Positions 1 to 64,000 of a DNA stretch of 64,000 nucleotides are shown here, in pieces. Position 1 is the stretch's first letter. Every line of letters begins with the position of its first letter. Below the pieces are notes generated by a model. It saw only the letters and a program-made list of their open reading frames with translations. It did not search any database and had not been told where the DNA came from. The DNA comes from Methanobacteriota archaeon (GTDB lineage: Archaea; Thermoplasmatota; Thermoplasmata; RBG-16-68-12; JAFNFQ01). Made by a program: the position numbers and the translations under genes. Location of the stretch: assembly GCA_017885655.1 (NCBI GenBank), contig JAFNFQ010000026.1, positions 2,505-66,504 of the forward strand, in the 5' to 3' direction.

Positions 1-764
1 ATGTCCTTCTCGAGGGCCAGGGCCTCGTCGCTCGGGTCCGTGCGGTCCTTCAACTCCCAGTTGCCCAGGCCGTCCCACTTCGCCAGGACCCATCCCTCCG
101 GCAGCTCCATCTTGACCCGCTCTTCCATGTACCTGCGCTGGCAGTCATAGCCGCGCTTGTGGCGCTCCTTGAGGGCATCGGAGCCGTGCGCGAATATCCA
201 TTCGGCCTTCACCTTGTCCTCGGCCTCGCGCTTGACCTTCTCTTCGGCATCTCGCTCGGTCTTCTCCTCGGCATTGCGGAAGCGCCGCACGGCATCCTCT
301 GGCGTGTCGGACGAGAAGACGAGCGAGGGCTGCCATGTGTACCCCGCTGTCTCGACCGCCTTGCGCTGAGCCGCCTCGTGCGCCAGGCGCTGTGCCTCGT
401 CTTTCGCCGCCGCCTCGAGCCGTTTCGCCTCGCTTGTCTCGATGTGATCGCGGAAGGCCGCGAGGGCTGCTATCGGGTCCGTACCCGCCAGGACGGCCTC
501 GATGAGGATGTTCTCTATCTTCTGTGTGCTTCCGTAGAAGTATGAGACATCCCATGTCGCCTCGCCTGTCTTCTCCTTCATGCCGCTCAGGAGTGGTGCA
601 TCGAGGGGGAGTTCGACCACGAGCTTCCCTCCGGCATCCAGCGCGATACCTTTGCGAGCCGCGGTCAACCGTTGCGAATCGCTCAGACTGCAGATCGTTT
701 TCACCTTCGTCCCCTGGTCTATCGCCAGGACCGGTGCGGCACTCGCCGCTTCGTTGGTTTCCAT
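1..764 (-). CDS. hypothetical protein, 3'-truncated by window edge (ATG at 762-764; ORF runs off position 1 with no stop)
   Basis: Read by hand in a frame different from track ORF 145..555. No stop over ~250 codons. GC3-rich codon usage like neighbouring genes. Helical, charged protein-like sequence (…WDVSYFYGSTQKIENILIEAVLAGTDPIAALAAFRDHIE…KWDGLGNWELKDRTDPSDEALALEKD). Absent from the ORF track, presumably because there is no in-window stop. Confidence 0.5.
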   Translation of the reverse strand, partial: METNEAASAAPVLAIDQGTKVKTICSLSDSQRLTAARKGIALDAGGKLVVELPLDAPLLSGMKEKTGEATWDVSYFYGSTQKIENILIEAVLAGTDPIAALAAFRDHIETSEAKRLEAAAKDEAQRLAHEAAQRKAVETAGYTWQPSLVFSSDTPEDAVRRFRNAEEKTERDAEEKVKREAEDKVKAEWIFAHGSDALKERHKRGYDCQRRYMEERVKMELPEGWVLAKWDGLGNWELKDRTDPSDEALALEKD

Positions 765-841
765 TGTCTCACTCTCGGGGCACTTGCCCTGGTGCGGGTA
801 TGCACTAATGCACTATAAGCCCTATGGTGCCTTACGCCCTA

Positions 842-1000
842 ATGCACGGTGAAACCTTGACGGACTCCATGGAGCGAGTCGTGACGTACTTCAACAAGCA
901 GGAGACCGCGAAGCTCAGGGAGTACGCGAAGCGCAAGAACATCTCCATGTATGCCCTGGCGAAGCGGGCGATCTTCGAGTACGTTGAGCGGCACCCCTGA
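842..1000 (+). CDS. small ribbon-helix-helix (CopG/Arc-like) DNA-binding protein, 52 aa
   Basis: ATG 842, TGA 998-1000. MHGETLTDSMERVVTYFNKQETAKLREYAKRKNISMYALAKRAIFEYVERHP. Beta-strand then two helices, typical of RHH. Below the 60-aa track cutoff. Confidence 0.4.
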   Translation: MHGETLTDSMERVVTYFNKQETAKLREYAKRKNISMYALAKRAIFEYVERHP

Positions 1001-1186
1001 TTGTCTCACGCCATGAAAAAGGGAAAGGTGCCCCGCCCTTCCGAGCGGGGCTTGACGTGGGGACGGGACAGGACAGCGAGTCTATGGAGCGTTCCCGTTT
1101 TATCGGCCCGATTTCGGCGGGCTAAAGAACTTTCGCAGCGCGAAATCACGGACCGCCATCAAGGGCGCGAGGAAGAAAGGCAACAC

Positions 1187-1441
1187 TCATTCTCTGCGCC
1201 GCGGTGGTATTTCACGCTCAAGCAGAACCAGCTCTCCCCGCCGCATCTGCAAATACCCCGCCACAATGAGAGCAAGGCCTGCCGCCAGCGGAATCAGCAA
1301 CCATACCAAGACGTCCGCCGGCGTGAGGATTATCGCGATCGCCGAAATGAAAAGAAGGACTATGCCGAACGAGCCGAGGACTATTCCCTGCATGCGAAGC
1401 CTATCATCCATCGGCGCGGGGGGTCTCTGTCTGCTTCTCAC
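1187..1441 (-). CDS. small membrane protein (2 predicted TM helices), hypothetical
   Basis: 84-aa ORF with two hydrophobic stretches (IVLGSFGIVLLFISAIAIILT / VWLLIPLAAGLALIVAGYL). Competes with a low-quality plus-strand ORF. Confidence 0.3.
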   Translation of the reverse strand: MRSRQRPPAPMDDRLRMQGIVLGSFGIVLLFISAIAIILTPADVLVWLLIPLAAGLALIVAGYLQMRRGELVLLEREIPPRRRE

Positions 1442-1552
1442 AGTGGTCGGGACCCTCAGAGTTCCAAGGTTTATTAATGTACTCCGCTGAATGCAGGGAT
1501 TTGGCGGGCGAGAAGCTTAAGACCGAGTGCACACTCCCTGTGACGGGTCAGC

Positions 1553-2476
1553 ATGAAGCGTGACTTGATTTCAATCGTGGATGTGGAGAAAGATCTCATC
1601 GCCCTTCTCGAGCTCAGTCAGAGCCTCAAGAACAGGAGCATGGCCGGACAGATTTCCGAGTCATTGAAGGGGCAGAGCCTGGCGATGATCTTCGAGAAGC
1701 CCAGCACCAGAACAAGGGTCTCCTTCGAAGTCGCGATGACGGAACTCGGCGGACATGCCCTATACCTGAGTACCGCGGACCTCCAGCTGGGCAGGGGGGA
1801 GACGATCGCCGACACGGCGCGCGTGCTGAGCAGATATGTGGACGGCATAGTGTACAGGGCGTTCAAGCATCAGGACATGCTCGAATTGGCACGTCATTCC
1901 ACGGTCCCTGTGATCAACGCCCTTGACGATCTGGAGCACCCCTGCCAGATACTCGCAGACCTGTTGACGGTGAAGGAGAAGAAAGGTGAAATGAAAGGGC
2001 TCAAGCTCGCCTATGTCGGCGATGGAAATAACGTCTGCAACTCGCTACTTCTTGGGTGCGCTCTCCTGGGAATGAATATGACGGTGGGCTGCCCCGAAGA
2101 CTACAGTCCGGACGAGCGCATACTCGAGACGGCGAAACGCATCGCGGCGCAGTATGGCGGTGGGGTGGAGATTGTCGAGGATCCAATGCTCGCCGTTAAG
2201 GGGGCAGATGTGGTCTATACTGATGTCTGGGTATCGATGGGTGCTGAGAAGGAAAGAAGGCGACGGGAGAAGGCTTTCAGGGACTACCAGGTCAATTCGC
2301 AGCTCGTGTCTGCTGCGAAGGACGACTGCATCGTGATGCACTGCCTCCCAGCGCACCGAGGCAAGGAAATCACGGACGATGTGTTCGACGGTCCACATTC
2401 TGTCGTCCTCGATGAGGCAGAGAATCGATTGCACGCGCAGAAGGCGGTGCTCGTGCACCTCCTTGGCGGGACATGA
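1553..2476 (+). CDS. argF: ornithine carbamoyltransferase
   Basis: STRTR carbamoyl-phosphate motif, DxxxSMG, HCLPAHRG(K)E ornithine-binding motif. 307 aa. Confidence 0.85.
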   Translation: MKRDLISIVDVEKDLIALLELSQSLKNRSMAGQISESLKGQSLAMIFEKPSTRTRVSFEVAMTELGGHALYLSTADLQLGRGETIADTARVLSRYVDGIVYRAFKHQDMLELARHSTVPVINALDDLEHPCQILADLLTVKEKKGEMKGLKLAYVGDGNNVCNSLLLGCALLGMNMTVGCPEDYSPDERILETAKRIAAQYGGGVEIVEDPMLAVKGADVVYTDVWVSMGAEKERRRREKAFRDYQVNSQLVSAAKDDCIVMHCLPAHRGKEITDDVFDGPHSVVLDEAENRLHAQKAVLVHLLGGT

Positions 2477-2549
2477 GGCTTGCTGCGGAGTGTCGGCGCC
2501 AACTCCTTGTCGGCCACTGCTGCAATGCGTCTGCGAGAGGTTGCCCAGA

Positions 2550-3098
2550 ATGCCCTTGACGCCTCTCCATCTTGCCCCCGCCTGGAGCGTTTTCCTCACC
2601 GCGCGGAGGAAGTGGAGCTTCGCGGGGTTGAGCATTGGGAGCGTTATTCCGGACGCGGAAATCCCAATCCTCTACGCAACGGGTATTGAGACGCAGACGG
2701 GACATGGAATCATGCACTCACTCTTGGGTGCTCTGACATTCGACGCCATGTTGGCGGTCCTGGCCGTATACCTGTTGTACCCTGCATTGGCGGGATGGTG
2801 GGAAGGTCGATTCGGAACGAAATGGGTCCACTTCGGCGGGGTCGATGTTGGCGACATCGACAAGCTGCCGCGCGTGATTGCAGGCGTCTATGCTGGGATT
2901 GTATTACATGTCGGCGTGGACTTCCTGACCCACACTTCGATGCCGTACCTCTGGCCCTTCGCTGAACCTGTGAGCACCTTCAGCTTTGCGAGGGACTTCT
3001 GGTGGCTCATCTTGGTCAACATGATCCTGTTGGCAGCTCTCCTTGCCCTGCTGCGCATCCACCTCGGGAGGATGGAGGACACCGCGCCAGGGAAATGA
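2550..3098 (+). CDS. DUF457/YdjM-like membrane-bound metal-dependent hydrolase (putative)
   Basis: Internal ATG at 2550 after the argF stop. MPLTPLHLAPAW… N-terminus, His-rich motifs (HVGVDFLTHTSMPYLWPF), several TM segments. The track ORF start at 2379 overlaps argF and is rejected. Confidence 0.5.
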   Translation: MPLTPLHLAPAWSVFLTARRKWSFAGLSIGSVIPDAEIPILYATGIETQTGHGIMHSLLGALTFDAMLAVLAVYLLYPALAGWWEGRFGTKWVHFGGVDVGDIDKLPRVIAGVYAGIVLHVGVDFLTHTSMPYLWPFAEPVSTFSFARDFWWLILVNMILLAALLALLRIHLGRMEDTAPGK

Positions 3099-3105
3099 CG
3101 GAGCC

Positions 3106-4674
3106 CTAGGCGCTCGAGAAGAACTGCCTCAGCACCGGGTGCATTTCCATCATCTGCTCTCTTCCTATCGCCTCGTACATCTGGATGATGATGCCTACGG
3201 CCAGCAAGACCCCTGTGCCGCTCGCATTGCCGACAGTCCCTATCATGTCAGCTACGGCCGCCAGCGCCCCCACGCCAGCTCCGCTAATCACCGTCACGAC
3301 AGGTATGTACCTTTCCAAGACACGTTTGAGCACCCTCGGGTCTCGGCGGAACCCCGGTATCTGCATCCCGCTGCTTTCTATTTGCTCCGCGACTGCCTCG
3401 GGGCCCATATTTGTTGTCTCGATCCAGAACTTCGCAAACATGACAGACCCGCCGACCATCACGGACAGCCAGACGCACAGATGCAATGCGACCTGCCAAT
3501 AGGCGTGTCCCCTGAGGTATGTGCCATACCTCTGCGGGTTCAGCAACGGCAGTAGCCAGTCAGAAAGCCCGTTGATCGAGGAAAGATAGTAGGCGGCACC
3601 CGAGATAGGCGTCGTCTGCTGTATCAGGCCGCCCGTTACTAAAGGATCGCTCGCGGATGGATAGCCGCCTAACCACCATTGCCTGCCGACAAGCGGCCAC
3701 TCCGGATGTTGCCAGAAAAGCAGCGAGAACATGCTCACGTTGGCAAGGACCGCCGCGACCAGTATGATGGGGATGTTGGACGCATACATGAGGCGTATGG
3801 GATAACGTCCTCGCGCACCTCGGGCAGCGCCGTGCGCGAGGGGCAGTTCTATGCGCGTCGATTCAACATAGGCCACCGCGAGGAATATGATGACGGTTCC
3901 GACCAGCGCGACCACTGGGTTGGGATTCGAGAGGAGGATAGTCTCATAGCCTCCGCTGGCCAGCTGATCCGCCCTGAAGTTCCCTAGGTAGAAGAGCGTC
4001 TTCGGGATTGTGCCGGTCGGAACGCCTTGGCTCACCTCCCAGTTGAACGTCCCCGTGAATATCTGCTGCGCCACGCCGGCCGCGATGAATAGGGAAATTC
4101 CGCTCCCTATGCCCCATTTCGACACGACTTCATCCATGAGGAAAACGAGGTAGCTGCCCGCAAATAGCTGGAAGATTATGATGAACTGCGCCAGGAGATG
4201 TCCGTTGCCCGGAGAGAACCTCTCGAGACCTCCGGTGAAGCTGGCAGATGGCGTCAGAAAGCCGAACACCTGCGGAATCGCCTCGACGAAGATCATGATG
4301 ATGACCAGTAGCTTCTGAGTGCCCTGGTAGACTGACTTGTCCTCGTCGTCCTTCAGATCCAGCTTGATGATCTTCGCGCCGGCGAAGAGCTGCATGATGA
4401 TCGAGCCGGTGACTATGGGGCCTATGCCTAGATGCATCAGGGACCCCTGGGCCCCCGCCATGATCGCGCGCAGGCTCGAGAAGAAGTCTATGGTCTGCGT
4501 TTTATCCAAACCGTAGATGAAGATGTTCGTCATGACGAAGTACAGGACTAGAATCAGTAAAACCCACATCATCTTCGTCCGGAAGTGGACGTGGCCCTCA
4601 GGCCTAGTCACAGCCGGCAGCCTGTCGGTCACCGGCTTCAGCTTGTAGAGCAGGCTCTTCCTTTCTTCTGCCAT
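3106..4674 (-). CDS. secY: preprotein translocase subunit SecY
   Basis: 522 aa, 10 TM, conserved SecY segments (GIGPIVTGSIIMQLFAGAKII; plug/hinge regions). Terminal gene of the r-protein operon. Confidence 0.95.
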   Translation of the reverse strand: MAEERKSLLYKLKPVTDRLPAVTRPEGHVHFRTKMMWVLLILVLYFVMTNIFIYGLDKTQTIDFFSSLRAIMAGAQGSLMHLGIGPIVTGSIIMQLFAGAKIIKLDLKDDEDKSVYQGTQKLLVIIMIFVEAIPQVFGFLTPSASFTGGLERFSPGNGHLLAQFIIIFQLFAGSYLVFLMDEVVSKWGIGSGISLFIAAGVAQQIFTGTFNWEVSQGVPTGTIPKTLFYLGNFRADQLASGGYETILLSNPNPVVALVGTVIIFLAVAYVESTRIELPLAHGAARGARGRYPIRLMYASNIPIILVAAVLANVSMFSLLFWQHPEWPLVGRQWWLGGYPSASDPLVTGGLIQQTTPISGAAYYLSSINGLSDWLLPLLNPQRYGTYLRGHAYWQVALHLCVWLSVMVGGSVMFAKFWIETTNMGPEAVAEQIESSGMQIPGFRRDPRVLKRVLERYIPVVTVISGAGVGALAAVADMIGTVGNASGTGVLLAVGIIIQMYEAIGREQMMEMHPVLRQFFSSA

Positions 4675-5127
4675 CTACTCTCCCTTTTGGATCTCCTGAA
4701 CCGTCGTTATGACCTTGCCTCCAGCTGCCTCAACCTTACTCTTCGCGGATTCGGTCGCCTCGGCGACAATCACCTCGAGAGGCAGGTTCGCCCTTCCGGC
4801 ACCGAGCAACTTGTCGATGCCGATCATAGTCAGGTCCACCTTGTAGCCAGCATCCGTCTTGTGCACCGCGCCCTTCAATCCGAACTCCGCAAGCCTGTCT
4901 TCTATGTCTCCGACATTGACGGACAGCTTCGCTTTCCTAGTCGCCGCATGGCGGACGAAACCGTGGGCGCCGAAGTGATCCGGGTCGTATTTGATCATCC
5001 ACTTGAACTTGTGTTTGTGCAGTCCGGCGTTTCCACGGCCTCCCCTGTCGCCAGCGCCCCTGCCATGCTTCTTCCCCCTGCCGTGCGTCCTGCTCCCCCT
5101 CAGCTTCTTTGTCCTGGACACCATCAC
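4675..5127 (-). CDS. rpl15: 50S ribosomal protein L15 (uL15)
   Basis: Gly/Arg/His-rich N-terminus (RTHGRGKKHGRGAGDRGGRGNAG), operon position after L30. Confidence 0.9.
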   Translation of the reverse strand: MMVSRTKKLRGSRTHGRGKKHGRGAGDRGGRGNAGLHKHKFKWMIKYDPDHFGAHGFVRHAATRKAKLSVNVGDIEDRLAEFGLKGAVHKTDAGYKVDLTMIGIDKLLGAGRANLPLEVIVAEATESAKSKVEAAGGKVITTVQEIQKGE

Positions 5128-5603
5128 TTCTCAACCCCGAGCATCCTGGTCAGCAAGTTGTCTATCTCCTTCCCTCTGTAGCCGAGGTCACCGCCTGCGC
5201 CGTAAGGGCGCTTGACACTCTTGTATCCCTTCAGTGGCGGATGGAGGCGGAGGACGGGCTTCAGTCCCTCAACATCCCGGGGGCTGGCTTCGCCTTTGGA
5301 CAGCGCCTGCGTGAAATCCCAAATTGAAGAGTATTTGGAATGTGCCTTGACATATGCGTCGTTGAGACCCTCGTCCCCTTCGACATGTCCTCTCCTCAGA
5401 AGCACCCTTGCTATGATTTGGGGCGTGACCTCACCCCATGTAACATAGTCTTTGACCTTCCTGAGCATGCCGCGCGTCGACGGCGTGTCTGCCAGAATGA
5501 CACAATGGTTTGCCCTCGTGAGGCGCAGCATCTTGAGAGTGTCGACGACCGTCTGCCGGGCAAGGACAGTTCCCCTGATGCGTACGGCAGCGATCGCCAT
5601 CAC
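5124..5603 (-). CDS. rpl30: 50S ribosomal protein L30 (uL30)
   Basis: MMAIAAVRIRGTV…TLKMLRL motif. ATGA overlap with S5 stop. Confidence 0.9.
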   Translation of the reverse strand: MMAIAAVRIRGTVLARQTVVDTLKMLRLTRANHCVILADTPSTRGMLRKVKDYVTWGEVTPQIIARVLLRRGHVEGDEGLNDAYVKAHSKYSSIWDFTQALSKGEASPRDVEGLKPVLRLHPPLKGYKSVKRPYGAGGDLGYRGKEIDNLLTRMLGVEK

Positions 5604-6412
5604 TTCTCACTTCCATTCTTGGTGCTTTCGGGGGGTGCCTCGCTGGCAACATTCTCCGCGGGCGGAGGCGCTTCTCCTTCCGGAGCAACACCGGCGGGGA
5701 CGCCCACTCCGGCTTGGGAGTAGACGAACACCTTCTCGGCTCCTGACCTTATTCGGAGCCTCGACGCCTGGTCGTCGCTCACCCTCATGAGTGACGTTTG
5801 TTTGAGGGCGTCGAATGCGGCGAGAGCGAAGTTGACCGTGGTCTTGGTATGCCCTCTGGCGAAAGCCCATGCGTCTTTTATGCCCGCAAGTCGCATGATG
5901 CTCTTGGCGACATCGCCGACGGCAATGCCTACGCCCTGGGGTGCCGGCTTGAGGACGACTTCGACAGAACCGGATCTGCCAATGACCTTGAACGGGAACG
6001 AATGGGAGCGGTAGCACCCGCATTCCCAGGACCCACAACCCCTCTTGACCTCGATGATGCTCAGTTTTGCCATGTCGATTGCCTTGCGGATGGCGGGCCC
6101 GACCTCCTTTCCCCTCGCCCTTCCGACCCCGACGAAGCCGTCGCTATTACCCGCGACGCATGTTATGGCGAAGTTGACTCTGCGGCCGGAGTCGGTCATC
6201 CTCTGCACCATGTTGACATCGAGAACCTCATCCTCGATCTCGGGCAGCAATATGTCCACTATCTCGGGCTCGCGGAGGGGCAGTCCGCTCCGGAACGCTT
6301 CGCTCATTGTGGTGATTTCCCCTCTGAAGACCATTTGCCCTAGCTTCGTCTTCGGGACCCACTGGCGGGTTCGGTCTTCTCTTGCTCTCCCAGAGCCTCG
6401 GCCTTGCATCAC
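5600..6412 (-). CDS. rps5: 30S ribosomal protein S5 (uS5) with low-complexity C-terminal tail
   Basis: S5 dsRBD and C-terminal domain motifs (GRRVNFAITCVAGNSDGFVGVGRARGKEV…GIKDAWAFARGHT). Start overlaps L18 stop (ATGA). A/P/E-rich ~50-aa C-terminal extension. Confidence 0.9.
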   Translation of the reverse strand: MMQGRGSGRAREDRTRQWVPKTKLGQMVFRGEITTMSEAFRSGLPLREPEIVDILLPEIEDEVLDVNMVQRMTDSGRRVNFAITCVAGNSDGFVGVGRARGKEVGPAIRKAIDMAKLSIIEVKRGCGSWECGCYRSHSFPFKVIGRSGSVEVVLKPAPQGVGIAVGDVAKSIMRLAGIKDAWAFARGHTKTTVNFALAAFDALKQTSLMRVSDDQASRLRIRSGAEKVFVYSQAGVGVPAGVAPEGEAPPPAENVASEAPPESTKNGSEK

Positions 6413-6909
6413 AGAGCCTCCAACTTTGCCTTCACGTCTTTAAAGGCTTTCATCACGTTCTCACCAAGGTGTTTACCCTCAAGCCTGTCCGCCGACGGCA
6501 GCACCTCTTCGTCGTGCGGGATTTCGATGCCGGCGTCCAGGAGTCCTTTGAGACATGCAAAGACCCGTGAGCCCTTCGTGGGAGCGTTGAGTCCGATATC
6601 GAGCACGGCCGACTCAATCCCTCGCGCTTTTGCCCTCTTGCCAGCAAGAAGACCGGTAAGGTATGCCGCCGGCAGGTTGCCCGTCGCGGAACCCCATCCG
6701 TAACGCACGAGTTCCCTGCTGAACGCGGACGCGACGGTCCTGTCGCCATCGGGATTATAGACGACTATCTGCACGATTGCGTTCTGGAGGCTTTTCCGGA
6801 ACACCGCCCTGGGTGCATTTCCCTTCAAGAGACCCAGCCTCTTGCGGTAGTCCGTCTTGCCATCCCTTCTTCTCCGGAAGGGCACCTTCGTCCTCGGCCC
6901 CTGCGTCAC
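6409..6909 (-). CDS. rpl18: 50S ribosomal protein L18 (uL18)
   Basis: KVPFRRRRDGKTDYRKRLGLLK N-terminal motif. Proposed GTG start at 6907-6909 forms a GTGA overlap with the L19e stop. The track ORF (to 7086) would overlap L19e by 180 nt and is rejected. Confidence 0.8.
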   Translation of the reverse strand: MTQGPRTKVPFRRRRDGKTDYRKRLGLLKGNAPRAVFRKSLQNAIVQIVVYNPDGDRTVASAFSRELVRYGWGSATGNLPAAYLTGLLAGKRAKARGIESAVLDIGLNAPTKGSRVFACLKGLLDAGIEIPHDEEVLPSADRLEGKHLGENVMKAFKDVKAKLEAL

Positions 6910-7373
6910 TTCTTCGCCTCCTTGAGGTGGCCCGCGGCCCTGATCTGTTGCTCGAGGTGCGCCTTGTTCTTGAACATCCCGCCCTTCGCCTGCATGTAGA
7001 GAATGCGGTAGGTGCTCTTGTCCACCTTGCCCTGCTCCTTCAGTTCCCGCAGTCTCTGTCTGAGAGGCCGGATTGTCCTGATCCATGCATCCTTCTTGGG
7101 CATCCGGGCTCGGGCCGCGCCCTGGCGTGTTCCGTGCCCCCTTCTGCGGCCTTTCGCCTTCTGCGCCGTTATGTAGTGCTTCCTTGCGCTCGAGATGCCC
7201 TTGACGGGAAGCTTGGCTATGGTACCCGATCGAATTGCCGTCCTTATGTCCGCCCTTGTGATTGCATCCTCAAGATCCTCGACCTTGTCAGGGTTCATCC
7301 AGACGCGGTGAATTCCGCACTTGAGCAGTTTTGCCGCCATTCGCCTCTGATTCCTAAGATCCACTCGAACCAC
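6906..7373 (-). CDS. rpl19e: 50S ribosomal protein L19e (eL19)
   Basis: DLRNQRRMAAKLLKCGIHRVWMNP… conserved L19e N-terminus. Arg/Lys-rich C-terminus. Confidence 0.9.
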   Translation of the reverse strand: MVRVDLRNQRRMAAKLLKCGIHRVWMNPDKVEDLEDAITRADIRTAIRSGTIAKLPVKGISSARKHYITAQKAKGRRRGHGTRQGAARARMPKKDAWIRTIRPLRQRLRELKEQGKVDKSTYRILYMQAKGGMFKNKAHLEQQIRAAGHLKEAKK

Positions 7374-8097
7374 TCCTGTTCAGCACCCTGATGCCCTTTT
7401 CGGCGGCGGCTTCCTCGATCAGCTTCCTCTTTCTCATCCCGACCGCGTGCGCGATCCTGACTGCTTCCTTGGCTGGATCGACGCCCTCCAGCTGCGCGGG
7501 GTTGTGTACGAGGACCTCCTTGAAGCCCGAGGGGTGCAGCCCCCTGGTCTTCTTGGGTCCCCTGTATCCGATTGAGACGACGTTGATCCTGTACTTGAAG
7601 TGCCTCCTGAGCTTCGATTGGCCGCCTTGTGGCCTTCGCCACTTCAGACCGAGCTTCTTGTACCTGAACCACTCCTGTCTGAGGAAGGTCGGGCGCTTCC
7701 TCGCGATCTTGTCTCGCAGGGCGAGCTGCCGGCTCCTCTCTTCGCTCGCGGCGGGCTTGATTTTCGGCACATAGGCTCCCTCCTCTTTGATCTCGACCGC
7801 GCCTTCTTCCTTCTCACCCTTCGCCTTCTCCTTCTTCTGCGCTTTGGGCGGATGCTTATCCAGATGCTCGAGAAGACGGTGACGGAGCTCATCGACCTTG
7901 CCCTCCGCGTCCAAACCGAGCTCCTTGCAGAACCCGACCAACTCTGCCTTCTTCGCTTTCTTCACGGCCTCGAGGGTTATGACGGTGCGCGCGGGTTTTT
8001 CGGTCTCGCGCTTCGCGGTCGTGGGTGTCTTCTCATGGTCCGTCTTCTTGGCGGCAATGCCCTTATCGCGCGCCGGCGCCTTTTTCTCTTCGGCCAT
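7354..8097 (-). CDS. rpl32e: 50S ribosomal protein L32e (eL32) with ~100-aa Lys-rich N-terminal extension containing a SAP-like motif
   Basis: Core FLRQEWFRYKKLGLKWRRPQGGQSKLRR…GYRGPKKTRGLHPSGF. N-terminal extension with ELVGFCKELGLDAEGKVDELRHRLLEHL (SAP helix-loop-helix-like). Confidence 0.85.
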   Translation of the reverse strand: MAEEKKAPARDKGIAAKKTDHEKTPTTAKRETEKPARTVITLEAVKKAKKAELVGFCKELGLDAEGKVDELRHRLLEHLDKHPPKAQKKEKAKGEKEEGAVEIKEEGAYVPKIKPAASEERSRQLALRDKIARKRPTFLRQEWFRYKKLGLKWRRPQGGQSKLRRHFKYRINVVSIGYRGPKKTRGLHPSGFKEVLVHNPAQLEGVDPAKEAVRIAHAVGMRKRKLIEEAAAEKGIRVLNRSGSSGS

Positions 8098-8645
8098 CAG
8101 GGCACCTCCCCTGGCTTGACGACTATGTAGACTCCATCTTGGAAGACCCGTGGGTCGAAGTTCTTGATCTTGGTCGCCCGCTCGATGTTCGCAGCTGATT
8201 GGCCAACATCCTCAATGTCGTGGCCGGTGAGAATGACCTGATCCCCTTTTACCTCGACCTGCGTCTCGCCCATGATCCGCGCCCTGCGCGGGAATTTTTC
8301 CCCCAAGAAATTCTCTATGACGAATCCCCTATCCTTGACGATCAGTTTCATCGGGAAGTGGCTGTAGACCATCTTCATCTCACATCTGAAGCCGTCTGTG
8401 ACTCCGACGATCATGTTCCTGATGTGCGCAGAGAACGTGCCGACCAACGCCTTCTCGCGCCTGCTTGGCATCTCGCTACTGATCGTGATGTGGTTTCCAG
8501 AGACGGCGAGCTTCACACGCGGGTGCCAGAGCCTCCTGGATAGCTTGATGCCCTTGGCCGAGACCGTGATGACATGCCCTTGGATGCTCGCCTTCATCCC
8601 CGAAGGGACCTCGATTATTTCTTCCACTTTCCCGGCGACTGTCAT
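8097..8645 (-). CDS. rpl6: 50S ribosomal protein L6 (uL6)
   Basis: Internal ATG (8643-8645) MTVAGKVEEIIEVPSGM…; 182 aa, two L6 alpha/beta repeats. The track ORF extension to 8975 overlaps S8 and is rejected. Confidence 0.9.
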   Translation of the reverse strand: MTVAGKVEEIIEVPSGMKASIQGHVITVSAKGIKLSRRLWHPRVKLAVSGNHITISSEMPSRREKALVGTFSAHIRNMIVGVTDGFRCEMKMVYSHFPMKLIVKDRGFVIENFLGEKFPRRARIMGETQVEVKGDQVILTGHDIEDVGQSAANIERATKIKNFDPRVFQDGVYIVVKPGEVP

Positions 8646-8653
8646 GTTATCCC

Positions 8654-9043
8654 TCAGTAAACGAAGGCGAGTAGTTTCCCGCCAATCCCCTTCTCCTTTG
8701 CGATGGCCTGCGATATCACTCCCTGCGTAGTGGTCAGAATCAACAGCCCGAAATCCTGGGCAGGCAGGTACCTGGCCTCCCACTTTTCCAGCTCGCTCCT
8801 GCGCACCGCGAATCGCGGCTTGATCACGCCACAGTTGTTGATGCTGCCTTTGAGTGCTACCAGATAACGGCCGCCCTTCCCGTCCTCGACGAACTCGAAG
8901 CCCGTGATGTAGCCGTGTTCCTGCATGACCTTCAGCACTCTGCCTACAAGCTTCGAGGCCGGCCGTAGGACGCACTTGCCCTTCCCGGTCGTCTCGGCGT
9001 TCTTCATCGCCACCATTGCGTCGTTAAGCGGGTCCTGCAGCAA
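8654..9043 (-). CDS. rps8: 30S ribosomal protein S8 (uS8)
   Basis: …DPLNDAMVAMKNAETTGKGKCVLRPASKLVGRVLKVMQEHGYI… Proposed TTG start at 9041-9043 (M-LQDPLND), 8 nt after the S14 stop. The track ORF N-terminus is an out-of-frame overlap of S14. Confidence 0.8.
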   Translation of the reverse strand: MLQDPLNDAMVAMKNAETTGKGKCVLRPASKLVGRVLKVMQEHGYITGFEFVEDGKGGRYLVALKGSINNCGVIKPRFAVRRSELEKWEARYLPAQDFGLLILTTTQGVISQAIAKEKGIGGKLLAFVY

Positions 9044-9051
9044 TCTATCAC

Positions 9052-9198
9052 CTAGGAGTATTTCCTGAATCCAAGCTCGAATGCAATCTCTCTGAAACAC
9101 TGGCGGCACAGATGCATGCCGTAACGTCTCACTATTCCCCTCTTGCGCCCGCACCTGTTGCAGCCAATCTTCCTGCCGAATTGTTTCCTCGGCTTCAC
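9052..9198 (-). CDS. rps14: 30S ribosomal protein S14 type Z (uS14, zinc-binding), 48 aa
   Basis: Not in ORF track (<60 aa). Hand translation [48 protein letters not shown] with CxxC…CxxC zinc knuckle. GTG start overlaps L5 stop (GTGA). Confidence 0.8.
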
Positions 9199-9704
9199 TC
9201 GACCACCTCCAGGCCCAGCTTCTCTCGCGCGAAGGCGATCCCGTCATCCTTGGTTAGACGATGGCTCGTCGACACGCGCTTGGGCGCGATGCGCCTTCTC
9301 ATGATGCGATACCCGGGCCTTGCGAGTGCCACGTTGACGTCCATGCCGACGACGCCGATCTCGGGGTCGTACTTCATGCCCTCGAACTCCGTGTAGTCCG
9401 TGATGCCGAAGCTGAAGTTGCCTTGAGGGTCGAAAGAGTACGCGGGAAGCGAGTTGTTCTTGATGGAGAGTGCCTTGCGCACGAACGTCTCCGCGTCCTT
9501 CCCTCTGATCGTGACCTTCGCGCCTATCGGCATGTTCAGCCTTATGCCCCAATCCCTGATCGTGCTCCTGCTCAGGGTCTGCACAGACTTCCTCTTCGTC
9601 ACGAGGCCGAGAACCTTCTGCGCCTTGACGAGCTTCTCGCCTGCAGCGCCGACGCCGATGTTGATTACGACCTTTTCAATCCTCACGTCGCGCATCTTGT
9701 TCAT
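9195..9704 (-). CDS. rpl5: 50S ribosomal protein L5 (uL5)
   Basis: [19 protein letters not shown]…, conserved uL5 core. Confidence 0.9.
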
Positions 9705-9712
9705 TCCAACAC

Positions 9713-10423
9713 CTACAGCGCCGCCCCTTCAGGTAGCGTGACTTCGCTTCTCTCGCCCCCTATGACGAAAACGTGGTCGATTATCGTTGAGAACCCTTCC
9801 TTGAAGTAGACCAAGTTGGCCTTCGGGTTCCTAGTGAGCTCGAGCCGGTCGATATGCGCGACTTCGCCGGCGTGGCGACCGCCTATCAAGAGGACAGTGT
9901 TCCCTCGTTCCAGCGGATATGACTCGAGGATCTTCTGGTCGGGGAGCTGTATCTTGAGCGTGGTCCTCGTCTTGTACTGATCCTTTTCCAGCAGGACATT
10001 TCTGCCGTCGTGCAGGTTCAGCTGAGTCACGCCCCCTCTGACGGTGTGCTTGTCCTCTATCCTCGCTAGCTTCCACTTCGCTTCGGATTCCCCGATTCTG
10101 ACGAGTGCCAGTCTACCCTTCCTGTCCAGGAGCATCCTGTGGGTTTCCTTGGTCTCCTCCAGGGCGAGGACATCCATCAGACCCACAGGGAACTTGAGAT
10201 TCGAGACGATTCTGCCGTCCACCCGGACCTTCCTGCCGTTCAATATCGCGCTGGCCTCCCGCCAGTTGTCCGCATAGTGGAGGTAGGTCCTCAGCACAGA
10301 TACGATGGGTACCGAACGCTCAGTCGGATGAGGTCCCGGCGAGGGTTTTGCCGTCCAAACCTGTACCTTCCTCTCCACCCGCCAGGTTCTCGGCGCTGCC
10401 AGCCTCTTCATGTGCTTCTTCAT
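9713..10423 (-). CDS. rps4e: 30S ribosomal protein S4e (eS4)
   Basis: Internal ATG 10421-10423 (MKKHMKRLAAPRTW…), 236 aa with S4/KOW domains. ATGA overlap with L24 stop. The track extension to 10843 overlaps L24 and is rejected. Confidence 0.9.
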   Translation of the reverse strand: MKKHMKRLAAPRTWRVERKVQVWTAKPSPGPHPTERSVPIVSVLRTYLHYADNWREASAILNGRKVRVDGRIVSNLKFPVGLMDVLALEETKETHRMLLDRKGRLALVRIGESEAKWKLARIEDKHTVRGGVTQLNLHDGRNVLLEKDQYKTRTTLKIQLPDQKILESYPLERGNTVLLIGGRHAGEVAHIDRLELTRNPKANLVYFKEGFSTIIDHVFVIGGERSEVTLPEGAAL

Positions 10424-10803
10424 TCTCTCTTCCCCAGGGACTCCAACTTGCCCTTTCTCCATGCGTCCGAATCGTCGATCTTCGTGATCATGACATTGGA
10501 TGGATGGATTTTCTTGGCGACCTGCTTCCCGTCCGCCTTCGCGTGGGTGATGCCCTCGATCGTGATTATGCCCCCGCGGTAGTCGACGGTCGCGACCTTC
10601 CCCTCCTTTCCCTTGTCGTCTCCCCTCATGATGTAGACCGTGTCGCCTTTCCTCACGGGAATTGCCCGCGGATAGACGGACTTCTCGTCCTCCAAGTACT
10701 TCGATGCCAGGTGTGCCGAGAGCATCTTGCGCCTCACATGGAGCGGCGCGTTGAACGCCCTCTTCCTCTGCTTCCTCGCCTTTATCGTCGCCATTTCTGT
10801 CAC
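10420..10803 (-). CDS. rpl24: 50S ribosomal protein L24 (uL24)
   Basis: KOW motif (RKGDTVYIMRGDDKGKEGKV), operon position. Confidence 0.85.
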   Translation of the reverse strand: MTEMATIKARKQRKRAFNAPLHVRRKMLSAHLASKYLEDEKSVYPRAIPVRKGDTVYIMRGDDKGKEGKVATVDYRGGIITIEGITHAKADGKQVAKKIHPSNVMITKIDDSDAWRKGKLESLGKRE

Positions 10804-11202
10804 CTAGACAATCATTTCCGCCGTGGCGGCTATCCTCGGCCACCTCTCCGCCGCTTCTCTCGCGACCGGACCTTTGATGTCCGATCCTTTCGTCTCACCT
10901 TCAGGCGTGATGATCACGCACGCGTTGTCATCGAACTGCACGATTGTTCCGTCTGGGCGCCTCCACGGTCTCCTCTGCCGGACTATGACCGCGTTGAAAA
11001 GCTGCTTGCGGGTCTCGGGCGTCCCCTTCTTGACTGTCACCACGAGGATGTCCGCCACCGCCGCGCTCGGCAGGCGGCGTCTCGTCCCGTGGTACTTGGG
11101 CACCTCCACGATCTCGACGATCTTGGCACCGGTGTTGTCGATGCAATCGAGCCTTGCCCCCTTCGGCAGACCCCTCGTTCGCCTTCCAGGGAGTCCCTTC
11201 AT
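10804..11202 (-). CDS. rpl14: 50S ribosomal protein L14 (uL14)
   Basis: Internal ATG 11200-11202 ([32 protein letters not shown]…), 132 aa. ATGA overlap with S17 stop. Confidence 0.9.
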
Positions 11203-11549
11203 GCGGTCGTCCCCCTCTTCTCGATGACAACGAACGAGACTGTCTTGCTGAGCGGCCGACACTCCATCAGTGTCACCTTATCGCCTTCCGCGAGGCCGAG
11301 GCACGGAGGGCTGTGCGCGCGCAGGCGCCTCGTTCTCTTCTCGAACCTCTCGTACTTGGTGATAGTCTTCATGTATTCCCTCTTAACGACGACGGTCTTG
11401 CCCATCTTCGTCGACACCACGACCCCACTCAGGATCTGGCCTCTCACGCTCAAGTTCCCATGGAATGGGCAGTGCTTGTCGTCGCAGGTCGCCTTGGGCG
11501 GGGCGACGTCGATTCCTATGTCCCTTGCTTTGCTGGTCTTCTTCGGCAA
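11199..11549 (-). CDS. rps17: 30S ribosomal protein S17 (uS17)
   Basis: …[44 protein letters not shown]…. Confidence 0.9.
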
Positions 11550-11553
11550 TTGC

Positions 11554-11805
11554 TCACCTCGCCCTCTTGATCCGCTCCTCTGGCCTGAACAGTATGTCCT
11601 CTCCGTGAACTTCGATTCCGCCGCGGATGTCGAACCGGAACAGTGCGCCCTTCTTCTGTACCATTTTCTCCTTTCCTTCCTTCTCGATGATTAGGGTCTT
11701 CATGGTCTCGTCCACCACGCGGCCCCTCAGCCCGGTTTGGCTGGGGTCCGTGGCCCCGATGACCTCGACATGAAGCCCGATCAGTTCTCCTTTCCTGATG
11801 CTCAC
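11554..11805 (-). CDS. rnp1: RNase P protein component 1 (Rpp29/Pop4 family)
   Basis: 83 aa, Sm-like fold signature (GLRGRVVDETMKTLIIEKEGKEKMVQKKGALFRF). Canonical position between SUI1/L29 and S17 in archaeal operons. Confidence 0.8.
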   Translation of the reverse strand: MSIRKGELIGLHVEVIGATDPSQTGLRGRVVDETMKTLIIEKEGKEKMVQKKGALFRFDIRGGIEVHGEDILFRPEERIKRAR

Positions 11806-11806
11806 A

Positions 11807-12106
11807 TCACCTTACCTCGGCGGTGAAACCCATCTCTTCCAGGGTCTGCTTGACCTTCTTGCGGTGCTCGCCCTGGAGCTCTATTTTTCCATCTTTCGCA
11901 GTCCCGCCAGCGGCGCACTTAGTCTTCAGCACACGGGCTAGTTCCTGCAGATCGATGTCGCTCGAGTCTATGCCCGCGACTATCGTCACCGTCTTCCCGT
12001 ACCGCCTCCTGTCGCTGTAGATCTTGATATGCTGCTGCTCGCGGGCGATCTCTTCACACATGCACAGCTCCTCTGGCAAACCGCAGACGGAGCAAATGCC
12101 GGGCAT
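11807..12106 (-). CDS. translation initiation factor SUI1 (aSUI1/eIF1 homolog)
   Basis: 99 aa, …[21 protein letters not shown]…[35 protein letters not shown]. Confidence 0.85.
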
Positions 12107-12348
12107 TATTTCGCTGCCTCCTTTGGCACTTTCTTCTCACCTCTGGTTCTTTTCTCCTCTTCCTTCATGATAGTGATCAGGCGGTTGATGCTCTTTCTGA
12201 GCGCGCGGATCTTTCCCGGGCTCGGCGGTGCGCCGCCCATCGCCGCCACGCCGCGCTCGTGCATCAGGTCGGTCCTCAGTTCCTTCAGCTTGGCGACTCT
12301 CGCCTCGGGGTCCATCTCCCGTATCTCGCGCGGCCTGATCAGAGTCAT
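12106..12348 (-). CDS. rpl29: 50S ribosomal protein L29 (uL29)
   Basis: 80 aa helical, [24 protein letters not shown]. Confidence 0.85.
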
Positions 12349-13223
12349 TACTTTGTCTCCTTCTTCTTCGTCTCGACATCCACGTCCATTTCCGTGCCGA
12401 GCTCCTTTGCTTCCCTGAGGACCTTTTTGAGCCTCTTCTCCGCGACTTTTCCGGTCTTGACCTTCTCCCCCTTCTCGTTCTTCCCTTCCTCCACCGTAGC
12501 GGAGGCGGGTTCGGTCGGGGGCTCAACCGGCTCGGGCATCTCGCCCGGAACCGGAGAGATTGGCGCGCCCTTGGCGGGCGGCGGTGCTTCCGTGGCGGCT
12601 GCCGTTTCCGCGGGTTGCGTGGGCAATTTCATCTCGAGCACTTCGATTTCGTCGGGGAGTTTCGCATTCGGGTCCATTATCTCCACGGTGACGCCGATTA
12701 CTCCCGGCTTCAGCTTGGCGATCGTGAAACCCTTTCTCATGAACAGGTTCCTCGGTTCCCCGCAGTATTTTATGTGGCCGGCCTTGAACTTCTGAGTCCT
12801 GTGGCGCTGGCTGGTGAGCTTGCCTGCGATGATGATCAAGCAGCCCTTCGCCCCTGCGTCCATTATCCGCCTGACTGTCGAGTGGCCAGCGCGGCGGAAA
12901 TGCCAACCCCTCTCAAGGGCGTTCGCGAGCTTCTCCGCCATGACCTGGGCGTTCAGCGAAGGGTTCTCGGTCTCCTGGACCTCTATCTGGGGGTTGTTGA
13001 ACTGGAACTTCGAGGAAACGGCCTCAGTCAAGGCCTTGATGGCCTCTCCCTTGCGGCCGATGATGAGACCCGGGCGCTCCGCTATGAGGGTAACCCTTGT
13101 CCCCATGGGTGTCCTCTGGATGTCCACGCCGCCGAAGCCGGCCCTCTGTGTCTCCTTCATGAGGTATTCCTTCAGCAGAACGCGCTTGATTTTATCGGCC
13201 ACGATCTTCCTTTCGCTCGCCAC
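12348..13223 (-). CDS. rps3: 30S ribosomal protein S3 (uS3) with P/E/K-rich C-terminal extension
   Basis: KH domain (…GRKGEAIKALTEAV…). Proposed GTG start at 13221-13223 (M-ASERKIVADKIKRVLLKEYL) overlapping the L22 TAG by 1 nt. The track start 13274 overlaps L22 by 50 nt. ~90-aa low-complexity tail. Confidence 0.85.
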   Translation of the reverse strand: MASERKIVADKIKRVLLKEYLMKETQRAGFGGVDIQRTPMGTRVTLIAERPGLIIGRKGEAIKALTEAVSSKFQFNNPQIEVQETENPSLNAQVMAEKLANALERGWHFRRAGHSTVRRIMDAGAKGCLIIIAGKLTSQRHRTQKFKAGHIKYCGEPRNLFMRKGFTIAKLKPGVIGVTVEIMDPNAKLPDEIEVLEMKLPTQPAETAAATEAPPPAKGAPISPVPGEMPEPVEPPTEPASATVEEGKNEKGEKVKTGKVAEKRLKKVLREAKELGTEMDVDVETKKKETK

Positions 13224-13678
13224 TACTTCACCTCTTCCAGAACCAACTCTATGTTGACGGTCTCGTGGTACCACCGCGTTGATCGCCCCATGGCCCTCGG
13301 CATCATGGCCTTGTTGGGCGAACCTTTGTGTGCCGCGATGACCTTGATTCTCATATTGTCAGATGTCAGTCCCTTGTACTCTGCGTTCTCCTGGGCGTTC
13401 TCGATGACCTTGAGCACCGCGCGCGCGGATTTCACCGGGTACCTGCCGGGTCCGATGCCTTTCTTGTGGCCGACCCAGCGCCTGTATGTCTTGAAAGGGA
13501 CGGGCTGCTTCAGGGCAATGACATTCTCGAGATACTCCTTCGCCCTCTCCACGTTCATGCCCCTTATGGCCCTGCAGAGCTCGAACGTCTTCTTGGTGGG
13601 GATGAAGAGCTCGCGCCCCATGGCTTTCGCTGTCGACTCGGGGTCGACGTCCTGTGCCGAATATCCCGCTTTCTTCAT
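13223..13678 (-). CDS. rpl22: 50S ribosomal protein L22 (uL22)
   Basis: 151 aa, conserved uL22 core (…RYPVKSARAVLKVIENAQENAEYKGL…). Confidence 0.9.
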   Translation of the reverse strand: MKKAGYSAQDVDPESTAKAMGRELFIPTKKTFELCRAIRGMNVERAKEYLENVIALKQPVPFKTYRRWVGHKKGIGPGRYPVKSARAVLKVIENAQENAEYKGLTSDNMRIKVIAAHKGSPNKAMMPRAMGRSTRWYHETVNIELVLEEVK

Positions 13679-13686
13679 CTGTTCAC

Positions 13687-14154
13687 CTATTTTAACGGCA
13701 TGAACTTTGACGATCTGGTCGCACCGACTCCCGGGCCAGAATGCTTGACTGTCTTCCGCGTCATCGCGAACTCTCCGAGATAGTGCCCTATCATCTCCGG
13801 CTTGATCTCCACTTTGACGAATTCCTTGCCGTTGTAGATTGCCACGGTCTTTCCTACGAAGTCAGGCAGGACGGGCACGTCCCTGCAGTGAGTCCGGAGT
13901 GGGTCCTCGCTGGCGCCATCGGATCTGAGCCTTTGAACGAAAATCGCCTGCGCTTCGTCCAGGCCGCGCTTGTAGGTCCTCCTTGCCCTCGAAGGCAACA
14001 GCTGGACTATCTCGTCCAATGTCATCGCCTTCATCTCTTCGAGGGTGTAGCCGCGGTAGGTAAACTCCTTCTTGCGGCGGACTTCGGTGCCCGCTGCCTT
14101 CTTCCTGAGCCTCCTGCGCGCTGCCTTGGCGAAACCGCCCTTCTTCCTGACCAC
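13687..14154 (-). CDS. rps19: 30S ribosomal protein S19 (uS19)
   Basis: [31 protein letters not shown]…[12 protein letters not shown] motif. Confidence 0.9.
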
Positions 14155-14852
14155 TACTTCACCTTCTTCTTCTTCTGCGGTGACAGCCTACCTACCTTGC
14201 GCCCCGGCGGCGCTCCGGACGACACGGTGCTGGGCTTTCCTACATGCTGGTGCGCACCACCACCGTGAGGATGATCCACCGGATTCATCGCCACGCCGCT
14301 GACCTTGAAGTACGCCTTGGCGAGCGATCTGTATGCGAAGAACTTCCTTCCGGCCTTGTAGAACGGCTTGTCACCGCGGCCTGCGCCGGACACGACTCCG
14401 ACTGTCGCCCTGCAGTGCCTATCGAAGTCCTTCATCTGCCCCGAAGGGAGCTGCAGGATCGTCTTCGCGCCCTGGCTGACGATTAGCGCGGTGGTGCCAG
14501 CGGCACGGACCAGTTTCCCTCCATCGCCGGGCTGCATCTCGATGTTGTAGACCAGAGTGCCCTCGGGGATCTCACCCAGGGGCAGCGTGCAGCCTCTCTC
14601 GATGACCGGTTTGCCGGTCGTGACTGTTTGTCCGACCTCGAGGCCGTCGGGTGCGATCAGCATCGTCTTCTTCTCGCCGTAGCGGACAAGCGCGACAGGT
14701 GCGGAACGGCCTGGAGCCTGGATTATGTCTTCCACGACGCCTTCACCCTCGCCCTTGAAGTGCTTGACGGCGCCGAAGTGCCTGTGGCTAGGAGAGCGAT
14801 AGGTCGGCGACGTTCCGCGACCCCTTCTCTGAGTCCTCAGGTTCTTTCCCAT
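14154..14852 (-). CDS. rpl2: 50S ribosomal protein L2 (uL2)
   Basis: 232 aa, …PDGLEVGQ…HPHGGG(A)HQH… conserved uL2 C-terminus. Confidence 0.95.
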
Positions 14853-14860
14853 GGCCTCAC

Positions 14861-15151
14861 CTAGAACACTCCTATTCTCATGCCGATGTCCTCGGCGGAG
14901 AATTCCGGCTTCAACTTGATGATCGCGTGCTTCCCGTCCTTTCTGATGAACGTGTGCACGCTGTCCACCTTGACTTCGAACATCTGCTCGAATGCCTTCT
15001 TGACGTCGTACTTCGTCGCCGTCCTCTTGACGATGAACTCGATCCTGTTGCCATCCTTCAGGTCCTGAGTCGGAGTGCCCGAGAGCATGTTCAGGGACTT
15101 CTCCGTCACATATGGATGCATCAATATCTCGTGCGGGTCCGTGATCACCAC
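14861..15151 (-). CDS. rpl23: 50S ribosomal protein L23 (uL23)
   Basis: 96 aa, TEKSLNMLSG…FIVKRTATKYDVKKAFEQMFEVKV. Confidence 0.9.
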   Translation of the reverse strand: MVITDPHEILMHPYVTEKSLNMLSGTPTQDLKDGNRIEFIVKRTATKYDVKKAFEQMFEVKVDSVHTFIRKDGKHAIIKLKPEFSAEDIGMRIGVF

Positions 15152-15999
15152 CCCCTCAGCTTCTCGAAGGCGCCAGCGCTGAAGATTGTCAGCCGGCCGA
15201 CGTCTCCACCTGGAGCCAGGAATTCCGCGTTTAGACCTGATGGCGTGGTCACGTCCACGCCTGGCATATTCCCGAAACCCTTCCGCACTCTGCTCGTGTC
15301 GTTCACGATGAGGAGGAAGCTCTTCGGAGACCTGTAGCGCCTTCCCCGCATCTTGCCTTTGCCGGGGCGGAGTGACGTCTTCTCCTTCGAGCGTGCGACA
15401 TCCTCTGTGACGCCGAGTGAGTCGAGCACCTTGAGCGCATCCTTGGCGGTAGCCGTGTTCTCGATCTCATCCACCGCCACGAGCGGGAGCGTCATTATCG
15501 GGCTGAATTGGTGGCCTCTCCTCCGGACGTTTTCGGCGACGCATATCGCGGACAAAGCCGAGTTGCGGGCCAATGTTCTCTCCTTCTGGTTCATCTTCTT
15601 CGCCCAGATAGTTTCCGGGCGAGGCGGGTGCGCCCTGCGGCCGCCTCTTGTTCCCGGCGCCTGCGCGCCGATCATCGTGCCCCTTATCCTTGGGACTCGG
15701 GAGACGCCCTGTCCTTTCCCGGACCACCGGACTGAGTGCCGCATGCCCGATCTGCTGCCTGGGCCGTACGCCTGACGCCGGTTTGCCCGGGAAGCCGTCA
15801 CTGCGCGCATGACCAGGTCGGGCCTGAATTCCGACATGAAGACGGCGGGCAGCTCAACGGAGTGGTCGACCTTCCCTTCGAGGTCGTAGATGTTGACCGT
15901 GCGAGCTGGCGGTGCCTGAGTCGCCACAATGGGGTGCTTCTTCGCGTGGATTGGTTTCTTCACCACGCGCGTCGCCTCCTTTTTCTCCGCCATCCCCAT
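15145..15999 (-). CDS. rpl4: 50S ribosomal protein L4 (uL4/L1e)
   Basis: 284 aa, conserved uL4 segments, operon position. Confidence 0.9.
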   Translation of the reverse strand: MGMAEKKEATRVVKKPIHAKKHPIVATQAPPARTVNIYDLEGKVDHSVELPAVFMSEFRPDLVMRAVTASRANRRQAYGPGSRSGMRHSVRWSGKGQGVSRVPRIRGTMIGAQAPGTRGGRRAHPPRPETIWAKKMNQKERTLARNSALSAICVAENVRRRGHQFSPIMTLPLVAVDEIENTATAKDALKVLDSLGVTEDVARSKEKTSLRPGKGKMRGRRYRSPKSFLLIVNDTSRVRKGFGNMPGVDVTTPSGLNAEFLAPGGDVGRLTIFSAGAFEKLRGW

Positions 16000-17036
16000 C
16001 AGCCCCCCTGCTTCGATTCTTTTGAAATATAGGTCATTTCAGGCGCCTTCTCTAGTGTGACATGCTTCGCGACCCTCGCGGCGTCTCGAAGGCGAACGAG
16101 CCTCTTCGTCGGCCCAGGTATGGAACCGTGCAGAAGCACGTAGTGATTCCTCACGACGCCGTAGTGCAGGAAGCCGCCGTCGGGCGTGATGTCCGCGCCG
16201 TTATCCCCGATTTTGAGCACGCGCTTGTTATGCTCTGTCCTTTGGTGGTAGCCAACCTGCCCGCCCTGCGGCACTGTTGGTCTGATGTAGCCCGGGTTGA
16301 AATTTCCCCTGGTTCCGATCATCCGCCTGTGCTTGCTGTTCTTGTGCGACAGGAGCTTTACGCCGAATCTCTTGATGAAACCCTGCCAACCTTTGCCCTT
16401 CGTCACCGCAGCGACGTCGAGCATCGCCCCTTCCTTCGTGAAGTCGGTGATCTTGATTTCTTTGCCGAGGAGGTCGACGGCATACTTGAGTCGCGCCTCG
16501 ACGGTACCTCCGCCGATTCGGTTCTCCATGATCTCGGGTTTCTTTTTCGGGATGCCCGTCACTAGGCTGGGCTGAGTGTACATGATGACGCGGACTTCGT
16601 CGATTCTCGAGATGTCGACCTCGACCTCACCGCCCTTAGACTTCTTGTTCTTCGGGATGGGGAAGGCGCGGGCGAGCTCTTTATCGAGCTTGTCTGCCCA
16701 GATTTCCTGCGCGACCTCGTGACCGTTGTGCGTCCTCTCGTACAGCCTGACGGCCGCGACTCTCATGGGCGGCACCTCGATCACGGTGACTGGGACCTGG
16801 ACCTCTTGCCCGGTGGTCGTGCTCGTGGGCCTAAAGTCGACCATCAAGGCGTGCGTCATGCCCGCCTTGTAACCCGCGAACCCCTGGAGTCTTGGCCCGT
16901 CCTGTATCTCGGGCCATCCGGAGAAATGCGGAATCTGGCTTTCGCTCCTCTTCCGCGGCGAGTACGCCATCGAGCCCTTTCGTGGCCTGTGCTCCTTCGG
17001 CATGTTCAGCCTCGAAGATGCCCTCTGCTGGGACAA
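15999..17036 (-). CDS. rpl3: 50S ribosomal protein L3 (uL3)
   Basis: 345 aa, first gene of the cluster. Start may be an internal Met (MPKEHRPRKGS…). Confidence 0.9.
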   Translation of the reverse strand: MSQQRASSRLNMPKEHRPRKGSMAYSPRKRSESQIPHFSGWPEIQDGPRLQGFAGYKAGMTHALMVDFRPTSTTTGQEVQVPVTVIEVPPMRVAAVRLYERTHNGHEVAQEIWADKLDKELARAFPIPKNKKSKGGEVEVDISRIDEVRVIMYTQPSLVTGIPKKKPEIMENRIGGGTVEARLKYAVDLLGKEIKITDFTKEGAMLDVAAVTKGKGWQGFIKRFGVKLLSHKNSKHRRMIGTRGNFNPGYIRPTVPQGGQVGYHQRTEHNKRVLKIGDNGADITPDGGFLHYGVVRNHYVLLHGSIPGPTKRLVRLRDAARVAKHVTLEKAPEMTYISKESKQGG

Positions 17037-17442
17037 GGCCGTCAGAGAGCCTTCTTTTCGCGTCGACCGTGACGCTTCCTACGCCCTAGAAAGGGCTAGG
17101 CGTGTTGTTGGGTTCCGTGAGGGATAACCCACTCACGTCTGGTTCGACGCTGTCTGTCGTCAAAACATGCGGCCGTATTTAACGCTTGCTATCTGCAGAC
17201 CCCCGTCATCATGGGGCGTGGCTGCTGGCCGAAGGCAATCAGAAAGGCTGTTGCGGCGAACGGATTTTGCAGACTGGAGCCTTCTCATCTCGCCATGACT
17301 AGAGCCCGAGCTTGGGCTCCGGCGCAGACAACGTTGCGCATTTGATGTTCACGTCGTAGCCACCAAATACAGGAAACGCCTTGCCTTCTTCCGGCCACGC
17401 CGGCAGGTGTAAGCCCTGGAATTCATCGCGGCTCTGCTGATT
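17037..17442. promoter_or_regulatory. divergent intergenic region (r-protein operon promoter on minus; antiporter promoter on plus); TATA-like GTTAAATA on minus near 17174-17181, two GC hairpins
   Basis: No coding potential consistent with neighbours. AT-richer patches with TTTAAC/TTAAATA. Hairpins GAGCCC-gagctt-GGGCTC (~17303-17320) and GCCCTAG-aaa-GGGCTAGG. Confidence 0.3.
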
Positions 17443-18630
17443 GTGCTTGTCACCGCTCTTGCACTCGGTGAAGGATTCCGCCGCCTTGGTCACGCCCCGC
17501 TCATCGGCGAAGTTCTCGCCGGTCTCATCCTCGGTCCGAGCCTTCTCGCATTGGTAGATACGAACCCTGCAACGAGCGCGGGGGCCGGGCTCGGGACCGT
17601 GGCGACGCTCGGTGTCTTTTTCGTCGTCCTGGCGGCGGGAATCGAGGTCGGTCGTAGCGGATTGCGACAGGCCGTGCGGGAGGGAACCGCAATCGTCGCC
17701 GTGGTCGAGTTCATCTTCCCATTCTACCTGGGGACGCTCCTTGCCCAAGCGCTCCGCCTCGATCCGCTCCCTTCGTTACTTCTCGCAACCGGCATGGCCG
17801 TGACGGCGCTTCCCGTGAGCGTCCGGATATTGATCGACTTTGACCTCCTCCAGACACGTCTAGGCCGCGCGATTATCTCAGTGGCCGTCGTGAACGACAT
17901 AATCGCTTTCGCCATGCTGGGCGTGATCCTGACTCTCCAAGGTACGACGACCGGGGGGGACCTGTTTGGCGGCGTCGCGCTCGGTGTGGGGAAGATCCTC
18001 CTATTCGTCCTGCTCGTCTCGATTATCGGATGGCTTTTCCTTCTGAAACGCGCAGACGGGCGGCCGCATCTGGCAGCGTTCACTGCGAAGTTGAGGCGAC
18101 CGGAGGCCGCGTTCGGCATCGCCGTCGCTCTCGCGCTGGGAATGGGCGCGCTGGCGGAGATGCTCGGCATACACTTCGTGGTCGGCGTGTTTTATGCGGG
18201 GGTCTTTCTCACCTCGGAGGCGGTCGGGGTGTCTCAGTTCGCCCTCGTCCGCAACACGACTCAAAGCGTTGGACTCGGTTTCCTAGCGCCCGTTTTCTTT
18301 GCGTATGTGGGTCTCCGCATATCGATAACGCAGGTAGATTGGCTCCTGGTGGCGGTGGTGACCGCCGTCGCTTTCCTGGGCAAGATCATCGGGGGAGCGA
18401 TTGGCGGGTACGCTGCGGGATTCAGGGGTCGCGAGCTAGCCGCACTCGGAGTCGGTTTGAACGCGCGCGGCATGATGGAACTCCTGCTGGCTGACATAGG
18501 TCTCCAGGCCGGAATCATCACCCAGAGCCTGTACGCCGCAATCGTTTTCATGACGCTGGTGACCACTGTGTGCGCGCCGATTCTGCTGAAGCTCCTGACC
18601 AAGGGCCCGAACGCGAACTTGACTATATGA
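17443..18630 (+). CDS. monovalent cation:proton antiporter, CPA2/Kef-NhaP type (membrane domain only)
   Basis: 395 aa, ~12 TM, family signatures (EVLAGLILGPS, AVVNDIIA, GLELS-like segments). GTG start is the first start after the in-frame stop at 17410. No C-terminal KTN/TrkA domain. Confidence 0.8.
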   Translation: MLVTALALGEGFRRLGHAPLIGEVLAGLILGPSLLALVDTNPATSAGAGLGTVATLGVFFVVLAAGIEVGRSGLRQAVREGTAIVAVVEFIFPFYLGTLLAQALRLDPLPSLLLATGMAVTALPVSVRILIDFDLLQTRLGRAIISVAVVNDIIAFAMLGVILTLQGTTTGGDLFGGVALGVGKILLFVLLVSIIGWLFLLKRADGRPHLAAFTAKLRRPEAAFGIAVALALGMGALAEMLGIHFVVGVFYAGVFLTSEAVGVSQFALVRNTTQSVGLGFLAPVFFAYVGLRISITQVDWLLVAVVTAVAFLGKIIGGAIGGYAAGFRGRELAALGVGLNARGMMELLLADIGLQAGIITQSLYAAIVFMTLVTTVCAPILLKLLTKGPNANLTI

Positions 18631-18705
18631 CCCCGGATCTGTGCGCGACAATTCTACGAGCGCGGGAAGTCCCCCCTTTCTTGAGACACCTCAGAGACGG
18701 CGCCA

Positions 18706-19719
18706 CTAGTCCCTGAGCTCCTTGCGGAGCCACGGAGCTTGCTTCTCCCCTCCTCTGAAGCCCAGCTCCCTCATGGCGGGCAGGAAATGCTTCGGAACGA
18801 AGACCCTCAGCAGCCCCGCACCCAGTCTCTCCGCTGTGGCGGCGGCGCATTTCACGATTGTCTGGACCGAATCGGTCCTTCTTGCCTCGGCTGAACCGGA
18901 CCACACGTCAATCTCGGTGACAGTCTCCGCGAAGAAGTCGCATCTCGATGCGAGGAGTAGGAATCCCAGTTGAAGCTGGTCGACCTTGACACGGACCAGC
19001 AGGTGCTTGTTGTGGCGGTCAACGCCCGCAATCTTGAACGGGGGCCAAGCGGCCAGGGCAATCTCGAACCTGAGTTGCGGCGGCTCTCTGTGGTTCCATG
19101 CTTGGAGGAAGCCGGTTATCCTGTAGTCCTCCGCCACCGGCGTCACCTTGAAATCGACATCGGGTTCCTCCATCTCTCTTAGGTCGATCTCGCACTCTCT
19201 CGTGTCCCAGAGTTCCTTGAATCCTAGGCGCCTGAAATCCAGCGAATCCCCGCCATGCTTCGAACCCACGTCCAAATTCTTGATGCTCATCTTCCTGCAG
19301 CGTTCCTCACTCTTCTCCAAGAGCAGTCTCTCGACGGACTCCTTCCCCGCGTCCTTGCTCGCCATCAGCATTTCCAGGGCGGCATATTTCTTGAACGGCG
19401 GTCCTTCATCGGCGAGCCAGAGCTCACACTCGCCCACAACCTTCCTGCCCTCCTCCGCCACCATTATCGGGAAGCCCCTCGTGATGTACTCGTGGATGTG
19501 GCGCCTGCACAGGCTGTCGTCCATCCAGTCTCCGCCATGCAGGAGCCGCTGGAACGGAGTCAGGTCCTCATAGCTGCACGGGCTGTCGCGTGTGATCGGA
19601 TTGCGGAACCAAGACCCGAATGGGTTCTCCGCGACGTGCAGCTTCACTATGGCGGTCGCGTCGTTGACGGTGGCGCTTCGGACTTGCAAGTCGCCCTCTT
19701 CTGCGGTGCATGCCCTCAT
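18706..19719 (-). CDS. GNAT-family acetyltransferase-like protein (duplicated/degenerate second half), hypothetical
   Basis: N-terminal GNAT beta1 (VRSATVNDATAIVKLHVAE), beta4 (IMVAEEGRKVVGECELWL) and FRRLGF-like motif. 337 aa. Confidence 0.45.
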   Translation of the reverse strand: MRACTAEEGDLQVRSATVNDATAIVKLHVAENPFGSWFRNPITRDSPCSYEDLTPFQRLLHGGDWMDDSLCRRHIHEYITRGFPIMVAEEGRKVVGECELWLADEGPPFKKYAALEMLMASKDAGKESVERLLLEKSEERCRKMSIKNLDVGSKHGGDSLDFRRLGFKELWDTRECEIDLREMEEPDVDFKVTPVAEDYRITGFLQAWNHREPPQLRFEIALAAWPPFKIAGVDRHNKHLLVRVKVDQLQLGFLLLASRCDFFAETVTEIDVWSGSAEARRTDSVQTIVKCAAATAERLGAGLLRVFVPKHFLPAMRELGFRGGEKQAPWLRKELRD

Positions 19720-19833
19720 GCTCTACAAATAAGTAATGAAGCAGGGGGTTCAACCTGGACGCTTGCATGTTCCGCAATGCATCCCCTCGCCCGCTGGATG
19801 GAGAGTATCGGGTGTGGTAACGTCGTGGAAACG

Positions 19834-19842
19834 TTTATATTA
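19834..19842 (+). promoter_or_regulatory. TATA box (TTTATATTA) for GTPase paralog 1
   Basis: AT-rich octamer ~40 nt upstream of ATG 19881 in otherwise GC-rich DNA. Confidence 0.4.
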
Positions 19843-19880
19843 AAACCTCTGGCTACTGAATAGCAAGGCCGGGGTTATCA

Positions 19881-20444
19881 ATGGACTCCAAGCGAATGAA
19901 GATGAAAATCTGTCTCGTCGGGGAGGCGGCGGTGGGAAAAACAAGCCTCATTCGGCGCTTCGTCCTGGATGATTTTGACGACAAGTACATTCAGACTCTG
20001 GGTACGAAGGTTTCGAAGAAGGAACTCAAGACGAACCACCCCGACCTGGACCTCGAGCTGAAGGTCGACATGACCATATGGGACATCATGGGACAGAAGG
20101 GATTCCGCGAACTGCTCAAAGAGGCGTATTTCTACGGAGCCAAGGGCATAGTCGCCGTCTGCGACTCGACGCGAAGGAGCACGCTCGACGACTTGGACGA
20201 CTGGATCGAAGGGGTCTACAGCGTGACAGGTAAGATCCCGATCGTCTTCATAGCGAACAAGTGCGACATAAGGGAGAAGATGGAGTTCGCCGAGGCCGAG
20301 ATGGTCCAGGCCACGAAGGCCTACGACTCGCCTTTCTATTTCTCCAGCGCGAAGACCGGGGAGAACGTGGAGACGGCGTTCCAATCCCTCGCCGAGCGGG
20401 TGGCCAAAGAGCGCTTGGCCAGGCGTGAACCAGTCGAGGAATAG
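19881..20444 (+). CDS. Ras/Rab-like small GTPase, paralog 1
   Basis: G1 GEAAVGKTS, switch-I Thr (TLGTKV), G3 WDIMGQ (DxxGQ), G4 NKCD, G5 SSAKTG. 187 aa. Confidence 0.8.
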   Translation: MDSKRMKMKICLVGEAAVGKTSLIRRFVLDDFDDKYIQTLGTKVSKKELKTNHPDLDLELKVDMTIWDIMGQKGFRELLKEAYFYGAKGIVAVCDSTRRSTLDDLDDWIEGVYSVTGKIPIVFIANKCDIREKMEFAEAEMVQATKAYDSPFYFSSAKTGENVETAFQSLAERVAKERLARREPVEE

Positions 20445-20984
20445 CCCTCTTGCGTCGGAGATGAACCGGCGGGCTGTCTTTTTCTCAATGAATGATCAGC
20501 CATGCCTTTGCGGAAAGATGCTGCCGCAGTAGGGGCACAGCAGTGCATCTGCCGGGGCGCGGCGGCCACATGCCGGACAGGTCGCATTCTCGACATCTTT
20601 GCCGCCGTGGACGCGACAAACACAATGATGGCGAGTATCATCCCGAGGAACATTGGCATCGGATTGAATGTCGGCGGCGAATGGTTCCAGTCAAAGGCTG
20701 GGAGGATCGAGATGGCGATGATGAAGAGCATCAGGGTGAGCAGCATCGACCCCTCTTGCCTATTCATTGCGGATGAATCAGACACCTCTTGTGGATTTGG
20801 CTTTCCCAGCATGGCCCGCACCCAAAGCACAATTGAACACGACCGATGAGTAGTGTTCGCTTGGCCATCGGTAGCACGGAGATGCCCGCCCAGAGACTAG
20901 ACCCCATTCACCCCTGTCATTCTCTGGTATTCGAATTGATACGCGTAATCAAGCGTGAGAAGCAGATTTGATACGTGCAGAGGA

Positions 20985-20993
20985 GTTTATAAC
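20985..20993 (+). promoter_or_regulatory. TATA box (GTTTATAAC) for GTPase paralog 2
   Basis: 27-35 nt upstream of ATG 21020. Implies a leaderless or short-leader mRNA. Confidence 0.4.
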
Positions 20994-21019
20994 ATCACGG
21001 GACTCATTTCGTATTCTTC

Positions 21020-21583
21020 ATGCAGACTGAGACTCTTCTCACACAGAAGCATGTGAAGGCGAAGCTGTGCCTCGTCGGCGAGACCGGCGTTGGCAAGACA
21101 TCGTTGATCCGGAGGTTCGTGACGGACAGATTCGATGACAGGTACATCGCGACGGTCGGCACGAAGATCACGAAGAAAAGCGCGGATGTCTTGTGGCGTG
21201 ACGAACCGAGGACGCTCGACATGACGATCTGGGACATCATGGGCGAGAAAGGTTTTCGTACACTACTCAAGGAGGCGTACTTCCACGGTTCTCAGGGCAT
21301 CATCGCGGTCTGCGACCTCACCAGGCCGGACACGCTCTTCGACCTGAGCGGATGGGTGAACATTGCGGTCAAGCAGGTCGGAGAGGTGCCGTTCGTTTTC
21401 CTGGGGAACAAGACTGACCTGTCCAAGGAGAAGCTCGTGGACGAGGAGGATCTTGCGAAGCTGTCCGCGATCCACAAGTCCCCCTACTACCTCACGAGCG
21501 CAAAGACCGGCGAGAACATCGATCACGCGTTCAAGTCGATATCGAAGGCGATAGTCGCGGCATATTCGGACGAGACTGGCTGA
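21020..21583 (+). CDS. Ras/Rab-like small GTPase, paralog 2
   Basis: GETGVGKTS, TVGTKI, WDIMGEKG (Gln of DxxGQ replaced by Glu), NKTD, TSAKTG. 187 aa. Confidence 0.8.
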   Translation: MQTETLLTQKHVKAKLCLVGETGVGKTSLIRRFVTDRFDDRYIATVGTKITKKSADVLWRDEPRTLDMTIWDIMGEKGFRTLLKEAYFHGSQGIIAVCDLTRPDTLFDLSGWVNIAVKQVGEVPFVFLGNKTDLSKEKLVDEEDLAKLSAIHKSPYYLTSAKTGENIDHAFKSISKAIVAAYSDETG

Positions 21584-21615
21584 GGATATCACTTGAGATA
21601 ACCACGAAGTAACTG

Positions 21616-21624
21616 CTTTATAAT
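21616..21624 (+). promoter_or_regulatory. TATA box (CTTTATAAT) for GTPase paralog 3
   Basis: 23-31 nt upstream of the 21647 start. Confidence 0.4.
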
Positions 21625-21646
21625 CGCGGGAACGTGGATTTCCTCG

Positions 21647-22213
21647 ATGTCGACAGTTGGAGCGGTCACCGCAACTAAGCAGAGGATGAAGGTCAAGATC
21701 TGTCTGGTCGGAGAGGGGGCGGTGGGCAAGACCTGCCTCATCCGCCGCTTCATCCACGATCAGTTCGACGACAAGTACATCTCGACTTTGGGGGCGAAGG
21801 TCTCCAAGAAGGAGATCAGTATGCCCGACCCCAGGGGCGGGCCAGACCTCGAGATAGACATGACAGTCTGGGACATCATGGGAGAGAAAGGCTTCCGTGA
21901 GCTGCTCAAAGAAGCATATTTCCATGGAGCGCAGGGCATCCTGGCGCTGTGCGATGTCACACGCAAGGACACGCTGCTGGAGCTGCCCGAGTGGGTCAAC
22001 GCGGTGAACAAGGTTGCCGGCGCGGTCCCGATGACGCTGCTGGCAAACAAGGTCGACCTTGTCAACCAGCGCGTCATCACCGACGAGGAGATCACGAAGG
22101 TGGCCGAAAGCTACAAGGCGCCCTGGATGAAGACGAGCGCCAAGACAGGCGAGAACGTAGAGTCCGGGTTCCAGAAGCTCGCGTGGCTCATCGCGAACAA
22201 GACTCTCCAGTGA
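21647..22213 (+). CDS. Ras/Rab-like small GTPase, paralog 3
   Basis: GEGAVGKTC, TLGAKV, WDIMGEKG, NKVD, TSAKTG. 188 aa. Confidence 0.8.
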   Translation: MSTVGAVTATKQRMKVKICLVGEGAVGKTCLIRRFIHDQFDDKYISTLGAKVSKKEISMPDPRGGPDLEIDMTVWDIMGEKGFRELLKEAYFHGAQGILALCDVTRKDTLLELPEWVNAVNKVAGAVPMTLLANKVDLVNQRVITDEEITKVAESYKAPWMKTSAKTGENVESGFQKLAWLIANKTLQ

Positions 22214-22292
22214 GTCTCCGACGCAATCCTGGTGCTGCAAGCTCTGTCAGCCTGAGCGCTGTACGCGATCGCCAGGCAAATCGACGAGATGC

Positions 22293-23618
22293 CTAGGGAA
22301 TCAGCCTATTCCTGTCCCTTGGGAAAAGCACGGCTTCGCGGATGTTCGGCAGGTCCAGCATTTTTTGCACGAACCTGTCGATGCCGAACCCCCAACCGCC
22401 GTGCGGCGGCATGCCGAACCTGAACGGTTTGAGGTAGAAATCGAAGTTCACGAGGTCCAGTCCGAAAGCCTTCATTCTCTCAACGAGTTTGTCATACCTG
22501 TGCTCCCTCTGCCCGCCAGAGGCCATCTCCATGCCCTTGTACTCCATGTCGAACGAGTTGCTGTACTCCGGGTCGTCTTCCTTCGGCATGACGTAGAACG
22601 CCTTGATTGCTGAGGGATAGTCGCGTATGTAGTACAGCTCGTGACCCTTTTCCTGCATCGCTCTCCCGATGATCTTCTCGCCCTCTGTGTCGATGTCGTC
22701 GCCTTCTTTGACTTTCTTGCCGTACTCTTGCAGGATCCCGATTGCGTCGACATACAGCAGCCGGGGAATCGGGAGGCTCGGGACCTTCGGGTCAAGCCCG
22801 AGGATCTCCAGATGCTCCTTGCCGTGCTCCTTCACGTAAGCAATGCTCCCGACGACGCACTCCTCGAGCATCTTGAGGAAATCCTCCTGATGCCTGATGA
22901 ACGCGACCTCCGCGTCGAAGGAGATGAATTCGGTGATGTGGCGGACGGTGTCGGACGGCTCCGCGCGGAACGCGGGACTTATCTCGAAGACGCGGTCGAA
23001 CCCGGTAGCCATGAGCATCTGCTTGTAGAGCTGCGGGCTCTGAGAGAGGAATGCACGCTTCCCGAAATAGTCGGTCTCGAAGAGTGACGCGCCGCCCTCC
23101 GCGCCCGCGCCGGCGAGCTTGGGCGTGTGGACTTCTACGAAACCATTCGCGTACATGTAGTCCCTGATCGACCTGAGTGCAAGCGAACGGATTGCGAACA
23201 GCGCTCTGTGCTCGGGCTTCCTCAGGTCCATGAACCTGTTGTCCAGGCGGGTGTCGAGCTCCGCACCGACCTTGTCAACGACGCCGAGGGGCAGTGGCGC
23301 CTCCGCGGGACTCAGCACCTCCAGCTTGGCGGGCAGAATCTCGAAGCCATTCCTCGCCTGCTTGTTCGCTACGACTCTTCCAGTTGCGCCGATGACCGAC
23401 TCGCGGTTCACCGCCACGGCCTGTCCAAGAATATCCGGGTCGTCCTTCTTCTTGAATGTGAGCTGGAGAGTCCCCTCTCTCTGCCTCAAAATGATGAACA
23501 CGACCCCGCCCAGATTGCGGATGTCTTCCACCCAGCCCGCCACGCTGACGATTCTTCCATCATCCGAGGGGCTGATGTCCTTGAGTCTCGCGTATGGAGG
23601 CTGCTGTGCGCCTGACAT
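22293..23618 (-). CDS. aspS: aspartyl-tRNA synthetase (archaeal type, class IIb)
   Basis: N-terminal OB anticodon-binding fold, motif 2 (FRAE), motif 3 (GGWGFGIDRF…LFPRDRNRLIP). Start moved to the second Met (23618), because a TATA-like TTTATAGCG sits at 23646-23654 on the minus strand, inside the track ORF's first codons. Confidence 0.9.
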   Translation of the reverse strand: MSGAQQPPYARLKDISPSDDGRIVSVAGWVEDIRNLGGVVFIILRQREGTLQLTFKKKDDPDILGQAVAVNRESVIGATGRVVANKQARNGFEILPAKLEVLSPAEAPLPLGVVDKVGAELDTRLDNRFMDLRKPEHRALFAIRSLALRSIRDYMYANGFVEVHTPKLAGAGAEGGASLFETDYFGKRAFLSQSPQLYKQMLMATGFDRVFEISPAFRAEPSDTVRHITEFISFDAEVAFIRHQEDFLKMLEECVVGSIAYVKEHGKEHLEILGLDPKVPSLPIPRLLYVDAIGILQEYGKKVKEGDDIDTEGEKIIGRAMQEKGHELYYIRDYPSAIKAFYVMPKEDDPEYSNSFDMEYKGMEMASGGQREHRYDKLVERMKAFGLDLVNFDFYLKPFRFGMPPHGGWGFGIDRFVQKMLDLPNIREAVLFPRDRNRLIP

Positions 23619-23722
23619 TGGGTCACGCTGAAAGATTGCCACGCTATAAAGGTGTTTGCGAGGGCCGTGGCTTGCGATTCACTCAGCGGAGTCGGTCGCC
23701 TCCCGCCAATGAGTGCGCATTC

Positions 23723-24913
23723 TCAGATGAGGTCCAGGAACTTCTCGACGAGCTGCGGGTGTCTTTCCTTGATGACTTTCAGGATGCGGTGAATCGAAAG
23801 TTTCTCGACACCTACCTCGGCGAGAGTCCCTATGATCAGGTCGAACTCCTCGTCGGTGAGCGTGACCAGCTTGTTCTTCGCCATCCAGTTGCGGTAGAGG
23901 CCCTCTTCCAGGATCGCCCGCCAGCCTCTCTCATACTTCATGAGCTGGTTTAGCGACCAGTCGCCCGTCCTTGCCGCTTCCCCGAGCACCTCACCGAGGA
24001 TTTTCCCTGCCCTGCAGCCGTTCCCGATTCCACCGCCAGTGATCGGATCGACCAGCCTCGCAGCATCGCCGACGAGGGCGACACCATCCCGCACAGTCTC
24101 GTCTATAGGCGCGCATGTTGAGACCGCGCCTGTGACCATGTCGAGCATCTGCGCCTTCTTCATGCGCGGTTCCTTGGCTATCCATCTGTCCAGGTAACCC
24201 CTGATTTCGTTGGGTTCCTTCAATCTGTCAAGCGAAAGCCCGATGCCCACGTTGGCGGTGCACTCGTCCTTCGGAAAGACCCATATGTACCCGCCAGGCG
24301 CGATGCTCCCGAGGAGGAACTCGCAGTAGTTCGGGAAGTCCTCGTCGGGCTGGATGTTCGTCAGCCTGTATTGCAGTGTAGCGGTGACGTCTTCCGCCTT
24401 GAGGATCGTCTTGATCCCCGCCCACCGTCCTACCTGCGACTCGTAGCCGTCCGCGCCGACAATGACCTTGGCCTTGATGTCCATATTCTCGCTGAGCCGC
24501 CCGACGCGCACGCCCGTCACCTTGCCGTTCTCCTTCAGCAGCCCGAATGCCGTAGTCTTGACCCAGATCTCTGCGCCCGCTTTGGCGGCGTGCTTGGCGA
24601 GCGTCTTGTCGAACATGTCCCTCTCGACGACTATCCCCACCTCATTCCCTGCGTGCCTCTCATCAATCTTGAAGACTTTGCCGCCAGGGGAGATGACCTT
24701 GGCGCCCTTGACCTCGATAGCCACCCATCTCCTGTCATATGGAATATTGCATTCTTCCAGGAAATGTCTCGCGATGCCCTCGCCACACCTGACAGGCGAG
24801 CCTATCTCCTGGCGCTTCTCGATCATCAGGACCGTCGCGCCGCCTTCTGCGGCGTATCTGGCGGTCAGGCTCCCGGCGGGTCCAGCGCCAACAACAACGA
24901 CATCGTATTCCAT
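23723..24913 (-). CDS. geranylgeranyl reductase (digeranylgeranylglycerophospholipid reductase family)
   Basis: Internal ATG 24911-24913, MEYDVVVVGAGPAGSLTARYAA… FAD Rossmann fold, PxVRCGEG motif, 396 aa. The track N-terminal extension overlaps the ferredoxin gene. Confidence 0.9.
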   Translation of the reverse strand: MEYDVVVVGAGPAGSLTARYAAEGGATVLMIEKRQEIGSPVRCGEGIARHFLEECNIPYDRRWVAIEVKGAKVISPGGKVFKIDERHAGNEVGIVVERDMFDKTLAKHAAKAGAEIWVKTTAFGLLKENGKVTGVRVGRLSENMDIKAKVIVGADGYESQVGRWAGIKTILKAEDVTATLQYRLTNIQPDEDFPNYCEFLLGSIAPGGYIWVFPKDECTANVGIGLSLDRLKEPNEIRGYLDRWIAKEPRMKKAQMLDMVTGAVSTCAPIDETVRDGVALVGDAARLVDPITGGGIGNGCRAGKILGEVLGEAARTGDWSLNQLMKYERGWRAILEEGLYRNWMAKNKLVTLTDEEFDLIIGTLAEVGVEKLSIHRILKVIKERHPQLVEKFLDLI

Positions 24914-24917
24914 GTCC

Positions 24918-25151
24918 TCACCTCCGCCTGGACAGCCTGTGCCCCTGCGGGTAGTCGATCGCACCGACCGCGCACACTCGCACACACATGCCGCACTGCG
25001 TGCACTTCTCGTCGAAAGAGAGGAACGTCTCGTAGAGGAAGATCGAGTTCATCGGACATGTGCCGACGCACGCTCCGCAGTGCATGCAGAGAGTGCCTTC
25101 AACGGTCATGCGGCCGCTGTCGTCTCCGCTCGTGTAACCTTTAGGCCTCAT
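24918..25151 (-). CDS. 2x[4Fe-4S] ferredoxin
   Basis: CMHCGACVGTCP and CTQCGMCVRVCAVGA motifs. Probable start at internal Met 25109 (MTVEG…). The track start would overlap the rSAM stop by 11 nt. Confidence 0.75.
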   Translation of the reverse strand: MRPKGYTSGDDSGRMTVEGTLCMHCGACVGTCPMNSIFLYETFLSFDEKCTQCGMCVRVCAVGAIDYPQGHRLSRRR

Positions 25152-26754
25152 GCTTCTTCCTCCATTCCTCGAGGGGAACCGAGAACTTCTTCTCTGTCGA
25201 CTCGCGGAAGACAGGCCCTGTGTTGTACGCGCAGAACGGGATTATCTTGCCATCCGGCGTGGCATAGTGCACGCCGCACCTCTTCACCCGCTCTATGTCG
25301 TAGTTGTAGAGGTCCATGAAGTGCATCGCGCCGACGTACATCGTCGCCCAGGAGAATTCCGATACCCCCTGCTTGTCACCCCTGGTGAGCATCGAGCCGA
25401 GTATCTTCCTCATCTTGACGAGGCTCATCTGGTCGGGCGACTTCGTCTGGTCGAAGTGCCTGCTCAGGATCCTGAAGGCCTTGACCTTCGTGAGGAGCAG
25501 CATCCTCTTGCCCCTCGCCTCCTGCGTCAGGGCCCACAGCTCCTCCATCAGTCCCTCGACGTCGACGAACCTGGTGATCGGCAGGGGGGGCTTCCCCGTC
25601 TGGAGGAAGAAGTACGACGCGAGGCCGCAGCCCGGGTGAGTCGTGAAAGATGTCTTCGGGGTGCCCGCGAAGATCGAGAACAGCTCGGACAGCGGGGACA
25701 CGAACGGCGGCGGGTACCAGTCGTCCTTCGTCAGGTATCCCGTCTGCTTCTCGACGTCGTGAACTAGGTCGCTCAGGGTGTACCTAAGCTTCCTCCGGTC
25801 CTCGTCGGGGATCCTGCCCGAGAGGCTTACAGGTTGGAAGTTGATGCCTTTGATTACATCCCCGTTCTCGATGCCGTATTTGATGATCTCGCCGACCTGG
25901 TCGTCGTTGAACGTCTTGACTATCGTCGGTACGAGGACCACGGAGGGTCGCCTCTCCTTCGGCACCTCTCTCACGTTGGCGATGACCTTCTTCTTGGTAT
26001 CCAGCAGGGCGACACCGCGAGTCTTCTTGTAGTTCTCGTCGCGGAGGCCGTCGAACTGCAGGTAGATGGTGTCCAGCCCCGCCTTCGAGGCATCGTCCAG
26101 GAACTTCGGTTCGTTGGCCATCCTGATCCCGTTCGTGGCGACCTGGATCTGCGTGAATCCGAGCCTGTTGGCTTCTCTGAGCACATCGTGAAACCTTGGA
26201 TAGATAGTCGGCTCGCCGCCTGACAGCTGTATCGCGTTGACGGGGATAGGCCTCTGCTCCTTAAGCATCTTGAGCTCCCCCGCAATCTGATCGTAGCTCG
26301 GCTCGAAGACGTAACCCGCCGCGTTCGCGTTCGCGAAGCACACGGGGCACTTGAGGTTGCATCGGTTGGTGAGATCGATGTTGGCGAGGCAGGTGTTGGT
26401 GTAGTGGAGGTTGCACAGGCCGCAATCTGTCGGGCAGGTCGTCGCGTTGGTGACCTGCGGGTTCTCAATGCCGACGCCGTCGAAGGCCCATTTCTCCGCC
26501 TTGAGGTAGAGCTCGACGTCGGACCACAGGACGTCTTCAAAGTGACCGTGCTCGTCGCAGTCCTTCTTCATCATCAGCGCGCCCTTGTCCGCGTAGATCG
26601 TGGCGGGAATGATCTTGACGCACTCGGGGCAGAGCGATTCCGTCTGCCGGGGCAACCCCTTCTCGAGCTTCGAGGGCGTGGTGACCATGCCCTCGTCCCG
26701 CGACTCCTCGTAGACTTTTTTCAGCACAGTCCCGTTAGCACCGCACAGAGCCAT
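25141..26754 (-). CDS. radical SAM enzyme, 537 aa, with N-terminal Cys/His zinc-ribbon-like region and two tandem Cx3Cx2C motifs; candidate lipid-modifying (Tes/GDGT-MAS-like) enzyme
   Basis: CNLKCPVC radical-SAM triad is preceded by CPTDCGLC. N-terminal CPEC…CDEHGH. First gene of a tight operon with ferredoxin and GGR. Family assignment is inference. Confidence 0.8.
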   Translation of the reverse strand: MALCGANGTVLKKVYEESRDEGMVTTPSKLEKGLPRQTESLCPECVKIIPATIYADKGALMMKKDCDEHGHFEDVLWSDVELYLKAEKWAFDGVGIENPQVTNATTCPTDCGLCNLHYTNTCLANIDLTNRCNLKCPVCFANANAAGYVFEPSYDQIAGELKMLKEQRPIPVNAIQLSGGEPTIYPRFHDVLREANRLGFTQIQVATNGIRMANEPKFLDDASKAGLDTIYLQFDGLRDENYKKTRGVALLDTKKKVIANVREVPKERRPSVVLVPTIVKTFNDDQVGEIIKYGIENGDVIKGINFQPVSLSGRIPDEDRRKLRYTLSDLVHDVEKQTGYLTKDDWYPPPFVSPLSELFSIFAGTPKTSFTTHPGCGLASYFFLQTGKPPLPITRFVDVEGLMEELWALTQEARGKRMLLLTKVKAFRILSRHFDQTKSPDQMSLVKMRKILGSMLTRGDKQGVSEFSWATMYVGAMHFMDLYNYDIERVKRCGVHYATPDGKIIPFCAYNTGPVFRESTEKKFSVPLEEWRKKHEA

Positions 26755-27096
26755 CTTGAATCACTTGACCGGAATGAAGAAACGGTCTGCAAATAAACAT
26801 TTTGTAGCTATGCCTACTACGAGACGGGGAAAAGGGAGAGATTGGCTCATTCTTTCTTGGCGGGGGTGTCGTCTGAGCACGGTGATTTTCTCCTGAACTC
26901 TTTGTGATTGATTCCGGATTTCTTGGAGAATGCGGAATGTCATCTACGTATCAACTACGGACCAACAACGCTCCAACTACGGTCTGGAAGCGCCACAAAG
27001 ACATTTGATGCCCGAAATCTTCTTATCTTCAAGTGGGCTTCACGCTCAGGTCAGACTGGGGCGACGCACTCAGTCGCCTTGACGCGAGGTGCGGAC

Positions 27097-27663
27097 ATGG
27101 CAAAGATCTCCAATGTCTTCGGCACGACTTTCAGCGGCAGGATAGGGAAGAAGATGATCGCCTCATCGTGGAAGGGGCACGAGTACATCCGCACCTACGT
27201 GAAGCCGCACAACCCGAATACCAGGAACCAGCGAAGGGCGAGGGGGCGGTTCGCCGCGGCCGTCGAGGAGTGGCAGGGGTTCTCCGGCGTGCAGCAGGAG
27301 TTCTACGACAGGATCGCCGAGAGGATGAGCGGGTTCAACCTGTTCATCAGCAGGTACGTGAAGGCGGTGCGGGATGGAGAGGAGCCGGAGACGCCGGTGG
27401 AGATGAGGTGGAAGACCGCTGGCGGGGGGCTCATCGAGGACGGCGACCTGATAGTCATGGCGGGGAAGCGCGAGGTGTTCAGGGTCGGCCTGGGTGAGGG
27501 CAGGGCGGAGGTCGCGCTCACACAGTCGGACTCACCCTACTTCTTCGTACTCAAGAATGGAATGGCGAGGGAGGAGGTACTGGAGATCAGGGACCTGGCA
27601 AAGGCGGGAGTCCCCAAGGTGCTCGAGAGCAGGAAGCTGGGAATAAAGCTGGTGGCATACTAG
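27097..27663 (+). CDS. hypothetical protein (188 aa)
   Basis: Internal ATG 27097 (MAKISNVFGTTFSGRIGKK…) chosen over the track start 26908, whose upstream part lies in a promoter-like region. Good codon usage. Confidence 0.45.
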   Translation: MAKISNVFGTTFSGRIGKKMIASSWKGHEYIRTYVKPHNPNTRNQRRARGRFAAAVEEWQGFSGVQQEFYDRIAERMSGFNLFISRYVKAVRDGEEPETPVEMRWKTAGGGLIEDGDLIVMAGKREVFRVGLGEGRAEVALTQSDSPYFFVLKNGMAREEVLEIRDLAKAGVPKVLESRKLGIKLVAY

Positions 27664-28414
27664 CCGAGGTCAATTGCACTGCGCGCGTTCGCGATCATCC
27701 TGCTCGTGGCGGGAGAGCGGTCTTCGAAGAAGCGGCCATGGACGGCCGGGAAGGACGGGATGGCGGTGGCGAAGGCGTTCACCTTCACCTCGATGCCATT
27801 CGTCGTCGCGGAGGCGGCAACTGGCGTGGCGTCTTTCCTCACAGGGCAGCTGTCGATGCCGCCGCTGGTTGGAGTGGGCACTGCCGTTGACTTGGCGATT
27901 GCCCTTGCAGGAATGGTCACCGCGATTCTACGGACGGTGAGGACAAGACCATCGGGAGCAGGAGAAACGGGCGCGCCGCAGAAGCGGTGACAGGCGGGAG
28001 TCCGACCTGTTTTCCGGCCGCCACACCCTCATGTTACGTGGGGGTCTCGATGACACCCTCGGAAACGGAGGACCTTCAAGACCCTCCGGGCCGCTTTGCA
28101 GGAATTCCCTTCCGTAACGGGAGTCACTGAGCACTCGCAGACCCTGCAAGAAGGGATAAATATCAATCCGCCGTTCCGCGATCCAAAGTTCCCTGCGAAA
28201 TGGGAGTGGAGAAGATGAAGCGGAATATGTTTCGGCGTGTCGCGGTAGGTCTGATTGTCGCCGCCCTCAAGGAAGGGCAACCATTGGAAGGGAATCCATA
28301 TAATGTCGTGGAAAAGTTCTGGAGTCCAGTCGAATCCCAGCATCTCAAGCTGATAGTCGTCCTTGGAGAAACGTACCTTACCGAAGGCAGTATTGTTACA
28401 GCCTACATCGAGTA

Positions 28415-29152
28415 GTGATGTCAAGATGCCGCACGCACAAGCTCCTCCTGAAATGGACGCGCCTTCACTTCGAGTTAGGATTGTCGGCCTTGAGGGTGGC
28501 GAGGGAGATGGGCATGGTCGATTCCAATTGCCCAGTAGGAGAGCCATCATGTGCTTCCTGCCTGATTGGACCATGGAACCATGGCGCGACCGAACCCATG
28601 GGAGACCTGATGCCTCGTGGTTGGGGAGAAGGGCCCTCATTCGACCGAGAATCGTTTTATGCCGGCAGGTCGCGAGACTTCCCCCCGAGCGGGATAGGGT
28701 GCTCCTGCACTACGTCTTGGGGGGGCATTGGATTCACCCACCACCTTATATGTGGTGCCGTTGTAGGGAAGGTACGGGACGAGGACCGTGCCTTCGTCGT
28801 GGATTGCGGAGTCCCCGTCAGCGTGTTCTTGCCCCCCGGGATGTCTCCTAACGAAGGCGAGATGATAGAAGTCACGGGCAGACTTGATGCGACCTTGATT
28901 AGAGAAATGGATCCTCTTTTTACCCTTCCCGCGGAGTATCGCGAATTGCTCGAGATGCCCCCAGGCTCTAACTCTCGTCTATTAGAGAACCAGTTCATCA
29001 AGGAGTTCGAGCGGCATGGAATCTCTCTGGGCGGTCCCGTATGGGTTTCGATTACGGGGGATGGAAAGGAATTTCGCGTGGACGCTTCGGAGAGCCGGGA
29101 ATTCTTTATCGTCGAGACCGCGAGGGATTTGGCGGTTTACCCACCGCCCTAG
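28415..29152 (+). CDS. hypothetical protein, uncertain (atypical composition region)
   Basis: Longest ORF in a 2-kb stretch (27990-30150) of mixed-frame ORFs with lower GC3. The C-terminal half looks protein-like (…IEVTGRLDATLIREMDPLFTLPAEYRELLEM…). The start is unclear. Confidence 0.25.
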   Translation: MMSRCRTHKLLLKWTRLHFELGLSALRVAREMGMVDSNCPVGEPSCASCLIGPWNHGATEPMGDLMPRGWGEGPSFDRESFYAGRSRDFPPSGIGCSCTTSWGGIGFTHHLICGAVVGKVRDEDRAFVVDCGVPVSVFLPPGMSPNEGEMIEVTGRLDATLIREMDPLFTLPAEYRELLEMPPGSNSRLLENQFIKEFERHGISLGGPVWVSITGDGKEFRVDASESREFFIVETARDLAVYPPP

Positions 29153-30149
29153 GCCAATCAAATCGCACCGCTCCACGCACGTGGCGCCTTGCTCCACACG
29201 CGGAAGGTACGGCTCGGGATGCGGAGGAGAGACCTCTGCATTAGGACTAGAATGCTCCGAATGCGGAGGTGCTTCCCCCCAAAGCCTTCAGGCTCTGTCG
29301 GCATCGGGGAAAACCGACCAGGGAGTCTCAGTCGCTTCCTCCCGCTCGCTTTGACCCCTTCCAGAATCGACTGCAATGGTTCCGTCTACGGTCATCCATT
29401 CTCTTGATCCTGGTCGGGCAGTCTCGACTTCTCCGACGACTCGAGCGTGACTATCTGCTCGTCGATCTCCGCGATGAAACCATCCGTCACAGATTCCGCG
29501 CGACGACCGGAATCCCTCATCTGCTGCACCGCGCTTCGCTGTGCCAAACCACCCCGGAGTGGCGGGCGAAAACAAGACACCGAGAGTGGTCACCAAGGCG
29601 AGGAATGCATGGTACAACCTAACGCAAAGCGAGAGAGTGTTCTACAACCAGATTGCCGCTGCAAATGGTCTTCCTGGCATCTACCTCTTCGCGAGCATGT
29701 ATGTGATGGCTGTGCGCGGGGGGGCTTTGGGACAATTGGAATGAGATACCGAGTTAGCGCATCTCCTCCCGCGGCTAGATGCGGAGCTCCCTCTTGTCCG
29801 CCGCCGTCAAGGCCACCGACCTCGTATGCACCTCCGCGCCAAGCCCCCTCAGGAGACGGACGACCTGCCAATAGTCACCGACGCGGCAATGTCATCTAGG
29901 ATGTGTGTCGCCAAGTCGGCCTCAAAGGCGTCTAGGCTGCCTCTCATCAGGGACATCGCTTCATGTTATGCGCAAGGTTTTCACGCATGACTGATCAAAA
30001 GGAAAACTCCAGGAAGTCCAGAGGCATCGGATTCCTTGTCAACGGATACGGTGCGGCGCTGAAAGACGCGCGAGATCATGGGCGAGTGGAGTGGAGACTG
30101 CTCCTTGCCTACCTGAACGCATTGGCACGCCGTTGCGATTCTCTCCAAA

Positions 30150-33100
30150 TCAACCGCCCACGAACCATGTCGCGTCGGACGACAGGCACACCCAGTAGCC
30201 CTGCCCCGGCAGCATCAGGTCGTTCGGACCAAGCACCCGCAGATTGTAGTCGGGGGCAGACGGGCTAAAGCCCTCTATGCGCGAGATGGGCAATCCCGCC
30301 AACGCGTCTGCCACCCTCCTCGGCGTCATGCTGGGATAGCCGACGAGATTCCATCCCGCCTTGAGATGCACGGGGTACCCTGACGGCACGACTCCCGCCA
30401 CGGTGATTTGTGAAGGCCCCGAGCTCCCTGCCCAAAGCCCCATGCCGTTGTCCACGAAGAACAGGTCGCGATATCCCGCCGCGGTGTACTCTTTCCACGG
30501 ATCGACGGAGTCCGTTGAGTCAAAGTATCTCGCATATGTGAAGTTGAATGGACGAATCGTTGCGGTGGCCAGCACAGATGACGCGCTCGTGTTCTCGATC
30601 AGCAGCGGGAACGAGACGAGGTCGTGCCCCGTGAGATGTATCTTGTACGCACCCGCCTGATTCGACGGCGCAGATAGGCCCGCCGTGGAGTTCGCGAGTA
30701 CCTGGCAGAAGATGTTGTCCGGGCTGCGTTGGCCCATGTTCTGCAGCACCGCCCAGTCGTATCCCGGGGGCGCCACCACTACCGGGCCATAGGATGCGCC
30801 GCTCGGGTCATACACGTTTCCGCACCTCACGACATAGCCCGTCACTCTCCTGTACAGCCAGTCATCGGCGGATAGGTTCCAGGTCAGCCTGACATCCCAG
30901 AGACTGTTGCCATCCAGTTCGGCTCGGAGGTCTGAAGGCCCTCTCACCGGCACAATCGGAGCCGCCCCCGATCCTGTGAACGCCTTGACATAGATGTCCT
31001 TGTCCCCGAAGCCGTTCCTGTCGCTCTCCCAGGCGAGCCACATCGCGCCACTGGCCCCGCCACCGATGGCTACCTCCTCGTCAGCGTGCGGGTCCGTCGT
31101 CACCTGGAAGTCGGGGGACCAGCCGGTCTTGTTCCACACCTTGAGGAAGATGTCCTTGTTGCCGGTCCGATCGCTCTCCCAGGCGACATAGACGTAGCCG
31201 TTCGGGTTCGTCGCGATGGCGGGCTTGATGTCCTCTCCGATATCCGTGGTCAACTGCCTCTCAGCGGACCAAGTCGACCCGTCGTAGCTCCTGACGAAGA
31301 TGTCCTTGTTCCCGTTGCGGTCACTCTCCCACGCGACCCAAAGCGTGCCCGCGTTGTCGAACGTCACGACGGGCCTCACGTCCTGCGCGGCGTTCGTGCT
31401 GAGCCTCGTCGGCGTCGTCCATCCGGAGCCGCTGTTCGTGCTGTAGTACAGGTCGAACTGCTTGCCGGACTCCGATTCATAGAACACCCAGATGGTCCCG
31501 GTCGGAGACACCACGACTTTCGCCCCGCCCCACCACCCCTGGTTCCCAGGCCTCTTGTCTACATCCTGCTGCGCGGTCCATGTCGTGCCGTCGAACGACC
31601 GCGCGGAGATGTTCTCGTCGTTGAACGGGGTGTTGCTGATCTGCATGCCCGGCCGGAAGTACAGCGCGTAATACGTGTGCCTATACGCGGTCCAGAGCTT
31701 GCCGTCCGGCGCGAAGGCCGCAGATGGTGCACCGTCGCTCTCGTTGTGATCGACGGCGTTGGTGATTCGCTCGGGCGCATGCCAGCCGTCGTACGAGTGC
31801 ACTGCACCATAGAGGTCGTACTTCGCCGCCCAGTACCACATCGGGTGCCTCGTGGCGATGTAGTTGGCATACTCCACTTTGTTGCTCGAGAATATGAGCC
31901 ACATGTCGCCGTTCGGATCCGGAGCGAGAGTCGGCGCGCCGGTGTGCTTGTAGTTTTCGGCTATCGTCTCGACCTTTCCCCAGCTCGTCCCGTCGAAGTC
32001 GGTGGCATAGACGTCGAAGTTCTCGTACATCCCGAATGTGTGCCAGGTGAACCAGACGCGGCCATTCGTGTCGACTGCGATGTCTGGATCCATATCGTTG
32101 TGCTTGCTCTGGGAGATGAGTATCTCATCGCTCCATGTCCGCGCTTCGCGGGTGATTGTGAATTGCCTGCTCATGATGTTGTTGTCCTCGTCCAGCTCCT
32201 TGATCACTCCAGCGCGGTCAACAGCAACGAAGATGTTCTTGATTCCGACGATGCCGGCGGTGTCCCAGACGACGCTCGCGGTCTCTCTGCCTCCCGCGGC
32301 GATGGCGAGGATGACCTGCGTCAGGCCAATCTTCGTCCCGCCAGAACTCGGGTCGCCGTTGAAGAACTCAACGGGGACGTTTGCGGTGTCATTGAACCCC
32401 ACGTTCCAGATGTTGGCGGTAATCGTCACAGCCGTGTTCTCAGCAGGGTCCGTCGGGTCTGTCGTGATGTCGAGCATGTTCAATGTGAGGTCAGCATCCG
32501 CCTCCAGTTTCAGCGGATTTCTCATGACCTCCGCCAGCGATTCGTAGAGCGCCACAGAATGGTCGTAGGGCAGCTCCATGACAAGTACCTCGTGGCTTGT
32601 GATGTTCATGGAGGATACAGGCACGTGCACGTACCCGCCCGCCTCGCCGGTCTGGGTCATGTACGTGGCGCCGTACGCGTATCCGTGATACTGGGTGGTC
32701 CAATATGCCCTCCCGACGAGGATCCCGCGCGTCACATACCCGTCTTCAGAAGGTAAGAACGGATAGTAGCTCACGTTCCCTCCCGCCCAGGGATACATCT
32801 GTCCGGAGTATCTGTCCCTGTAGACGTACGTGGAGAAGTCGGGAATGTAACGGAAAATGGAGGCATTGGCTGACGGCTGCGCGACGGCGTACCAGCCGTT
32901 GAAGCCCGTCGAGTAGTTGGTGGTGACCAACTGCCCGTCGTTTCCTTGATTGTCATAGAAGAACCGGTAGGAGCCGTTCTCCAGGGGCTGCATCTCGTTC
33001 ACGTGCCGCTCATACCAGCCCCATCTGGTGTTCGTATACAGCTGCAGTGTGCCGTCGTTCATGCCCATGACGATGTCCTGGAAGCCGTCCCCGGTGAAGT

Positions 33101-34883
33101 CCCCGAACTCGGGGACGGTGTAGTCCTTGTTCCACCACACGCCACTTCCTATCGTGCCGAGCACGGAGGGCTTGAGCTGTGTGAAGCGGGGTGACGAGTT
33201 CGTCCCGGTGTTCGCGAAATAGATCAGGCTACCGAAAGTCGTGAAGTTCTGCCCCGAGACGAAGTCGAGCAACCCGTCCATCTCGACGTCCACGATCTCG
33301 GGCGTCGTGAAGTTCCCAGGCATCTTTGTCGGGCCATGGTTGAGGTAGGAGAACGTCACATCGTCCTTGACCCACGCCGGGTTGACCCTGTTGCCGTCGT
33401 TGCGATAGAAATCGAAACCACCAACGAACTTGCCCACCAGGAGGTCGAGGTCCCCGTCGGAGTCCACGTCAGCCAGTTCCGGGGCGGCGAAGAGCGGCAT
33501 GGCCATGCTGTTGACGCCCGTGAGCATCGCGTCGTCCCGCATCCAGACCGGAGAGGCGGGAGTCCCCGTGTTCCTGAAGGCGATGAGCTGCCCGCTCGCC
33601 AGACCCACGACCAGGTCCAAGTCGCCGTCGCCGTCCAGGTCCCCGAGGACCGGGGCGGTGTTGCTGTTCCAGGGCCCGCCGGGCGGAGCGAAGTTGGGCC
33701 TTGCGGTGAATATCGGATTCGATGGCCCGCCGGTGTTCTCATAGCCCGTGAGGGTACCCGCCAGCGAACCGACGATCATGTCCAGATCGCCATCGCCGTC
33801 GAGGTCGCCAGAAGATGGCGCGCTGCGGTTGCCGACGTCAAGGCCAACCAGTTTCGTCTGGTCCCATGTCCAGTTGAGCGCGGGAGTCTTCACCCATTGC
33901 CGGACGTGGTTCGGCGTCCCGTAGATGTACTCGTAGTTCCCGTCGTCAGCCATAAGCGCCGAGATCTCCATGACGAAACCGTTGTGGTTGTAGAACTTCT
34001 CGTTGACCTTCTTCGAGACGTACTCGTCGATGACGGAGCGGTTGTTGTAGACGATGACGGTTATGACGGCCCAGAGGAGGTCCGTGTCCCTTTCGAGGCT
34101 CGAGAGCATCCCGACCCCCCAGTGTATCCAGTAGGGGCTTTTGTAGACGAGATGAGTCGACACCATGACGTTGTTGCTGTCGACGACGATCGAGTCGGGG
34201 ACGCCCCATCCCAGCTGGATGCTCGGCTGGTCGGGGACGAGCAGGTCTCCCGCCACCCTCACCAGTATTCCGCTCTGTGCCTGGTAGGGGTAGGTCGTGT
34301 GGTTGTAGTAGACGCGCACGCTGTTCGTGTAGTAGAAGTCGGAGTTGTCGATCCAGATTCGGTAGTTCCTCATGTCGGTGGCGTTGCCGTCGGTGACGTA
34401 GATGTTCGGCGGATTGATGGAGAATCCCATGTCTCCAACGAGCGCCGTCCTGTTGCCGGGTTTGATGAAGTAACCCCTCTTCTCGCCCGCGTTGAAGCTG
34501 TCCTGGAAGGCAATCCTCATCCTGTGAACATACCCGCTGGGATAGAGCTCCACTGTGGAGTTCAACGGTCCCGACAGGACCTCGCTGTCATCGGTCTGCC
34601 GCCGCACCGAGAAGTTCGTCGAATCGGTGATCATAGAGTCGGGCAGGGTGAGGTTCATCTGGATGACTTCATCCGGCCTGTTGACTGCAATCGTGTTGGT
34701 GACGTTCAGCGCAACCGCCAATGGCGAGGCCATCGGGCGTGGCGACTCGCTGCCCGCCTCGCTCCCGCCATGCAAGTACGCCGGCATGAAAAGCATCGTC
34801 GCGACAATCGCAGCGCCAAGAACCTTCGTCAGCCGTGCGGTTGGAGAATCCGACAAGTGACCCCGACCCCTTGGGGGAGTCAA
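30150..34883 (-). CDS. giant secreted/surface protein (1577 aa) with FG-GAP/VCBS and PD40-like beta-propeller repeats
   Basis: N-terminal signal peptide. Repeated GDLDGDGDLD (FG-GAP/VCBS Ca-binding), repeated W(E)SDRNGNKDIF (PD40/TolB-like), many N-x-S/T sequons. No C-terminal TM. Confidence 0.85.
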   Translation of the reverse strand: MTPPRGRGHLSDSPTARLTKVLGAAIVATMLFMPAYLHGGSEAGSESPRPMASPLAVALNVTNTIAVNRPDEVIQMNLTLPDSMITDSTNFSVRRQTDDSEVLSGPLNSTVELYPSGYVHRMRIAFQDSFNAGEKRGYFIKPGNRTALVGDMGFSINPPNIYVTDGNATDMRNYRIWIDNSDFYYTNSVRVYYNHTTYPYQAQSGILVRVAGDLLVPDQPSIQLGWGVPDSIVVDSNNVMVSTHLVYKSPYWIHWGVGMLSSLERDTDLLWAVITVIVYNNRSVIDEYVSKKVNEKFYNHNGFVMEISALMADDGNYEYIYGTPNHVRQWVKTPALNWTWDQTKLVGLDVGNRSAPSSGDLDGDGDLDMIVGSLAGTLTGYENTGGPSNPIFTARPNFAPPGGPWNSNTAPVLGDLDGDGDLDLVVGLASGQLIAFRNTGTPASPVWMRDDAMLTGVNSMAMPLFAAPELADVDSDGDLDLLVGKFVGGFDFYRNDGNRVNPAWVKDDVTFSYLNHGPTKMPGNFTTPEIVDVEMDGLLDFVSGQNFTTFGSLIYFANTGTNSSPRFTQLKPSVLGTIGSGVWWNKDYTVPEFGDFTGDGFQDIVMGMNDGTLQLYTNTRWGWYERHVNEMQPLENGSYRFFYDNQGNDGQLVTTNYSTGFNGWYAVAQPSANASIFRYIPDFSTYVYRDRYSGQMYPWAGGNVSYYPFLPSEDGYVTRGILVGRAYWTTQYHGYAYGATYMTQTGEAGGYVHVPVSSMNITSHEVLVMELPYDHSVALYESLAEVMRNPLKLEADADLTLNMLDITTDPTDPAENTAVTITANIWNVGFNDTANVPVEFFNGDPSSGGTKIGLTQVILAIAAGGRETASVVWDTAGIVGIKNIFVAVDRAGVIKELDEDNNIMSRQFTITREARTWSDEILISQSKHNDMDPDIAVDTNGRVWFTWHTFGMYENFDVYATDFDGTSWGKVETIAENYKHTGAPTLAPDPNGDMWLIFSSNKVEYANYIATRHPMWYWAAKYDLYGAVHSYDGWHAPERITNAVDHNESDGAPSAAFAPDGKLWTAYRHTYYALYFRPGMQISNTPFNDENISARSFDGTTWTAQQDVDKRPGNQGWWGGAKVVVSPTGTIWVFYESESGKQFDLYYSTNSGSGWTTPTRLSTNAAQDVRPVVTFDNAGTLWVAWESDRNGNKDIFVRSYDGSTWSAERQLTTDIGEDIKPAIATNPNGYVYVAWESDRTGNKDIFLKVWNKTGWSPDFQVTTDPHADEEVAIGGGASGAMWLAWESDRNGFGDKDIYVKAFTGSGAAPIVPVRGPSDLRAELDGNSLWDVRLTWNLSADDWLYRRVTGYVVRCGNVYDPSGASYGPVVVAPPGYDWAVLQNMGQRSPDNIFCQVLANSTAGLSAPSNQAGAYKIHLTGHDLVSFPLLIENTSASSVLATATIRPFNFTYARYFDSTDSVDPWKEYTAAGYRDLFFVDNGMGLWAGSSGPSQITVAGVVPSGYPVHLKAGWNLVGYPSMTPRRVADALAGLPISRIEGFSPSAPDYNLRVLGPNDLMLPGQGYWVCLSSDATWFVGG

Positions 34884-34964
34884 GCCGCAGGGCCAACATC
34901 AAACTTTCGACGGCGCGAACCATACATGATGCCGGCGTCGCCGTGGAGTCGGGTTACCCTTCGA

Positions 34965-35520
34965 GATAGACTTCTCCTACGCCCAGACCGGGTCTTCCCG
35001 CACGGTTATGGGACTTGTCTACATCCGCGTCGATGCTATCCGATTCCACGCCGATCTAACGAGGACGGTTGCGGACCTCCCCCCGACCGTTCCTGAGTCC
35101 TCCTCGATTCTGACGAACCCCGCCTCGATCGTTGCGGAATCGCCCTCGATCCGGGTGGACCCTGCCTCGGTGTAGGAAGACCTCTCCTACGCGTAGGAAT
35201 TGTCCTCCTACAGCGGGACGGACATTTCCTACATCCGAATGGAACTCTCCTACGTGTAGGAGGACTCCATCCGGGTCGTCTACACCCCATCAGACCGGGG
35301 ACAGGTTTCTCCTACGTGTAGGAGGACCTTGCCCGAACATAGGAGGCTCCCTCCTGCGTGTAGGAACATGTCTCCTACGTGTAGGAGGACTCCGTCCAGA
35401 CGCGATTCGGGCCGTCAGCATGGTTTAGACCCTGGTCAGAGTGAGAACGACCTTCTCCTACGTGTAGGAGGACTCCTCCTCGGTGTAGGAGGACCTCGCC
35501 TACATGTAGGAAGATTCCGT
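34965..35520. repeat. array of >=12 copies/half-sites of an imperfect palindromic motif CTCCTAC-N3-GTAGGAG(GAC)
   Basis: Seen directly. Full copies at ~35183-35200, 35245-35266, 35307-35328, 35350-35366, 35372-35393, 35455-35476, 35477-35494, 35498-35518, plus half-sites. Lies between the stop of the 35680 gene and the start of the 34883 gene. Confidence 0.7.
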
Positions 35521-35679
35521 CCCGGAGGTCCTCCCCATAGAAACGGTCGAGGAGCAGGCCGTGGCGGCATGGCTGGAAAATATCCACGGCGGGAAATCCC
35601 CGATTCCCGAACGATGGCGGAAAAGCCTCACGATTCGCCTCGAGATGACGATGCTCGACATCCCAGTCGCTCGCGATGC

Positions 35680-38600
35680 TCATCCACCGAGCAGCCAAGT
35701 TGCGTCCGAGGAGACGTAAATCCAGTATCCGCGGCCTGGGGACATCATGTCGTCGCCGCCCAGGACTTTGAGGTTGTAAGGAGGAGCGGCAGGGTCTTCT
35801 CCCTCGATTCGCACGACAGGCAGGCCCGCCAGCGCGTCCGACACTGTCCGTGGAGTGAGGCTGGAATAGCCGACTAGATTCCAGCCCGCCTTCAACATGA
35901 TCGTGTATCCATTCGGCACCGTCCCCGTCACCGTGAGCTGACCTGGCCCAGAACTGCCGATCCACAATCCCATGTCGTTGCCTATTCCCACTGAATCGCG
36001 GGGGCCGATCATCGAGAATATCTTCCAAGGGCTCACCGCGTCGAGTTCATCGTAGTATCGCATGTATGTGAAGTTGGATGGTATGTTCGTGAGAGTCGCG
36101 AGCACGGACGTAACAGCAGGATCCTCGATGAGCAACGGGATCGAGATGAGGTTGTGCCCGGTCAGCGCGATTTTGTACGCACCCTGCTGGTTGGAAGGCG
36201 CGGTCGAAGCAAAGGGCGTGTGCGCGATCACATAGCAGAAGACATTCCTCGGGTCGCCCTGTCCGCGGCCAGCCAAGGTCAGCGACCTCACGCTGGCGGG
36301 TGTGTCTGCGACATTGACGTAGCCGACTCCGCTTCTATCATAGACATCCCCGCACATGACCGTGTATCCGTTCACAAGATTGGTCGACCAGTCGTGCACG
36401 GGGTAGCTCCAGGTCAACTTCACGTCCTCGTAGAGGGCTCCGGACAGCTCCGCCTTCAACGTAGGAGGCGGCAACTGCAGGACCTTGGCGATTATGTCCT
36501 TGTCGCCGTAGCCATTCCTGTCAGACTCCCAGACGAGCATCGCGCCCCCTGAGCCGGTCCCCGCGATCTTGACCTGCTCATCGGAGCGGGCATCTTTTGT
36601 AACCTGCAGGTCCGGCGTCCAGGCGGCGCCGTCGAAGACTTTCAGGAAGATGTCCTTATTCCCGGTCCTGTCGCTCTCCCATGCCATGAGGACGTTTCCC
36701 GTGCCGTCCGTGGAGATCGCGGGCTTCATATCCTCGCCAGGTTCGGTCGTGAGCCTGATGTCGTTCGACCACGATGTGCCGTTGAGGTATTTCACGTACA
36801 GGTCCTTCTCGCCGTCCCTGTCGCTCTCCCAAACGACGATAAGGCTTCCGCGCGAGTCGAAGGTCGCGACGGGCCTGACGTCTTGCCCGGGGTTGTTCGT
36901 CAACCTCGCGGGCGCACTCCATCCAGATCCGTTATTCTTGCTGTAGTAGATCTCGAACTGCGTCTGGCTGAGCTCGGATTCGTAGAACGCCCAGATCGTG
37001 CCGGACGGCGACACCGTCAGGTAGGCACCGCCCCACCAGCCTTGGTTTCCCGCTCGGTTGTCGACTACCTGCTCGCCGCTCCAGGAGGTCCCGTTGAACG
37101 ACCTGGCGGAGATGTTCATGTCCTGATAGGGGATGTTGTACATCTGCTGCCCATGGGAGTAGAGGTCGAAGTGCGTGTGCCTGAACGCCGTCCAAAGCGT
37201 GCCGTCTTGGGCGACCGCCACTCGCGGCGCCTGGTCGGCGTTGTCCTTCTCGACCGCCTGGGAGAAACGATACGGGGCCTGCCAGCCGCCTGACGAGTGG
37301 TTCAGGGCCCACAGGTCGAACTTCTGGCTCCAGTAATAAATGCCGTTCTTCGTCGTGATGAACTTGTCATACTCGACGATATTGCTGGAGAAGATCAGCT
37401 GTACGTCCCCGTTAGGCATTGCGGCGAGGGCGGGCGCGCTCGTCCGCTTCATTCCCGATGTGAGCTGCTGGACGCCAGACATTGTATTCCCATCATAGAC
37501 CCTTGCGAACATGTCGAAGTCATCCTTTCTGACGAAAGTGTGCCACGCCACCCAGATGTCGCCGTTGGCATCGGTCACGAGGTCGGGATCCATGTCGTTG
37601 TATGTTGACTCCGAGAGTATCCAATCCCCGCTCCATGCCCTCCGCGTGGCTGTGATTTGAAACGTCCTGCTAGCGACGTTGTTGTCTTCGTCGGTCTCCG
37701 CTACCGTGTTCCCCCGATCCACCGCCACGAAGATCGTCCTCGCCCCACTTATGCCCACTGTGCTCCAGAGGGCGCTCGCACTGTAGACGCTCCCGGCCGG
37801 AATCGACGGGATCACGTAAGTCGTGTCAATCTTCGTGCCACCAGCCGACGGATCGCCATCGAAGAACTCCACCTGGACGTTGCTCGCGGTCTTGAACCCG
37901 GTGTTCCACACGTTGGCGAGAACCCAGACATCCTGTCCCTGCCCGGGGTCCGATGGATCGGTCGTGATGTCGATGGGGCGGAGCGTGAGATCGGGATCGC
38001 TGTCCAGAATCAACGGGTTCTTCATCTTCGCGGCGATCGAATCATAGAGCGCGGCGGAATGGTCGTACGGCAGCTCCAGCACCAGGGTCTCCCTGCTCCT
38101 GTGGTCCATGGCGGTCATCGGGACCTGCAGGAACCCGCCCGCCGTCCCGGTCTGCGAGAGGTACGTTCCGCCGTATCCGTAGCCGCCTGCGGTCGCATCG
38201 GTGGCGGCGCGGGTGACTAGCATCCCCCTCCCGATCCGCCCGTCCTCTCCCGGGATGAACGGGTAGTAGCTCGTGTTCCCGCCGGCCCACGGATACATCT
38301 CGCCTGAATATTCGTCCCTGTACGCGTACCTCGCGAAGTCGGGCACGTAGCGGAATATCGAAGCGTTGGCGGAAGGGTTGGAGACGACGTACCATCCGTA
38401 GAAGTCGCTGGAGTAATTCCTGATCACATATTGCCCGTCGTTGCCGTCCTGGTCATAGTAATACCTGTACGAACCGTTCTGCAGGGGCTGCATCGTGTTC
38501 GCGTGTCTCTCGGGCAGAGAGTATCCCTGGTTCGCATAGAACTCCAGGGTCCCGTTGTTGATGCCGATCGCTATGTCCTCGAGCCCGTCGCCGTTCAGGT

Positions 38601-40356
38601 CGCCGAATTCCGGCGCACTGTAGTCGGCGTCATAGTACCCCGGCCCGCGGACGTTGTTGAACATGGCGGGGTAGAGCTTGGTGAATCTCGGCTCCGAGTT
38701 GTTGCCCTCGTTCTGGAAGTAGACGAGGGTGCCGAAGCTCGTGTAGTTCGTGCCTGAGACGAAGTCAACATTTCCGTCACGGTTGACATCGGCGATTGCG
38801 GGAGTGCAGTAGTAGCCTAGTTTCAGTGTGTTGCCATGGTTCAGATAGCTGAAGGTCAGGTCGTCCAACGAGAATTGTGGGAATGCCGCCGTGCCGACAT
38901 TCTTGTAATAATGGAAAATGCCGCTGGCGAACCCGATGAGGAGGTCCAATGTCCCGTCTCCATTGAGGCCCGCCAGCTCTGGCGCAGCTTCCTGGACATT
39001 GGCGGCGGCAAGCACGCCCGTCAGTAGGGTATCATCTCGGGTCCATGCGGGCATGAAGGCGTTTCCAGTGTTCCTGAACGCAATCAGGCTCCCGTTTTGG
39101 AGGCCGACCACCAGGTCCAGATCCCCGTCTCCATCGAGGTCGCCAAGGGTGGGCTTGGTGTTTGCATCCCAAGGCCCGCCGGTCGGCGTGAGGTTCAAAT
39201 CGCGTGTGAATGCGGGATTCGTCGGACCGCCCGTGTTGTTGAACCCGGTCAAGTTCCCGTCCGCCGAGCCCACGATCAGATCGAGGTCCCCGTCGCTGTC
39301 CAGGTCTCCCAGCGCGGGGGCGCTCCGGTTCCCAACTTCCACCTCCCGGAACTCATGCCAGTCGAGCGCCCAGTTGAGGGACGTGGTGTTTGCCCATTGC
39401 CTCGTGTGGTCAGGCGTCCCAAAGATGTACTCGTAATTGCCGTCCCCCGCCAGGAGAAGCGACGTCTCCATGAGGAAGCCGTTGTGGTTGTAGAACTTCT
39501 CGTTGACCTTCTTCGAGACATAAGCGTCAATCATCGAGTTGTTGTTGTAGAAGTTGACGGTGAGGTCCGCCCAGATGACGTCAGTGTCCTTCAACCAGGA
39601 CGAAGTCGCACCGTAGCCCCATTGAGCTGAATACGGGCTGTGGTAGGAAAGATGGACCGAGACCATGGCGCTGTTCACATCCGCCACGAGAGAGTCCGGT
39701 GTCCCCCATCCCATCTGGAAGTTCGTCTGGTCCAGCGAGAGCTGGTCCCCGCCGACCCGGACGAGTATCCCGCTCTGCGCTTCGTATGGATATGTGGTGT
39801 GATCGTAGTACACCCTGATGCCGGTGGTATAGTAGTTGATGGAGTTGTCCGTGGTTAGCATGTACGTCCTTCTGTCCGTCACATTCCCATCGGTGACGGT
39901 CACAGCCGTGAACCCGATGCTGCAAGTCATGTCCCCCTTGAGGGCGGTCTTCTCACCCGCATTTATGAAGTAGCCCTTCCTCTCGCCCGGCGCGAAACTG
40001 TCTTGGAAAGCAATCCGCATCCTGTGGATGTAGCCGCTCGGGTACAGTTCAACGGTAGAGTTCAGGGGACCGGACAGGACTTCGCTGCCATCGGATTGGC
40101 GGCGTACTGTGAAATGGGTGGAATCTGTGATTGTTGAATCCGGCAGAGTCAAGTTCATCTGGATGACCTCATCGGGCCGGTCGATCGTCAGGGTGTTGGT
40201 TACATTCAGGGCGAACACGGACGAGGAGGCTGCGGGCATCGGGAGAGTACCGCCAGAATCCCCGCCAGAGCGCATGGACACGGGGATCAGGAAAAGAGAT
40301 GCGATCGCGACGGCGCAGACAATCTCTGATACTCGGGAGAACGAAGAGCGGTGCAT
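35680..40356 (-). CDS. giant secreted/surface protein (1558 aa), paralog of the 30150..34883 gene
   Basis: Collinear similarity to the downstream gene from N-terminus (NVTNT…NRPDEVIQMNLTLPDS…LSGPLNSTVELYPSGY) to C-terminus (GYW…SSDATW…GG). Same FG-GAP and PD40-like repeats. Confidence 0.85.
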   Translation of the reverse strand: MHRSSFSRVSEIVCAVAIASLFLIPVSMRSGGDSGGTLPMPAASSSVFALNVTNTLTIDRPDEVIQMNLTLPDSTITDSTHFTVRRQSDGSEVLSGPLNSTVELYPSGYIHRMRIAFQDSFAPGERKGYFINAGEKTALKGDMTCSIGFTAVTVTDGNVTDRRTYMLTTDNSINYYTTGIRVYYDHTTYPYEAQSGILVRVGGDQLSLDQTNFQMGWGTPDSLVADVNSAMVSVHLSYHSPYSAQWGYGATSSWLKDTDVIWADLTVNFYNNNSMIDAYVSKKVNEKFYNHNGFLMETSLLLAGDGNYEYIFGTPDHTRQWANTTSLNWALDWHEFREVEVGNRSAPALGDLDSDGDLDLIVGSADGNLTGFNNTGGPTNPAFTRDLNLTPTGGPWDANTKPTLGDLDGDGDLDLVVGLQNGSLIAFRNTGNAFMPAWTRDDTLLTGVLAAANVQEAAPELAGLNGDGTLDLLIGFASGIFHYYKNVGTAAFPQFSLDDLTFSYLNHGNTLKLGYYCTPAIADVNRDGNVDFVSGTNYTSFGTLVYFQNEGNNSEPRFTKLYPAMFNNVRGPGYYDADYSAPEFGDLNGDGLEDIAIGINNGTLEFYANQGYSLPERHANTMQPLQNGSYRYYYDQDGNDGQYVIRNYSSDFYGWYVVSNPSANASIFRYVPDFARYAYRDEYSGEMYPWAGGNTSYYPFIPGEDGRIGRGMLVTRAATDATAGGYGYGGTYLSQTGTAGGFLQVPMTAMDHRSRETLVLELPYDHSAALYDSIAAKMKNPLILDSDPDLTLRPIDITTDPSDPGQGQDVWVLANVWNTGFKTASNVQVEFFDGDPSAGGTKIDTTYVIPSIPAGSVYSASALWSTVGISGARTIFVAVDRGNTVAETDEDNNVASRTFQITATRRAWSGDWILSESTYNDMDPDLVTDANGDIWVAWHTFVRKDDFDMFARVYDGNTMSGVQQLTSGMKRTSAPALAAMPNGDVQLIFSSNIVEYDKFITTKNGIYYWSQKFDLWALNHSSGGWQAPYRFSQAVEKDNADQAPRVAVAQDGTLWTAFRHTHFDLYSHGQQMYNIPYQDMNISARSFNGTSWSGEQVVDNRAGNQGWWGGAYLTVSPSGTIWAFYESELSQTQFEIYYSKNNGSGWSAPARLTNNPGQDVRPVATFDSRGSLIVVWESDRDGEKDLYVKYLNGTSWSNDIRLTTEPGEDMKPAISTDGTGNVLMAWESDRTGNKDIFLKVFDGAAWTPDLQVTKDARSDEQVKIAGTGSGGAMLVWESDRNGYGDKDIIAKVLQLPPPTLKAELSGALYEDVKLTWSYPVHDWSTNLVNGYTVMCGDVYDRSGVGYVNVADTPASVRSLTLAGRGQGDPRNVFCYVIAHTPFASTAPSNQQGAYKIALTGHNLISIPLLIEDPAVTSVLATLTNIPSNFTYMRYYDELDAVSPWKIFSMIGPRDSVGIGNDMGLWIGSSGPGQLTVTGTVPNGYTIMLKAGWNLVGYSSLTPRTVSDALAGLPVVRIEGEDPAAPPYNLKVLGGDDMMSPGRGYWIYVSSDATWLLGG

Positions 40357-40399
40357 GGTGACCCCAGCCCTTTGAGGGGACGAATCTTCACTCTGATGA

Positions 40400-41326
40400 T
40401 TAAGCTTTCGAAGGCGGGAGAGAGCTCAGCGAAGCCGTCACCTCCGCCCTCGAGCGATAGACTCTGTCGTCGAGCTGCTTCAACAGCACAGAGGCCCGAA
40501 CACGCTTGCTGTCCGCAAGATCGACGAGTTTCCAGCCTTGGTGGCGTATCAGCTCATCCCTGGAAGACGGGAACTTTGCATCCTCCTTGAGAACCTCGTC
40601 GAGCGATGCGAGGCCCTCGCCTTTCGTCACCTTCGGGAATATTCCCGTCCTCTTGAACGCGGCGAACCGGGCGGCATCCTTGTACATCTTCACTCCGTGG
40701 AATGCGAACACGGCGAAGTCGAACCCGCCCCTGGATGTCCGGTCGTCTGCGTCCTCCAGCTCCTCGTCGGTCGGCTGGTAGATGTTATGCTCGCCCTTCC
40801 CGAAGATGCGCAGATACGCCTGGTCGGACGGCACCCTCGGATCCTGCAAGATGGGATCGACAACGTCGATGGCATGAATGTCGCTCATCGTCTTGGCAAG
40901 CTTTAGCGGGAGATCCCGACCACTGTAGGCTCTTGCCTCGATACATACCGTCGCACGCAGATCGACTGAAGAGACGAGATTCACGATGGCGGTGCAGGAG
41001 GAATCGTCGAATTTCCGCCATGGCGGGTACTCGAGCACGAGCCAAGGGGCTTTGAGGCGGTCGCAGATGGCGGCGGCCCGACCTAGGTGCTCTCTCGCCT
41101 CGGGATCGTCTAGTCTCCCGCCATCGTGAGTGATTCGGCGGGGAGCCTTGACTGAGAACTTGAATGTCGATGGAACGGTTTGCCGCCAACGGGCCACGTC
41201 CCTTGCTTCGGGAAGGCGATAGAACGTATTATTCGCCTCGACGAACTGAAATGCCCGCGCATAGGTGCGGAGGCCGCCGGAGAAGTAGCCCCACCCGCCG
41301 GCGCCGATGAAGGCCTCGCCGCTCAT
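40400..41326 (-). CDS. DUF72 (UPF0759) family protein
   Basis: Internal Met MSGEAFIGAGGWGYFSGG… (IGTSGWSY-like motif); …FQFVEANNTFYRLP. Confidence 0.7.
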   Translation of the reverse strand: MSGEAFIGAGGWGYFSGGLRTYARAFQFVEANNTFYRLPEARDVARWRQTVPSTFKFSVKAPRRITHDGGRLDDPEAREHLGRAAAICDRLKAPWLVLEYPPWRKFDDSSCTAIVNLVSSVDLRATVCIEARAYSGRDLPLKLAKTMSDIHAIDVVDPILQDPRVPSDQAYLRIFGKGEHNIYQPTDEELEDADDRTSRGGFDFAVFAFHGVKMYKDAARFAAFKRTGIFPKVTKGEGLASLDEVLKEDAKFPSSRDELIRHQGWKLVDLADSKRVRASVLLKQLDDRVYRSRAEVTASLSSLPPSKA

Positions 41327-41555
41327 CGGGCATGAAAGATGGCGGGAGTGGTATAAGAGCTGCGGGATGAGGGGGATGAAAGTGACGGCGGCATCGTCCA
41401 TTCAATCTGGAAAAGGTGGACACATTTCGGGAAAACGCGCTCGAACCTTGGGAGCATGCACCCGAGTCAGCGCATCTTCAGCACTTACAGCGAGAAGTTG
41501 AAAGGAGGGAAGATAGTCACTCGGCCTGGGCCTGATGCTGGTGGTATTCCCAATC

Positions 41556-41813
41556 TCAAGTTTCCAGAGTCTCAGCGTCCTTTTTCAGGTCGCGCGCGGT
41601 GTATCGGAGCTTGATCTTGCGGCGGCGCATCAGCTTGAGGAACTCGGAGACGGTGAGGTCGAGGAGTTCTGCCGCCTTGCCCATGGAGACCCTCCCCTCC
41701 AGGTAGAGCTGGAGCGCCAGGGATTCCTCGATGCGGCGGGGGAGCGTCTTCTCCGATTCGCCGAGGAGCTCCACTACCTCTTCAGGGATCTTCACCTTGG
41801 TCGTCAGGGCCAT
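41556..41813 (-). CDS. UPF0175-family small protein (antitoxin-like HTH), orphan
   Basis: MALTTKVKIPEEVVELLGESEKTLPRRIEESLALQLYLEGRVSMGKAAELLDLTVSEFLKLMRRRKI…; UPF0175 signature …SLGKAAELAG…EF. No adjacent PIN/DUF3368 partner visible. Confidence 0.55.
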   Translation of the reverse strand: MALTTKVKIPEEVVELLGESEKTLPRRIEESLALQLYLEGRVSMGKAAELLDLTVSEFLKLMRRRKIKLRYTARDLKKDAETLET

Positions 41814-41835
41814 CGATGGATAACACGCCGTCGGG

Positions 41836-42132
41836 CTACTTAAATGCACTCTCGCGGCGAATGCGTTCCGCGCAGGGGATGACTGTCGGAATCATGGGAT
41901 GCCAATACTGCGACGGACACTCCAGCGGCGGTGTCGGCGGTGCCGGCTCATACGGCTCCGACACGGCCGGCTCAGATGCGACGTAGTACGTGGTCGTGGG
42001 CACGCGGGCCACCCTCTTCCTCTTCTCGTTCCGGTAGTCCAAGCTCTGTATGACGAAGCCCGCCAGGAACACGAGGCCGCCGACCGCGACGGTGGTGCCC
42101 AGTCCAAGCAGGATGATTCCCACGTCGACCAT
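41836..42132 (-). CDS. small membrane protein, hypothetical
   Basis: N-terminal TM (VGIILLGLGTTVAVGGLVFLAGFVI), Pro-rich tail. Confidence 0.3.
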   Translation of the reverse strand: MVDVGIILLGLGTTVAVGGLVFLAGFVIQSLDYRNEKRKRVARVPTTTYYVASEPAVSEPYEPAPPTPPLECPSQYWHPMIPTVIPCAERIRRESAFK

Positions 42133-42298
42133 GTTGTAGTCGCCATCCCGGGTGAGGGTATAGCTGTCACCGTTCAGCGCGTAGCCTCTGGATCACCCGC
42201 TGCCGCAGCCTGTCGATGCTCCGCAATCGCCATCGCGACTCGGAGTGTTGGCGGACATGCCATCCTTTTGGCTTGGGGCTTGTTGTCAGACTACGAAG

Positions 42299-42937
42299 CT
42301 AGTTTCCTGGAGAATCGCGACCGAGGCTTGACACTGCACGAATATCACTGCAATTCATGCGCCAGAAGCCTGCCAGCCAGGCAACTGGTGGTCCGAACAG
42401 CATCATCAAGCCGGCAAACGCCCATAACGTAGTGGCCCAAGTACCAGGACCTTCCCATAGCGGCTCCAACAGGTAGTTGGCAACCCATGCCGCTGACACG
42501 ATGGGGACCGCAATCCACAATATGCTGATCCAGAGCGGGACGCCAGCGGAGACGCCCAACGCGCGACGGTTCATCTCGGGACTAATTACGAAGATAACCA
42601 AGATGAGAACTGCCCAGCCGGGCCACATCATGGTGGCCAGAATCCCACAGAAAAGCATCAGAACCGCCAGACCTTGGTCCACCAGCTGCGGCGGGAGTTG
42701 ATAAATCATCGTGGGGTGGTAGCCCTGATCCCCAAACAGGGCCGCACGAGCCTCGGGATGTCGGGCCGAAATCAGCCGCCTAACCAGCACCGAGCCCAAC
42801 ACCGCCGAAATCACGGCGAGGTAGAGTCCGTACAGTCCGACAGCCAATTCCCCGGGTCCGACAATTGCAATTACCATGACGGCAACGGTGAGGCCGAAAG
42901 CCCATATCCCTTCGACCAAGCGCAGAGTCAGCAGCAA
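42299..42937 (-). CDS. integral membrane protein (5-6 TM), hypothetical
   Basis: 212 aa, multiple hydrophobic helices. No recognisable family. Confidence 0.5.
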   Translation of the reverse strand: MLLTLRLVEGIWAFGLTVAVMVIAIVGPGELAVGLYGLYLAVISAVLGSVLVRRLISARHPEARAALFGDQGYHPTMIYQLPPQLVDQGLAVLMLFCGILATMMWPGWAVLILVIFVISPEMNRRALGVSAGVPLWISILWIAVPIVSAAWVANYLLEPLWEGPGTWATTLWAFAGLMMLFGPPVAWLAGFWRMNCSDIRAVSSLGRDSPGN

Positions 42938-43248
42938 TGGATTTGGGCGGACTCACCCCACCTCCTAGACGCATGATTGGCTCTCTGCGAGGCAGGGCAG
43001 AAGATGGAAGACGAGCCAGGGGGCGCATGCGATTGCTGTGCATATGAGGAAACTCGCGAACATTGCGCCGGCCACCCAGAATTGCCACGCGAACAAAGCA
43101 TACAAAGCTCCAATGAAATAATAGCCGCAGACCATTATAAGGCCAGTGATACACGCCGCCACCACCGCCCCGCCCCCTAGCCTGGGAGGGCTGGCTCGCG
43201 ATAGGTCGGTGGATTGGCGGTGCAGAGGAATCAAGTAGTCATCGAATA

Positions 43249-44448
43249 ATGCCCTCGCCCGTGAAGAAGTACCGCTTCGGTTGCTCCGGCTGGTCCTACG
43301 ACGAATGGATCGGCCCCTTCTACCGCTCCGAGTCCGAGAGCAAGCTGGAGGCCTACTCAAGGGTCTTCGACACCGTCGAGATCAACAGCACCTTCTACCG
43401 CCCCCCTGAGACAGGGATGGTCTACGGCTGGGCGAGGAACAGCCCCGAGGGGTTCGTCTTCGCCGCCAAGGTCCCCCAGACTGTCACTCACGACAAGCTG
43501 CTTGACGTGGAGAAGGGCGCCGCCACGGAGCTTGCGAACTACTGCGAACTGATGAGGCCCCTCCGCGACGCTGAGAAGCTCGGTCCGTTACTGCTGCAGC
43601 TCCCGCCACGCCTGCGGTTCGAGGCGAAGCACATCGACGCCTTCCTGAGCACCCTGCCTGACAGGTACCTGTTCGCCTTGGAGCCGAGGAACAAGTCGTG
43701 GATGGTCCCAGAGGCTTTCGACCTCCTCAGGAAGCACAATGTCGCGTACACGGTCGTGGACGAGCCCCTGCTCCCGGGCGATGTCCACGTCACCGCGGAT
43801 TTCTCGTACTTCCGCTGGCACGGGCACGGCGACCAGCCCTGGTACGACTACAGGTACAGCCTCGGCGAGCTCAAGGAGTGGGTCCCCAAGGTCGAGGACG
43901 CCGCCTCGAAGTCTGAGACGGTCTACGGATTCTTCAACAACCATTTCCACGGATACGCGCCGGAGAACTGCATCCAGATCCTCGAGATGCTCGGCGGCAT
44001 CGGGCCGGAGCAGCAGAAGGCGATGAAGCGAATCGAGGAGTTCAGGCACAGTTTCGCCATCGAGCGGCGGGGGTCGGGAAGAGGCGTGACCCTGGAGGAC
44101 TTCTCCGAGACACCGATTGCAGACCCGGAGCTTGACCCCATCCTTTCCAAGTTCCTCGGCAGTGCGAGACTGGACAGGGCGAAGCGGATTGCATCGACCG
44201 AGGTGAGCATCAACGACGAGGGGACCTCGATAGCGGCGAAGGTGAAAGACTACAGGATTACCCTCGACCTCTCAGCCAAGAGGATCGAGCACGACTGCGA
44301 CGACTGGGCGAAACGGATCGCGGGGAAGGAATTCTGCAAGCACGTCGGCAAGTTCTTCATAATGCTCCCGAGGGCGAGGGCTCTATCAATCCTGGAAGAG
44401 ATGAGGAAGGCCCTCGACGCGTGGACATTCGCCGTCAGAGAGGGCTAG
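43249..44448 (+). CDS. DUF72 (UPF0759) family protein with ~150-aa C-terminal extension; paralog of the 40400..41326 gene
   Basis: MPSPVKKYRFGCSGWSYDEWIGPFY…VFDTVEINSTFYRPP; 399 aa. Confidence 0.75.
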   Translation: MPSPVKKYRFGCSGWSYDEWIGPFYRSESESKLEAYSRVFDTVEINSTFYRPPETGMVYGWARNSPEGFVFAAKVPQTVTHDKLLDVEKGAATELANYCELMRPLRDAEKLGPLLLQLPPRLRFEAKHIDAFLSTLPDRYLFALEPRNKSWMVPEAFDLLRKHNVAYTVVDEPLLPGDVHVTADFSYFRWHGHGDQPWYDYRYSLGELKEWVPKVEDAASKSETVYGFFNNHFHGYAPENCIQILEMLGGIGPEQQKAMKRIEEFRHSFAIERRGSGRGVTLEDFSETPIADPELDPILSKFLGSARLDRAKRIASTEVSINDEGTSIAAKVKDYRITLDLSAKRIEHDCDDWAKRIAGKEFCKHVGKFFIMLPRARALSILEEMRKALDAWTFAVREG

Positions 44449-45194
44449 TACATCACCGAGCCGCCATTGACGAGCAACGTTGTCCCGGTTATCCAGTCCG
44501 AATCCTTCGACGCAAGGAAGCTGACCACTGCCGCGATGTCCTCCGGCTTTCCGATCCGCCTCAATGGAATCTCGCGAGCACGCTGCCTCTTCTTCTCCGG
44601 AGTATCTCCCGCCAGGATGTCTGTGTCGACGGGCCCGGGGGCAATCGCGTTGACCGTGACATTGTACCTCGCGAGCTCCTGAGCCGCCGCCTTCGTGAAG
44701 CCGAGGATGCCGGCCTTTGATGCTGCGTACTCGGAACCGTGGTCTGTGCCCTTGATGGCGATCTGGCTGGAGATGTTGATGATGCGACCCCAGCCCGCCC
44801 TCTTCAGATATGGCATGGCTGCCTTGGTGCAATAGAAGACGCTGCTGAGGTTCGTGGCGACCCTCCTGTCCCATTCTTCCGGGGTCAGCTTGTCGAGGAC
44901 AGTCCGCTCGTAGATGCCCGCATTGTTGACGAGGACGTCGATCCTGCCGAACGACCTGACCGCCGTCTCGATGAGGCGTCTCGCCTCTCGCCACCTCGAG
45001 ACGTCCGCCTTGACGGAGATCGCTTTGCGACCACTTGCCTCGATTGCGTCGACGACTTGTGCTGCCTGCTTGTTGCTCCGTACGTAGTTGACGACGACAT
45101 CGAAGCAATCGGCGGCAAGGCGAAGCGCCGTTGCTTTGCCGATTCCGCGCGAACTGCCCGTGATGAGCGCAATACCCGGCATCGATACCACCAA
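44445..45194 (-). CDS. SDR-family oxidoreductase (3-oxoacyl-ACP reductase-like)
   Basis: TGSSRGIGKA Rossmann motif, NNAG, catalytic Y-x3-K (YAASKAG), PGPVDTD. Confidence 0.85.
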   Translation of the reverse strand: MVVSMPGIALITGSSRGIGKATALRLAADCFDVVVNYVRSNKQAAQVVDAIEASGRKAISVKADVSRWREARRLIETAVRSFGRIDVLVNNAGIYERTVLDKLTPEEWDRRVATNLSSVFYCTKAAMPYLKRAGWGRIINISSQIAIKGTDHGSEYAASKAGILGFTKAAAQELARYNVTVNAIAPGPVDTDILAGDTPEKKRQRAREIPLRRIGKPEDIAAVVSFLASKDSDWITGTTLLVNGGSVMY

Positions 45195-45414
45195 TGAGAC
45201 AAACCCGCCGCGGCATTTAACGATGATGAGGGCGGGACGGATGCTCTAGCTTTCAGCACATTCGAGCAATGCAGGATTCTCTTCAGTATCTGCGGGGGCG
45301 GGCATCCTCGTGGCTGGGAGCTTCCAGGCAGTGGCGTACCGCATTCGCAACCGCGGTCATCCACGCCTGAACAACAGCGACCACCGCTTGATCCGCGCCG
45401 GTTCTCCTCCATAT

Positions 45415-45990
45415 GGCACCGCATTCTCCCGCATCGGAATCGAATCAGTCCGCATTTCCCCGAGCTTCGGGCGCGTTTTCCGGGCATCCGTCCGCGTTTT
45501 CCCCGACCTCGGGCGCATTGTCCCAGGCTTGTGGCGCATTCTCCGCGATTCCCTCCGCATCTTCCCCGGCTGTGTCCGCGTTCTCGTATATACGTAACAT
45601 TGCTCCCGGACTCGCTCCGCGTTTTCCCGGGACAGAGGCGCATGCGCCCAGACCTCGGGCGCATTTTCCGAAGAGCGGTCCGCATTTTCCCGAGCACGCT
45701 CCGCATGCGCCGGAAGTCCATTCGCATTTTCCCCGACACCGTCCGCATTTTTTCCGGTTATCGATGACTCTCCTCGCATCCGCCAAGATGCTCCGACGAT
45801 CGGTTCCGGTTTTCCGCGAGGAGGTCCGCATTTTCCCGGGCTCCGTCCGCATTGTCCGAGACGCCGTCTAAGTCTCTTCAAATCACTGACAGTCTTCTTC
45901 GCAACCGCTCGGATGCCATGATACTCGATTCAGATTCTCTGAAGGATTGTCCACGTTTTCCCGGATGCCCTCCGCGTTTTCCCGCCGACG
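45415..45990. repeat. degenerate tandem repeat array, ~20 copies of a 13-17 bp core (G)TCCGCATTTTCCC(G) with ~21-30 bp periodicity
   Basis: Seen directly (for example 45449-45461, 45490-45505, 45614-45630, 45678-45692, 45721-45735, 45741-45756, 45825-45840, 45846-45858, 45950-45963, 45971-45986). Occupies most of a ~900-bp intergenic space upstream of the SDR gene. ORFs across it encode repetitive GKMR/HFP strings on both strands (artifact). Confidence 0.7.
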
Positions 45991-46118
45991 GCGTCAACCT
46001 GAATGCGGAATCTGGCCGTGTCGGGGGATTTGTCGCGTCAAAGATGAAGAGCTGATAAATCTCAGCCTAGAGCCGGGGGAGGACTCTGAACGATAGGAGC
46101 AACGCCTCTGCCCTCAGT

Positions 46119-47063
46119 TCACGATTCTCCGGTGAACTGTTGTATCACTCTTGCTTTCTTTCGGGGAGTCTGATAACCGAGACCGCTTCTGGAGAAGACC
46201 TTGACAATCGACGCCGAACACTTAGGACAAATCCTTGCGCCAGTCTCAGCGCGCACCTTCGGCATGTAGGAGCAACGCGTGCAATATTCCGTCCGTATGA
46301 AACCGAAAATCATGTTCAGATAAACCGTCGAGGTTCCATACGCAGGCATTTCCCGGTATCTCGGTGCGAACACGCCCGGGGGACTGAGAGAAAGCCCAAT
46401 TGCCTCACGGAAGCTATCGAACATCCGCTTCAACCTCTCCGCCTCCAGGCTCGCCAGTTCTTTCGATTCTGGAATCAGAGCGCGAAGATCCAGTCTTTTG
46501 AAGACCCAATTCGTGAAGAGCCCCTCATATGGAGATTCCCAGATGTCTCTCCGAAAGGAGAATTTCTCCAAGGGATGCAGGGCTGAGACATCGGCGTAGA
46601 AGTACTGGCCGTTGACAAATATGTCGTCAGGGCGCTTCCACGGAGTGTGAGCGAGAATCTGGGGAGGTCTAGGATCCAGCTCGATTGCGATGGGGATTTG
46701 CTGCCCGTCGACAGGGAGGAACCCTTTGGCGACGGGATGGAATGCGAAGCCGGACTTGCACAAGACCTGGGAAATCGCGATAGAATCATCCGACAAGAGA
46801 AAACGTTTGAACGTCACGTATCTGACGAGCTGTTGTCTCGTCTTGCGTATCATCCCTCCTGCAAGGGCAGCGCTGAATGCGAATGTGGTGCCGAAAAAGG
46901 AAGCAAGGAGGGCTCCATCTATGGCCGGATACATCATGGCACCAAGCATCACAGTTGCAGCTGCTGCGGCGGCGAGGATCCATACGAGAATCCGATAGAG
47001 CGAGAAGAGTCGCTCGCCCTCACTCCCAACTTCCTCGAGCCAATCCTCCAATACTGGCGGCAA
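46119..47063 (-). CDS. hypothetical membrane protein with C-terminal zinc-ribbon (CxxC…CxxC)
   Basis: N-terminal 2 TM (VWILAAAAAATVMLGAMMYPAIDGALLASFFG…). C-terminal CTRCSYMPKVRAETGARICPKCS. Confidence 0.5.
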   Translation of the reverse strand: MPPVLEDWLEEVGSEGERLFSLYRILVWILAAAAAATVMLGAMMYPAIDGALLASFFGTTFAFSAALAGGMIRKTRQQLVRYVTFKRFLLSDDSIAISQVLCKSGFAFHPVAKGFLPVDGQQIPIAIELDPRPPQILAHTPWKRPDDIFVNGQYFYADVSALHPLEKFSFRRDIWESPYEGLFTNWVFKRLDLRALIPESKELASLEAERLKRMFDSFREAIGLSLSPPGVFAPRYREMPAYGTSTVYLNMIFGFIRTEYCTRCSYMPKVRAETGARICPKCSASIVKVFSRSGLGYQTPRKKARVIQQFTGES

Positions 47064-47180
47064 TTCCTCCCCTCATGATGGGTCTGGTGTCAGACAAGAA
47101 GGGGGCGATTAATAAGACATTCGGCGATTCGACAGAAAGCCGAAAGCCTATTCCGATTCAGAGCGTTCACGGGGACCGTC

Positions 47181-48203
47181 ATGGGCGTCAATCTCACACC
47201 AGTCATTTCCCGCCATCAAGTCGATCTTGAGTACTTCCGCGGGAAGACCCTGGCGGTCGATGCCGCCATCGAGCTCTACCAGTTCCTCTCAATCGTTCGA
47301 CTGCGCGATGGCTCTCAGCTCATGGACTCGCATGGCCATGTGACCTCTCACCTTAGCGGCATCGTCTTCAGGACGACCCGCCTCATCGCGGACTACGGCA
47401 TCAACCCGATATTCGTCTTCGATGGGAAGCCACCGGACCTCAAAGCGGCGGAAATCGAGAAGCGGCGGGAGGCGAGGAAGCAAGCGCTCGCGGAGTACGA
47501 GAAGGCCAAGGCGGCGGGAGACATGGCCACCGCCTGGTCAAAGGTCGTGATGAGCTCCCGTCTCACGAGAGAAATGGTCGACGACGCGAAACGTCTGCTC
47601 GGCCTTCTGGGGATTCCGTTCGCGCAAGCTCCATCTGAGGGCGAGGCGCAGGCGGCCTCGATGGTTCAGCGCGGTCAAGCCTACACCGTGGCGGGAAAGG
47701 ATTATGATTCGCTCCTTTTCGGCTCTCCCCGCCTCGCGAGGTTCATCGCGCTGCAGAGCAGGGAATTCCTCCCGAGCATCGGCCGCTACCGCGTCAGCCC
47801 GCCGGAGATCATCGACCTGGAGGAGAACCTCAAGGCCATGTCCCTGTCAAGGAAGCAGCTGGTTGAAGCCGCCATTCTCGTGGGGACTGACTTCGATGAA
47901 GGGGTCAAGGGCATTGGCCCCAAGAAGGCGGTCGAGGCGCTGAAGAAGTGCGGCTCGATCGAGAGCCTGCCCGGCGCCATAAGAGACGAGCTCCCGCCAA
48001 ATTACGATGCGATCCGCGAATACTTCCTCCATCCCGAAGTCGACGAGAATCCCGCCATCGAGAAGAAGCGCATGGACTTAGATGCCGCGATCAAGTTCCT
48101 TTGCGGTGAGCGGGACTTTTCCGAACAGCGAGTGAGGAAAGCGCTGGAGCGGCTGGCGAAGACGGCACCTCCCGCAAGGACACTAGAAAGCTTCCTCGAT
48201 TGA
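47181..48203 (+). CDS. fen: flap endonuclease 1 (FEN-1)
   Basis: MGVNLTP…GKTLAVDAAIELYQFL…, XPG N/I domains, C-terminal PIP-like tail. 340 aa. Confidence 0.9.
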   Translation: MGVNLTPVISRHQVDLEYFRGKTLAVDAAIELYQFLSIVRLRDGSQLMDSHGHVTSHLSGIVFRTTRLIADYGINPIFVFDGKPPDLKAAEIEKRREARKQALAEYEKAKAAGDMATAWSKVVMSSRLTREMVDDAKRLLGLLGIPFAQAPSEGEAQAASMVQRGQAYTVAGKDYDSLLFGSPRLARFIALQSREFLPSIGRYRVSPPEIIDLEENLKAMSLSRKQLVEAAILVGTDFDEGVKGIGPKKAVEALKKCGSIESLPGAIRDELPPNYDAIREYFLHPEVDENPAIEKKRMDLDAAIKFLCGERDFSEQRVRKALERLAKTAPPARTLESFLD

Positions 48204-48221
48204 CGGGATTGCGGGAGCGAA

Positions 48222-51056
48222 CTACTTGATCCTCTCCAGAGCGAACGCCCCGATTATGAGCGTCTTGTTCGTCGCCTTGTACCCGACCCAGTCCCGCGAT
48301 TGAACATCTCCGAGCCCCGCCACGGAGAACATCATCTTGTTCCCCTCGGACTTGAAGAGAATCGCCCCGTCAGCCAAGTGCTCGAGCGTCTCTATCTGCT
48401 GGTCGGTGTGCATGCCCTTCTCCAGCGTCATGAAGCTCAATTCCTTCGTCTGCCTGAGGCGGTTGACCAGCTGCTGCACGAAACCGACAGCCTTGCTCTC
48501 CTCCGTGTGAGTTGTGCTAGAGGACAGCGTGATGTAGGCCAGGCGGAAGTACGGGTGCTTCTTCTCCTTGAACTCCGCGTCTAGGAGGTCGATGACATCG
48601 AGAATGTTGGCGAAGTCCGTTGCGCCGTTGACCCGGTAGACGGCCCCGTCCTTCTTCGGCTTCGAGCCTGCCGGCAGTGTCCCTGACGCGTCTATCCACC
48701 GCACAAGCCCGAGCTGCTCGTACTCGATGAACGAGGGCAGCACCGGAGCGATCTCTTTCGCGATCTCCACCGGCGGCTTCGTCGTCGTCACGATGATGGC
48801 GGGGGCTCCCTTTTTCAAACCCTCCGCTACGAAGTTGTAGAGCAGGACCTCCTTGCCGACGAAGGCCGGTCCGACCAGGAGGACGCTCGTGTTCATCCTC
48901 AGGCCTCCGAAGAACAGGTCGTCCAGGCGGGCGATGCCGGTCTTCAGCTTGCCCTCGGCCGCCGCCGCCTCCTCTGCAGGGGCAACTTCTTCCCCCGCCG
49001 CCACTGCCAGGGTGCGCTCCTTCTCCTTCAGAGCGGTCTCTAGCGCCTCCATCTCCTTCTCCTTCTGGTAGGCGCGCCTGCGCAGCTCCTCCTCCCTCTC
49101 GCGGAGGCGCTTCTCCCTCAGCTCCATGGCCTTCTCCCGCTCCTTGTCGACCATGCCCGCGATCGGCGCCTGAGAGAGCGCCTTCTCGCGCCTGTCGAGC
49201 TCCAATATCCTAAGCTGCAGATCACTCTCCCTCTGCTCAAGCTCCTTCTCGTGTTCGGCCAGCTTCCTGTTCTTCTCGTTCAGTCCCCTGACCTCCTTGC
49301 TCAAGTTCTCTGATATCGACTTGGCCTTCTGCCTCTCGCCGCCGACATCGCCCTGCTGCCTCTTCAGCTCCTCCTGCGCCGCCACGACCGCCGCCTCGGT
49401 CTCCTTAATCGACCTGAACAGCTTGGAGTACTCGGACTCCTTGAGGTTGAGCCTGTCCCTCTCGGCCTTGACAGCGTTGATCTGCTGCTCCATGTGCTGC
49501 GCTCTCTGGGTCATCGACGCCTCGAGGTCTGAGAGCTGCTTCTGCCTGATGACTAGATCCTTTTCCCTGTCGGACAACTGCAGCCTCTGCTGCTGCAGCC
49601 GCGCGTCGGACCTCAGCTGCTCGTCCGCCTTGGTCTTGGTGTCCTTGTCCAGTCTGCGGAGCTCGACATCGAGCTTCGCCAGGTCCCTCTCCTTCTTCAT
49701 CACCTTGTCTTCCCAGTCCTTGATCTCGCGAACCTTCGTCTCCTGGTCCTTCGAGAGCACCGCCTCGAGCTCCTCGATCTTCATCTGCATCTCGCTCTCC
49801 CTGAGCTCGATGTTCTTCTCCGACTGTATCGTGTCGTTCCTCCGCTTCTCGATCGCCTCTTCCTCGACCTTGAGCCTCCTCTCCGATTCCTCGGCGGCAG
49901 ACGCCCTCTCATCCGCCTTCCGCAGCTTCTCCGAGATGTCTATCTCCTGACGCCTGAGCTCCTTCTCGCGCTCGAGCATCTTCAGCTCGCGTTCCTTGAT
50001 CTCGTCCTTCAGGCGCTCGACCTCGTCCTCCCTCTCCTTGAACGACTTCTTCCTCAGTTCGAGCTCCTCGGCCTTCGTCTGGACATCCACCTTCATCACG
50101 CTGAGCTGCCTTTCCAGCCCCTTCAGCTCCTTCCACTGCGCTTCGTACTTGATGTTCAGCGCCTCGGCGGCCTTCGTCTTCTCCGCTATCTCGTCCTCGA
50201 GGCCCCTCAGCGCTTGTTCTCTGGAATCGAGATGGGACTCCTGGGCCCTCATCGCCTTCTCCTTGTAGTCGATCGCCTGCTGCCGCTTCTGGTACTCCTC
50301 GCGGAGGATGGCGAGGTGGGTGTCCCCCGCCTTGACTATCTCCCGCTCTTGGGCTTCCGTTGCGGTTGCGATGATGAGGAGGAGAGAGCCGCTCAGCTCG
50401 ATCAAGAGAGCCCCGAACAGGTAAGCGAGGACGAGCCAACCCGTGTCAGGCGTCTGCATGCTGGGCATCAGGGTGAACAGGAAGAACAGCGGGAGGACTG
50501 CCGCGCACACGATGCTCGCGACCTTCCGCCTGCTCCTGCCCTCCCAGGTGGCGGCGATGGAAGCGAGCGTTAAGGAGATTGGAAGGACGGAGACCGGATA
50601 GACCCATCCGACATAAGGCAGTACGAATTGCCCGGCCACATGGAGTATGACAAGCACGAGCATCAGCGCGGAGATGACAACGGCGAGCGCGGTGAGGATG
50701 AAGTGACCGGAGTTCTTGTGGCCCACATACGGCCTCCACTTCTGGATCACGAGGGATACTGAGATGGCGAGACCGACGATGAGCGCGATGAGCCAGAGGA
50801 AGTAACCCTGCGTGAGGAAGGGAATGTCCTGGAACCCTCCGAGGGGGCTGACAGTCGCAAGTATCGCGTTCAGAGCGAGGGCGAGGGCGGAGTAGATGCC
50901 GAACATCTGCGCGGTGCGGCCCAGGCTAAGCTGAAGGAGGGCGATCTTCGACGAGTCCGAGCGGAGCTTCACGTCCTCCGCCCTGGTCGACCGCTCAGCA
51001 AGCTCGCGCTCCTCCGTGTCCGACGCAGCTTCAGAAGTCTTTCTTCTGGCCATCAA
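48222..51056 (-). CDS. 944-aa protein: N-terminal polytopic membrane domain, ~500-aa E/K/R-rich coiled coil, C-terminal KaiC/RecA-like domain with degenerate Walker A (GPAFVGKE)
   Basis: ~6 TM (aa 50-250). Heptad-rich region (…LKDEIKERELKMLEREKELRRQE…). C-terminus LDDLFFGGLRMNTSVLLVGPAFVGKEVLLYNFVAEGLKKGAPAIIVTT matches the KaiC/RadA-like pattern but has Glu in place of the Ser/Thr after GK. Confidence 0.75.
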   Translation of the reverse strand: MMARRKTSEAASDTEERELAERSTRAEDVKLRSDSSKIALLQLSLGRTAQMFGIYSALALALNAILATVSPLGGFQDIPFLTQGYFLWLIALIVGLAISVSLVIQKWRPYVGHKNSGHFILTALAVVISALMLVLVILHVAGQFVLPYVGWVYPVSVLPISLTLASIAATWEGRSRRKVASIVCAAVLPLFFLFTLMPSMQTPDTGWLVLAYLFGALLIELSGSLLLIIATATEAQEREIVKAGDTHLAILREEYQKRQQAIDYKEKAMRAQESHLDSREQALRGLEDEIAEKTKAAEALNIKYEAQWKELKGLERQLSVMKVDVQTKAEELELRKKSFKEREDEVERLKDEIKERELKMLEREKELRRQEIDISEKLRKADERASAAEESERRLKVEEEAIEKRRNDTIQSEKNIELRESEMQMKIEELEAVLSKDQETKVREIKDWEDKVMKKERDLAKLDVELRRLDKDTKTKADEQLRSDARLQQQRLQLSDREKDLVIRQKQLSDLEASMTQRAQHMEQQINAVKAERDRLNLKESEYSKLFRSIKETEAAVVAAQEELKRQQGDVGGERQKAKSISENLSKEVRGLNEKNRKLAEHEKELEQRESDLQLRILELDRREKALSQAPIAGMVDKEREKAMELREKRLREREEELRRRAYQKEKEMEALETALKEKERTLAVAAGEEVAPAEEAAAAEGKLKTGIARLDDLFFGGLRMNTSVLLVGPAFVGKEVLLYNFVAEGLKKGAPAIIVTTTKPPVEIAKEIAPVLPSFIEYEQLGLVRWIDASGTLPAGSKPKKDGAVYRVNGATDFANILDVIDLLDAEFKEKKHPYFRLAYITLSSSTTHTEESKAVGFVQQLVNRLRQTKELSFMTLEKGMHTDQQIETLEHLADGAILFKSEGNKMMFSVAGLGDVQSRDWVGYKATNKTLIIGAFALERIK

Positions 51057-51137
51057 GGGGTCTCCTGACGAGGGGGAAGCCAGTCTGGACAGAAAGTGGC
51101 ATATCTCTACTTAAACGTTGATGAAGAATAGAATGCC

Positions 51138-52592
51138 TCATTGCCCTGCGGATATGAGCAAACCGGGGTCGTCGACCAGCAGGTAGTGCAATCTGCCGTC
51201 AGTCTCTCCCTCAAGCTTGACTATCCAGTCGCGGAGCCTCTTATCCGGGCTCTCTCCACTCTTTCCGATGAAGGCGATTGGCAGCATGACTTCATCCTTG
51301 GCGGTCAAGCCGTCCTGGATCAGGAGCAGGTGGCCCCAGCCGCACTTCCTCTCGGTAACGAGGAGGTCCACGGGCTTCTGCTTGCCTATCTTGAAGTCCC
51401 TCATGACGACCTCTTGGACCGCCAGGAGAGCTTTCTCCATTCCAGCATCGGATATCTTGTCCTTTTCACTCGTCTTTGCGGTCTTCAATCTCGCTGCCGT
51501 CTCCTGGAGGATCGGTGCACCCACCGCCATCAGTCCCTTGAACTCCTCGCTGCCCCATCCGTCGGTCAGCGGGGCCAGGACGACGATTCTCCCGCCAAGC
51601 TTCACCGCGTGCCTCGCAGAGTTGAACGCCTTGCCGGCCTGATAGAGGTCGATCCCTTCGTGGCGGGCGGCCATGATGACCACGTCGGCCAGCCGCGGGA
51701 TCTTGGCGGTGCTCACGCTGGCCAGGATGGGCTCGCCACGCCTGTGAGTCTCCAAGACATCACCGCCTGCGATGTGAACCAGCTTGTCATGAGCGTCCAC
51801 GACTGTCACAATGCCGTACAGCCAGCCGCCCTTCGCCTTGAGTGCCTTGTCTATGAAGTTGACGAGCTTGGTCTTGCACTCGTAGACGGGGTTGTGGCTG
51901 AGACTCCCCATCTCCACGTGCTCGGCGAACCCGACCTTGCCGAACATCTTGAGGTGCTCCCGGGTAATCGTGTTCTTCCCCGCCACGCCGGGTATCAATT
52001 GCTTAGGTCCCCCGCCCATTCCGGCGAAGTAATGGTAGTCCAGGTCGCTCAGTCCGATCAAGACCTCGGAAGCGTAGGCGGTTCTATTCAGCTCCACCGG
52101 GATGCCATCATCCAGCTTCCCAATCACCTCGACGCTCTTCACGCAATCGTGGTCCTCGACGACATCCTTGTAGGATTCCCAGACCTCCTTGCCGAAGATG
52201 TGGACGTACTCCTCGCCCTTCGCCGCCCTGTGCGTCCCATGTGCAATCAGCAGGCGGATCCTGTCGCGCTTGACGCCCATGGCCTGCAATCTCTCCAGGA
52301 GCAGGGGCAGGAGTATCCTCGTGTGGACGTTCGGGCGGGTGTGGTCGTCAACTATGATCGAGACGAGCCCGCCGTGATAGTGCTTCGTGAGTATCGTCCT
52401 CAGGTCTGGAACTTTGGCGGGAGTCTGGGATTTCGAGATTGCGTCGTCGAGGGCTTTTTCGATGTCCGCGATTTCCTTTGGCGCCTTCGGAAGCTCGATG
52501 GGAATCGTTCTTCCCTCGTCCACGATCTTCTTCGGGAGGAAGTCCTCGATCACGCGCTCGCCATAGTGAAGCCTGCCCGTGTACTCGCCCAT
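51138..52592 (-). CDS. LarA-like (lactate racemase family, DUF2088) protein
   Basis: 484 aa; …GGLVSIIVDDHTRP…LIAHGTHR…HYFAGMGGG… resembles the LarA N-terminal Ni-pincer binding domain. Assignment from motif memory. Confidence 0.6.
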   Translation of the reverse strand: MGEYTGRLHYGERVIEDFLPKKIVDEGRTIPIELPKAPKEIADIEKALDDAISKSQTPAKVPDLRTILTKHYHGGLVSIIVDDHTRPNVHTRILLPLLLERLQAMGVKRDRIRLLIAHGTHRAAKGEEYVHIFGKEVWESYKDVVEDHDCVKSVEVIGKLDDGIPVELNRTAYASEVLIGLSDLDYHYFAGMGGGPKQLIPGVAGKNTITREHLKMFGKVGFAEHVEMGSLSHNPVYECKTKLVNFIDKALKAKGGWLYGIVTVVDAHDKLVHIAGGDVLETHRRGEPILASVSTAKIPRLADVVIMAARHEGIDLYQAGKAFNSARHAVKLGGRIVVLAPLTDGWGSEEFKGLMAVGAPILQETAARLKTAKTSEKDKISDAGMEKALLAVQEVVMRDFKIGKQKPVDLLVTERKCGWGHLLLIQDGLTAKDEVMLPIAFIGKSGESPDKRLRDWIVKLEGETDGRLHYLLVDDPGLLISAGQ

Positions 52593-52695
52593 GCACTCAC
52601 CTCTGTGGCTGATGCGTCGCGAAACAACTCGCTCGCCATATTTAAGGGGTGCGAGTGCCCGGGAACGGCAGTCGCGGATAACCCAACCCCAATCT

Positions 52696-52702
52696 CTTAT
52701 AT
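52696..52702 (+). promoter_or_regulatory. TATA box (CTTATAT) for thyX
   Basis: ~30 nt upstream of ATG 52731. Divergent from the larA-like gene, whose own TATA-like CATATTTAAGG is at ~52636-52648. Confidence 0.35.
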
Positions 52703-52730
52703 CGCGTGGCGGGATTCACCGCCCGATATC

Positions 52731-53507
52731 ATGACCGCCGAGGGGAAGGGACATTCCGAGCCCCGAATCATCAGGAAGCCCACGGTCCAGCTCATCGCAT
52801 GGACAGACTTCAGAAAGCCGCAGGACATTGATTGGACCACTGACACCAAGGTCCCCGCCGAGCAGCTCATCGAGATGGCGGGGAGGCAGTGCTACGAATC
52901 GTGGACCAACCCCGCCGGCAAGACCAACGCGGAGTATGTCGCGAACATGCTCGACCACGGCCACCTAAGCGTCATCGAGCATGGCACCGCCACGTTCCGC
53001 TTCACCGGCGTGAGCAGATCATTCACCCACGAGCTGGTCCGCCACCGCCTATTCTCATATTCCCAGCTCTCGCAGCGGTTCGTCTCTGAGACCGATGCCG
53101 CTTTCATCGAGCCGGACGTGATTGCCAACGACCCGAAGGCGCACGAGATCTTCGTGAAATCCATAGAGCAGTCCCGCCAGGCCTACACCCAACTGAACGA
53201 GATCCTCAAGACCAAGTTCGACGGCCTGCAGGACAAGACGCTAAAGAGGAAGAAGGCGAGGGAGGCGGCCAGGGCCGTTCTGCCCAATGCCACCGAGACG
53301 AAGATTGTCGTCACGGGCAACTTCAGGGCTTGGCGGCATTTCGTGAGGCTTCGCTCAGCCGAGCACACAGACGTGGAAATCAGGGCTGTGGCAATCGCCG
53401 TGCTCCGACAGCTCAACAAGCTCGCTCCCGCGATATTCGGGGACTTCGAGATCTACAAGGGCCCCGATGGCCTTGAGTGCGCGCGCACCAAGCACGTCTT
53501 CGAGTGA
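52731..53507 (+). CDS. thyX: FAD-dependent thymidylate synthase ThyX
   Basis: RHRxxxxxxxS motif (ELVRHRLFSYSQLSQRF), 258 aa. The N-terminal 530 codons of track ORF 51141..53507 are antisense to larA and are rejected. Confidence 0.9.
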   Translation: MTAEGKGHSEPRIIRKPTVQLIAWTDFRKPQDIDWTTDTKVPAEQLIEMAGRQCYESWTNPAGKTNAEYVANMLDHGHLSVIEHGTATFRFTGVSRSFTHELVRHRLFSYSQLSQRFVSETDAAFIEPDVIANDPKAHEIFVKSIEQSRQAYTQLNEILKTKFDGLQDKTLKRKKAREAARAVLPNATETKIVVTGNFRAWRHFVRLRSAEHTDVEIRAVAIAVLRQLNKLAPAIFGDFEIYKGPDGLECARTKHVFE

Positions 53508-53511
53508 GTGC

Positions 53512-54798
53512 TCAGCCGATGTAGTCTTGCTCTCCCTCGGCGCGGTCGAGCAGCTCGCGTGCAAGATCGTATCTCGGATTGAGCTCCAGCGCTTTGTCCA
53601 GCTCTCTCTTCGCCATTTGGCCCATCCCCTTCATCAGGTACACGCGCCCGAGATTGCAGTGCGCGTAGCAGTAGCAGCAGTATCTCTCTGATTCCAATGC
53701 CCTTTGTAGCCACTCCACCGCCTCGTCCAGCCGTCCAAGTTCTATGAGGTATGCCCCTATGTCGTTGTAGGGGTTCCCGAGGGTCGAGTCGACTTCGATT
53801 GCCCTCTTGCACTCCTCGATAGCCTCCTCGTACCGACCGTCGAAGCTCAGCCGCCATCCCAAGAATGTGTGCGCCTCGGCAGAGGGGATGATCCTCAGGG
53901 AGGCCTTGTAAAGGTCTTCCGCGTCCTCCAAGTAGCCCATTGTCTGGTACAGGTACGCGGCATGGAATGCCTTCACGGCGCTCATCTTCTGCTTGTCCTT
54001 CCCGCCATGGCGGACGAGATCGAGCGGGCCGTCCTCGAAGGTCTCCTTCACCAGCTCCGCCACATTCGCCTCCTTCTCAGCGGTGAACTTGCCAGTCCAG
54101 ACGTGGCTCACTATGTCCTCCAGGCCGAGGACTCTGGAAACGTCGATGTCCATTGCGATCTCGCCACCTCGAGGACCCGCCATCGGACCTATCAATCGCA
54201 TGTCGCCGAAGAGGATTTCGAGGAAATCGTCGCCACTGCGCACGTGCCTTGCGAGCGCGAGCCCTTCGGGCCCGCCCCTGCTGACGACGAAACCGAGTTC
54301 CGAGACTTGGGGAAGGATGTCCTTGGGCGTCAATTCGTCCGCAAGAAGAAGGACTCGGGTGTACGTCGATGATTTCGCCATGAACGCATAGAGGCTCATC
54401 ACCTCTACGGCCTCCGAAAACCCCGCCCTCTCGAGATTCTTCAAGACGGCTTCCTCGTCGCTCAGATCGAACTCGACGGCCGTCACGGAGCCCTTTCGAC
54501 CGATCGTGGCTGCGATTGCAGCCGCAACGTAGCCGCCCCGGGAATCTATCACTGCGACACGCTGCCCCTGCGTCAATTCCAGCGCCTCGAGCAGCAGCGC
54601 CATGAACCTGACCGAGGGGACGAATCTCCCGGTGTCGCCGCACTTGCACGGGAGCGGCGCATCGCAATCGCCGAGGGCCTCAAGCTCCGGCGGAAGGAAT
54701 GCGCTGCGGCGGACTGACCTGAGCGCTGACTCTGCGGCCCGGTTCTTGAGGAGTTTGATACCCTTCAGCCTGTGGAACAGTCGCTCCTTCGAATCCAT
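53512..54798 (-). CDS. protein-L-isoaspartate O-methyltransferase-like (degenerate) domain fused to C-terminal TPR repeats
   Basis: N-terminus ALRSVRRSAFLPPEL…MALLLEALELTQGQRVAVIDSRGGYVAAAIAATIG… parallels PIMT, but the SAM-binding GxGxG and substrate loop are altered. C-terminal ~150 aa has TPR-like helices (AYLYQTMGYLEDAEDLYKASLRI…). Confidence 0.55.
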   Translation of the reverse strand: MDSKERLFHRLKGIKLLKNRAAESALRSVRRSAFLPPELEALGDCDAPLPCKCGDTGRFVPSVRFMALLLEALELTQGQRVAVIDSRGGYVAAAIAATIGRKGSVTAVEFDLSDEEAVLKNLERAGFSEAVEVMSLYAFMAKSSTYTRVLLLADELTPKDILPQVSELGFVVSRGGPEGLALARHVRSGDDFLEILFGDMRLIGPMAGPRGGEIAMDIDVSRVLGLEDIVSHVWTGKFTAEKEANVAELVKETFEDGPLDLVRHGGKDKQKMSAVKAFHAAYLYQTMGYLEDAEDLYKASLRIIPSAEAHTFLGWRLSFDGRYEEAIEECKRAIEVDSTLGNPYNDIGAYLIELGRLDEAVEWLQRALESERYCCYCYAHCNLGRVYLMKGMGQMAKRELDKALELNPRYDLARELLDRAEGEQDYIG

Positions 54799-54948
54799 GG
54801 AGGAAACCCGTTTGCGGTTGAAGAAGCTAAGGGAATCCTCGTTAAAGCCGTTTTTTGATTTCGTTCGCTAACACTGAGTATTCAACGTGGTGCTTGCCGC
54901 CGGTTGCCGCAGACGCGCGCGGCGATCGTCTGAAGAAATCGCCCTCGT

Positions 54949-55152
54949 CTATCGTCCTTCGATGTCGAAGTAGACGTCCATGGTGGTCCTGAAGCTCTTC
55001 ACCTTCCCGCCATCGAGCTCCAGCTCGAACCCGGTCACCCTCGCCCACTTCAGTCCGCGCACCGTCTTCGATGCCGCCGCCACGCCTTCTTTCGCCGCAT
55101 CGGCGAAGCTTTCTTTCGATATGCCGACGATTGTGCTGATCTTCTGAGTCAT
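54949..55152 (-). CDS. dodecin (flavin-binding)
   Basis: MTQKISTIVGISKESFADAAKEGVAAASKTVRGLKWARVTGFELELDGGKVKSFRTTMDVYFDIE; 68 aa, dodecin fold signature. Confidence 0.7.
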   Translation of the reverse strand: MTQKISTIVGISKESFADAAKEGVAAASKTVRGLKWARVTGFELELDGGKVKSFRTTMDVYFDIEGR

Positions 55153-55214
55153 GGTTTCCCCGCAGGGTATAGCCACGGCTGGTCAAAATGCTTTGCGGAG
55201 CCGGTTGGCCGGGT

Positions 55215-55637
55215 CTACTTCTGTTGCCTCAGGAGCATGACGAACTTGTCAGCGTGGTGCTGCTCGTCCACGAGGATGTTCTCGATGATGAGCGCCGTGC
55301 CGATCTCGCCCATCTTCTCCGCCTGCTTGATGCGCTCTGCGTAGTCCTTCAAAGCGAGCCGCTCGCCCTTGAGGTCGGCGGTCAGCATGTCCTTGATGGT
55401 TTTTGCCGCCACTATCGGCCTCGGCCTTATGGTCGGCGTGCCGCCCATGGCCACAATCCTCTCCGCGAGCTCCTCGGCGTGCTTCATCTCGTCCTTCGAT
55501 ATCTCCTCAAGCACGTCATGGAGTTGCGGTCTGTTCACCCCCGCGATCTGATAGCTGTGCTGCAGATACTGGATAATCGCCTGCAGCTCGCCCGCCAGAT
55601 CGTAGTTCAGAAGGTCAATCAGCTTCTTTGTGTTCAT
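55215..55637 (-). CDS. ferritin-like (bacterioferritin-family) protein
   Basis: 140 aa four-helix bundle pattern, LNYDLAGELQAIIQYLQHSY…EMKHAEELAERIVAMGG…EQHHADKF. Confidence 0.65.
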   Translation of the reverse strand: MNTKKLIDLLNYDLAGELQAIIQYLQHSYQIAGVNRPQLHDVLEEISKDEMKHAEELAERIVAMGGTPTIRPRPIVAAKTIKDMLTADLKGERLALKDYAERIKQAEKMGEIGTALIIENILVDEQHHADKFVMLLRQQK

Positions 55638-55828
55638 CTGCTATCCTCCTCGTAAGTGCGACTTTGTTTGTCAATCCATCGCAAGTATATAATTCTACCA
55701 ATCTCGAGACGACCCCTCCACGCAAAGATGTCAAGGCAAATGGGAGGAAACAAAAGAGGTTGGGGGGTTCGAACCCCCTTCGTAGGCTACGAGCCCGAGA
55801 TTCCGGGCCGCCAAGATAGGCTGAGTGT

Positions 55829-56269
55829 CTACATCGGCGGCGGAGCCATCGGGGCGACCGGAGGGGCCGCTGCCTTTTTCGCCTGTCCCATTCCCAGGCC
55901 CGCACCGACGATGAGGATTATGGACCCAATCATGCTGATATAGATTCCATATCCCACTTCGACGACACCGCCCGAAATCAGAGAGACGAGAGTTGCGCTA
56001 AGTGCGAAGCCCAACAGGACCATGATGAAGGCGAGTATTCCATTGATCAAGCCGGCTATGCACATGCCTCGCGAACCGATCGCCACGAATATCAGGCCGA
56101 GTACCCCGAATATCAGCGCAAGCCACCCGAATATGGGGAACATCGCGCCCATCAGGCTAGCTGTCTCTCCTGTTGCGCTATTCGTTGCGGTCAGCCACGG
56201 CAAGAACATGCCCACAAGGATCAATATGCCGCCTACTATTCCGATTAACCTTCCAGAACTCATCGCCAT
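55829..56269 (-). CDS. integral membrane protein (4 TM), hypothetical
   Basis: 146 aa, Gly/Ile/Leu-rich helices, Pro/Ala-rich tail. Confidence 0.5.
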   Translation of the reverse strand: MAMSSGRLIGIVGGILILVGMFLPWLTATNSATGETASLMGAMFPIFGWLALIFGVLGLIFVAIGSRGMCIAGLINGILAFIMVLLGFALSATLVSLISGGVVEVGYGIYISMIGSIILIVGAGLGMGQAKKAAAPPVAPMAPPPM

Positions 56270-56500
56270 ATTTTTTCCTCAGACCCCCTCCTTCTTCCCT
56301 CTGGGGGCCCGGCCTTGAATACCCTTCGAATATAATAGTGTTGCCCTCATAAAAGGCCGTGAAAGGACATGTCTCCATGACGAAATCGGTCGTCTGCCAG
56401 GTGTATTTGGAGGATTCTCACAGATCCCTCCACCTTGAGGTCAATGATCCTGACCTATGCAGATGCGCTGCGAGGGCCCACCCTCGTCATGGAACGGTTC

Positions 56501-57952
56501 TCAATCTGAACGCCGGCTCATCGTTTTCACGGTCGGACCGGTCGGGGAAAACATCTCCCGCTTCCATCGGACAACCATCCCCCGAGAAATGAACCACGAG
56601 ATCGCCAAGAGAACCCCGGACTCCGTCAGCAATGACATCCACGCAAGCAAAGGATTACTCCGGATCAAGAAGGATACTATGGCCACAAGCACCAGAGGAG
56701 GGATGATCGCTCCCCCGAACTTTGCCAAGACTCTCACGTCGAACAGCATGGTATTCGTCCACAGCCCCGTCAGCCGCGCCGTCACGCCCGCCACATAGAC
56801 GGTAGTAGCCGCCGCTACAAGCAGCGACAAAGGAACTAAATCCAACTGCCCATTAAGAACGCCAATGACCACGACATAGGAACAGGATATGACGGCCGTC
56901 AGCAGGAAATAGAGCACGAGCTTCGCTCTGATAACCTGATCCGGGGTCACCGGCTGGACATTCATGAACTCATTTGTCTCGATGTTCGTCAACCAGGAAT
57001 AGACCATGACACCAAGGAAACCGACCATTCCGCCGTAGAAGATTCCGTTGAACTCAATCGGCACACCTATCCCTGAACGGAAGATCCACGCGAGCATGTA
57101 GATCGCGAGGAGTGGCCCCAAGAACCCGCCAACCACCGCACCTAGCGCCCCGCTCCGGCGGAGCTCCAGCCACTCCTTCGCCACGAGGGTCTTCAGAGGG
57201 CCGGAGAAGGAGAACCTGCTTTCCGTAGGCAGTAGCGCACTCTCATACATTCTGATTGGAGACTCGAAACGCTCCTTGGTCAGGAGGACCGCAGCCGCTG
57301 ATAGCAGGAAAGCGAGGATTGCGGAGATCAAGAGGAACCACGGATTCTTGTCTGTCCAGAAACCCAGCGGCGGGAGGATTTGGCCGGCGGTCAGGATCTT
57401 CAGTGGCCAGACCAAGGCGACGAGCCCGAGGACGGCCAATAGCCCGGCGAGCGACACGGCCCTCGATCGCGTCGAAACCGTTGACGCCAAGAAGGAAAGC
57501 GACATACCGATCATGAAAGCGAGGAAGAGGGTGAGGCCGAGAAGGCCGACGCTGGTCAATGAGGCATTGGCGAAGGGCGCGCCCACTGCGATCCCGCCGA
57601 CGATCGGCACGATGGCGTAGAGGATGTAGAACATTGCGTCCTTCAGAAAGAAGATTGCCATGACTCTGCTGAACGAGATAGGCTGCAGGGAAGGCAGCGC
57701 TAGCAGGACGTTCATCCGGCCCAGGCGCCTCGTCATCACCTGCTCCCCGATGCGGCCGAGCGCCCCGACGCCGAGGCCGTAAAGCACGCTCCCTGCATGG
57801 AGCATCAAGAGCACGGTCGGGACATCGACGCCTTTGAACCTTGAAAAAGTTACTGCAAGGACGACGGACAGGAAGAATATCATGACCGGGAAGAAACCGG
57901 ACCCGATGGAGCCCACGAACGACCTGTGGAGTCGTAGCTCCTCCTTGAACAT
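56501..57952 (-). CDS. ABC-2 type transporter permease (≈12 TM)
   Basis: 483 aa polytopic; immediately downstream of and co-oriented with the ABC ATPase gene. Confidence 0.7.
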   Translation of the reverse strand: MFKEELRLHRSFVGSIGSGFFPVMIFFLSVVLAVTFSRFKGVDVPTVLLMLHAGSVLYGLGVGALGRIGEQVMTRRLGRMNVLLALPSLQPISFSRVMAIFFLKDAMFYILYAIVPIVGGIAVGAPFANASLTSVGLLGLTLFLAFMIGMSLSFLASTVSTRSRAVSLAGLLAVLGLVALVWPLKILTAGQILPPLGFWTDKNPWFLLISAILAFLLSAAAVLLTKERFESPIRMYESALLPTESRFSFSGPLKTLVAKEWLELRRSGALGAVVGGFLGPLLAIYMLAWIFRSGIGVPIEFNGIFYGGMVGFLGVMVYSWLTNIETNEFMNVQPVTPDQVIRAKLVLYFLLTAVISCSYVVVIGVLNGQLDLVPLSLLVAAATTVYVAGVTARLTGLWTNTMLFDVRVLAKFGGAIIPPLVLVAIVSFLIRSNPLLAWMSLLTESGVLLAISWFISRGMVVRWKREMFSPTGPTVKTMSRRSD

Positions 57953-57992
57953 CAGTGAAAACAGGCGGCGGTTCGTTGATTTCGCCAGTCCC

Positions 57993-58829
57993 TCACTCCT
58001 CCGTCACGAGCCGCATGAATATATCCTCCAGGCGCTCGCCCGCCTTGGACCGAATCTCATCCAAGGCGCCTATCGCCACTATCCCGCCACGGTTGATTAT
58101 GGCAAGCCGCGTGCAGAGCTTCTCAGCGATCTCCAGGATGTGCGTGCACATGAAGATGGTCTTGCCCTTCCTGACATGCTCGGCCAGGTATTCCCGCACC
58201 TTGCGCTGGAAGACCGGGTCGAGGTTTATGAAAGGCTCGTCCAGGAGCAGGAGTTCCGGTTCGGGGATGAATGCGGAGGCGAGCATGATCTTCTGCCTCT
58301 GGCCCTTCGAGAGGTCGCGGCACAGCACGTCCTTCTTCTCCCTGATGTCGAAGAAATCCAGCCATTTGTCGACGCGCTCCTGGACTTTGTCCAGATCCCG
58401 GAGGCGACATACGAGCTCGAGGAACTCCTGGACGGTGAGGAAAGTCGGCGGGGTCTCGGACTCGGGGACGATCCCCACCTTCCTTTTGATGGCGATGCCG
58501 TCGCTGAAGGACACCCCCATGGTCTCTCCTTCCCCCTTATCCGGGGAGAGCTGACCGGTGAGTATCCGCACGAGAGTCGTCTTCCCGGCCCCGTTGGGAC
58601 CGAGGAGACCGAAGAATTCGCCTCTACCGACGGAGAAGCTCACGCCGTCGACGGCACGGACCTCGCCGAAAGCCTTGGCTATGCCGGAAACCCTGATTGC
58701 CGGCGTCGACCGCGGAGTTGTTGATGGAGCGCCACCCGATGCGGACATCTCCACGCAAGAAACGACGGATGTTCTTATTCTCTTCCCCTCGGCTCGCGCT
58801 GTTTGATACCGAGCCCTGCTGGCAACCAC
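57993..58829 (-). CDS. ABC transporter ATP-binding protein
   Basis: Walker A GPNGAGKTT, Q-loop, signature LSKGQRQK, Walker B LLLDEP. Start may be an internal Met. Confidence 0.85.
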   Translation of the reverse strand: MVASRARYQTARAEGKRIRTSVVSCVEMSASGGAPSTTPRSTPAIRVSGIAKAFGEVRAVDGVSFSVGRGEFFGLLGPNGAGKTTLVRILTGQLSPDKGEGETMGVSFSDGIAIKRKVGIVPESETPPTFLTVQEFLELVCRLRDLDKVQERVDKWLDFFDIREKKDVLCRDLSKGQRQKIMLASAFIPEPELLLLDEPFINLDPVFQRKVREYLAEHVRKGKTIFMCTHILEIAEKLCTRLAIINRGGIVAIGALDEIRSKAGERLEDIFMRLVTEE

Positions 58830-58844
58830 CGCAACTATTAACTC

Positions 58845-59300
58845 ATGGCCGGACCATATATTCTATTCGTTCAGGGCTCGCAGGGGTTAGGGGGAATGAG
58901 GGAACACCATCGTAGCTTTGGCGAAGCGCTCTTCAGCAGGGTCAGAAGTCGGTGGTTCGTCTACCTCGCGATGAGCGTGTTCTACTGCCTCGACATCTAC
59001 CTGACGCTGCTCGTCCTGGGGAGCGGATTCAGCAAGGAGTCGAACGCAGTAAGTCGGTACGTGCTGTCCGCCTCTGGTCCTGGAGGCTGGGTGGCATTCC
59101 GCGTAATCATGCTCACCATGACGACTGTGGCGCTTCTATCGACGTTCACTCTTGCCACAATCTCCCTGAAGCAGGCCGGTCGGGAGAGCACGATCGACAG
59201 AGTCGAGGAAATCACCGTCGGGTCCGTCATGTTGTTCTATGCAATCGCCATCGTCCACAACCTCGTGGCGATCATGGCGCCTCTTCCTCGCTGGACGTAG
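58845..59300 (+). CDS. small membrane protein (3-4 TM), hypothetical
   Basis: 151 aa; WFVYLAMSVFYCLDIYLTLLVLG…; possible internal start MREHH…. Confidence 0.4.
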   Translation: MAGPYILFVQGSQGLGGMREHHRSFGEALFSRVRSRWFVYLAMSVFYCLDIYLTLLVLGSGFSKESNAVSRYVLSASGPGGWVAFRVIMLTMTTVALLSTFTLATISLKQAGRESTIDRVEEITVGSVMLFYAIAIVHNLVAIMAPLPRWT

Positions 59301-59382
59301 AGAACCCTAAGAGAAGGGGGGCCAGGTGACCGCCGTAGGCCCCCTTATGTGGAATTATCGTGCGAATCGTCGTTTGTCCCCC

Positions 59383-59425
59383 CAAGCCCCGCTCTCGCTG
59401 GCGGGGCACCTTCCCTTTTTCAATA
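59383..59425 (+). terminator. GC hairpin + T-tract (CCCCGC-tctcgctg-GCGGGG…CCTTTTTC), copy 1 of a repeated ~50-bp element
   Basis: Seen directly, downstream of the 58845..59300 gene. Related copy at 60065..60118. Confidence 0.4.
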
Positions 59426-59505
59426 TTCGAGTCAGCTCAAAGATTGTAGAATATCGCGGGCGGAAACAGTAATACAAACCTTGACTCTATCCTTGCATGT
59501 GATAC

Positions 59506-60036
59506 TTGATGGACGAATGCCTCAAATGCGGGAAATGCTGCATTGAGTTCAGCGGTGGCATATCCTTAGAGGCCGATGACTGCATGCTGGTTTTGATGCA
59601 TGTCAGCCAACTTGCTGGGAAACTAGAGGCGCTCGGCACCAGCTCCAATGACCATGGTGAGACTCTTGGTGAAATACTGGAAATCCTACGCGGTATTGAC
59701 TTTCCGATGCCTATCGCCTATGTAGGTTCTGACATACCAGGGGTCGAACTCATCCTAGGCGAAATCGAACATGAGAGGTTCCAGTGTGAGTGTGGTTGTT
59801 GGGTGACGCGGGATGATCATCTAGAAGACGAGGATGCATACAGATGCCCGAGATGCAAGAGACTCATAGTTGACTTTGTCGTCTCACATTGCGCTTGGTA
59901 TGACCCTGTGACTTCGCGATGCAAGTTCCACGACATACGACCCCGGATGTGCAGAGACTACCCGACCAAGGACAGCAATTACGCCTGTCTTAATGGGGTG
60001 GTGTTCTCTCCAGAACATGACCAAGAAGCGCCCTAG
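59506..60036 (+). CDS. YkgJ/UPF0153-family Cys-rich protein (CxxCGxCC motif), in low-GC cassette
   Basis: MMDECLKCGKCCIEF… plus C-terminal CPRCKRL…C…C. ~50% GC and A/T-ending codons, unlike neighbours. Confidence 0.6.
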   Translation: MMDECLKCGKCCIEFSGGISLEADDCMLVLMHVSQLAGKLEALGTSSNDHGETLGEILEILRGIDFPMPIAYVGSDIPGVELILGEIEHERFQCECGCWVTRDDHLEDEDAYRCPRCKRLIVDFVVSHCAWYDPVTSRCKFHDIRPRMCRDYPTKDSNYACLNGVVFSPEHDQEAP

Positions 60037-60064
60037 ATCGCACGGTCATCCGTGCACTTGTCCG

Positions 60065-60118
60065 ACCAAGCCCCGCTCGCAAGGGCGGGAGCACCCTTAC
60101 CTTTTTCTTGGTTCAATC
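60065..60118 (+). terminator. GC hairpin + T-tract, copy 2 (CCAAGCCCCGCTCGCAAGGGCGGGAGCACCCTTACCTTTTTC)
   Basis: ~80% identical to the 59383..59425 element; immediately downstream of the YkgJ-family gene. Confidence 0.4.
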
Positions 60119-60290
60119 AGATGAGTGCACTAAAGGGCAGAGGTCGCGAGAAAGGATGAGAGTCAGGTTCTTTGGCACGGAGGCCTTCAGGGGCGCCTCG
60201 CCTCGCAAGGTGGACCCGAGGTTTTCCGTGAATGACCTTTTCAGAGCCTAACAAGGGGGGCAAAAGTTCTTTTCAAAGAATCTCATTGGG

Positions 60291-60761
60291 GTGCCCGTGG
60301 AATCGCAGCCCCCCGCAGGCGACCCGAAGCTCCGCGCGCTCAATCTCCGGGTCCAATCCGCGGAAGAGTCGCTCTTGGCGGCGAAGCTCTACTGCAAGGT
60401 CACGCACCTCGAGACGACAGCTGCGAACCTCATGCTCTCCAGTCTGAAGCACCAGGAGCAGGCGGAATTGGCCACCGAAAGAGGCCAGCGCTTCTACGAC
60501 AAGATGAAGGAGCAGGACGCCGCCGTTGCCAAGGACAAGAGCCTCCAACATACCCTCGCCGCGGAGATTTTGAGGGCAAGGGAGAAGGCGATGAAACTCT
60601 CGGCCGAGGCCTCCGCTCACGAGAAGAAGTCCGGCGAGGCGGAGGAGAGCGCGAGGAGCGTCCTGGCGGAGAGCGAGGGGCTCAGGAGAGAGCGGGACAA
60701 GCACCTCATCGAAGCGAAGAGACTTGAGGCCGAGGCGGTCCGTGTCGAGAGCATGTTCTAG
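60291..60761 (+). CDS. coiled-coil protein, hypothetical
   Basis: 156 aa, A/E/K/L-rich heptads. Start uncertain. Confidence 0.4.
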   Translation: MPVESQPPAGDPKLRALNLRVQSAEESLLAAKLYCKVTHLETTAANLMLSSLKHQEQAELATERGQRFYDKMKEQDAAVAKDKSLQHTLAAEILRAREKAMKLSAEASAHEKKSGEAEESARSVLAESEGLRRERDKHLIEAKRLEAEAVRVESMF

Positions 60762-63700
60762 TCCGCTTTCCCGTCCTTCTCTTTCATTTCGCTGGTCTGG
60801 CCGGTCTCTTCCTGACCCTCTTCCGTTTCCGATTCGCCCTCTTTCTTCCTGCGCCTCAATAGCAGCAGCAGGATGGCGGCGATGAGGATGATCGCGACGA
60901 GCGCAACGGCTAGAATGACCATCGGATCGAGCGCGTTCTGGACTGGCTTCTCGGAGACATTGACAATGAATGATGCTGAGGTGTTGCGGTCCGCCGAGTC
61001 GAAGACAGTCAGGGTGACCGTGTACGCGCCGGCTGCCGTAAAGGTGTAATTCTTCAGCATCCCCTCAATCGTCTCATCTACTCCGGGTCCGACTATCCGC
61101 CACACATAGCGGACTATTCCGAAGTCGTCATGCGACGCCGATCCATCGAAGTCTAGTCGCGTGCCAGCCGTGATGTTCTGATCGACGCCCGCCACGGCGA
61201 CGGGCGGTTGTCCGACCGCCACGATCCAATCTCCGGAAAGGGAGGCGGTGTTGCCGCTCGTGTCCTCGGCGGAGATGGTGTAGTGATTCAGGCCGGGGAC
61301 AGAGAGACGTCCTTGAAACTCACAGACTCCTGCGGGAAGCTGCGTGATCGTCAGCGAGCCCCAGCTCGAGGGTGTCCATGCAACGCTCACGGCGTCGATG
61401 GCGGTACTGACAGCGAAGTTGTCCGTGACGCGAATGGTCAAGGTTGTCTCGTTATAAGTCTCGCTCGCTGTCCCTTGCAAGGAAACCAGCTGGATGACGG
61501 GGGGTGTCGAGTCTATGACAAGGAAGTCGCTCGCCGATAGCGCATGGTTATTGCTCAAATCAGTTGCCCAGAGCGAGTATGCGTAGGTCCCGAGCGCGAT
61601 GCCGCGGACATCGTACTCGAACGCTCCTGAGGTCACGTTGAACGTCATGGAATCGTTGCCCAGCGAAGTCCCGCTGGGATTCCAGACCTCAACCTTCACG
61701 CTGACGGGCTGGACGTCGGTCACGACGGCCGAGATTCTCACCCAATCTGGCACTTCGGCCGGATCGGACGTTGCCTGAACGATTCCGAACACGGGCGGGG
61801 TCCGGTCGACGATGAGGAAGCTGCCAGGCGATGACGCCTTGTTCCCGTACAGGTCGTAAGCCCAGACCGTGATATCGTAGGGACCGAGGATGGAATAGAC
61901 CTGCGAGTAGGTCCAGTTGTCCTCCCACGGGACTGTTCTGGTCATCGAGAAGTTGCCAATCGAGATTGACCCTGGTCCCGTGACGTTGGTCCAGACCGAG
62001 TCGATATGCGGGTCTGTCACCCATGCAGTCACCGCCACGGTCTGCCCGTAGGATTGGATTGGCGGCGTCGCGGTGACTGATACGAACACTGGTGGGAAGC
62101 CGTCGGTGATCACGAAGCTGCCGCAGGCGCTTGCGGGGTTGTTCGATGTGTCAAACGCGAAGAAGCAATAGGTCCACTGGCCGAGCGCCGCGAACGACAT
62201 CATGTAGCTGTAGTTGTCGTCTGCGGGCCCATTGCGGATTGCGGTGAAGTTGCCGGAGGGGATCCCTGCAGGATCCCAGAAGGCCACGTTCACGGTGTCG
62301 AGGAACTTGTCCGTCACCCAGGCGGTGAATGTCACGGTCATGCCGTAGTTCTGGGGCGATGGCACCGCCGCTTTCTGAACAATCACCGGCGGCGTCGTGT
62401 CAACAACATCGAACGAACCGGTGGTCGTGTTCCATTTGTTGCTCGTGTCGTTCGCCCAGATCGTCACCGTGTAGGTGCCAAGGGCGCTGTAGGCTACGTT
62501 GAGGTAATACAGGTTCTGGGCAGTGTCGTATGCCATGCTCAAGTTGCCCAGCGGGACGCCCGAGGGGTTCCTTATGCCCGCCCAAGTGCCGTAAACCGCG
62601 ATGTCGTCAGTCACCCTCACGCTGATGTTGACAGGTGAGCCGCTCTCCGCGGCGGGAGGGGTGAACGTGAGCAGATCGACGTTTGGTGGGTAGAGGTCCC
62701 ACACGCCGACATACAGGGTCAGTATCCTCAACGGGCCCCAGTTGTCGGACTGGTCCCTGCCCCTGAACCCGAGAGTGTAGACGCCCACGGGCACGGACGT
62801 CAGGTCGATGTCCAGCGTGGCGTCCTCGGTTGATGAGTCGTAACCGCCGTCAGTGGGCCCGAGCACGTTGCCTTTGCCCACGCCCGGGTCAGCACCCCAG
62901 AAGTACTCAGCGTATGTGACGATGCCGCCCCCGGTCGTCTCATCGGAGATTGTCACCTGCACAGTTGTTGAAGTGGCGGTCATCGTGGGATTCGGCGTCG
63001 CGGTCAACTGCGTCACGAGAGGACCTTCCGCGTCACCGGTCATGCTGTACGCGACCCTGAGACGGGGCGCGATGATCGAGTTGTCGTTGCCGGTGAACCA
63101 CTTGAAGAGGACTATGCCGGGCGGAGAGGGCGGACCGTCGAGGCGGAAGGAGATGCTTCCGCTGTTCACCCTCGCCCTCAGCATGTCGAATTGACTCGGC
63201 TGGAAGTTGAATGCGTTCCACTCCCCGGGCACGAGGTCGGGGTATGTGAGCGTGGGCTGGATCGTCGCGTCGACCGCGGCGCCGTTTATAGCCGTGTAGC
63301 CCTTCGTGGTCCAACCTGCATCTATGCTCGAGTTGAGCAATCTGAGGTTCCATGTCCCTGTCGCTTCGTATTCCCATGCCTCCGCGAGCGCTTCGAACGA
63401 AGCTTTCAATATTGTCGCGCCTGGCGGTATCGGAGTCGCGCTGGTGTCCAGCTGTGCAGCCCCGCGGTACGTCCCTTGGACGCCGAGACCGGACAGAATC
63501 TCCGGCCCGGTGAAGTAGTTGAGCAATGGCTCGTTGGATTTCACATAGCCGACATAGCCATATTCCGTTCTGACCACGATGCCGTGCATGGTCACGAACC
63601 TGTAGTGGCTCCCGCCATTGTTCGCGACCGCTGTGTTTCCCGCCTCATCGGCTGATTGAACATCGTAGTAGTAGGTGGTGCCCGGTGCGAGGCCGGTGAG

Positions 63701-64000
63701 GAGGACGGAATGGTCGAAGGTGAGGCCCGCCAGGTGCCTGCTGCTGCCTAGGGCGGGAGTCTCGCCGTAGAGGACCGTGCTGTCCGCGAGCTCGTTCGTC
63801 TCCCAATGTATTGTCGCGTAGTCGATGTCGGGCACTGCGTAGACGCCACTAATGACCGGGCGTATCGCGTCGATCCGCGCCGTCGCGGTCCTTGTGGCGG
63901 GCGGGTCCGCGTCGATGTACTCGACCCTGATGGTGTCCCCGTCCTTCACTTCGAGCTTCCCCGCCACCGGCGTCCCCGCAACCAGCTCGATCGAGCCGGT
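60758..64000 (-). CDS. large type-I membrane-anchored surface protein with repeated Ig/FN3-like ~90-aa modules; 5'-partial (continues beyond window end)
   Basis: No stop in frame from 63967 to 64000. At least four repeats beginning D(T/S/R)TPPV… and ending …VTD. C-terminal TM (ILAVALVAIILIAAILLLLL) followed by an RRRKK + acidic tail. No PGF-CTERM. Confidence 0.8.
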   Translation of the reverse strand, partial: TGSIELVAGTPVAGKLEVKDGDTIRVEYIDADPPATRTATARIDAIRPVISGVYAVPDIDYATIHWETNELADSTVLYGETPALGSSRHLAGLTFDHSVLLTGLAPGTTYYYDVQSADEAGNTAVANNGGSHYRFVTMHGIVVRTEYGYVGYVKSNEPLLNYFTGPEILSGLGVQGTYRGAAQLDTSATPIPPGATILKASFEALAEAWEYEATGTWNLRLLNSSIDAGWTTKGYTAINGAAVDATIQPTLTYPDLVPGEWNAFNFQPSQFDMLRARVNSGSISFRLDGPPSPPGIVLFKWFTGNDNSIIAPRLRVAYSMTGDAEGPLVTQLTATPNPTMTATSTTVQVTISDETTGGGIVTYAEYFWGADPGVGKGNVLGPTDGGYDSSTEDATLDIDLTSVPVGVYTLGFRGRDQSDNWGPLRILTLYVGVWDLYPPNVDLLTFTPPAAESGSPVNISVRVTDDIAVYGTWAGIRNPSGVPLGNLSMAYDTAQNLYYLNVAYSALGTYTVTIWANDTSNKWNTTTGSFDVVDTTPPVIVQKAAVPSPQNYGMTVTFTAWVTDKFLDTVNVAFWDPAGIPSGNFTAIRNGPADDNYSYMMSFAALGQWTYCFFAFDTSNNPASACGSFVITDGFPPVFVSVTATPPIQSYGQTVAVTAWVTDPHIDSVWTNVTGPGSISIGNFSMTRTVPWEDNWTYSQVYSILGPYDITVWAYDLYGNKASSPGSFLIVDRTPPVFGIVQATSDPAEVPDWVRISAVVTDVQPVSVKVEVWNPSGTSLGNDSMTFNVTSGAFEYDVRGIALGTYAYSLWATDLSNNHALSASDFLVIDSTPPVIQLVSLQGTASETYNETTLTIRVTDNFAVSTAIDAVSVAWTPSSWGSLTITQLPAGVCEFQGRLSVPGLNHYTISAEDTSGNTASLSGDWIVAVGQPPVAVAGVDQNITAGTRLDFDGSASHDDFGIVRYVWRIVGPGVDETIEGMLKNYTFTAAGAYTVTLTVFDSADRNTSASFIVNVSEKPVQNALDPMVILAVALVAIILIAAILLLLLRRRKKEGESETEEGQEETGQTSEMKEKDGKAD

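What the first reader, a model, noticed from the sequence alone, without database searches (positions are those of the whole stretch)
45415..45990. ~570-bp degenerate tandem-repeat array (core TCCGCATTTTCCC, about 20 copies, ~21-30 bp period) upstream of the SDR gene
A long, non-coding intergenic region is filled with a reiterated 13-17-bp core at roughly two-helical-turn spacing. This gives repetitive pseudo-ORFs on both strands (GKMR…/…HFP…). It lacks CRISPR features: the spacing is irregular, there are no cas genes, and the repeats are too short. It could be a minisatellite, a multi-site binding platform for a nucleoid or regulatory protein, or an origin-recognition-box-like cluster, although no Orc1/Cdc6 gene is adjacent.
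Basis: seen in the sequence. Interest (0 to 1): 0.6.

Follow-up and report, generated by a model that had tools for sequence, protein, structure and literature searches.

The report
Amplified start-site box repeat array
About 20 in-phase copies of a 21-bp unit, copied from the ribosome-binding/start-codon box of the neighbouring dehydrogenase gene, fill a non-coding gap in an uncultured Thermoplasmata archaeon; selection keeps the 13-bp box while the spacers drift, so it is most likely a multi-site binding platform, not an origin, a CRISPR array or a gene.

Summary
It has 20 recognisable units in a near-strict 21-bp register, with three 1-bp slips, all on one strand, at 45418-45990. The organism is an uncultured Thermoplasmata archaeon and the locus is chromosomal.

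The array is not coding: pN/pS is 0.4-1.5 in all six frames and there are no protein homologues. It shows no RNA structure signal. It is not CRISPR and not an ORB/origin cluster.

Comparison with about ten close relatives places it in a gene-flux hot spot between the SDR and FEN1 genes. Two lineages carry about 20 units, one carries about 4, and the others carry none.

Its right end is a decayed second copy of the SDR promoter/5'UTR. The first unit lies exactly in the column of the SDR ribosome-binding site and start codon, so the unit is an amplified start-site box.

Between lineages the 13-bp box diverges 12%. The 8-bp spacers diverge 25% and FEN1 fourfold-degenerate sites 33%. The boxes are therefore under purifying selection and the spacers are about neutral.

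Best reading, as inference: a same-face array of binding sites for a trans-acting factor. The main rival is a decaying relic minisatellite. Moderate interest.

The parts
45418..45990 (+). Repeat-bearing stretch as flagged. It holds 20 units of 21 bp. The 13-bp cores start at 45418, 45449, 45470, 45491, 45512, 45533, 45554, 45575, 45616, 45637, 45658, 45679, 45700, 45721, 45742, 45805, 45825, 45846, 45950 and 45971.
45352..45417 (+). Leader: unique sequence to the left of the array, ending in CCTCCATATGGCACCGCATTCTCCCGCATC. It is conserved in L251/L242. Its right part is conserved in L255.
   Evidence: Divergence from L251 over 45352-45447 is 15.6%, against 33% at FEN1 fourfold sites.
45448..45594 (+). 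Block A: seven contiguous 21-bp units.
45595..45615 (+). Degenerate unit that has lost one base (first register slip). The slip is shared with L251.
45616..45762 (+). Block B: seven contiguous 21-bp units.
45763..45824 (+). Conserved unique segment. It carries an 8-bp inverted repeat, CTCCTCGC (45770-45777) and GCGAGGAG (45816-45823), and one degenerate unit at 45805.
   Evidence: 91.7% identical to L242. Divergence over 45763-45866 is 11.5%. The local fold is not significant.
45825..45866 (+). Two well-kept units. The L242/L251 strain breakpoint and the L255 collapse junction both lie at this point.
45867..45949 (+). Unique tail segment with the palindrome TTCAGAttcTCTGAA (45929-45943). It is conserved in L251 and L255.
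45950..45990 (+). Two terminal units. On the minus strand these are the first units after the dead promoter copy.
45979..46038 (-). P2: a decayed copy of the SDR promoter/5'UTR module. The TATA-like box is mutated to GCCAGATT (46007-46016). Its RBS/start column coincides with the first repeat unit.
   Evidence: z 10-20 against shuffles; gap-free 85-column alignment.
45183..45232 (-). P1: the working SDR promoter/5'UTR. Its TATA-like box TTAAAT lies at 45215-45220.
44445..45182 (-). Short-chain dehydrogenase/reductase (SDR) gene. The start codon was chosen by alignment with relatives.
46050..46067 (-). Terminator-like hairpin plus T-run downstream of the 314-aa gene. It is conserved in L127.
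46119..47063 (-). Hypothetical membrane protein with a C-terminal zinc ribbon. The maximal ORF is 314 aa; sources call it 276-310 aa. It is one of the alternative cargo genes of the variable slot.
45222..47179 (.). Variable island between the SDR promoter and the FEN1 gene. Its content differs in nearly every relative.

Best explanation
**Shown.** The stretch is a non-coding, lineage-restricted 21-bp minisatellite module at window 45352-46038. It lies in a gene-flux hot spot between the SDR and FEN1 genes of an uncultured Thermoplasmata archaeon. It grew out of the SDR gene's own promoter-proximal DNA. Its right end is a decayed second copy of the SDR promoter/5'UTR. The repeat unit is the 21 bp around the SDR ribosome-binding site and start codon (minus-strand core CGGGAAAATGCGGA), amplified head to tail to about 20 copies. 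The array gains and loses whole units. The 13-bp box, the leader and one unique segment are under purifying selection, while the 8-bp spacers evolve at about the neutral rate.

**Inferred.** All boxes point the same way and are spaced 21 bp apart, which is two helical turns. The most likely mechanism is therefore an array of same-face binding sites that loads or titrates a trans-acting factor recognising this start-site box. That factor would most plausibly be a DNA-binding regulator acting at SDR-type promoters, so the array would work as an iteron-like platform or decoy. The factor itself is unknown.
For: **Anatomy and significance**

**Not coding**
- Substitutions against L242 fall 31/22/29 over the three codon phases.
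- pN/pS is 0.4-1.5 in all six frames. FEN1 gives 0.09.
- Three shared -1 slips change the frame.
- An exhaustive HMMER search of the six-frame pseudo-ORFs against 1.84 billion proteins gave three hits. All look like ORFs read across 21-bp DNA repeats, and one is the L242 copy.

**Distribution in relatives** (FEN1 in one 90% amino-acid cluster)
- About 20 units in the window and in L251/L242. The two copies are collinear at 77-83% identity and differ by two 21-bp indels.
- About 4 units in L255.
- No units in L127/L128, L256-258, L122, L123-125 and L126.

**Origin**
- The three right ends align without gaps to five SDR promoters, from the BRE/TATA region to the start codon.
- The SDR ATG column holds the first unit's ATG or ACG.
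- The SDR RBS GGCGGGAAGATG (L123) matches the unit's GGCGGGAAAACG / CGGGAAAATG.
- See (z 10-20).

**Selection**
- Within the array, box mismatches to the consensus are 34/182 and spacer mismatches 55/112, counted on the 14 contiguous units that were not chosen by motif (p = 6e-8).
- Between the window and L242/L251, boxes diverge 26/221 = 11.8% and spacers 34/136 = 25% (p = 0.002).
- FEN1 fourfold-degenerate sites diverge 33.1%. Against that value, boxes give p = 5e-7, spacers p = 0.13, the leader p = 0.002 and segment 45763-45866 p = 7e-5.
Against: - No candidate binding-protein gene travels with the element. Its neighbours differ in every lineage: the SDR and 314-aa genes here, the 126/140-aa and NosD genes in L251, and the 189-aa and NosD genes in L255.
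- Most close relatives lack the element, so it is dispensable.
- The box is not enriched elsewhere in the 64 kb, so no regulon is visible.
- The selection test rests on two or three lineages. Recent recombinational exchange of the element would lower its overall divergence, although it would not create the contrast between box and spacer.
- The most conserved box position (CCGC) has changed to CCAC in 5 of 17 L251 units.
- No binding, transcription or phenotype data exist.
- A simple wedge model predicts no unusual intrinsic curvature.
Confidence: 0.5

Rival explanations
1. Relic minisatellite with no present function. Slippage or unequal recombination amplified the SDR start-site segment after a promoter duplication, and the array is now simply decaying and being deleted.
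For: - The element is absent from most close relatives and collapsed to about 4 units in L255.
- The promoter copy at its end has a mutated TATA box in 3 of 3 lineages, while 6 of 6 working SDR promoters keep GTTAAAT.
- The start codon inside the unit is ATG in only 13 of 20 units.
- It has no partner gene, no RNA structure signal and no curvature signal.
- It sits in a hot spot of indels.
Against: - Neutral decay should degrade box and spacer alike. In fact boxes are 2.6 times better kept within the array (p = 6e-8).
- Boxes diverge 2.8 times more slowly than FEN1 fourfold sites between lineages (p = 5e-7), while spacers do not differ from neutral.
- The difference holds for G/C positions alone: 11/119 in boxes against 34/136 in spacers, counted.
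- Spacers are near saturation while orthologous units are only 17% apart. The long array is therefore much older than the lineage split, yet it has kept its boxes and its 21-bp phase.
Confidence: 0.25
2. RNA-level function. The array is transcribed on the minus strand, either from P2 or by read-through from the upstream gene. It would give a leader or sponge RNA with about 20 SD-AUG-like boxes (GGGAAAAUGCGGA) that soak up ribosomes or an RNA-binding regulator.
For: - The unit is derived from a translation-initiation region and lies directly downstream of a promoter copy.
- All units are co-oriented.
- In the window and in L255 the array sits upstream of a minus-strand gene.
Against: - The TATA box of P2 is mutated in all three lineages.
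- A terminator-like hairpin ends the upstream gene before the array.
- AUG is replaced by ACG in 6 of 20 units.
- There is no fold signal on either strand, with z of +0.96 and -0.04. There is no Rfam match and no compensatory change.
- In L251 the gene to the left is convergent, so the array cannot be its leader.
Confidence: 0.12
3. Mobile MITE-like element with an internal minisatellite, of the BrickBuilt type, which inserted upstream of the SDR gene.
For: - It has a leader-array-tail architecture with conserved flanks.
- It is strictly intergenic and shows presence/absence polymorphism at one site.
- Its repeat units have conserved and variable halves, as in BrickBuilt (PMC4596501).
Against: - Every copy found lies in the same SDR-FEN1 slot in the same orientation.
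- There are no terminal inverted repeats and no short target duplication.
- No second copy of the leader or tail occurs in the 64-kb window or in relatives' loci.
- There is no match in plasmid, phage or viral collections.
- The 'flanking repeat' is a roughly 55-bp promoter duplication, not a transposition footprint.
Confidence: 0.05
4. Decayed or cryptic protein-coding heptad repeat, since 21 bp equals 7 codons.
For: - The period is a strict multiple of three.
- Frames are open on both strands.
- A conserved ATG lies in the leader.
- Within the box, positions 5, 8 and 11 are the more variable ones.
Against: - Three -1 slips shared by the lineages change the frame, while the nucleotide box stays the same.
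- pN/pS is about 1 in every frame and there is no codon-phase bias.
- The leader ORF is 152 aa here, 164 aa in L242 and 19 aa in L255.
- There are no protein homologues.
- The invariant position 2 would be a fourfold-degenerate site in the best frame.
Confidence: 0.04
5. Replication origin or ORB-like Orc1/Cdc6 binding cluster.
For: It is a cluster of 13-bp boxes containing TTCC in a long intergenic region. Superficially this resembles the mini-ORB clusters of Methanothermobacter and Pyrococcus (PMC1904270).
Against: - The mini-ORB dyad TTCC-N4-GAA occurs zero times in the array.
- All units share one orientation and there is no AT-rich unwinding element. GC is 0.57-0.60 and there is no skew switch.
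- No Orc1/Cdc6 was found among the window ORFs scanned.
- The element is absent at the same site in most close relatives.
- The unit's descent from the SDR start site explains its sequence.
Confidence: 0.02

Closest known systems
BrickBuilt minisatellite/MITE of Porphyromonas gingivalis (Klein et al. 2015, PMC4596501)
   Same: - Intergenic array of units of about 21-23 bp with no separate spacers.
- Each unit has a conserved half and a variable half.
- The array is flanked by conserved 'leader' and 'tail' sequences.
- Total length runs from about 0.1 to 1 kb depending on unit number.
- Annotation pipelines call spurious ORFs across it.
   Different: - BrickBuilt is dispersed (19 loci per genome) and has small terminal inverted repeats and promoter activity. 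This element is known from a single locus, has no inverted ends, and ends in a dead promoter copy.
- This unit can be traced to a neighbouring gene's start site.
- The host is an archaeon, and the array is old and degenerate rather than 0-11% mismatched.
Plasmid iterons and partition-centromere repeat arrays, such as R6K, RK2 and P1 iterons and parC-type centromeres. The general features are from my own knowledge. Iteron biology is reviewed in PMC5397158 and PMC6090056.
   Same: - Direct repeats with a conserved box of about 13-19 bp at about 21-22 bp phasing (two helical turns).
- All repeats are in one orientation.
- Many copies.
- Spacers are free to vary.
   Different: - There is no adjacent Rep/ParR-type gene and no replicon context. 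The locus is chromosomal, near the ribosomal-protein operon, SecY and FEN1.
- There is no similarity to plasmids or phages.
- Twenty copies is at the high end.
- Binding was not tested.
Archaeal mini-ORB clusters at oriC (Matsunaga et al. 2007, PMC1904270)
   Same: Multiple 13-bp boxes that contain TTCC, clustered in an intergenic region of an archaeon. Cooperative binding to arrays is reported for Methanothermobacter Cdc6-1.
   Different: - The conserved TTCC...GAA dyad is missing.
- There is no neighbouring Orc1/Cdc6 gene and no AT-rich element.
- The boxes have uniform orientation.
- The position is not conserved among relatives.
Tandem repeats of Borg extrachromosomal elements (Schoelmerich et al. 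2023, PMC9879509)
   Same: Archaeal head-to-tail nucleotide repeats that occur in intergenic regions and change by whole units.
   Different: - Borg repeats are perfect, recently formed and rapidly evolving, and are described as virtually absent from host chromosomes.
- This array is chromosomal, old and degenerate in its spacers, with a selectively kept box.
Bacterial VNTR/minisatellite loci in general (my own knowledge)
   Same: Copy-number differences between close lineages arise by gain or loss of whole units. Assemblies break inside the array.
   Different: Typical VNTR units are near-identical and show no contrast in conservation between box and spacer.

Membership tests
CRISPR array | Near-identical repeats of about 23-50 bp | tested here: not met
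   The conserved part is only 13 bp and is itself degenerate, with 17-19% mismatch to the consensus.
CRISPR array | Unique spacers of about 26-72 bp between the repeats | tested here: not met
   The variable part is 8 bp and the units abut at a 21-bp period.
CRISPR array | cas genes or a leader nearby | tested here: not met
   No Cas family appeared among the window ORFs scanned with Pfam. The neighbours are the SDR gene, a Zn-ribbon membrane protein and FEN1.
Archaeal oriC / ORB cluster | ORB or mini-ORB boxes with the TTCC...GAA dyad | tested here: not met
   TTCCNNNNGAA occurs 0 times within 45418-45990. The consensus is taken from PMC1904270.
Archaeal oriC / ORB cluster | Adjacent orc1/cdc6 (or whiP) initiator gene | tested here: not met
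   No AAA+ initiator appeared among the window ORFs scanned.
Archaeal oriC / ORB cluster | AT-rich unwinding element flanked by inverted boxes | tested here: not met
   GC is 0.57-0.60 across the region. All 20 units are on the + strand.
Archaeal oriC / ORB cluster | Position conserved among close relatives | tested here: not met
   The element is absent from the same slot in L127/L128, L256-258, L122, L123 and L126.
Iteron / centromere-like binding array | Three or more direct repeats with a conserved box, phased at about two helical turns | tested here: met
   Twenty units at 21 bp, all in one orientation, with the box conserved and the spacer free.
Iteron / centromere-like binding array | Cognate binding-protein gene (Rep, ParR/ParB-like) next to the array | tested here: not met
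   The flanking genes differ in every lineage and none is shared. The only nearby HTH candidate is a sub-threshold PadR-like 140-aa protein, found in L251 only.
Iteron / centromere-like binding array | Carried on a plasmid, virus or other replicon | tested here: not met
   The context is chromosomal, near the ribosomal-protein operon, SecY and AspRS. There is no plasmid, phage or viral match.
Iteron / centromere-like binding array | Specific protein binding to the repeats | not testable with these tools
   This needs EMSA, DAP-seq or ChIP.
Minisatellite-bearing MITE (BrickBuilt type) | Intergenic tandem units of about 20-23 bp with conserved and variable positions | tested here: met
   Compared with PMC4596501.
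Minisatellite-bearing MITE (BrickBuilt type) | Conserved leader and tail flanking the repeats | tested here: met
   Leader and tail are conserved across the window, L251 and L255.
Minisatellite-bearing MITE (BrickBuilt type) | Multiple dispersed copies in one genome | tested here: inconclusive
   No second copy exists in the 64-kb window or in relatives' loci, and all copies found lie in one slot. The rest of the genome could not be searched.
Minisatellite-bearing MITE (BrickBuilt type) | Terminal inverted repeats and/or target-site duplication | tested here: not met
   The ends carry no inverted repeats. The flanking direct repeat is a diverged promoter duplication of about 55 bp.
Coding tandem (heptad) repeat | One reading frame maintained through the array | tested here: not met
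   Three -1 register slips change the frame, while the nucleotide box is unchanged.
Coding tandem (heptad) repeat | Purifying selection at the protein level | tested here: not met
   pN/pS is 0.4-1.5 in six frames, against 0.09 for FEN1. Codon-phase counts are 31/22/29.
Coding tandem (heptad) repeat | Homologous proteins elsewhere | tested here: not met
   No Pfam family matched. The indexed search found none. The exhaustive search found only ORFs that look like read-throughs of 21-bp DNA repeats.
VNTR / minisatellite (generic) | Head-to-tail units whose number differs between close lineages by whole units | tested here: met
   There are two 21-bp indels between the window and L251. L255 has about 4 units against about 20.
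Structured non-coding RNA | Fold more stable than shuffles, covariation, or an Rfam match | tested here: not met
   z is +0.96 and -0.04. The local fold gives z of -1.0 and -0.2 with 0 compensatory pairs. Rfam gave nothing above E of about 0.7.

The most novel reading that the evidence does not exclude
Tandem amplification turned a gene's own promoter-proximal/start-site box into a selectively maintained chromosomal decoy. About 20 same-face copies would titrate or nucleate the factor that normally acts at that box. This could work on DNA, as an operator sponge for an archaeal transcription regulator. If the array is transcribed, it could instead work on RNA as a sponge for ribosomes or a translational regulator. 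Dosage would be tunable by gain and loss of whole units. This would be an archaeal, chromosomally born analogue of iteron or decoy-site arrays.
Probability: 0.3. Interest if true: 0.6.

Novelty: new variant of a known kind. Interest (0 to 1): 0.4.

Why it matters
If the inference holds, this is a rare case where both the birth and the maintenance of a multi-site binding array can be read directly from sequence. A 21-bp piece of a working promoter/start site was duplicated and amplified, and its box has since been kept by selection while everything between the boxes drifted.

That would give a concrete, testable example of how regulatory decoy or iteron-like arrays arise de novo in archaeal chromosomes. 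It would also give a defined 13-bp bait for fishing out an unknown DNA- or RNA-binding factor from an uncultured Thermoplasmata lineage.

If the array is instead a relic, it still documents a hot spot of promoter duplication, gene swapping and minisatellite dynamics beside a core replication gene. It also warns that such arrays produce spurious ORFs and contig breaks in metagenome assemblies.

Tried and rejected
1. **Genome-collection scan too loose.** The pattern had 16 specified bases.
3. **Cross-taxon family rejected.** Many unrelated organisms (GC 33-74%) carry 21-bp tandem repeats that contain CGCRTTTTCC, including perfect arrays in Tannerellaceae MAGs. Their flanks share nothing beyond what the pattern demanded. 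I treat this as selection by the query, not as a family.
4. **'Mobile element in two different loci' withdrawn.** L242 first looked like a different context. The longer contig L251 showed it is the same SDR-FEN1 slot.
5. **Six-frame pseudo-ORF searches.** The indexed search found nothing. The exhaustive search found three ORFs that look like read-throughs of 21-bp DNA repeats.
6. **Structured RNA.** There was no signal on either strand, locally or in Rfam.
7. **Intrinsic DNA curvature from phased T-tracts.** A wedge model, with parameters recalled from memory, gives an end-to-end/contour ratio of 0.89-0.95 against a window mean of 0.91. This is not unusual.
8. **Leader as a remnant of SDR coding sequence.** It looked plausible by eye, but local alignment gives z of about 0.
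9. **Similarity to plasmids, phages and viral contigs.** None found.
10. **Defence-island reading of the slot genes.** No PADLOC hits.
11. **The box as a generic ribosome-binding/start motif of this genome.** Only 3 copies lie outside the array.
12. **Sigma-70-type promoter scan.** Empty, and not applicable to archaea anyway.
Full report
**1. The observation**

Window 45195-46118 is a 924-bp gap between two minus-strand genes. One is a short-chain dehydrogenase (SDR, 44445-45182). The other is a hypothetical 314-aa membrane protein with a C-terminal zinc ribbon (46119-47063).

- TCCGCATTTTCCC with up to 3 mismatches occurs 14 times on the + strand between 45418 and 45983. The other 16 hits in the 64 kb are scattered on both strands, at or below the chance level of 20.6.
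- Printed in 21-base lines, the region is visibly in register.
- It has two runs of seven contiguous units (45448-45594 and 45616-45762), further units at 45418, 45805, 45825, 45846, 45950 and 45971, three single-base register slips, and two unique interruptions.
- Self-identity is 0.475 at lag 21 and 0.433 at lag 42. Shuffles give 0.271 +/- 0.018.
- An independent JGI contig (L250) is 100% identical to window 45657-47304 and ends inside the array.

The period, however, is a strict 21 bp and not an irregular 21-30 bp.

**2. Organism and setting**

- FEN1 homologues are annotated as coming from uncultured Thermoplasmata archaea.
- The window carries a ribosomal-protein operon, SecY, AspRS, geranylgeranyl reductase, ThyX and FEN1. 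It is core chromosome.
- No tRNA or Rfam family is present.
- No Orc1/Cdc6, integrase, transposase or Cas family appeared among the ORFs scanned.

**3. What it is not**

*Coding*
- Substitutions between the window and the homologous copy fall 31/22/29 over the three codon phases.
- pN/pS is 0.4-1.5 in all six frames of every segment. FEN1 between the same two lineages gives 0.09.
- Three -1 slips, shared by the lineages, change the frame while the nucleotide box stays the same.
- The pseudo-ORFs have no Pfam family.
- A concatenated six-frame translation found nothing in the indexed search.
- The exhaustive search found three hits in 1.84 billion representatives. All look like ORFs read across 21-bp DNA repeats, and one is the homologous copy itself.

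*Structured RNA*
- Fold z-scores are +0.96 and -0.04.
- A conserved 8-bp inverted repeat at 45770-45823 gives a local fold of no significance and no compensatory change.
- Rfam gave only E of about 0.7-0.8.

*CRISPR*
- The box is 13 bp and the 'spacers' are 8 bp.

*Origin*
- The mini-ORB dyad TTCC-N4-GAA (PMC1904270) occurs zero times in the array.
- All boxes point the same way. GC is 0.57-0.60 and there is no skew switch.
- Close relatives lack the element, as described in the next section.

*Intrinsically bent DNA*
- A wedge model gives ordinary values.

*Plasmid, phage or virus DNA*
- No match was found.

**4. Comparative anatomy**

Contigs of relatives were fetched through FEN1 and through the slot genes. 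Their FEN1 proteins fall in one 90% cluster, and FEN1 DNA is 88-91% identical to the window. All keep the order DUF72 - SDR - [slot] - FEN1 - KaiC-like ATPase.

| Relative | Content of the slot | Repeat element |
|---|---|---|
| L256-258 | nothing (191 bp) | absent |
| L122 | 164-aa gene | absent |
| L123-125 | 182-aa gene | absent |
| L126 | NosD/PKD protein | absent |
| L127/128 | homologue of the 314-aa gene, with only 140 bp to the SDR gene | absent |
| L255 | homologue of the 182-aa gene, short element, NosD gene | about 4 units |
| L251 | 140-aa and 126-aa genes, full element, NosD gene | about 20 units |

Sources for the table are.

- The element of L251 is collinear with window 45352-45985 at 77% identity and differs by two 21-bp indels.
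- L242/L171 is a strain variant of L251. It is identical up to the unit pair that corresponds to window 45825-45866 and then has a different right flank.
- L255 keeps the leader, one hybrid unit, the unique tail and the two terminal units.

Unit number therefore ranges over 0, about 4 and about 20 among close relatives. Breakpoints fall at units. All copies lie in the same slot in the same orientation relative to FEN1.

My earlier impression of a second, unrelated locus was wrong, and I withdrew it. There are no inverted ends, and no other copy of the leader or tail exists in the data held.

**5. Where the unit came from**

Read on the minus strand, the right end of the element in all three lineages is a copy of the SDR promoter/5'UTR module.

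- Eight sequences were aligned: five working SDR promoters and the three element ends. They align over 85 columns without a single gap, from the BRE/TATA region to the SDR start codon.
- Local alignment scores are 10-20 standard deviations above shuffles.
- The column of the SDR ATG holds ATG (L255) or ACG (window, L251) of the first repeat unit.
- The SDR ribosome-binding stretch (GGCGGGAAGATG in L123, GGCGGGAAAAATG in L126) matches the unit's GGCGGGAAAACG / CGGGAAAATG.

The 13-bp box TCCGCATTTTCCC is therefore the reverse complement of a ribosome-binding site plus start codon plus the next codon. The array is that 21-bp piece amplified head to tail.

The window holds two copies of the module. 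P1 (45183-45232, TATA-like box at 45215-45220) drives the SDR gene. P2 (45979-46038) bounds the array. GTTAAAT is exact in 6 of 6 working SDR promoters and mutated in 3 of 3 P2 copies (GTTGAAT, GTCGAAT, GCCAGATT). P2 is therefore probably dead.

A resemblance, seen by eye, between the leader and SDR coding sequence did not survive testing.

**6. Selection**

*Within the array*
- The test used only the 14 contiguous units, which were not chosen by motif.
- Box positions mismatch the consensus at 34/182 and spacer positions at 55/112 (p = 6e-8).

*Between orthologous units of the window and L242/L251*

| Sequence class | Divergence | p against FEN1 fourfold sites |
|---|---|---|
| Boxes | 26/221 = 11.8% | 5e-7 |
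| Spacers | 34/136 = 25% | 0.13 |
| Left unique part, 45352-45447 | 15.6% | 0.002 |
| Segment 45763-45866 | 11.5% | 7e-5 |
| FEN1 fourfold-degenerate sites (neutral yardstick) | 33.1% | - |

- Boxes against spacers give p = 0.002.
- FEN1 pS between the same lineages is 0.39.
- Boxes evolve almost three times more slowly than the yardstick. Spacers are indistinguishable from it.
- The contrast holds for G/C positions alone: 11/119 in boxes against 34/136 in spacers, counted.
- Spacers within the array are near saturation while orthologous units differ by about 17%. The long array is therefore much older than the split of these lineages. The short form in L255 is best read as a collapse between the first and the nineteenth unit.

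**7. Mechanism**

*Shown*
- The module is non-coding.
- It derives from the SDR start-site box beside a duplicated promoter.
- Its length changes by whole units.
- It is present in some relatives and absent in others.
- Selection acts on the box, the leader and one unique segment.

*Inferred*
- Twenty co-oriented boxes at exactly two helical turns, with neutral spacers, are the footprint expected of an array of same-face protein-binding sites.
- This is the logic of plasmid iterons and partition centromeres, which is general knowledge. Iteron literature includes PMC5397158 and PMC6090056.
- The box comes from the +5 to +20 region of an archaeal promoter, where repressors commonly sit. A natural candidate is therefore a DNA-binding regulator of SDR-type promoters, with the array acting as a loading platform or decoy.

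*Against this reading*
- No partner gene travels with the element.
- The box is not enriched elsewhere in the window.
- Most relatives do without the element.
- The test rests on few lineages.

I give this reading 0.5.

*Rivals*
- Relic minisatellite: 0.25. It is favoured by the dead promoter, the sporadic distribution and the ATG-to-ACG changes. It is disfavoured by the box/spacer contrast.
- Minus-strand RNA with about 20 SD-AUG-like boxes: 0.12.
- BrickBuilt-like mobile element: 0.05.
- Decayed coding repeat: 0.04.
- Origin: 0.02.

**8. Comparison with known things**

- *BrickBuilt.* In architecture the closest described object is the BrickBuilt minisatellite/MITE of Porphyromonas gingivalis (PMC4596501). 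It has a leader, tandem units of about 23 nt with conserved and variable halves, and a tail, and it is always intergenic. This element is not a member of that family. It is known from a single locus, has no inverted ends, has a different host domain and has a traceable local origin.
- *Iterons and centromere repeats.* In likely mode of action the element resembles these arrays, but it fails the membership features that could be tested: a neighbouring cognate gene and a replicon context.
- *Borg tandem repeats.* These are perfect and young (PMC9879509), whereas this array is old and degenerate.

I class it as a new variant of a known kind.

**9. Verdict**

This is a real, unusually regular and evolutionarily informative intergenic repeat. 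It has a clear origin and a selection footprint, but no demonstrated function. Interest is 0.4.

Noticed in passing
window 35310-35520: At least six copies of a 16-19-bp perfect or near-perfect palindrome, TCTCCTACGTGTAGGAGGA, some at 21-bp spacing. They lie in the gap between two giant minus-strand ORFs (30150-34883 and 35680-40356) whose homologues in relatives carry FG-GAP/CARDB domains. They look like a cluster of operator sites.
   Followed up: partly
window 21020-21583 and 21647-22213 (+): Two tandem genes for Ras-family small GTPases (Pfam Ras, E 6e-33 and 8e-38) in a Thermoplasmata genome.
   Followed up: no
window 45222-47179; L122, L123, L126, L127, L251, L255, L256: The slot between the SDR promoter and FEN1 is a hot spot of gene flux. 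It is empty in L256-258. Elsewhere it holds unrelated genes of 164 aa, 182/189 aa or 314 aa, a NosD-like beta-helix protein of 674-836 aa, or 126-aa plus 140-aa genes. None hits a defence family.
   Followed up: yes
L039 190-430, L060 5410-5640, L051 6560-6600, L092 4900-5357: Termite-gut-style Tannerellaceae MAGs carry perfect 21-bp tandem arrays at several loci. Their units are AGCCGCATTTTCCGGCTACTT, GGTCTCCGCGTTTTCGGGAGA and GGTCGCCGAACTTTCCGGCCG, each with a small hairpin potential. They are probably BrickBuilt-like elements. Their likeness to the window's box is what the search pattern selected for.
   Followed up: partly
L251 about 2290-2340; L255 5268-5300; L256 about 1355-1385; window 26944-26982: A short 11-bp tandem repeat, CCACCGTAGGT (2-3 copies), recurs in the SDR-FEN1 intergenic DNA of several relatives. 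The window has a CTACGG-type 11-bp repeat upstream of 26908-27663.
   Followed up: no
L251 253-675 (+): A 140-aa protein with a sub-threshold PadR-like winged-helix match (E 1e-4, 22.6 bits) and a 126-aa coiled-coil protein lie immediately beside the element in the L251/L242 lineage only. The 140-aa protein is a possible but unsupported candidate binder.
   Followed up: partly
window 48222-51056 (-): A 944-aa protein with N-terminal membrane helices, a coiled coil of about 450 aa and a C-terminal KaiC/RecA-like ATPase domain. It is conserved next to FEN1 in all relatives.
   Followed up: no
window 7354-8097 (-): The ribosomal protein L32e ORF carries an N-terminal SAP-like domain (Pfam SAP_new25, E 2e-8). 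This may be a real fusion or an over-extended ORF.
   Followed up: no
L242 1349 / L251 2075: Two strains are 99.8% identical across the left flank and the array and diverge exactly at a repeat unit. One continues into the tail and the NosD gene, the other into a DUF5678 gene. This suggests recombination at the units.
   Followed up: partly

What the first reader, a model, noticed from the sequence alone, without database searches (positions are those of the whole stretch)
48222..51056. Membrane-anchored, 500-residue coiled-coil protein ending in a KaiC/RecA-like pseudo-ATPase domain
The architecture (~6 TM + very long E/K/R coiled coil + C-terminal KaiC-like fold with Walker A GPAFVGKE, i.e. 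Glu in place of Ser/Thr) does not match a family I can name. KaiC/RadA-like domains with a degenerate P-loop often act as signalling or scaffolding modules. Tethering one to the membrane by a coiled-coil stalk suggests a cytoskeletal or envelope-spanning signalling role.
Basis: partly seen in the sequence, partly recalled or inferred. Interest (0 to 1): 0.6.

Follow-up and report, generated by a model that had tools for sequence, protein, structure and literature searches.

The report
Membrane-anchored coiled-coil stalk with dead KaiC domain
This is a real, conserved but uncharacterised protein family of uncultured Thermoplasmata archaea: a six-helix membrane anchor, a very long and length-invariant helical stalk in the cytoplasm, and a KaiC-like end domain that has lost every catalytic ATPase residue yet keeps an invariant remodelled nucleotide loop, so it most likely acts as a tether or signalling scaffold, not an enzyme.

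Summary
The ORF at 48222-51056 (-) encodes a 943/944-aa protein with a charged N-tail, 6 TM helices, about 450 residues of heptad-periodic helix and a C-terminal KaiC-like domain (Pfam PF06745; AF2 pLDDT 93; Foldseek top hits PH0284 and KaiC). It is not an orphan: at least 164 species-level genomes, nearly all uncultured Thermoplasmata MAGs, encode it with the same architecture. In 79 of 79 aligned members the Walker A reads G-x-x-F-x-G-K-E. The Walker B Asp position is L/M/F/I (T in one member), and the catalytic Glu-Glu is [STA]-[RKH]. The positive-inside rule puts the stalk and end domain in the cytoplasm, so it does not span the envelope. The stalk is two Gly/Pro-poor rods with no indels over 190 residues. 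Its repeat is L-x-x-[RK]-E-x-[ED], with a single hydrophobic position per heptad, which favours parallel pairing. The TM module is private to the family, apart from fusions to an OppC-type permease. A paralogue fuses the same GKE domain to a cNMP-binding domain between two cyclase genes. The larA-like and thyX neighbours are not conserved. Best reading: a non-catalytic, membrane-anchored dimeric tether presenting a pseudo-KaiC binding or signal-output module. It is a new variant of the known inactivated-KaiC kind. Function is inferred, not shown.

The parts
51108..51115 (-). Archaeal TATA-box-like element TTTAAGTA, 55-62 nt upstream of the ATG. It lies in the 82-nt gap after the larA-like stop codon.
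   Evidence: Read directly from the sequence. This is a consensus resemblance only, with no functional test.
48222..51056 (-). Whole ORF: 944 aa from TTG 51056, with the likely true start at ATG 51053 (943 aa). Stop codon TAG at 48222-48224.
   Evidence: GGAG at 51062-51065 lies 8 nt before the ATG.
50916..51056 (-). Cytoplasmic N-terminal tail, aa 1-47. It is basic and charged, and ends in the conserved juxtamembrane motif A-L-L-Q-L-x-x-G-R (aa 39-47).
   Evidence: Alignments A1 and A5. Mean K+R is 10.4 across 79 members. The AF2 model shows a helix continuous with TM1.
50361..50915 (-). Family-private 6-TM module, aa 48-232. Conserved residues: K106-W107, H118-F119, W171, S222-G223-S224.
   Evidence: Only 82 hits among 1.84e9 representative proteins. 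No significant structural match in the PDB.
49767..50360 (-). Rod 1, aa 233-430: 27 uninterrupted heptads of L-x-x-[RK]-E-x-[ED]. No indels across 79 species.
49725..49766 (-). Hinge 1, aa 431-444: a break in heptad phase, Gly/Pro/Ala-rich or deleted in many members.
   Evidence: 13.4 G+P per 100 aa, against 3.7 and 2.7 in the rods.
49197..49724 (-). Rod 2, aa 445-620: the second heptad run with the same repeat. Its indels come in units of 7 or 14 residues.
   Evidence: hhalign of rod 1 against rod 2 gives probability 98%, which may reflect shared periodic composition only.
48981..49196 (-). Hinge 2 (aa ~621-640) plus a variable linker (aa 641-692). The linker is helical in the window's subclade and Ala/Pro/Gly-rich in others. 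It ends at the invariant Pro693.
   Evidence: Segment length ranges from 37 to 107 residues.
48225..48980 (-). KaiC-like (RecA-fold) pseudo-ATPase domain, aa 693-944.
   Evidence: Pfam PF06745. AF2 pLDDT 93.4. Foldseek hits to PH0284, KaiC and FlaH.
48849..48872 (-). Remodelled Walker A G729-P-A-F-V-G-K-E736. G729, G734, K735 and E736 are invariant and F732 is present in 78 of 79.
48777..48788 (-). T757-T-T-K760, the position of KaiC's T-F-E-E. The catalytic Glu pair is replaced by [STA]-[RKH].
48522..48545 (-). Walker-B-equivalent strand R838-L-A-Y-I842-T-L-S. The Asp position (842) is L57/M11/F8/I2/T1 of 79.
48225..48251 (-). Invariant C-terminal tail G-[SA]-F-[SA]-L-E-R-I-[RK]-COOH, aa 936-944.
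   Evidence: 79 of 79 members. The last residues have low pLDDT.

Best explanation
The gene encodes a non-catalytic, membrane-anchored tether or scaffold.

Shown:
- A family-private 6-TM module (N-in, C-in) anchors the protein in the cytoplasmic membrane.
- From TM6 a stalk of about 390 residues extends into the cytoplasm. It consists of two rods (about 190 and 175 residues) joined by a hinge.
- A second hinge and a variable linker lead to a single KaiC/RecA-fold domain.
- That domain lacks the Walker A Thr, the Walker B Asp and both catalytic Glu in every member. Its P-loop (GxxFxGKE) and its C-terminal tail (FxLERI[RK]) are nevertheless invariant.

Inferred:
- The single Leu stripe, flanked by Arg/Lys on one side and Glu on the other, zips two or more chains in parallel and in register. 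That would give a hinged rod of roughly 55-60 nm.
- The end domain does not hydrolyse ATP. Its conserved pocket and tail serve as a ligand- or partner-binding surface, for a nucleotide without turnover, another KaiC-like protein, or another client.
- The protein thereby recruits or positions something at a fixed distance from the membrane, or relays a membrane-derived state to it.
- The GKE domain is the output end: one lineage has replaced the TM and stalk with a cNMP-binding domain inside a cyclase gene pair.
For: - Architecture and conservation: 11 full-length clusters; 164 species genomes with 80 loci fetched, nearly all Thermoplasmata MAGs; lengths 851-1046 aa.
- Pseudo-ATPase status. In FlaH, a Walker B D-to-N mutation already strongly reduces nucleotide binding (PMC5019145).
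- Fold.
- Topology: K+R per loop is 10.4 / 1.75 / 2.14 / 3.28 on the inside against 0.49 / 0.49 / 0.27 on the outside; 6 TM helices in the AF2 model.
- Stalk: no indels over aa 223-413 in 78-79 of 79 members, and heptad-quantised indels elsewhere; a hydrophobic column every 7 residues; hinges; repeat composition with R/K at +3 and E at +4. By standard coiled-coil geometry (established knowledge: g-e' pairing in parallel, g-g' and e-e' in antiparallel), a parallel pair puts R next to E'.
- Modularity: cNMP_binding plus the GKE domain sits between two Guanylate_cyc genes. The TM module plus a disordered linker plus a more degenerate domain occurs in short variants, so membrane tethering of the domain is the conserved theme.
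- Other: its own promoter-like element, housekeeping synteny (SecY-Cmk-Cbf5) in many loci, and no defence-system match.
Against: - There is no experimental datum for any member.
- Oligomeric state and parallel orientation are inferred from residue patterns only. No multimer model could be run.
- The two rods are nearly equal in length with a central hinge, which is also what a fold-back hairpin would look like.
- An invariant Lys and an invariant Glu in the P-loop could mean that nucleotide (even Mg-nucleotide) binding is retained, in which case 'pseudo' applies to hydrolysis only.
- No conserved partner gene exists across the whole family. The one recurrent operon-like neighbour, a class I methyltransferase, is absent from the window.
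- The short variants show that the rigid stalk is dispensable for whatever the TM-plus-domain pair does in that sister group.
Confidence: 0.5

Rival explanations
1. Sub-membrane skeleton. The KaiC-like domains assemble into rings, as PH0284 and KaiC do. Each ring gathers several stalks whose TM modules are spread in the membrane, forming a lattice that shapes or stiffens the membrane of these mostly wall-less archaea.
For: The closest structural relatives are hexameric rings (PMC5019145). Stalk length is extremely conserved, as expected for a structural spacer. The family is class-wide and embedded in housekeeping synteny. The TM module occurs as up to 4 tandem copies in OppC-fusion proteins, which suggests it packs side by side in the membrane.
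Against: In RecA-like rings the nucleotide sits at the subunit interface, and here the nucleotide site is remodelled. The strand where KaiC carries K-x-R-G reads x-G-[LIVF]-G (this correspondence is inferred, not aligned). No oligomer prediction was possible. The cNMP-binding paralogue points to signalling and not to structure.
Confidence: 0.15
2. Transmembrane signal transducer of the chemoreceptor or histidine-kinase type. The 6-TM module senses a membrane or external cue, and the stalk (as a hairpin or four-helix bundle) transmits a conformational change to the KaiC-like output domain. In many lineages this could be tuned by methylation from the adjacent methyltransferase.
For: The two rods are of similar length with a central hinge. 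A class I methyltransferase lies immediately upstream on the same strand in 34 of 63 loci, ending within 70 bp of the gene in 28 of 38. A few stalk Glu residues are more than 95% conserved. The cNMP-binding paralogue shows the domain can sit behind a sensor.
Against: No HAMP, MCPsignal or HisKA domain was detected. The charge pattern (R on one flank, E on the other, the same in both rods) would give like-charge contacts in an antiparallel hairpin. Indels in rod 2 are not matched in rod 1. The short variants replace the stalk with a Pro-rich disordered linker, which cannot transmit a conformational signal. The methyltransferase is generic and not CheR-like, and it is absent from the window. External loops are only 8-14 residues long, which leaves little room for a ligand site.
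Confidence: 0.15
3. Membrane tether for the chromosome or another nucleic acid. The RecA/RadA-like domain has kept nucleic-acid binding but lost ATPase activity, and it anchors DNA at a set distance from the membrane.
For: The fold belongs to the RecA/RadA/KaiC superfamily, and NCBI labels it 'RAD55 family ATPase'. A divergent paralogue (P0092, L084) lies behind an ORF with a helix-hairpin-helix-like N-terminus. FEN-1 is the convergent neighbour in the window.
Against: The best matches are KaiC and PH0284, not RadA or RecA. FEN-1 linkage occurs in only 3 loci. No DNA-binding loop motif was identified. The L084 assembly is frameshift-prone.
Confidence: 0.08
4. A still-active, non-canonical ATPase or kinase. 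Glu736 takes over Mg2+ coordination from the missing Walker A Thr and Walker B Asp, and the conserved Arg/Lys760 acts on the gamma-phosphate.
For: Absolute conservation of G729, G734, K735 and E736, with F732 in 78 of 79 and a basic residue at 760 in 78 of 79, argues for a functional pocket and not a decaying one.
Against: No general base remains, since both catalytic Glu are replaced. Walker B Asp loss alone cripples nucleotide binding in FlaH. The sister short variants have lost even the Lys (EEPGEGGD) yet keep the rest of the domain, so catalysis is not what the fold is conserved for.
Confidence: 0.07

Closest known systems
Stand-alone archaeal KaiC-like proteins (PH0284 / PDB 2dr3, PH0186, SSO2452; Pfam PF06745)
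   Same: Single RecA-like domain with the same fold (Foldseek E 8e-15, TM 0.75-0.81). The N-terminal 'TGxxxLDxxLxGG' motif and the P-loop Lys are retained.
   Different: Those proteins have canonical GxxGxGKT, Walker B Asp and catalytic Glu, are about 240 aa, soluble and hexameric. This family has T->E, D->hydrophobic and EE->[STA][RKH], and adds about 690 N-terminal residues (6 TM plus stalk).
Inactivated KaiC-like domains ('iKaiC') of archaeal signal-transduction proteins (Makarova, Galperin & Koonin 2017, cited in PMC5847659); Pfam DUF7504, DUF7090, MEDS
   Same: KaiC-derived domain with disrupted ATPase motifs, fused to other modules and proposed to act as a signalling hub. 56 of 66 members also match DUF7504, 30 match DUF7090 and 7 match MEDS.
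   Different: The fusions described there are to REC, PAS, HalOD1 or HTH-type modules, mostly in haloarchaea and methanogens. No 6-TM plus long-stalk architecture or GKE P-loop is described in the papers I could read. The window protein scores below the DUF7504 gathering threshold (23-25 bits against 27). The 2017 paper itself could not be read.
ArlX(FlaX)/ArlH(FlaH) of the crenarchaeal archaellum motor
   Same: A membrane-anchored coiled-coil scaffold (FlaX: N-terminal TM plus coiled coil) works with a KaiC-like protein that binds but does not hydrolyse ATP (FlaH) (PMC5019145). Functionally, this family looks like the two fused into one chain. FlaH (4yds) is among the structural hits.
   Different: FlaH keeps Walker A GK[ST] and the Walker B Asp. 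The NCBIfam FlaH model scores 14-18 bits against a cut-off of 194. No archaellum genes are nearby. FlaX has 1 TM and a short triple-helix coiled coil.
Circadian KaiC
   Same: Same domain family. KaiC is among the best sequence and structure hits.
   Different: KaiC has two tandem active domains, autokinase sites and KaiA/KaiB partners. The equivalog models score 19-35 bits against cut-offs of 408-546. This protein has a single dead domain.
Elp4/5/6 (PAXNEB) RecA-like pseudo-ATPase ring
   Same: A RecA-fold domain that has lost ATPase motifs and serves as a binding platform. A weak PAXNEB match is seen in 33 of 66 members.
   Different: Elp4/5/6 is eukaryotic, soluble and a hetero-hexamer, with no membrane anchor or stalk. 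The similarity is at fold level only.
Membrane-anchored long coiled-coil proteins (RNase Y N-terminal region PF12072, EzrA, golgin-type tethers)
   Same: A TM anchor followed by a long charged helical stalk that carries a functional head. One family fragment matches PF12072 in precomputed Pfam hits (P0122).
   Different: Those proteins have a single TM helix and different heads (KH/HD nuclease, FtsZ-binding). There is no homology beyond coiled-coil composition. The SMC model hits are compositional (about 21 bits against a cut-off of 567).

Membership tests
KaiC/RecA-like domain superfamily (Pfam PF06745 'ATPase/KaiC') | RecA-like alpha/beta fold detectable by the family profile | tested here: met
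   54.6-59.8 bits against a gathering cut-off of 26.6. AF2 pLDDT 93.4. Foldseek E 8e-15 to 2dr3.
KaiC/RecA-like domain superfamily (as active ATPases) | Walker A GxxxxGK[ST] | tested here: not met
   GxxFxGKE, with Glu at the S/T position in 79 of 79 members.
KaiC/RecA-like domain superfamily (as active ATPases) | Walker B hhhhD | tested here: not met
   The profile alignment puts the Asp at position 842, which is L57/M11/F8/I2/T1 of 79.
KaiC/RecA-like domain superfamily (as active ATPases) | Catalytic Glu pair after strand 2 (KaiC T-F-E-E) | tested here: not met
   T-[TA]-[STA]-[RKH] at 757-760.
KaiC/RecA-like domain superfamily | Hexameric ring assembly | not testable with these tools
Circadian KaiC (TIGR02655 / NF006799) | Two tandem KaiC domains scoring above the equivalog cut-off | tested here: not met
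   19-35 bits against cut-offs of 546 and 408. Only a single domain is present.
ArlH/FlaH (NF004723) | Score above the family cut-off, intact Walker A and Walker B Asp, and an arl operon context | tested here: not met
   14-17.8 bits against a cut-off of 194. The motifs are lost. No arl genes appear among the recurrent neighbours.
Inactivated KaiC-like domain proteins ('iKaiC') | KaiC-family domain with disrupted ATPase motifs, fused to non-ATPase modules | tested here: met
   The definition is taken from PMC5847659. The founding paper could not be read.
Pfam DUF7504 | Score at or above the gathering threshold (27 bits) | tested here: inconclusive
   The window protein scores 23-25 bits, below the cut-off. 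However, 56 of 66 relatives match at E <= 1e-4, with a best E of 2.7e-16.
Chemoreceptor-like hairpin transducers (MCP) | HAMP or MCPsignal domains and an antiparallel hairpin | tested here: not met
   No such Pfam hit. The charge pattern disfavours antiparallel pairing; that second point is an inference.
SMC | N- and C-terminal ABC head halves, a hinge domain, and a score above the cut-off | tested here: not met
   17.6-20.9 bits against cut-offs of 567-729, and the matches fall in the coiled-coil region only.
Known anti-phage defence proteins (PADLOC-DB) | Match to any PADLOC model | tested here: not met
   0 families at E <= 0.01.

The most novel reading that the evidence does not exclude
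A class-wide archaeal 'ruler-tether'. Parallel dimeric stalks of fixed length (27 invariant heptads plus a second rod, about 55-60 nm) hang from a private 6-TM anchor. They end in ring-forming pseudo-KaiC hubs whose remodelled P-loop (Glu taking the place of the Mg-coordinating Thr and Asp) senses a nucleotide without hydrolysing it. The result would be a switchable sub-membrane lattice or docking layer in wall-less Thermoplasmata, a cytoskeleton-like system built from a clock-protein fold.
Probability: 0.12. Interest if true: 0.8.

Novelty: new variant of a known kind. Interest (0 to 1): 0.5.

Why it matters
KaiC-like proteins are proposed to be the main archaeon-specific signalling hubs, yet almost none have been studied outside clocks and the archaellum. 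This family is present in at least 164 species of a class with few cultured members. It combines three unusual features:

- a membrane module found almost nowhere else;
- a stalk whose length has not changed by a single residue over 190 positions despite about 70% sequence divergence;
- a dead ATPase whose 'dead' P-loop is nevertheless invariant.

If the end domain is a nucleotide-sensing or partner-binding hub held at a fixed distance from the membrane, it would be a new way of organising the archaeal cytoplasm or relaying membrane state. It would also give a tractable model for how pseudo-ATPase P-loops are repurposed. If the protein is merely a scaffold with no switch, it is still a useful marker gene and a clean natural example of a single-stripe, charge-zippered coiled coil.

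Tried and rejected
tblastn of all window ORFs against 80 loci shows these neighbours only in the 95%-identical L001. Rejected.
- **De novo neighbourhood clustering.** Recurrent neighbours are housekeeping genes: a class I methyltransferase, an MBL/beta-CASP-like exonuclease, Cbf5, Cmk, SecY, a 2-hydroxyacid dehydrogenase and DUF998. Only the methyltransferase is operon-like. It is generic, not CheR-like, and absent from the window.
- **Aligning the C-terminal third to solved KaiC to test the K-x-R-G (Arg-finger) motif.** phmmer found nothing relevant, so that correspondence stays an inference from strand order.
- **Reading Makarova et al. 2017 (mBio e01959-17).** Not held in the library.
- **Shorter 'coiled-coil plus GKE domain' proteins as soluble isoforms.** P0045 is a frameshift-broken full-length gene. 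P0092 may be a genuine divergent paralogue, but its assembly is error-prone.
- **Defence-system membership.** No PADLOC hit.
- **SMC, FlbB and PEP-CTERM hits in NCBIfam.** All are far below cut-off and confined to the coiled-coil or TM composition. Rejected.
- **Paralogues in the window.** None for either domain.
- **Rod 1 versus rod 2 internal duplication.** hhalign gives probability 98%, but I do not trust this for periodic low-complexity helices. Left open.


Full report

The ORF 48222..51056 on the minus strand is present and encodes 944 aa from a TTG. The second codon is ATG (51053). It is preceded by GGAG 8 nt upstream and by a TTTAAGTA box at 51108-51115, within the 82-nt gap after the larA-like stop. 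Public gene calls use the ATG form of 943 aa (P0001, 100% identical).

High-GC genomes throw up long spurious ORFs. The 788-aa ORF on the opposite strand at 51141-53507 is one example. This ORF is a genuine gene: it has full-length homologues down to 28% identity, and a scan of one genome per species found 164 species that encode a relative.

**2. Anatomy**

*N-terminal tail and TM module.*
- A basic, charged tail (aa 1-47) ends in a conserved juxtamembrane motif A-L-L-Q-L-x-x-G-R.
- Hydropathy and an AF2 model (pLDDT 82, pTM 0.72) give six TM helices at 48-69, 85-107, 117-140, 152-169, 176-196 and 205-232.
- Across 79 species, Lys+Arg average 10.4 in the N-tail, 1.75 in loop 2, 2.14 in loop 4 and 3.28 after TM6. 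The odd loops average 0.49, 0.49 and 0.27.
- By the positive-inside rule (established knowledge) the topology is N-in/C-in.

*The stalk (aa ~233-692).*
- It is 54% E/K/R/D/Q with two Pro. The single-sequence heptad score is 0.426 against 0.243 +/- 0.02 for shuffles.
- Family-wide, a conserved hydrophobic column recurs every 7 residues from aa 241 to 430, which is 27 heptads without a stutter.
- The segment from the TM6 SGS motif to E273 is 50 residues in 78 of 79 species. E273 to E413 is 140 residues in 79 of 79, so there are no indels at about 28-40% identity.
- After a break at 431-444 (13.4 Gly+Pro per 100 aa, against 3.7 and 2.7 in the rods), a second heptad run extends to about 620. Its length variants differ by 7 or 14 residues: segment 512-610 is either 91 or 98.
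- A second Gly/Pro-rich hinge (621-640) and a variable linker of 37-107 residues lead to an invariant Pro693.

*The repeat is not a textbook a/d coiled coil.* Only one position per heptad is hydrophobic (LIVMF 0.86 in rod 1 and 0.77 in rod 2, half of it Leu). Position +3 is Arg/Lys (0.56-0.60), +4 is Glu (about 0.40) and +6 is Glu/Asp. On a helical wheel this is a single Leu stripe with a basic flank and an acidic flank.

*Orientation (inference).* By the standard geometry of two-stranded coiled coils (parallel: opposite flanks meet; antiparallel: like flanks meet), parallel in-register pairing gives R-E' contacts on both sides. Folding rod 2 back on rod 1 would give R-R' and E-E'. I therefore favour a parallel homo-oligomer. 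At about 0.148 nm per residue this is two rods of about 28 and 26 nm. No multimer model could be run, and the near-equal rod lengths keep the hairpin alternative alive.

*The C-terminal domain (aa 693-944).*
- It matches Pfam KaiC (PF06745, 54.6-59.8 bits against a cut-off of 26.6).
- It models with pLDDT 93.4 and pTM 0.90.
- Its closest solved structures are PH0284 (2dr3; E 8e-15, TM 0.75-0.81), the KaiC CI/CII domains and FlaH.

*Catalytic motifs.* Single-sequence and profile alignments to KaiC and PH0284 give these correspondences:

| KaiC-family motif | This family | Frequency |
|---|---|---|
| Walker A GTSGTGKT | G729-P-A-F-V-G-K-E736 | G729, G734, K735, E736 in 79/79; F732 in 78/79 |
| Catalytic T-F-E-E | T757-T-T-K760 | position 759 S51/A15/T11; position 760 R50/K17/H11 |
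| Walker B R-V-V-I-D-S | R838-L-A-Y-I842-T | position 842 L57/M11/F8/I2/T1 |

The loop itself is under absolute constraint.

*C-terminal features.* The strand where KaiC-family proteins carry K-x-R-G reads x-G-[LIVF]-G. That correspondence rests on strand order only, because sequence alignment failed there. The extreme C-terminus G-[SA]-F-[SA]-L-E-R-I-[RK] is invariant in 79 of 79.

**3. Distribution and variants**

*Distribution.* The 80 best loci are almost all 'Thermoplasmata', 'Thermoplasmatota', 'Methanobacteriota' or 'Euryarchaeota' MAGs. One record is labelled 'bacterium'. No cultured organism is named. Source names are generic: 'KaiC/GvpD/RAD55 family RecA-like ATPase', 'RAD55 family ATPase' or hypothetical.

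*The TM module.* A profile of the TM module, searched exhaustively against 1.84 billion representative proteins, found 82 hits. Nearly all are 850-970-aa proteins or fragments of them. There are two exceptions:
- P0197, P0203 and P0205 (549-575 aa) have the TM module, a Pro-rich disordered linker and a still more degenerate KaiC-like domain. Their P-loop reads EEPGEGGD or GEAGIGTE, and the LERI tail is missing.
- P0159, P0194 and P0207 have TM2-TM6 of the module, in one to four copies, fused to an OppC-type ABC permease.

*The GKE domain.* Conversely, the GKE domain occurs once with a different front end. P0043 (403 aa) is cNMP_binding plus the GKE domain. It sits between two Guanylate_cyc-TPR genes on an 823-kb contig.

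*Apparent short forms.* Shorter 'coiled coil plus GKE domain' proteins are at least partly artefacts. P0045 is a frameshift-broken full-length gene. P0092 may be a divergent soluble paralogue with Walker-B-like 'VFES', but its assembly is error-prone.

**4. Genomic context**

The window's neighbours are FEN-1 (convergent, 18 bp away), a larA-like gene (upstream, same strand), thyX, a PCMT-TPR gene and DUF72. They accompany the gene only in L001, which is 95% identical.

De novo clustering of neighbours over 80 loci found housekeeping genes. Many loci place the gene beside the SecY-Cmk-Cbf5 end of the ribosomal super-operon, which suggests a vertically inherited core gene.

The one operon-like partner is a class I SAM methyltransferase immediately upstream on the same strand. 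It is present in 34 of the 63 loci with enough upstream sequence: 23 of 23 in the 'GD...GKE' subclade and 8 of 36 in the window's 'GP...GKE' subclade. It ends within 70 bp of the gene in 28 of 38 loci. It is generic and not CheR-like, and it has no homologue in the window.

There is no PADLOC match, no paralogue of either domain in the window, and no Rfam family or tRNA in the window.

**5. How it most likely works**

Shown: the architecture, the cytoplasmic location, the loss of catalytic residues, the invariance of the P-loop and tail, the length invariance of the stalk, and the modularity of both end domains.

Inferred:
- Parallel dimerisation through the Leu stripe with R/E zippers.
- No ATP hydrolysis. 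By analogy, FlaH with a Walker B D-to-N mutation already loses most nucleotide binding (PMC5019145).
- The invariant pocket and C-terminal tail form a binding surface for a ligand or partner.
- The protein holds that surface at a defined reach from the membrane, or couples it to membrane state.

The cNMP-binding paralogue inside a cyclase pair indicates that the GKE domain is the output end of a signalling arrangement. This agrees with the proposal that KaiC-family domains, including inactivated ones, are archaeal signalling hubs (PMC5847659). The stalk-less sister group indicates that membrane tethering of the domain is the ancestral theme and that the rigid ruler is a later elaboration.

The rivals are listed with their tests in the structured fields: a sub-membrane lattice with ring hubs, an MCP-like hairpin transducer tuned by the methyltransferase, a nucleic-acid tether, and a non-canonical active ATPase.

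**6. Comparison with known systems**

It is a member of the KaiC/RecA-like domain superfamily by fold and profile. It fails every catalytic-motif test, so it should be filed with the inactivated KaiC-like ('iKaiC') domains and not with KaiC, ArlH or RadA.

In function it most resembles a one-chain version of the FlaX (membrane coiled-coil scaffold) plus FlaH (non-hydrolysing KaiC-like protein) pair. It is not a member of either family, given the NCBIfam scores, the motif states and the gene context.

I found no description of this architecture, of the private 6-TM module or of the GKE P-loop in the searchable literature. The key 2017 survey could not be read, so prior mention there cannot be excluded.

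**7. Verdict**

Novelty: a new variant of a known kind. Interest is moderate (0.5). This is a class-wide, sharply defined, completely unstudied family with an unusually constrained stalk and a repurposed P-loop, but its function is inferred only from sequence and context.

Noticed in passing
window 45418-45983 (+): The ~900-bp gap between the SDR gene (44445-45194, -) and ORF 46119-47063 (-) holds a degenerate 21-nt-period array with core TCCGCATTTTCCC. 12 of the 14 window matches (<=2 mismatches) lie here, all on one strand, against 1.75 expected by chance in the whole window. All six frames are open across it. There is no Rfam or tRNA hit. Its nature is unknown; it could be a protein-binding array or an origin-like element.
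   Followed up: partly
P0159, P0194, P0207: TM2-TM6 of the family's private membrane module occurs in one to four tandem copies fused to an OppC-type ABC permease (OppC_N + BPD_transp_1). So the module is an independent, repeatable membrane domain with no Pfam model.
   Followed up: partly
P0197, P0203, P0205: A stalk-less sister group of 549-575 aa has the same TM module, a Pro-rich disordered linker and a KaiC-like domain that has lost even the Walker A Lys (EEPGEGGD / GEAGIGTE) and the LERI tail.
   Followed up: partly
L081 8001-9212 (P0043), with flanks 5974-7866 and 10785-12707: A cNMP-binding domain is fused to the same GKE-type KaiC-like domain, and the gene is flanked on both sides by adenylate/guanylate-cyclase-TPR genes. 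This looks like a compact cyclic-nucleotide signalling cassette.
   Followed up: partly
L001-L080, immediately upstream of the family gene (e.g. L069 8989-9966): A class I SAM methyltransferase of about 325 aa, with a basic Pro-rich N-terminus, lies upstream on the same strand in 34 of 63 loci and usually ends <=70 bp before the gene. It is absent from the window. It is a possible functional partner of unknown substrate.
   Followed up: partly
L084 2635-5029: A divergent paralogue (P0092: GPAHSGKE, Walker-B-like 'VFES') follows an ORF with a helix-hairpin-helix-like N-terminus, a Pro-rich linker and a coiled coil, with no TM module. The contig is frameshift-prone (SHMT is split), so the two ORFs may be one gene.
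   Followed up: partly
window 51141-53507 (+): This 788-aa ORF is a chimera. Its first ~500 codons are the antisense shadow of the larA-like gene (51138-52592, -). Only the 3' part (to 53507) looks like a real thyX, with a VRHRLFSYSQLSQRF signature read from the translation.
   Followed up: no
window 46119-47063 (-): A 314-aa predicted membrane protein with a C-terminal CxxC...CxxC zinc-ribbon-like motif. It has no family in Pfam (only a sub-threshold Auto_anti-p27 hit), NCBIfam or PADLOC.
   Followed up: no
window 53512-54798 (-) and 51138-52592 (-): A protein-L-isoaspartate-O-methyltransferase-like domain is fused to TPR repeats (428 aa). Separately, the larA-like gene has a strong Lar_N match, but its LarA_C match is below threshold (19.6 bits against 25).
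   Followed up: no
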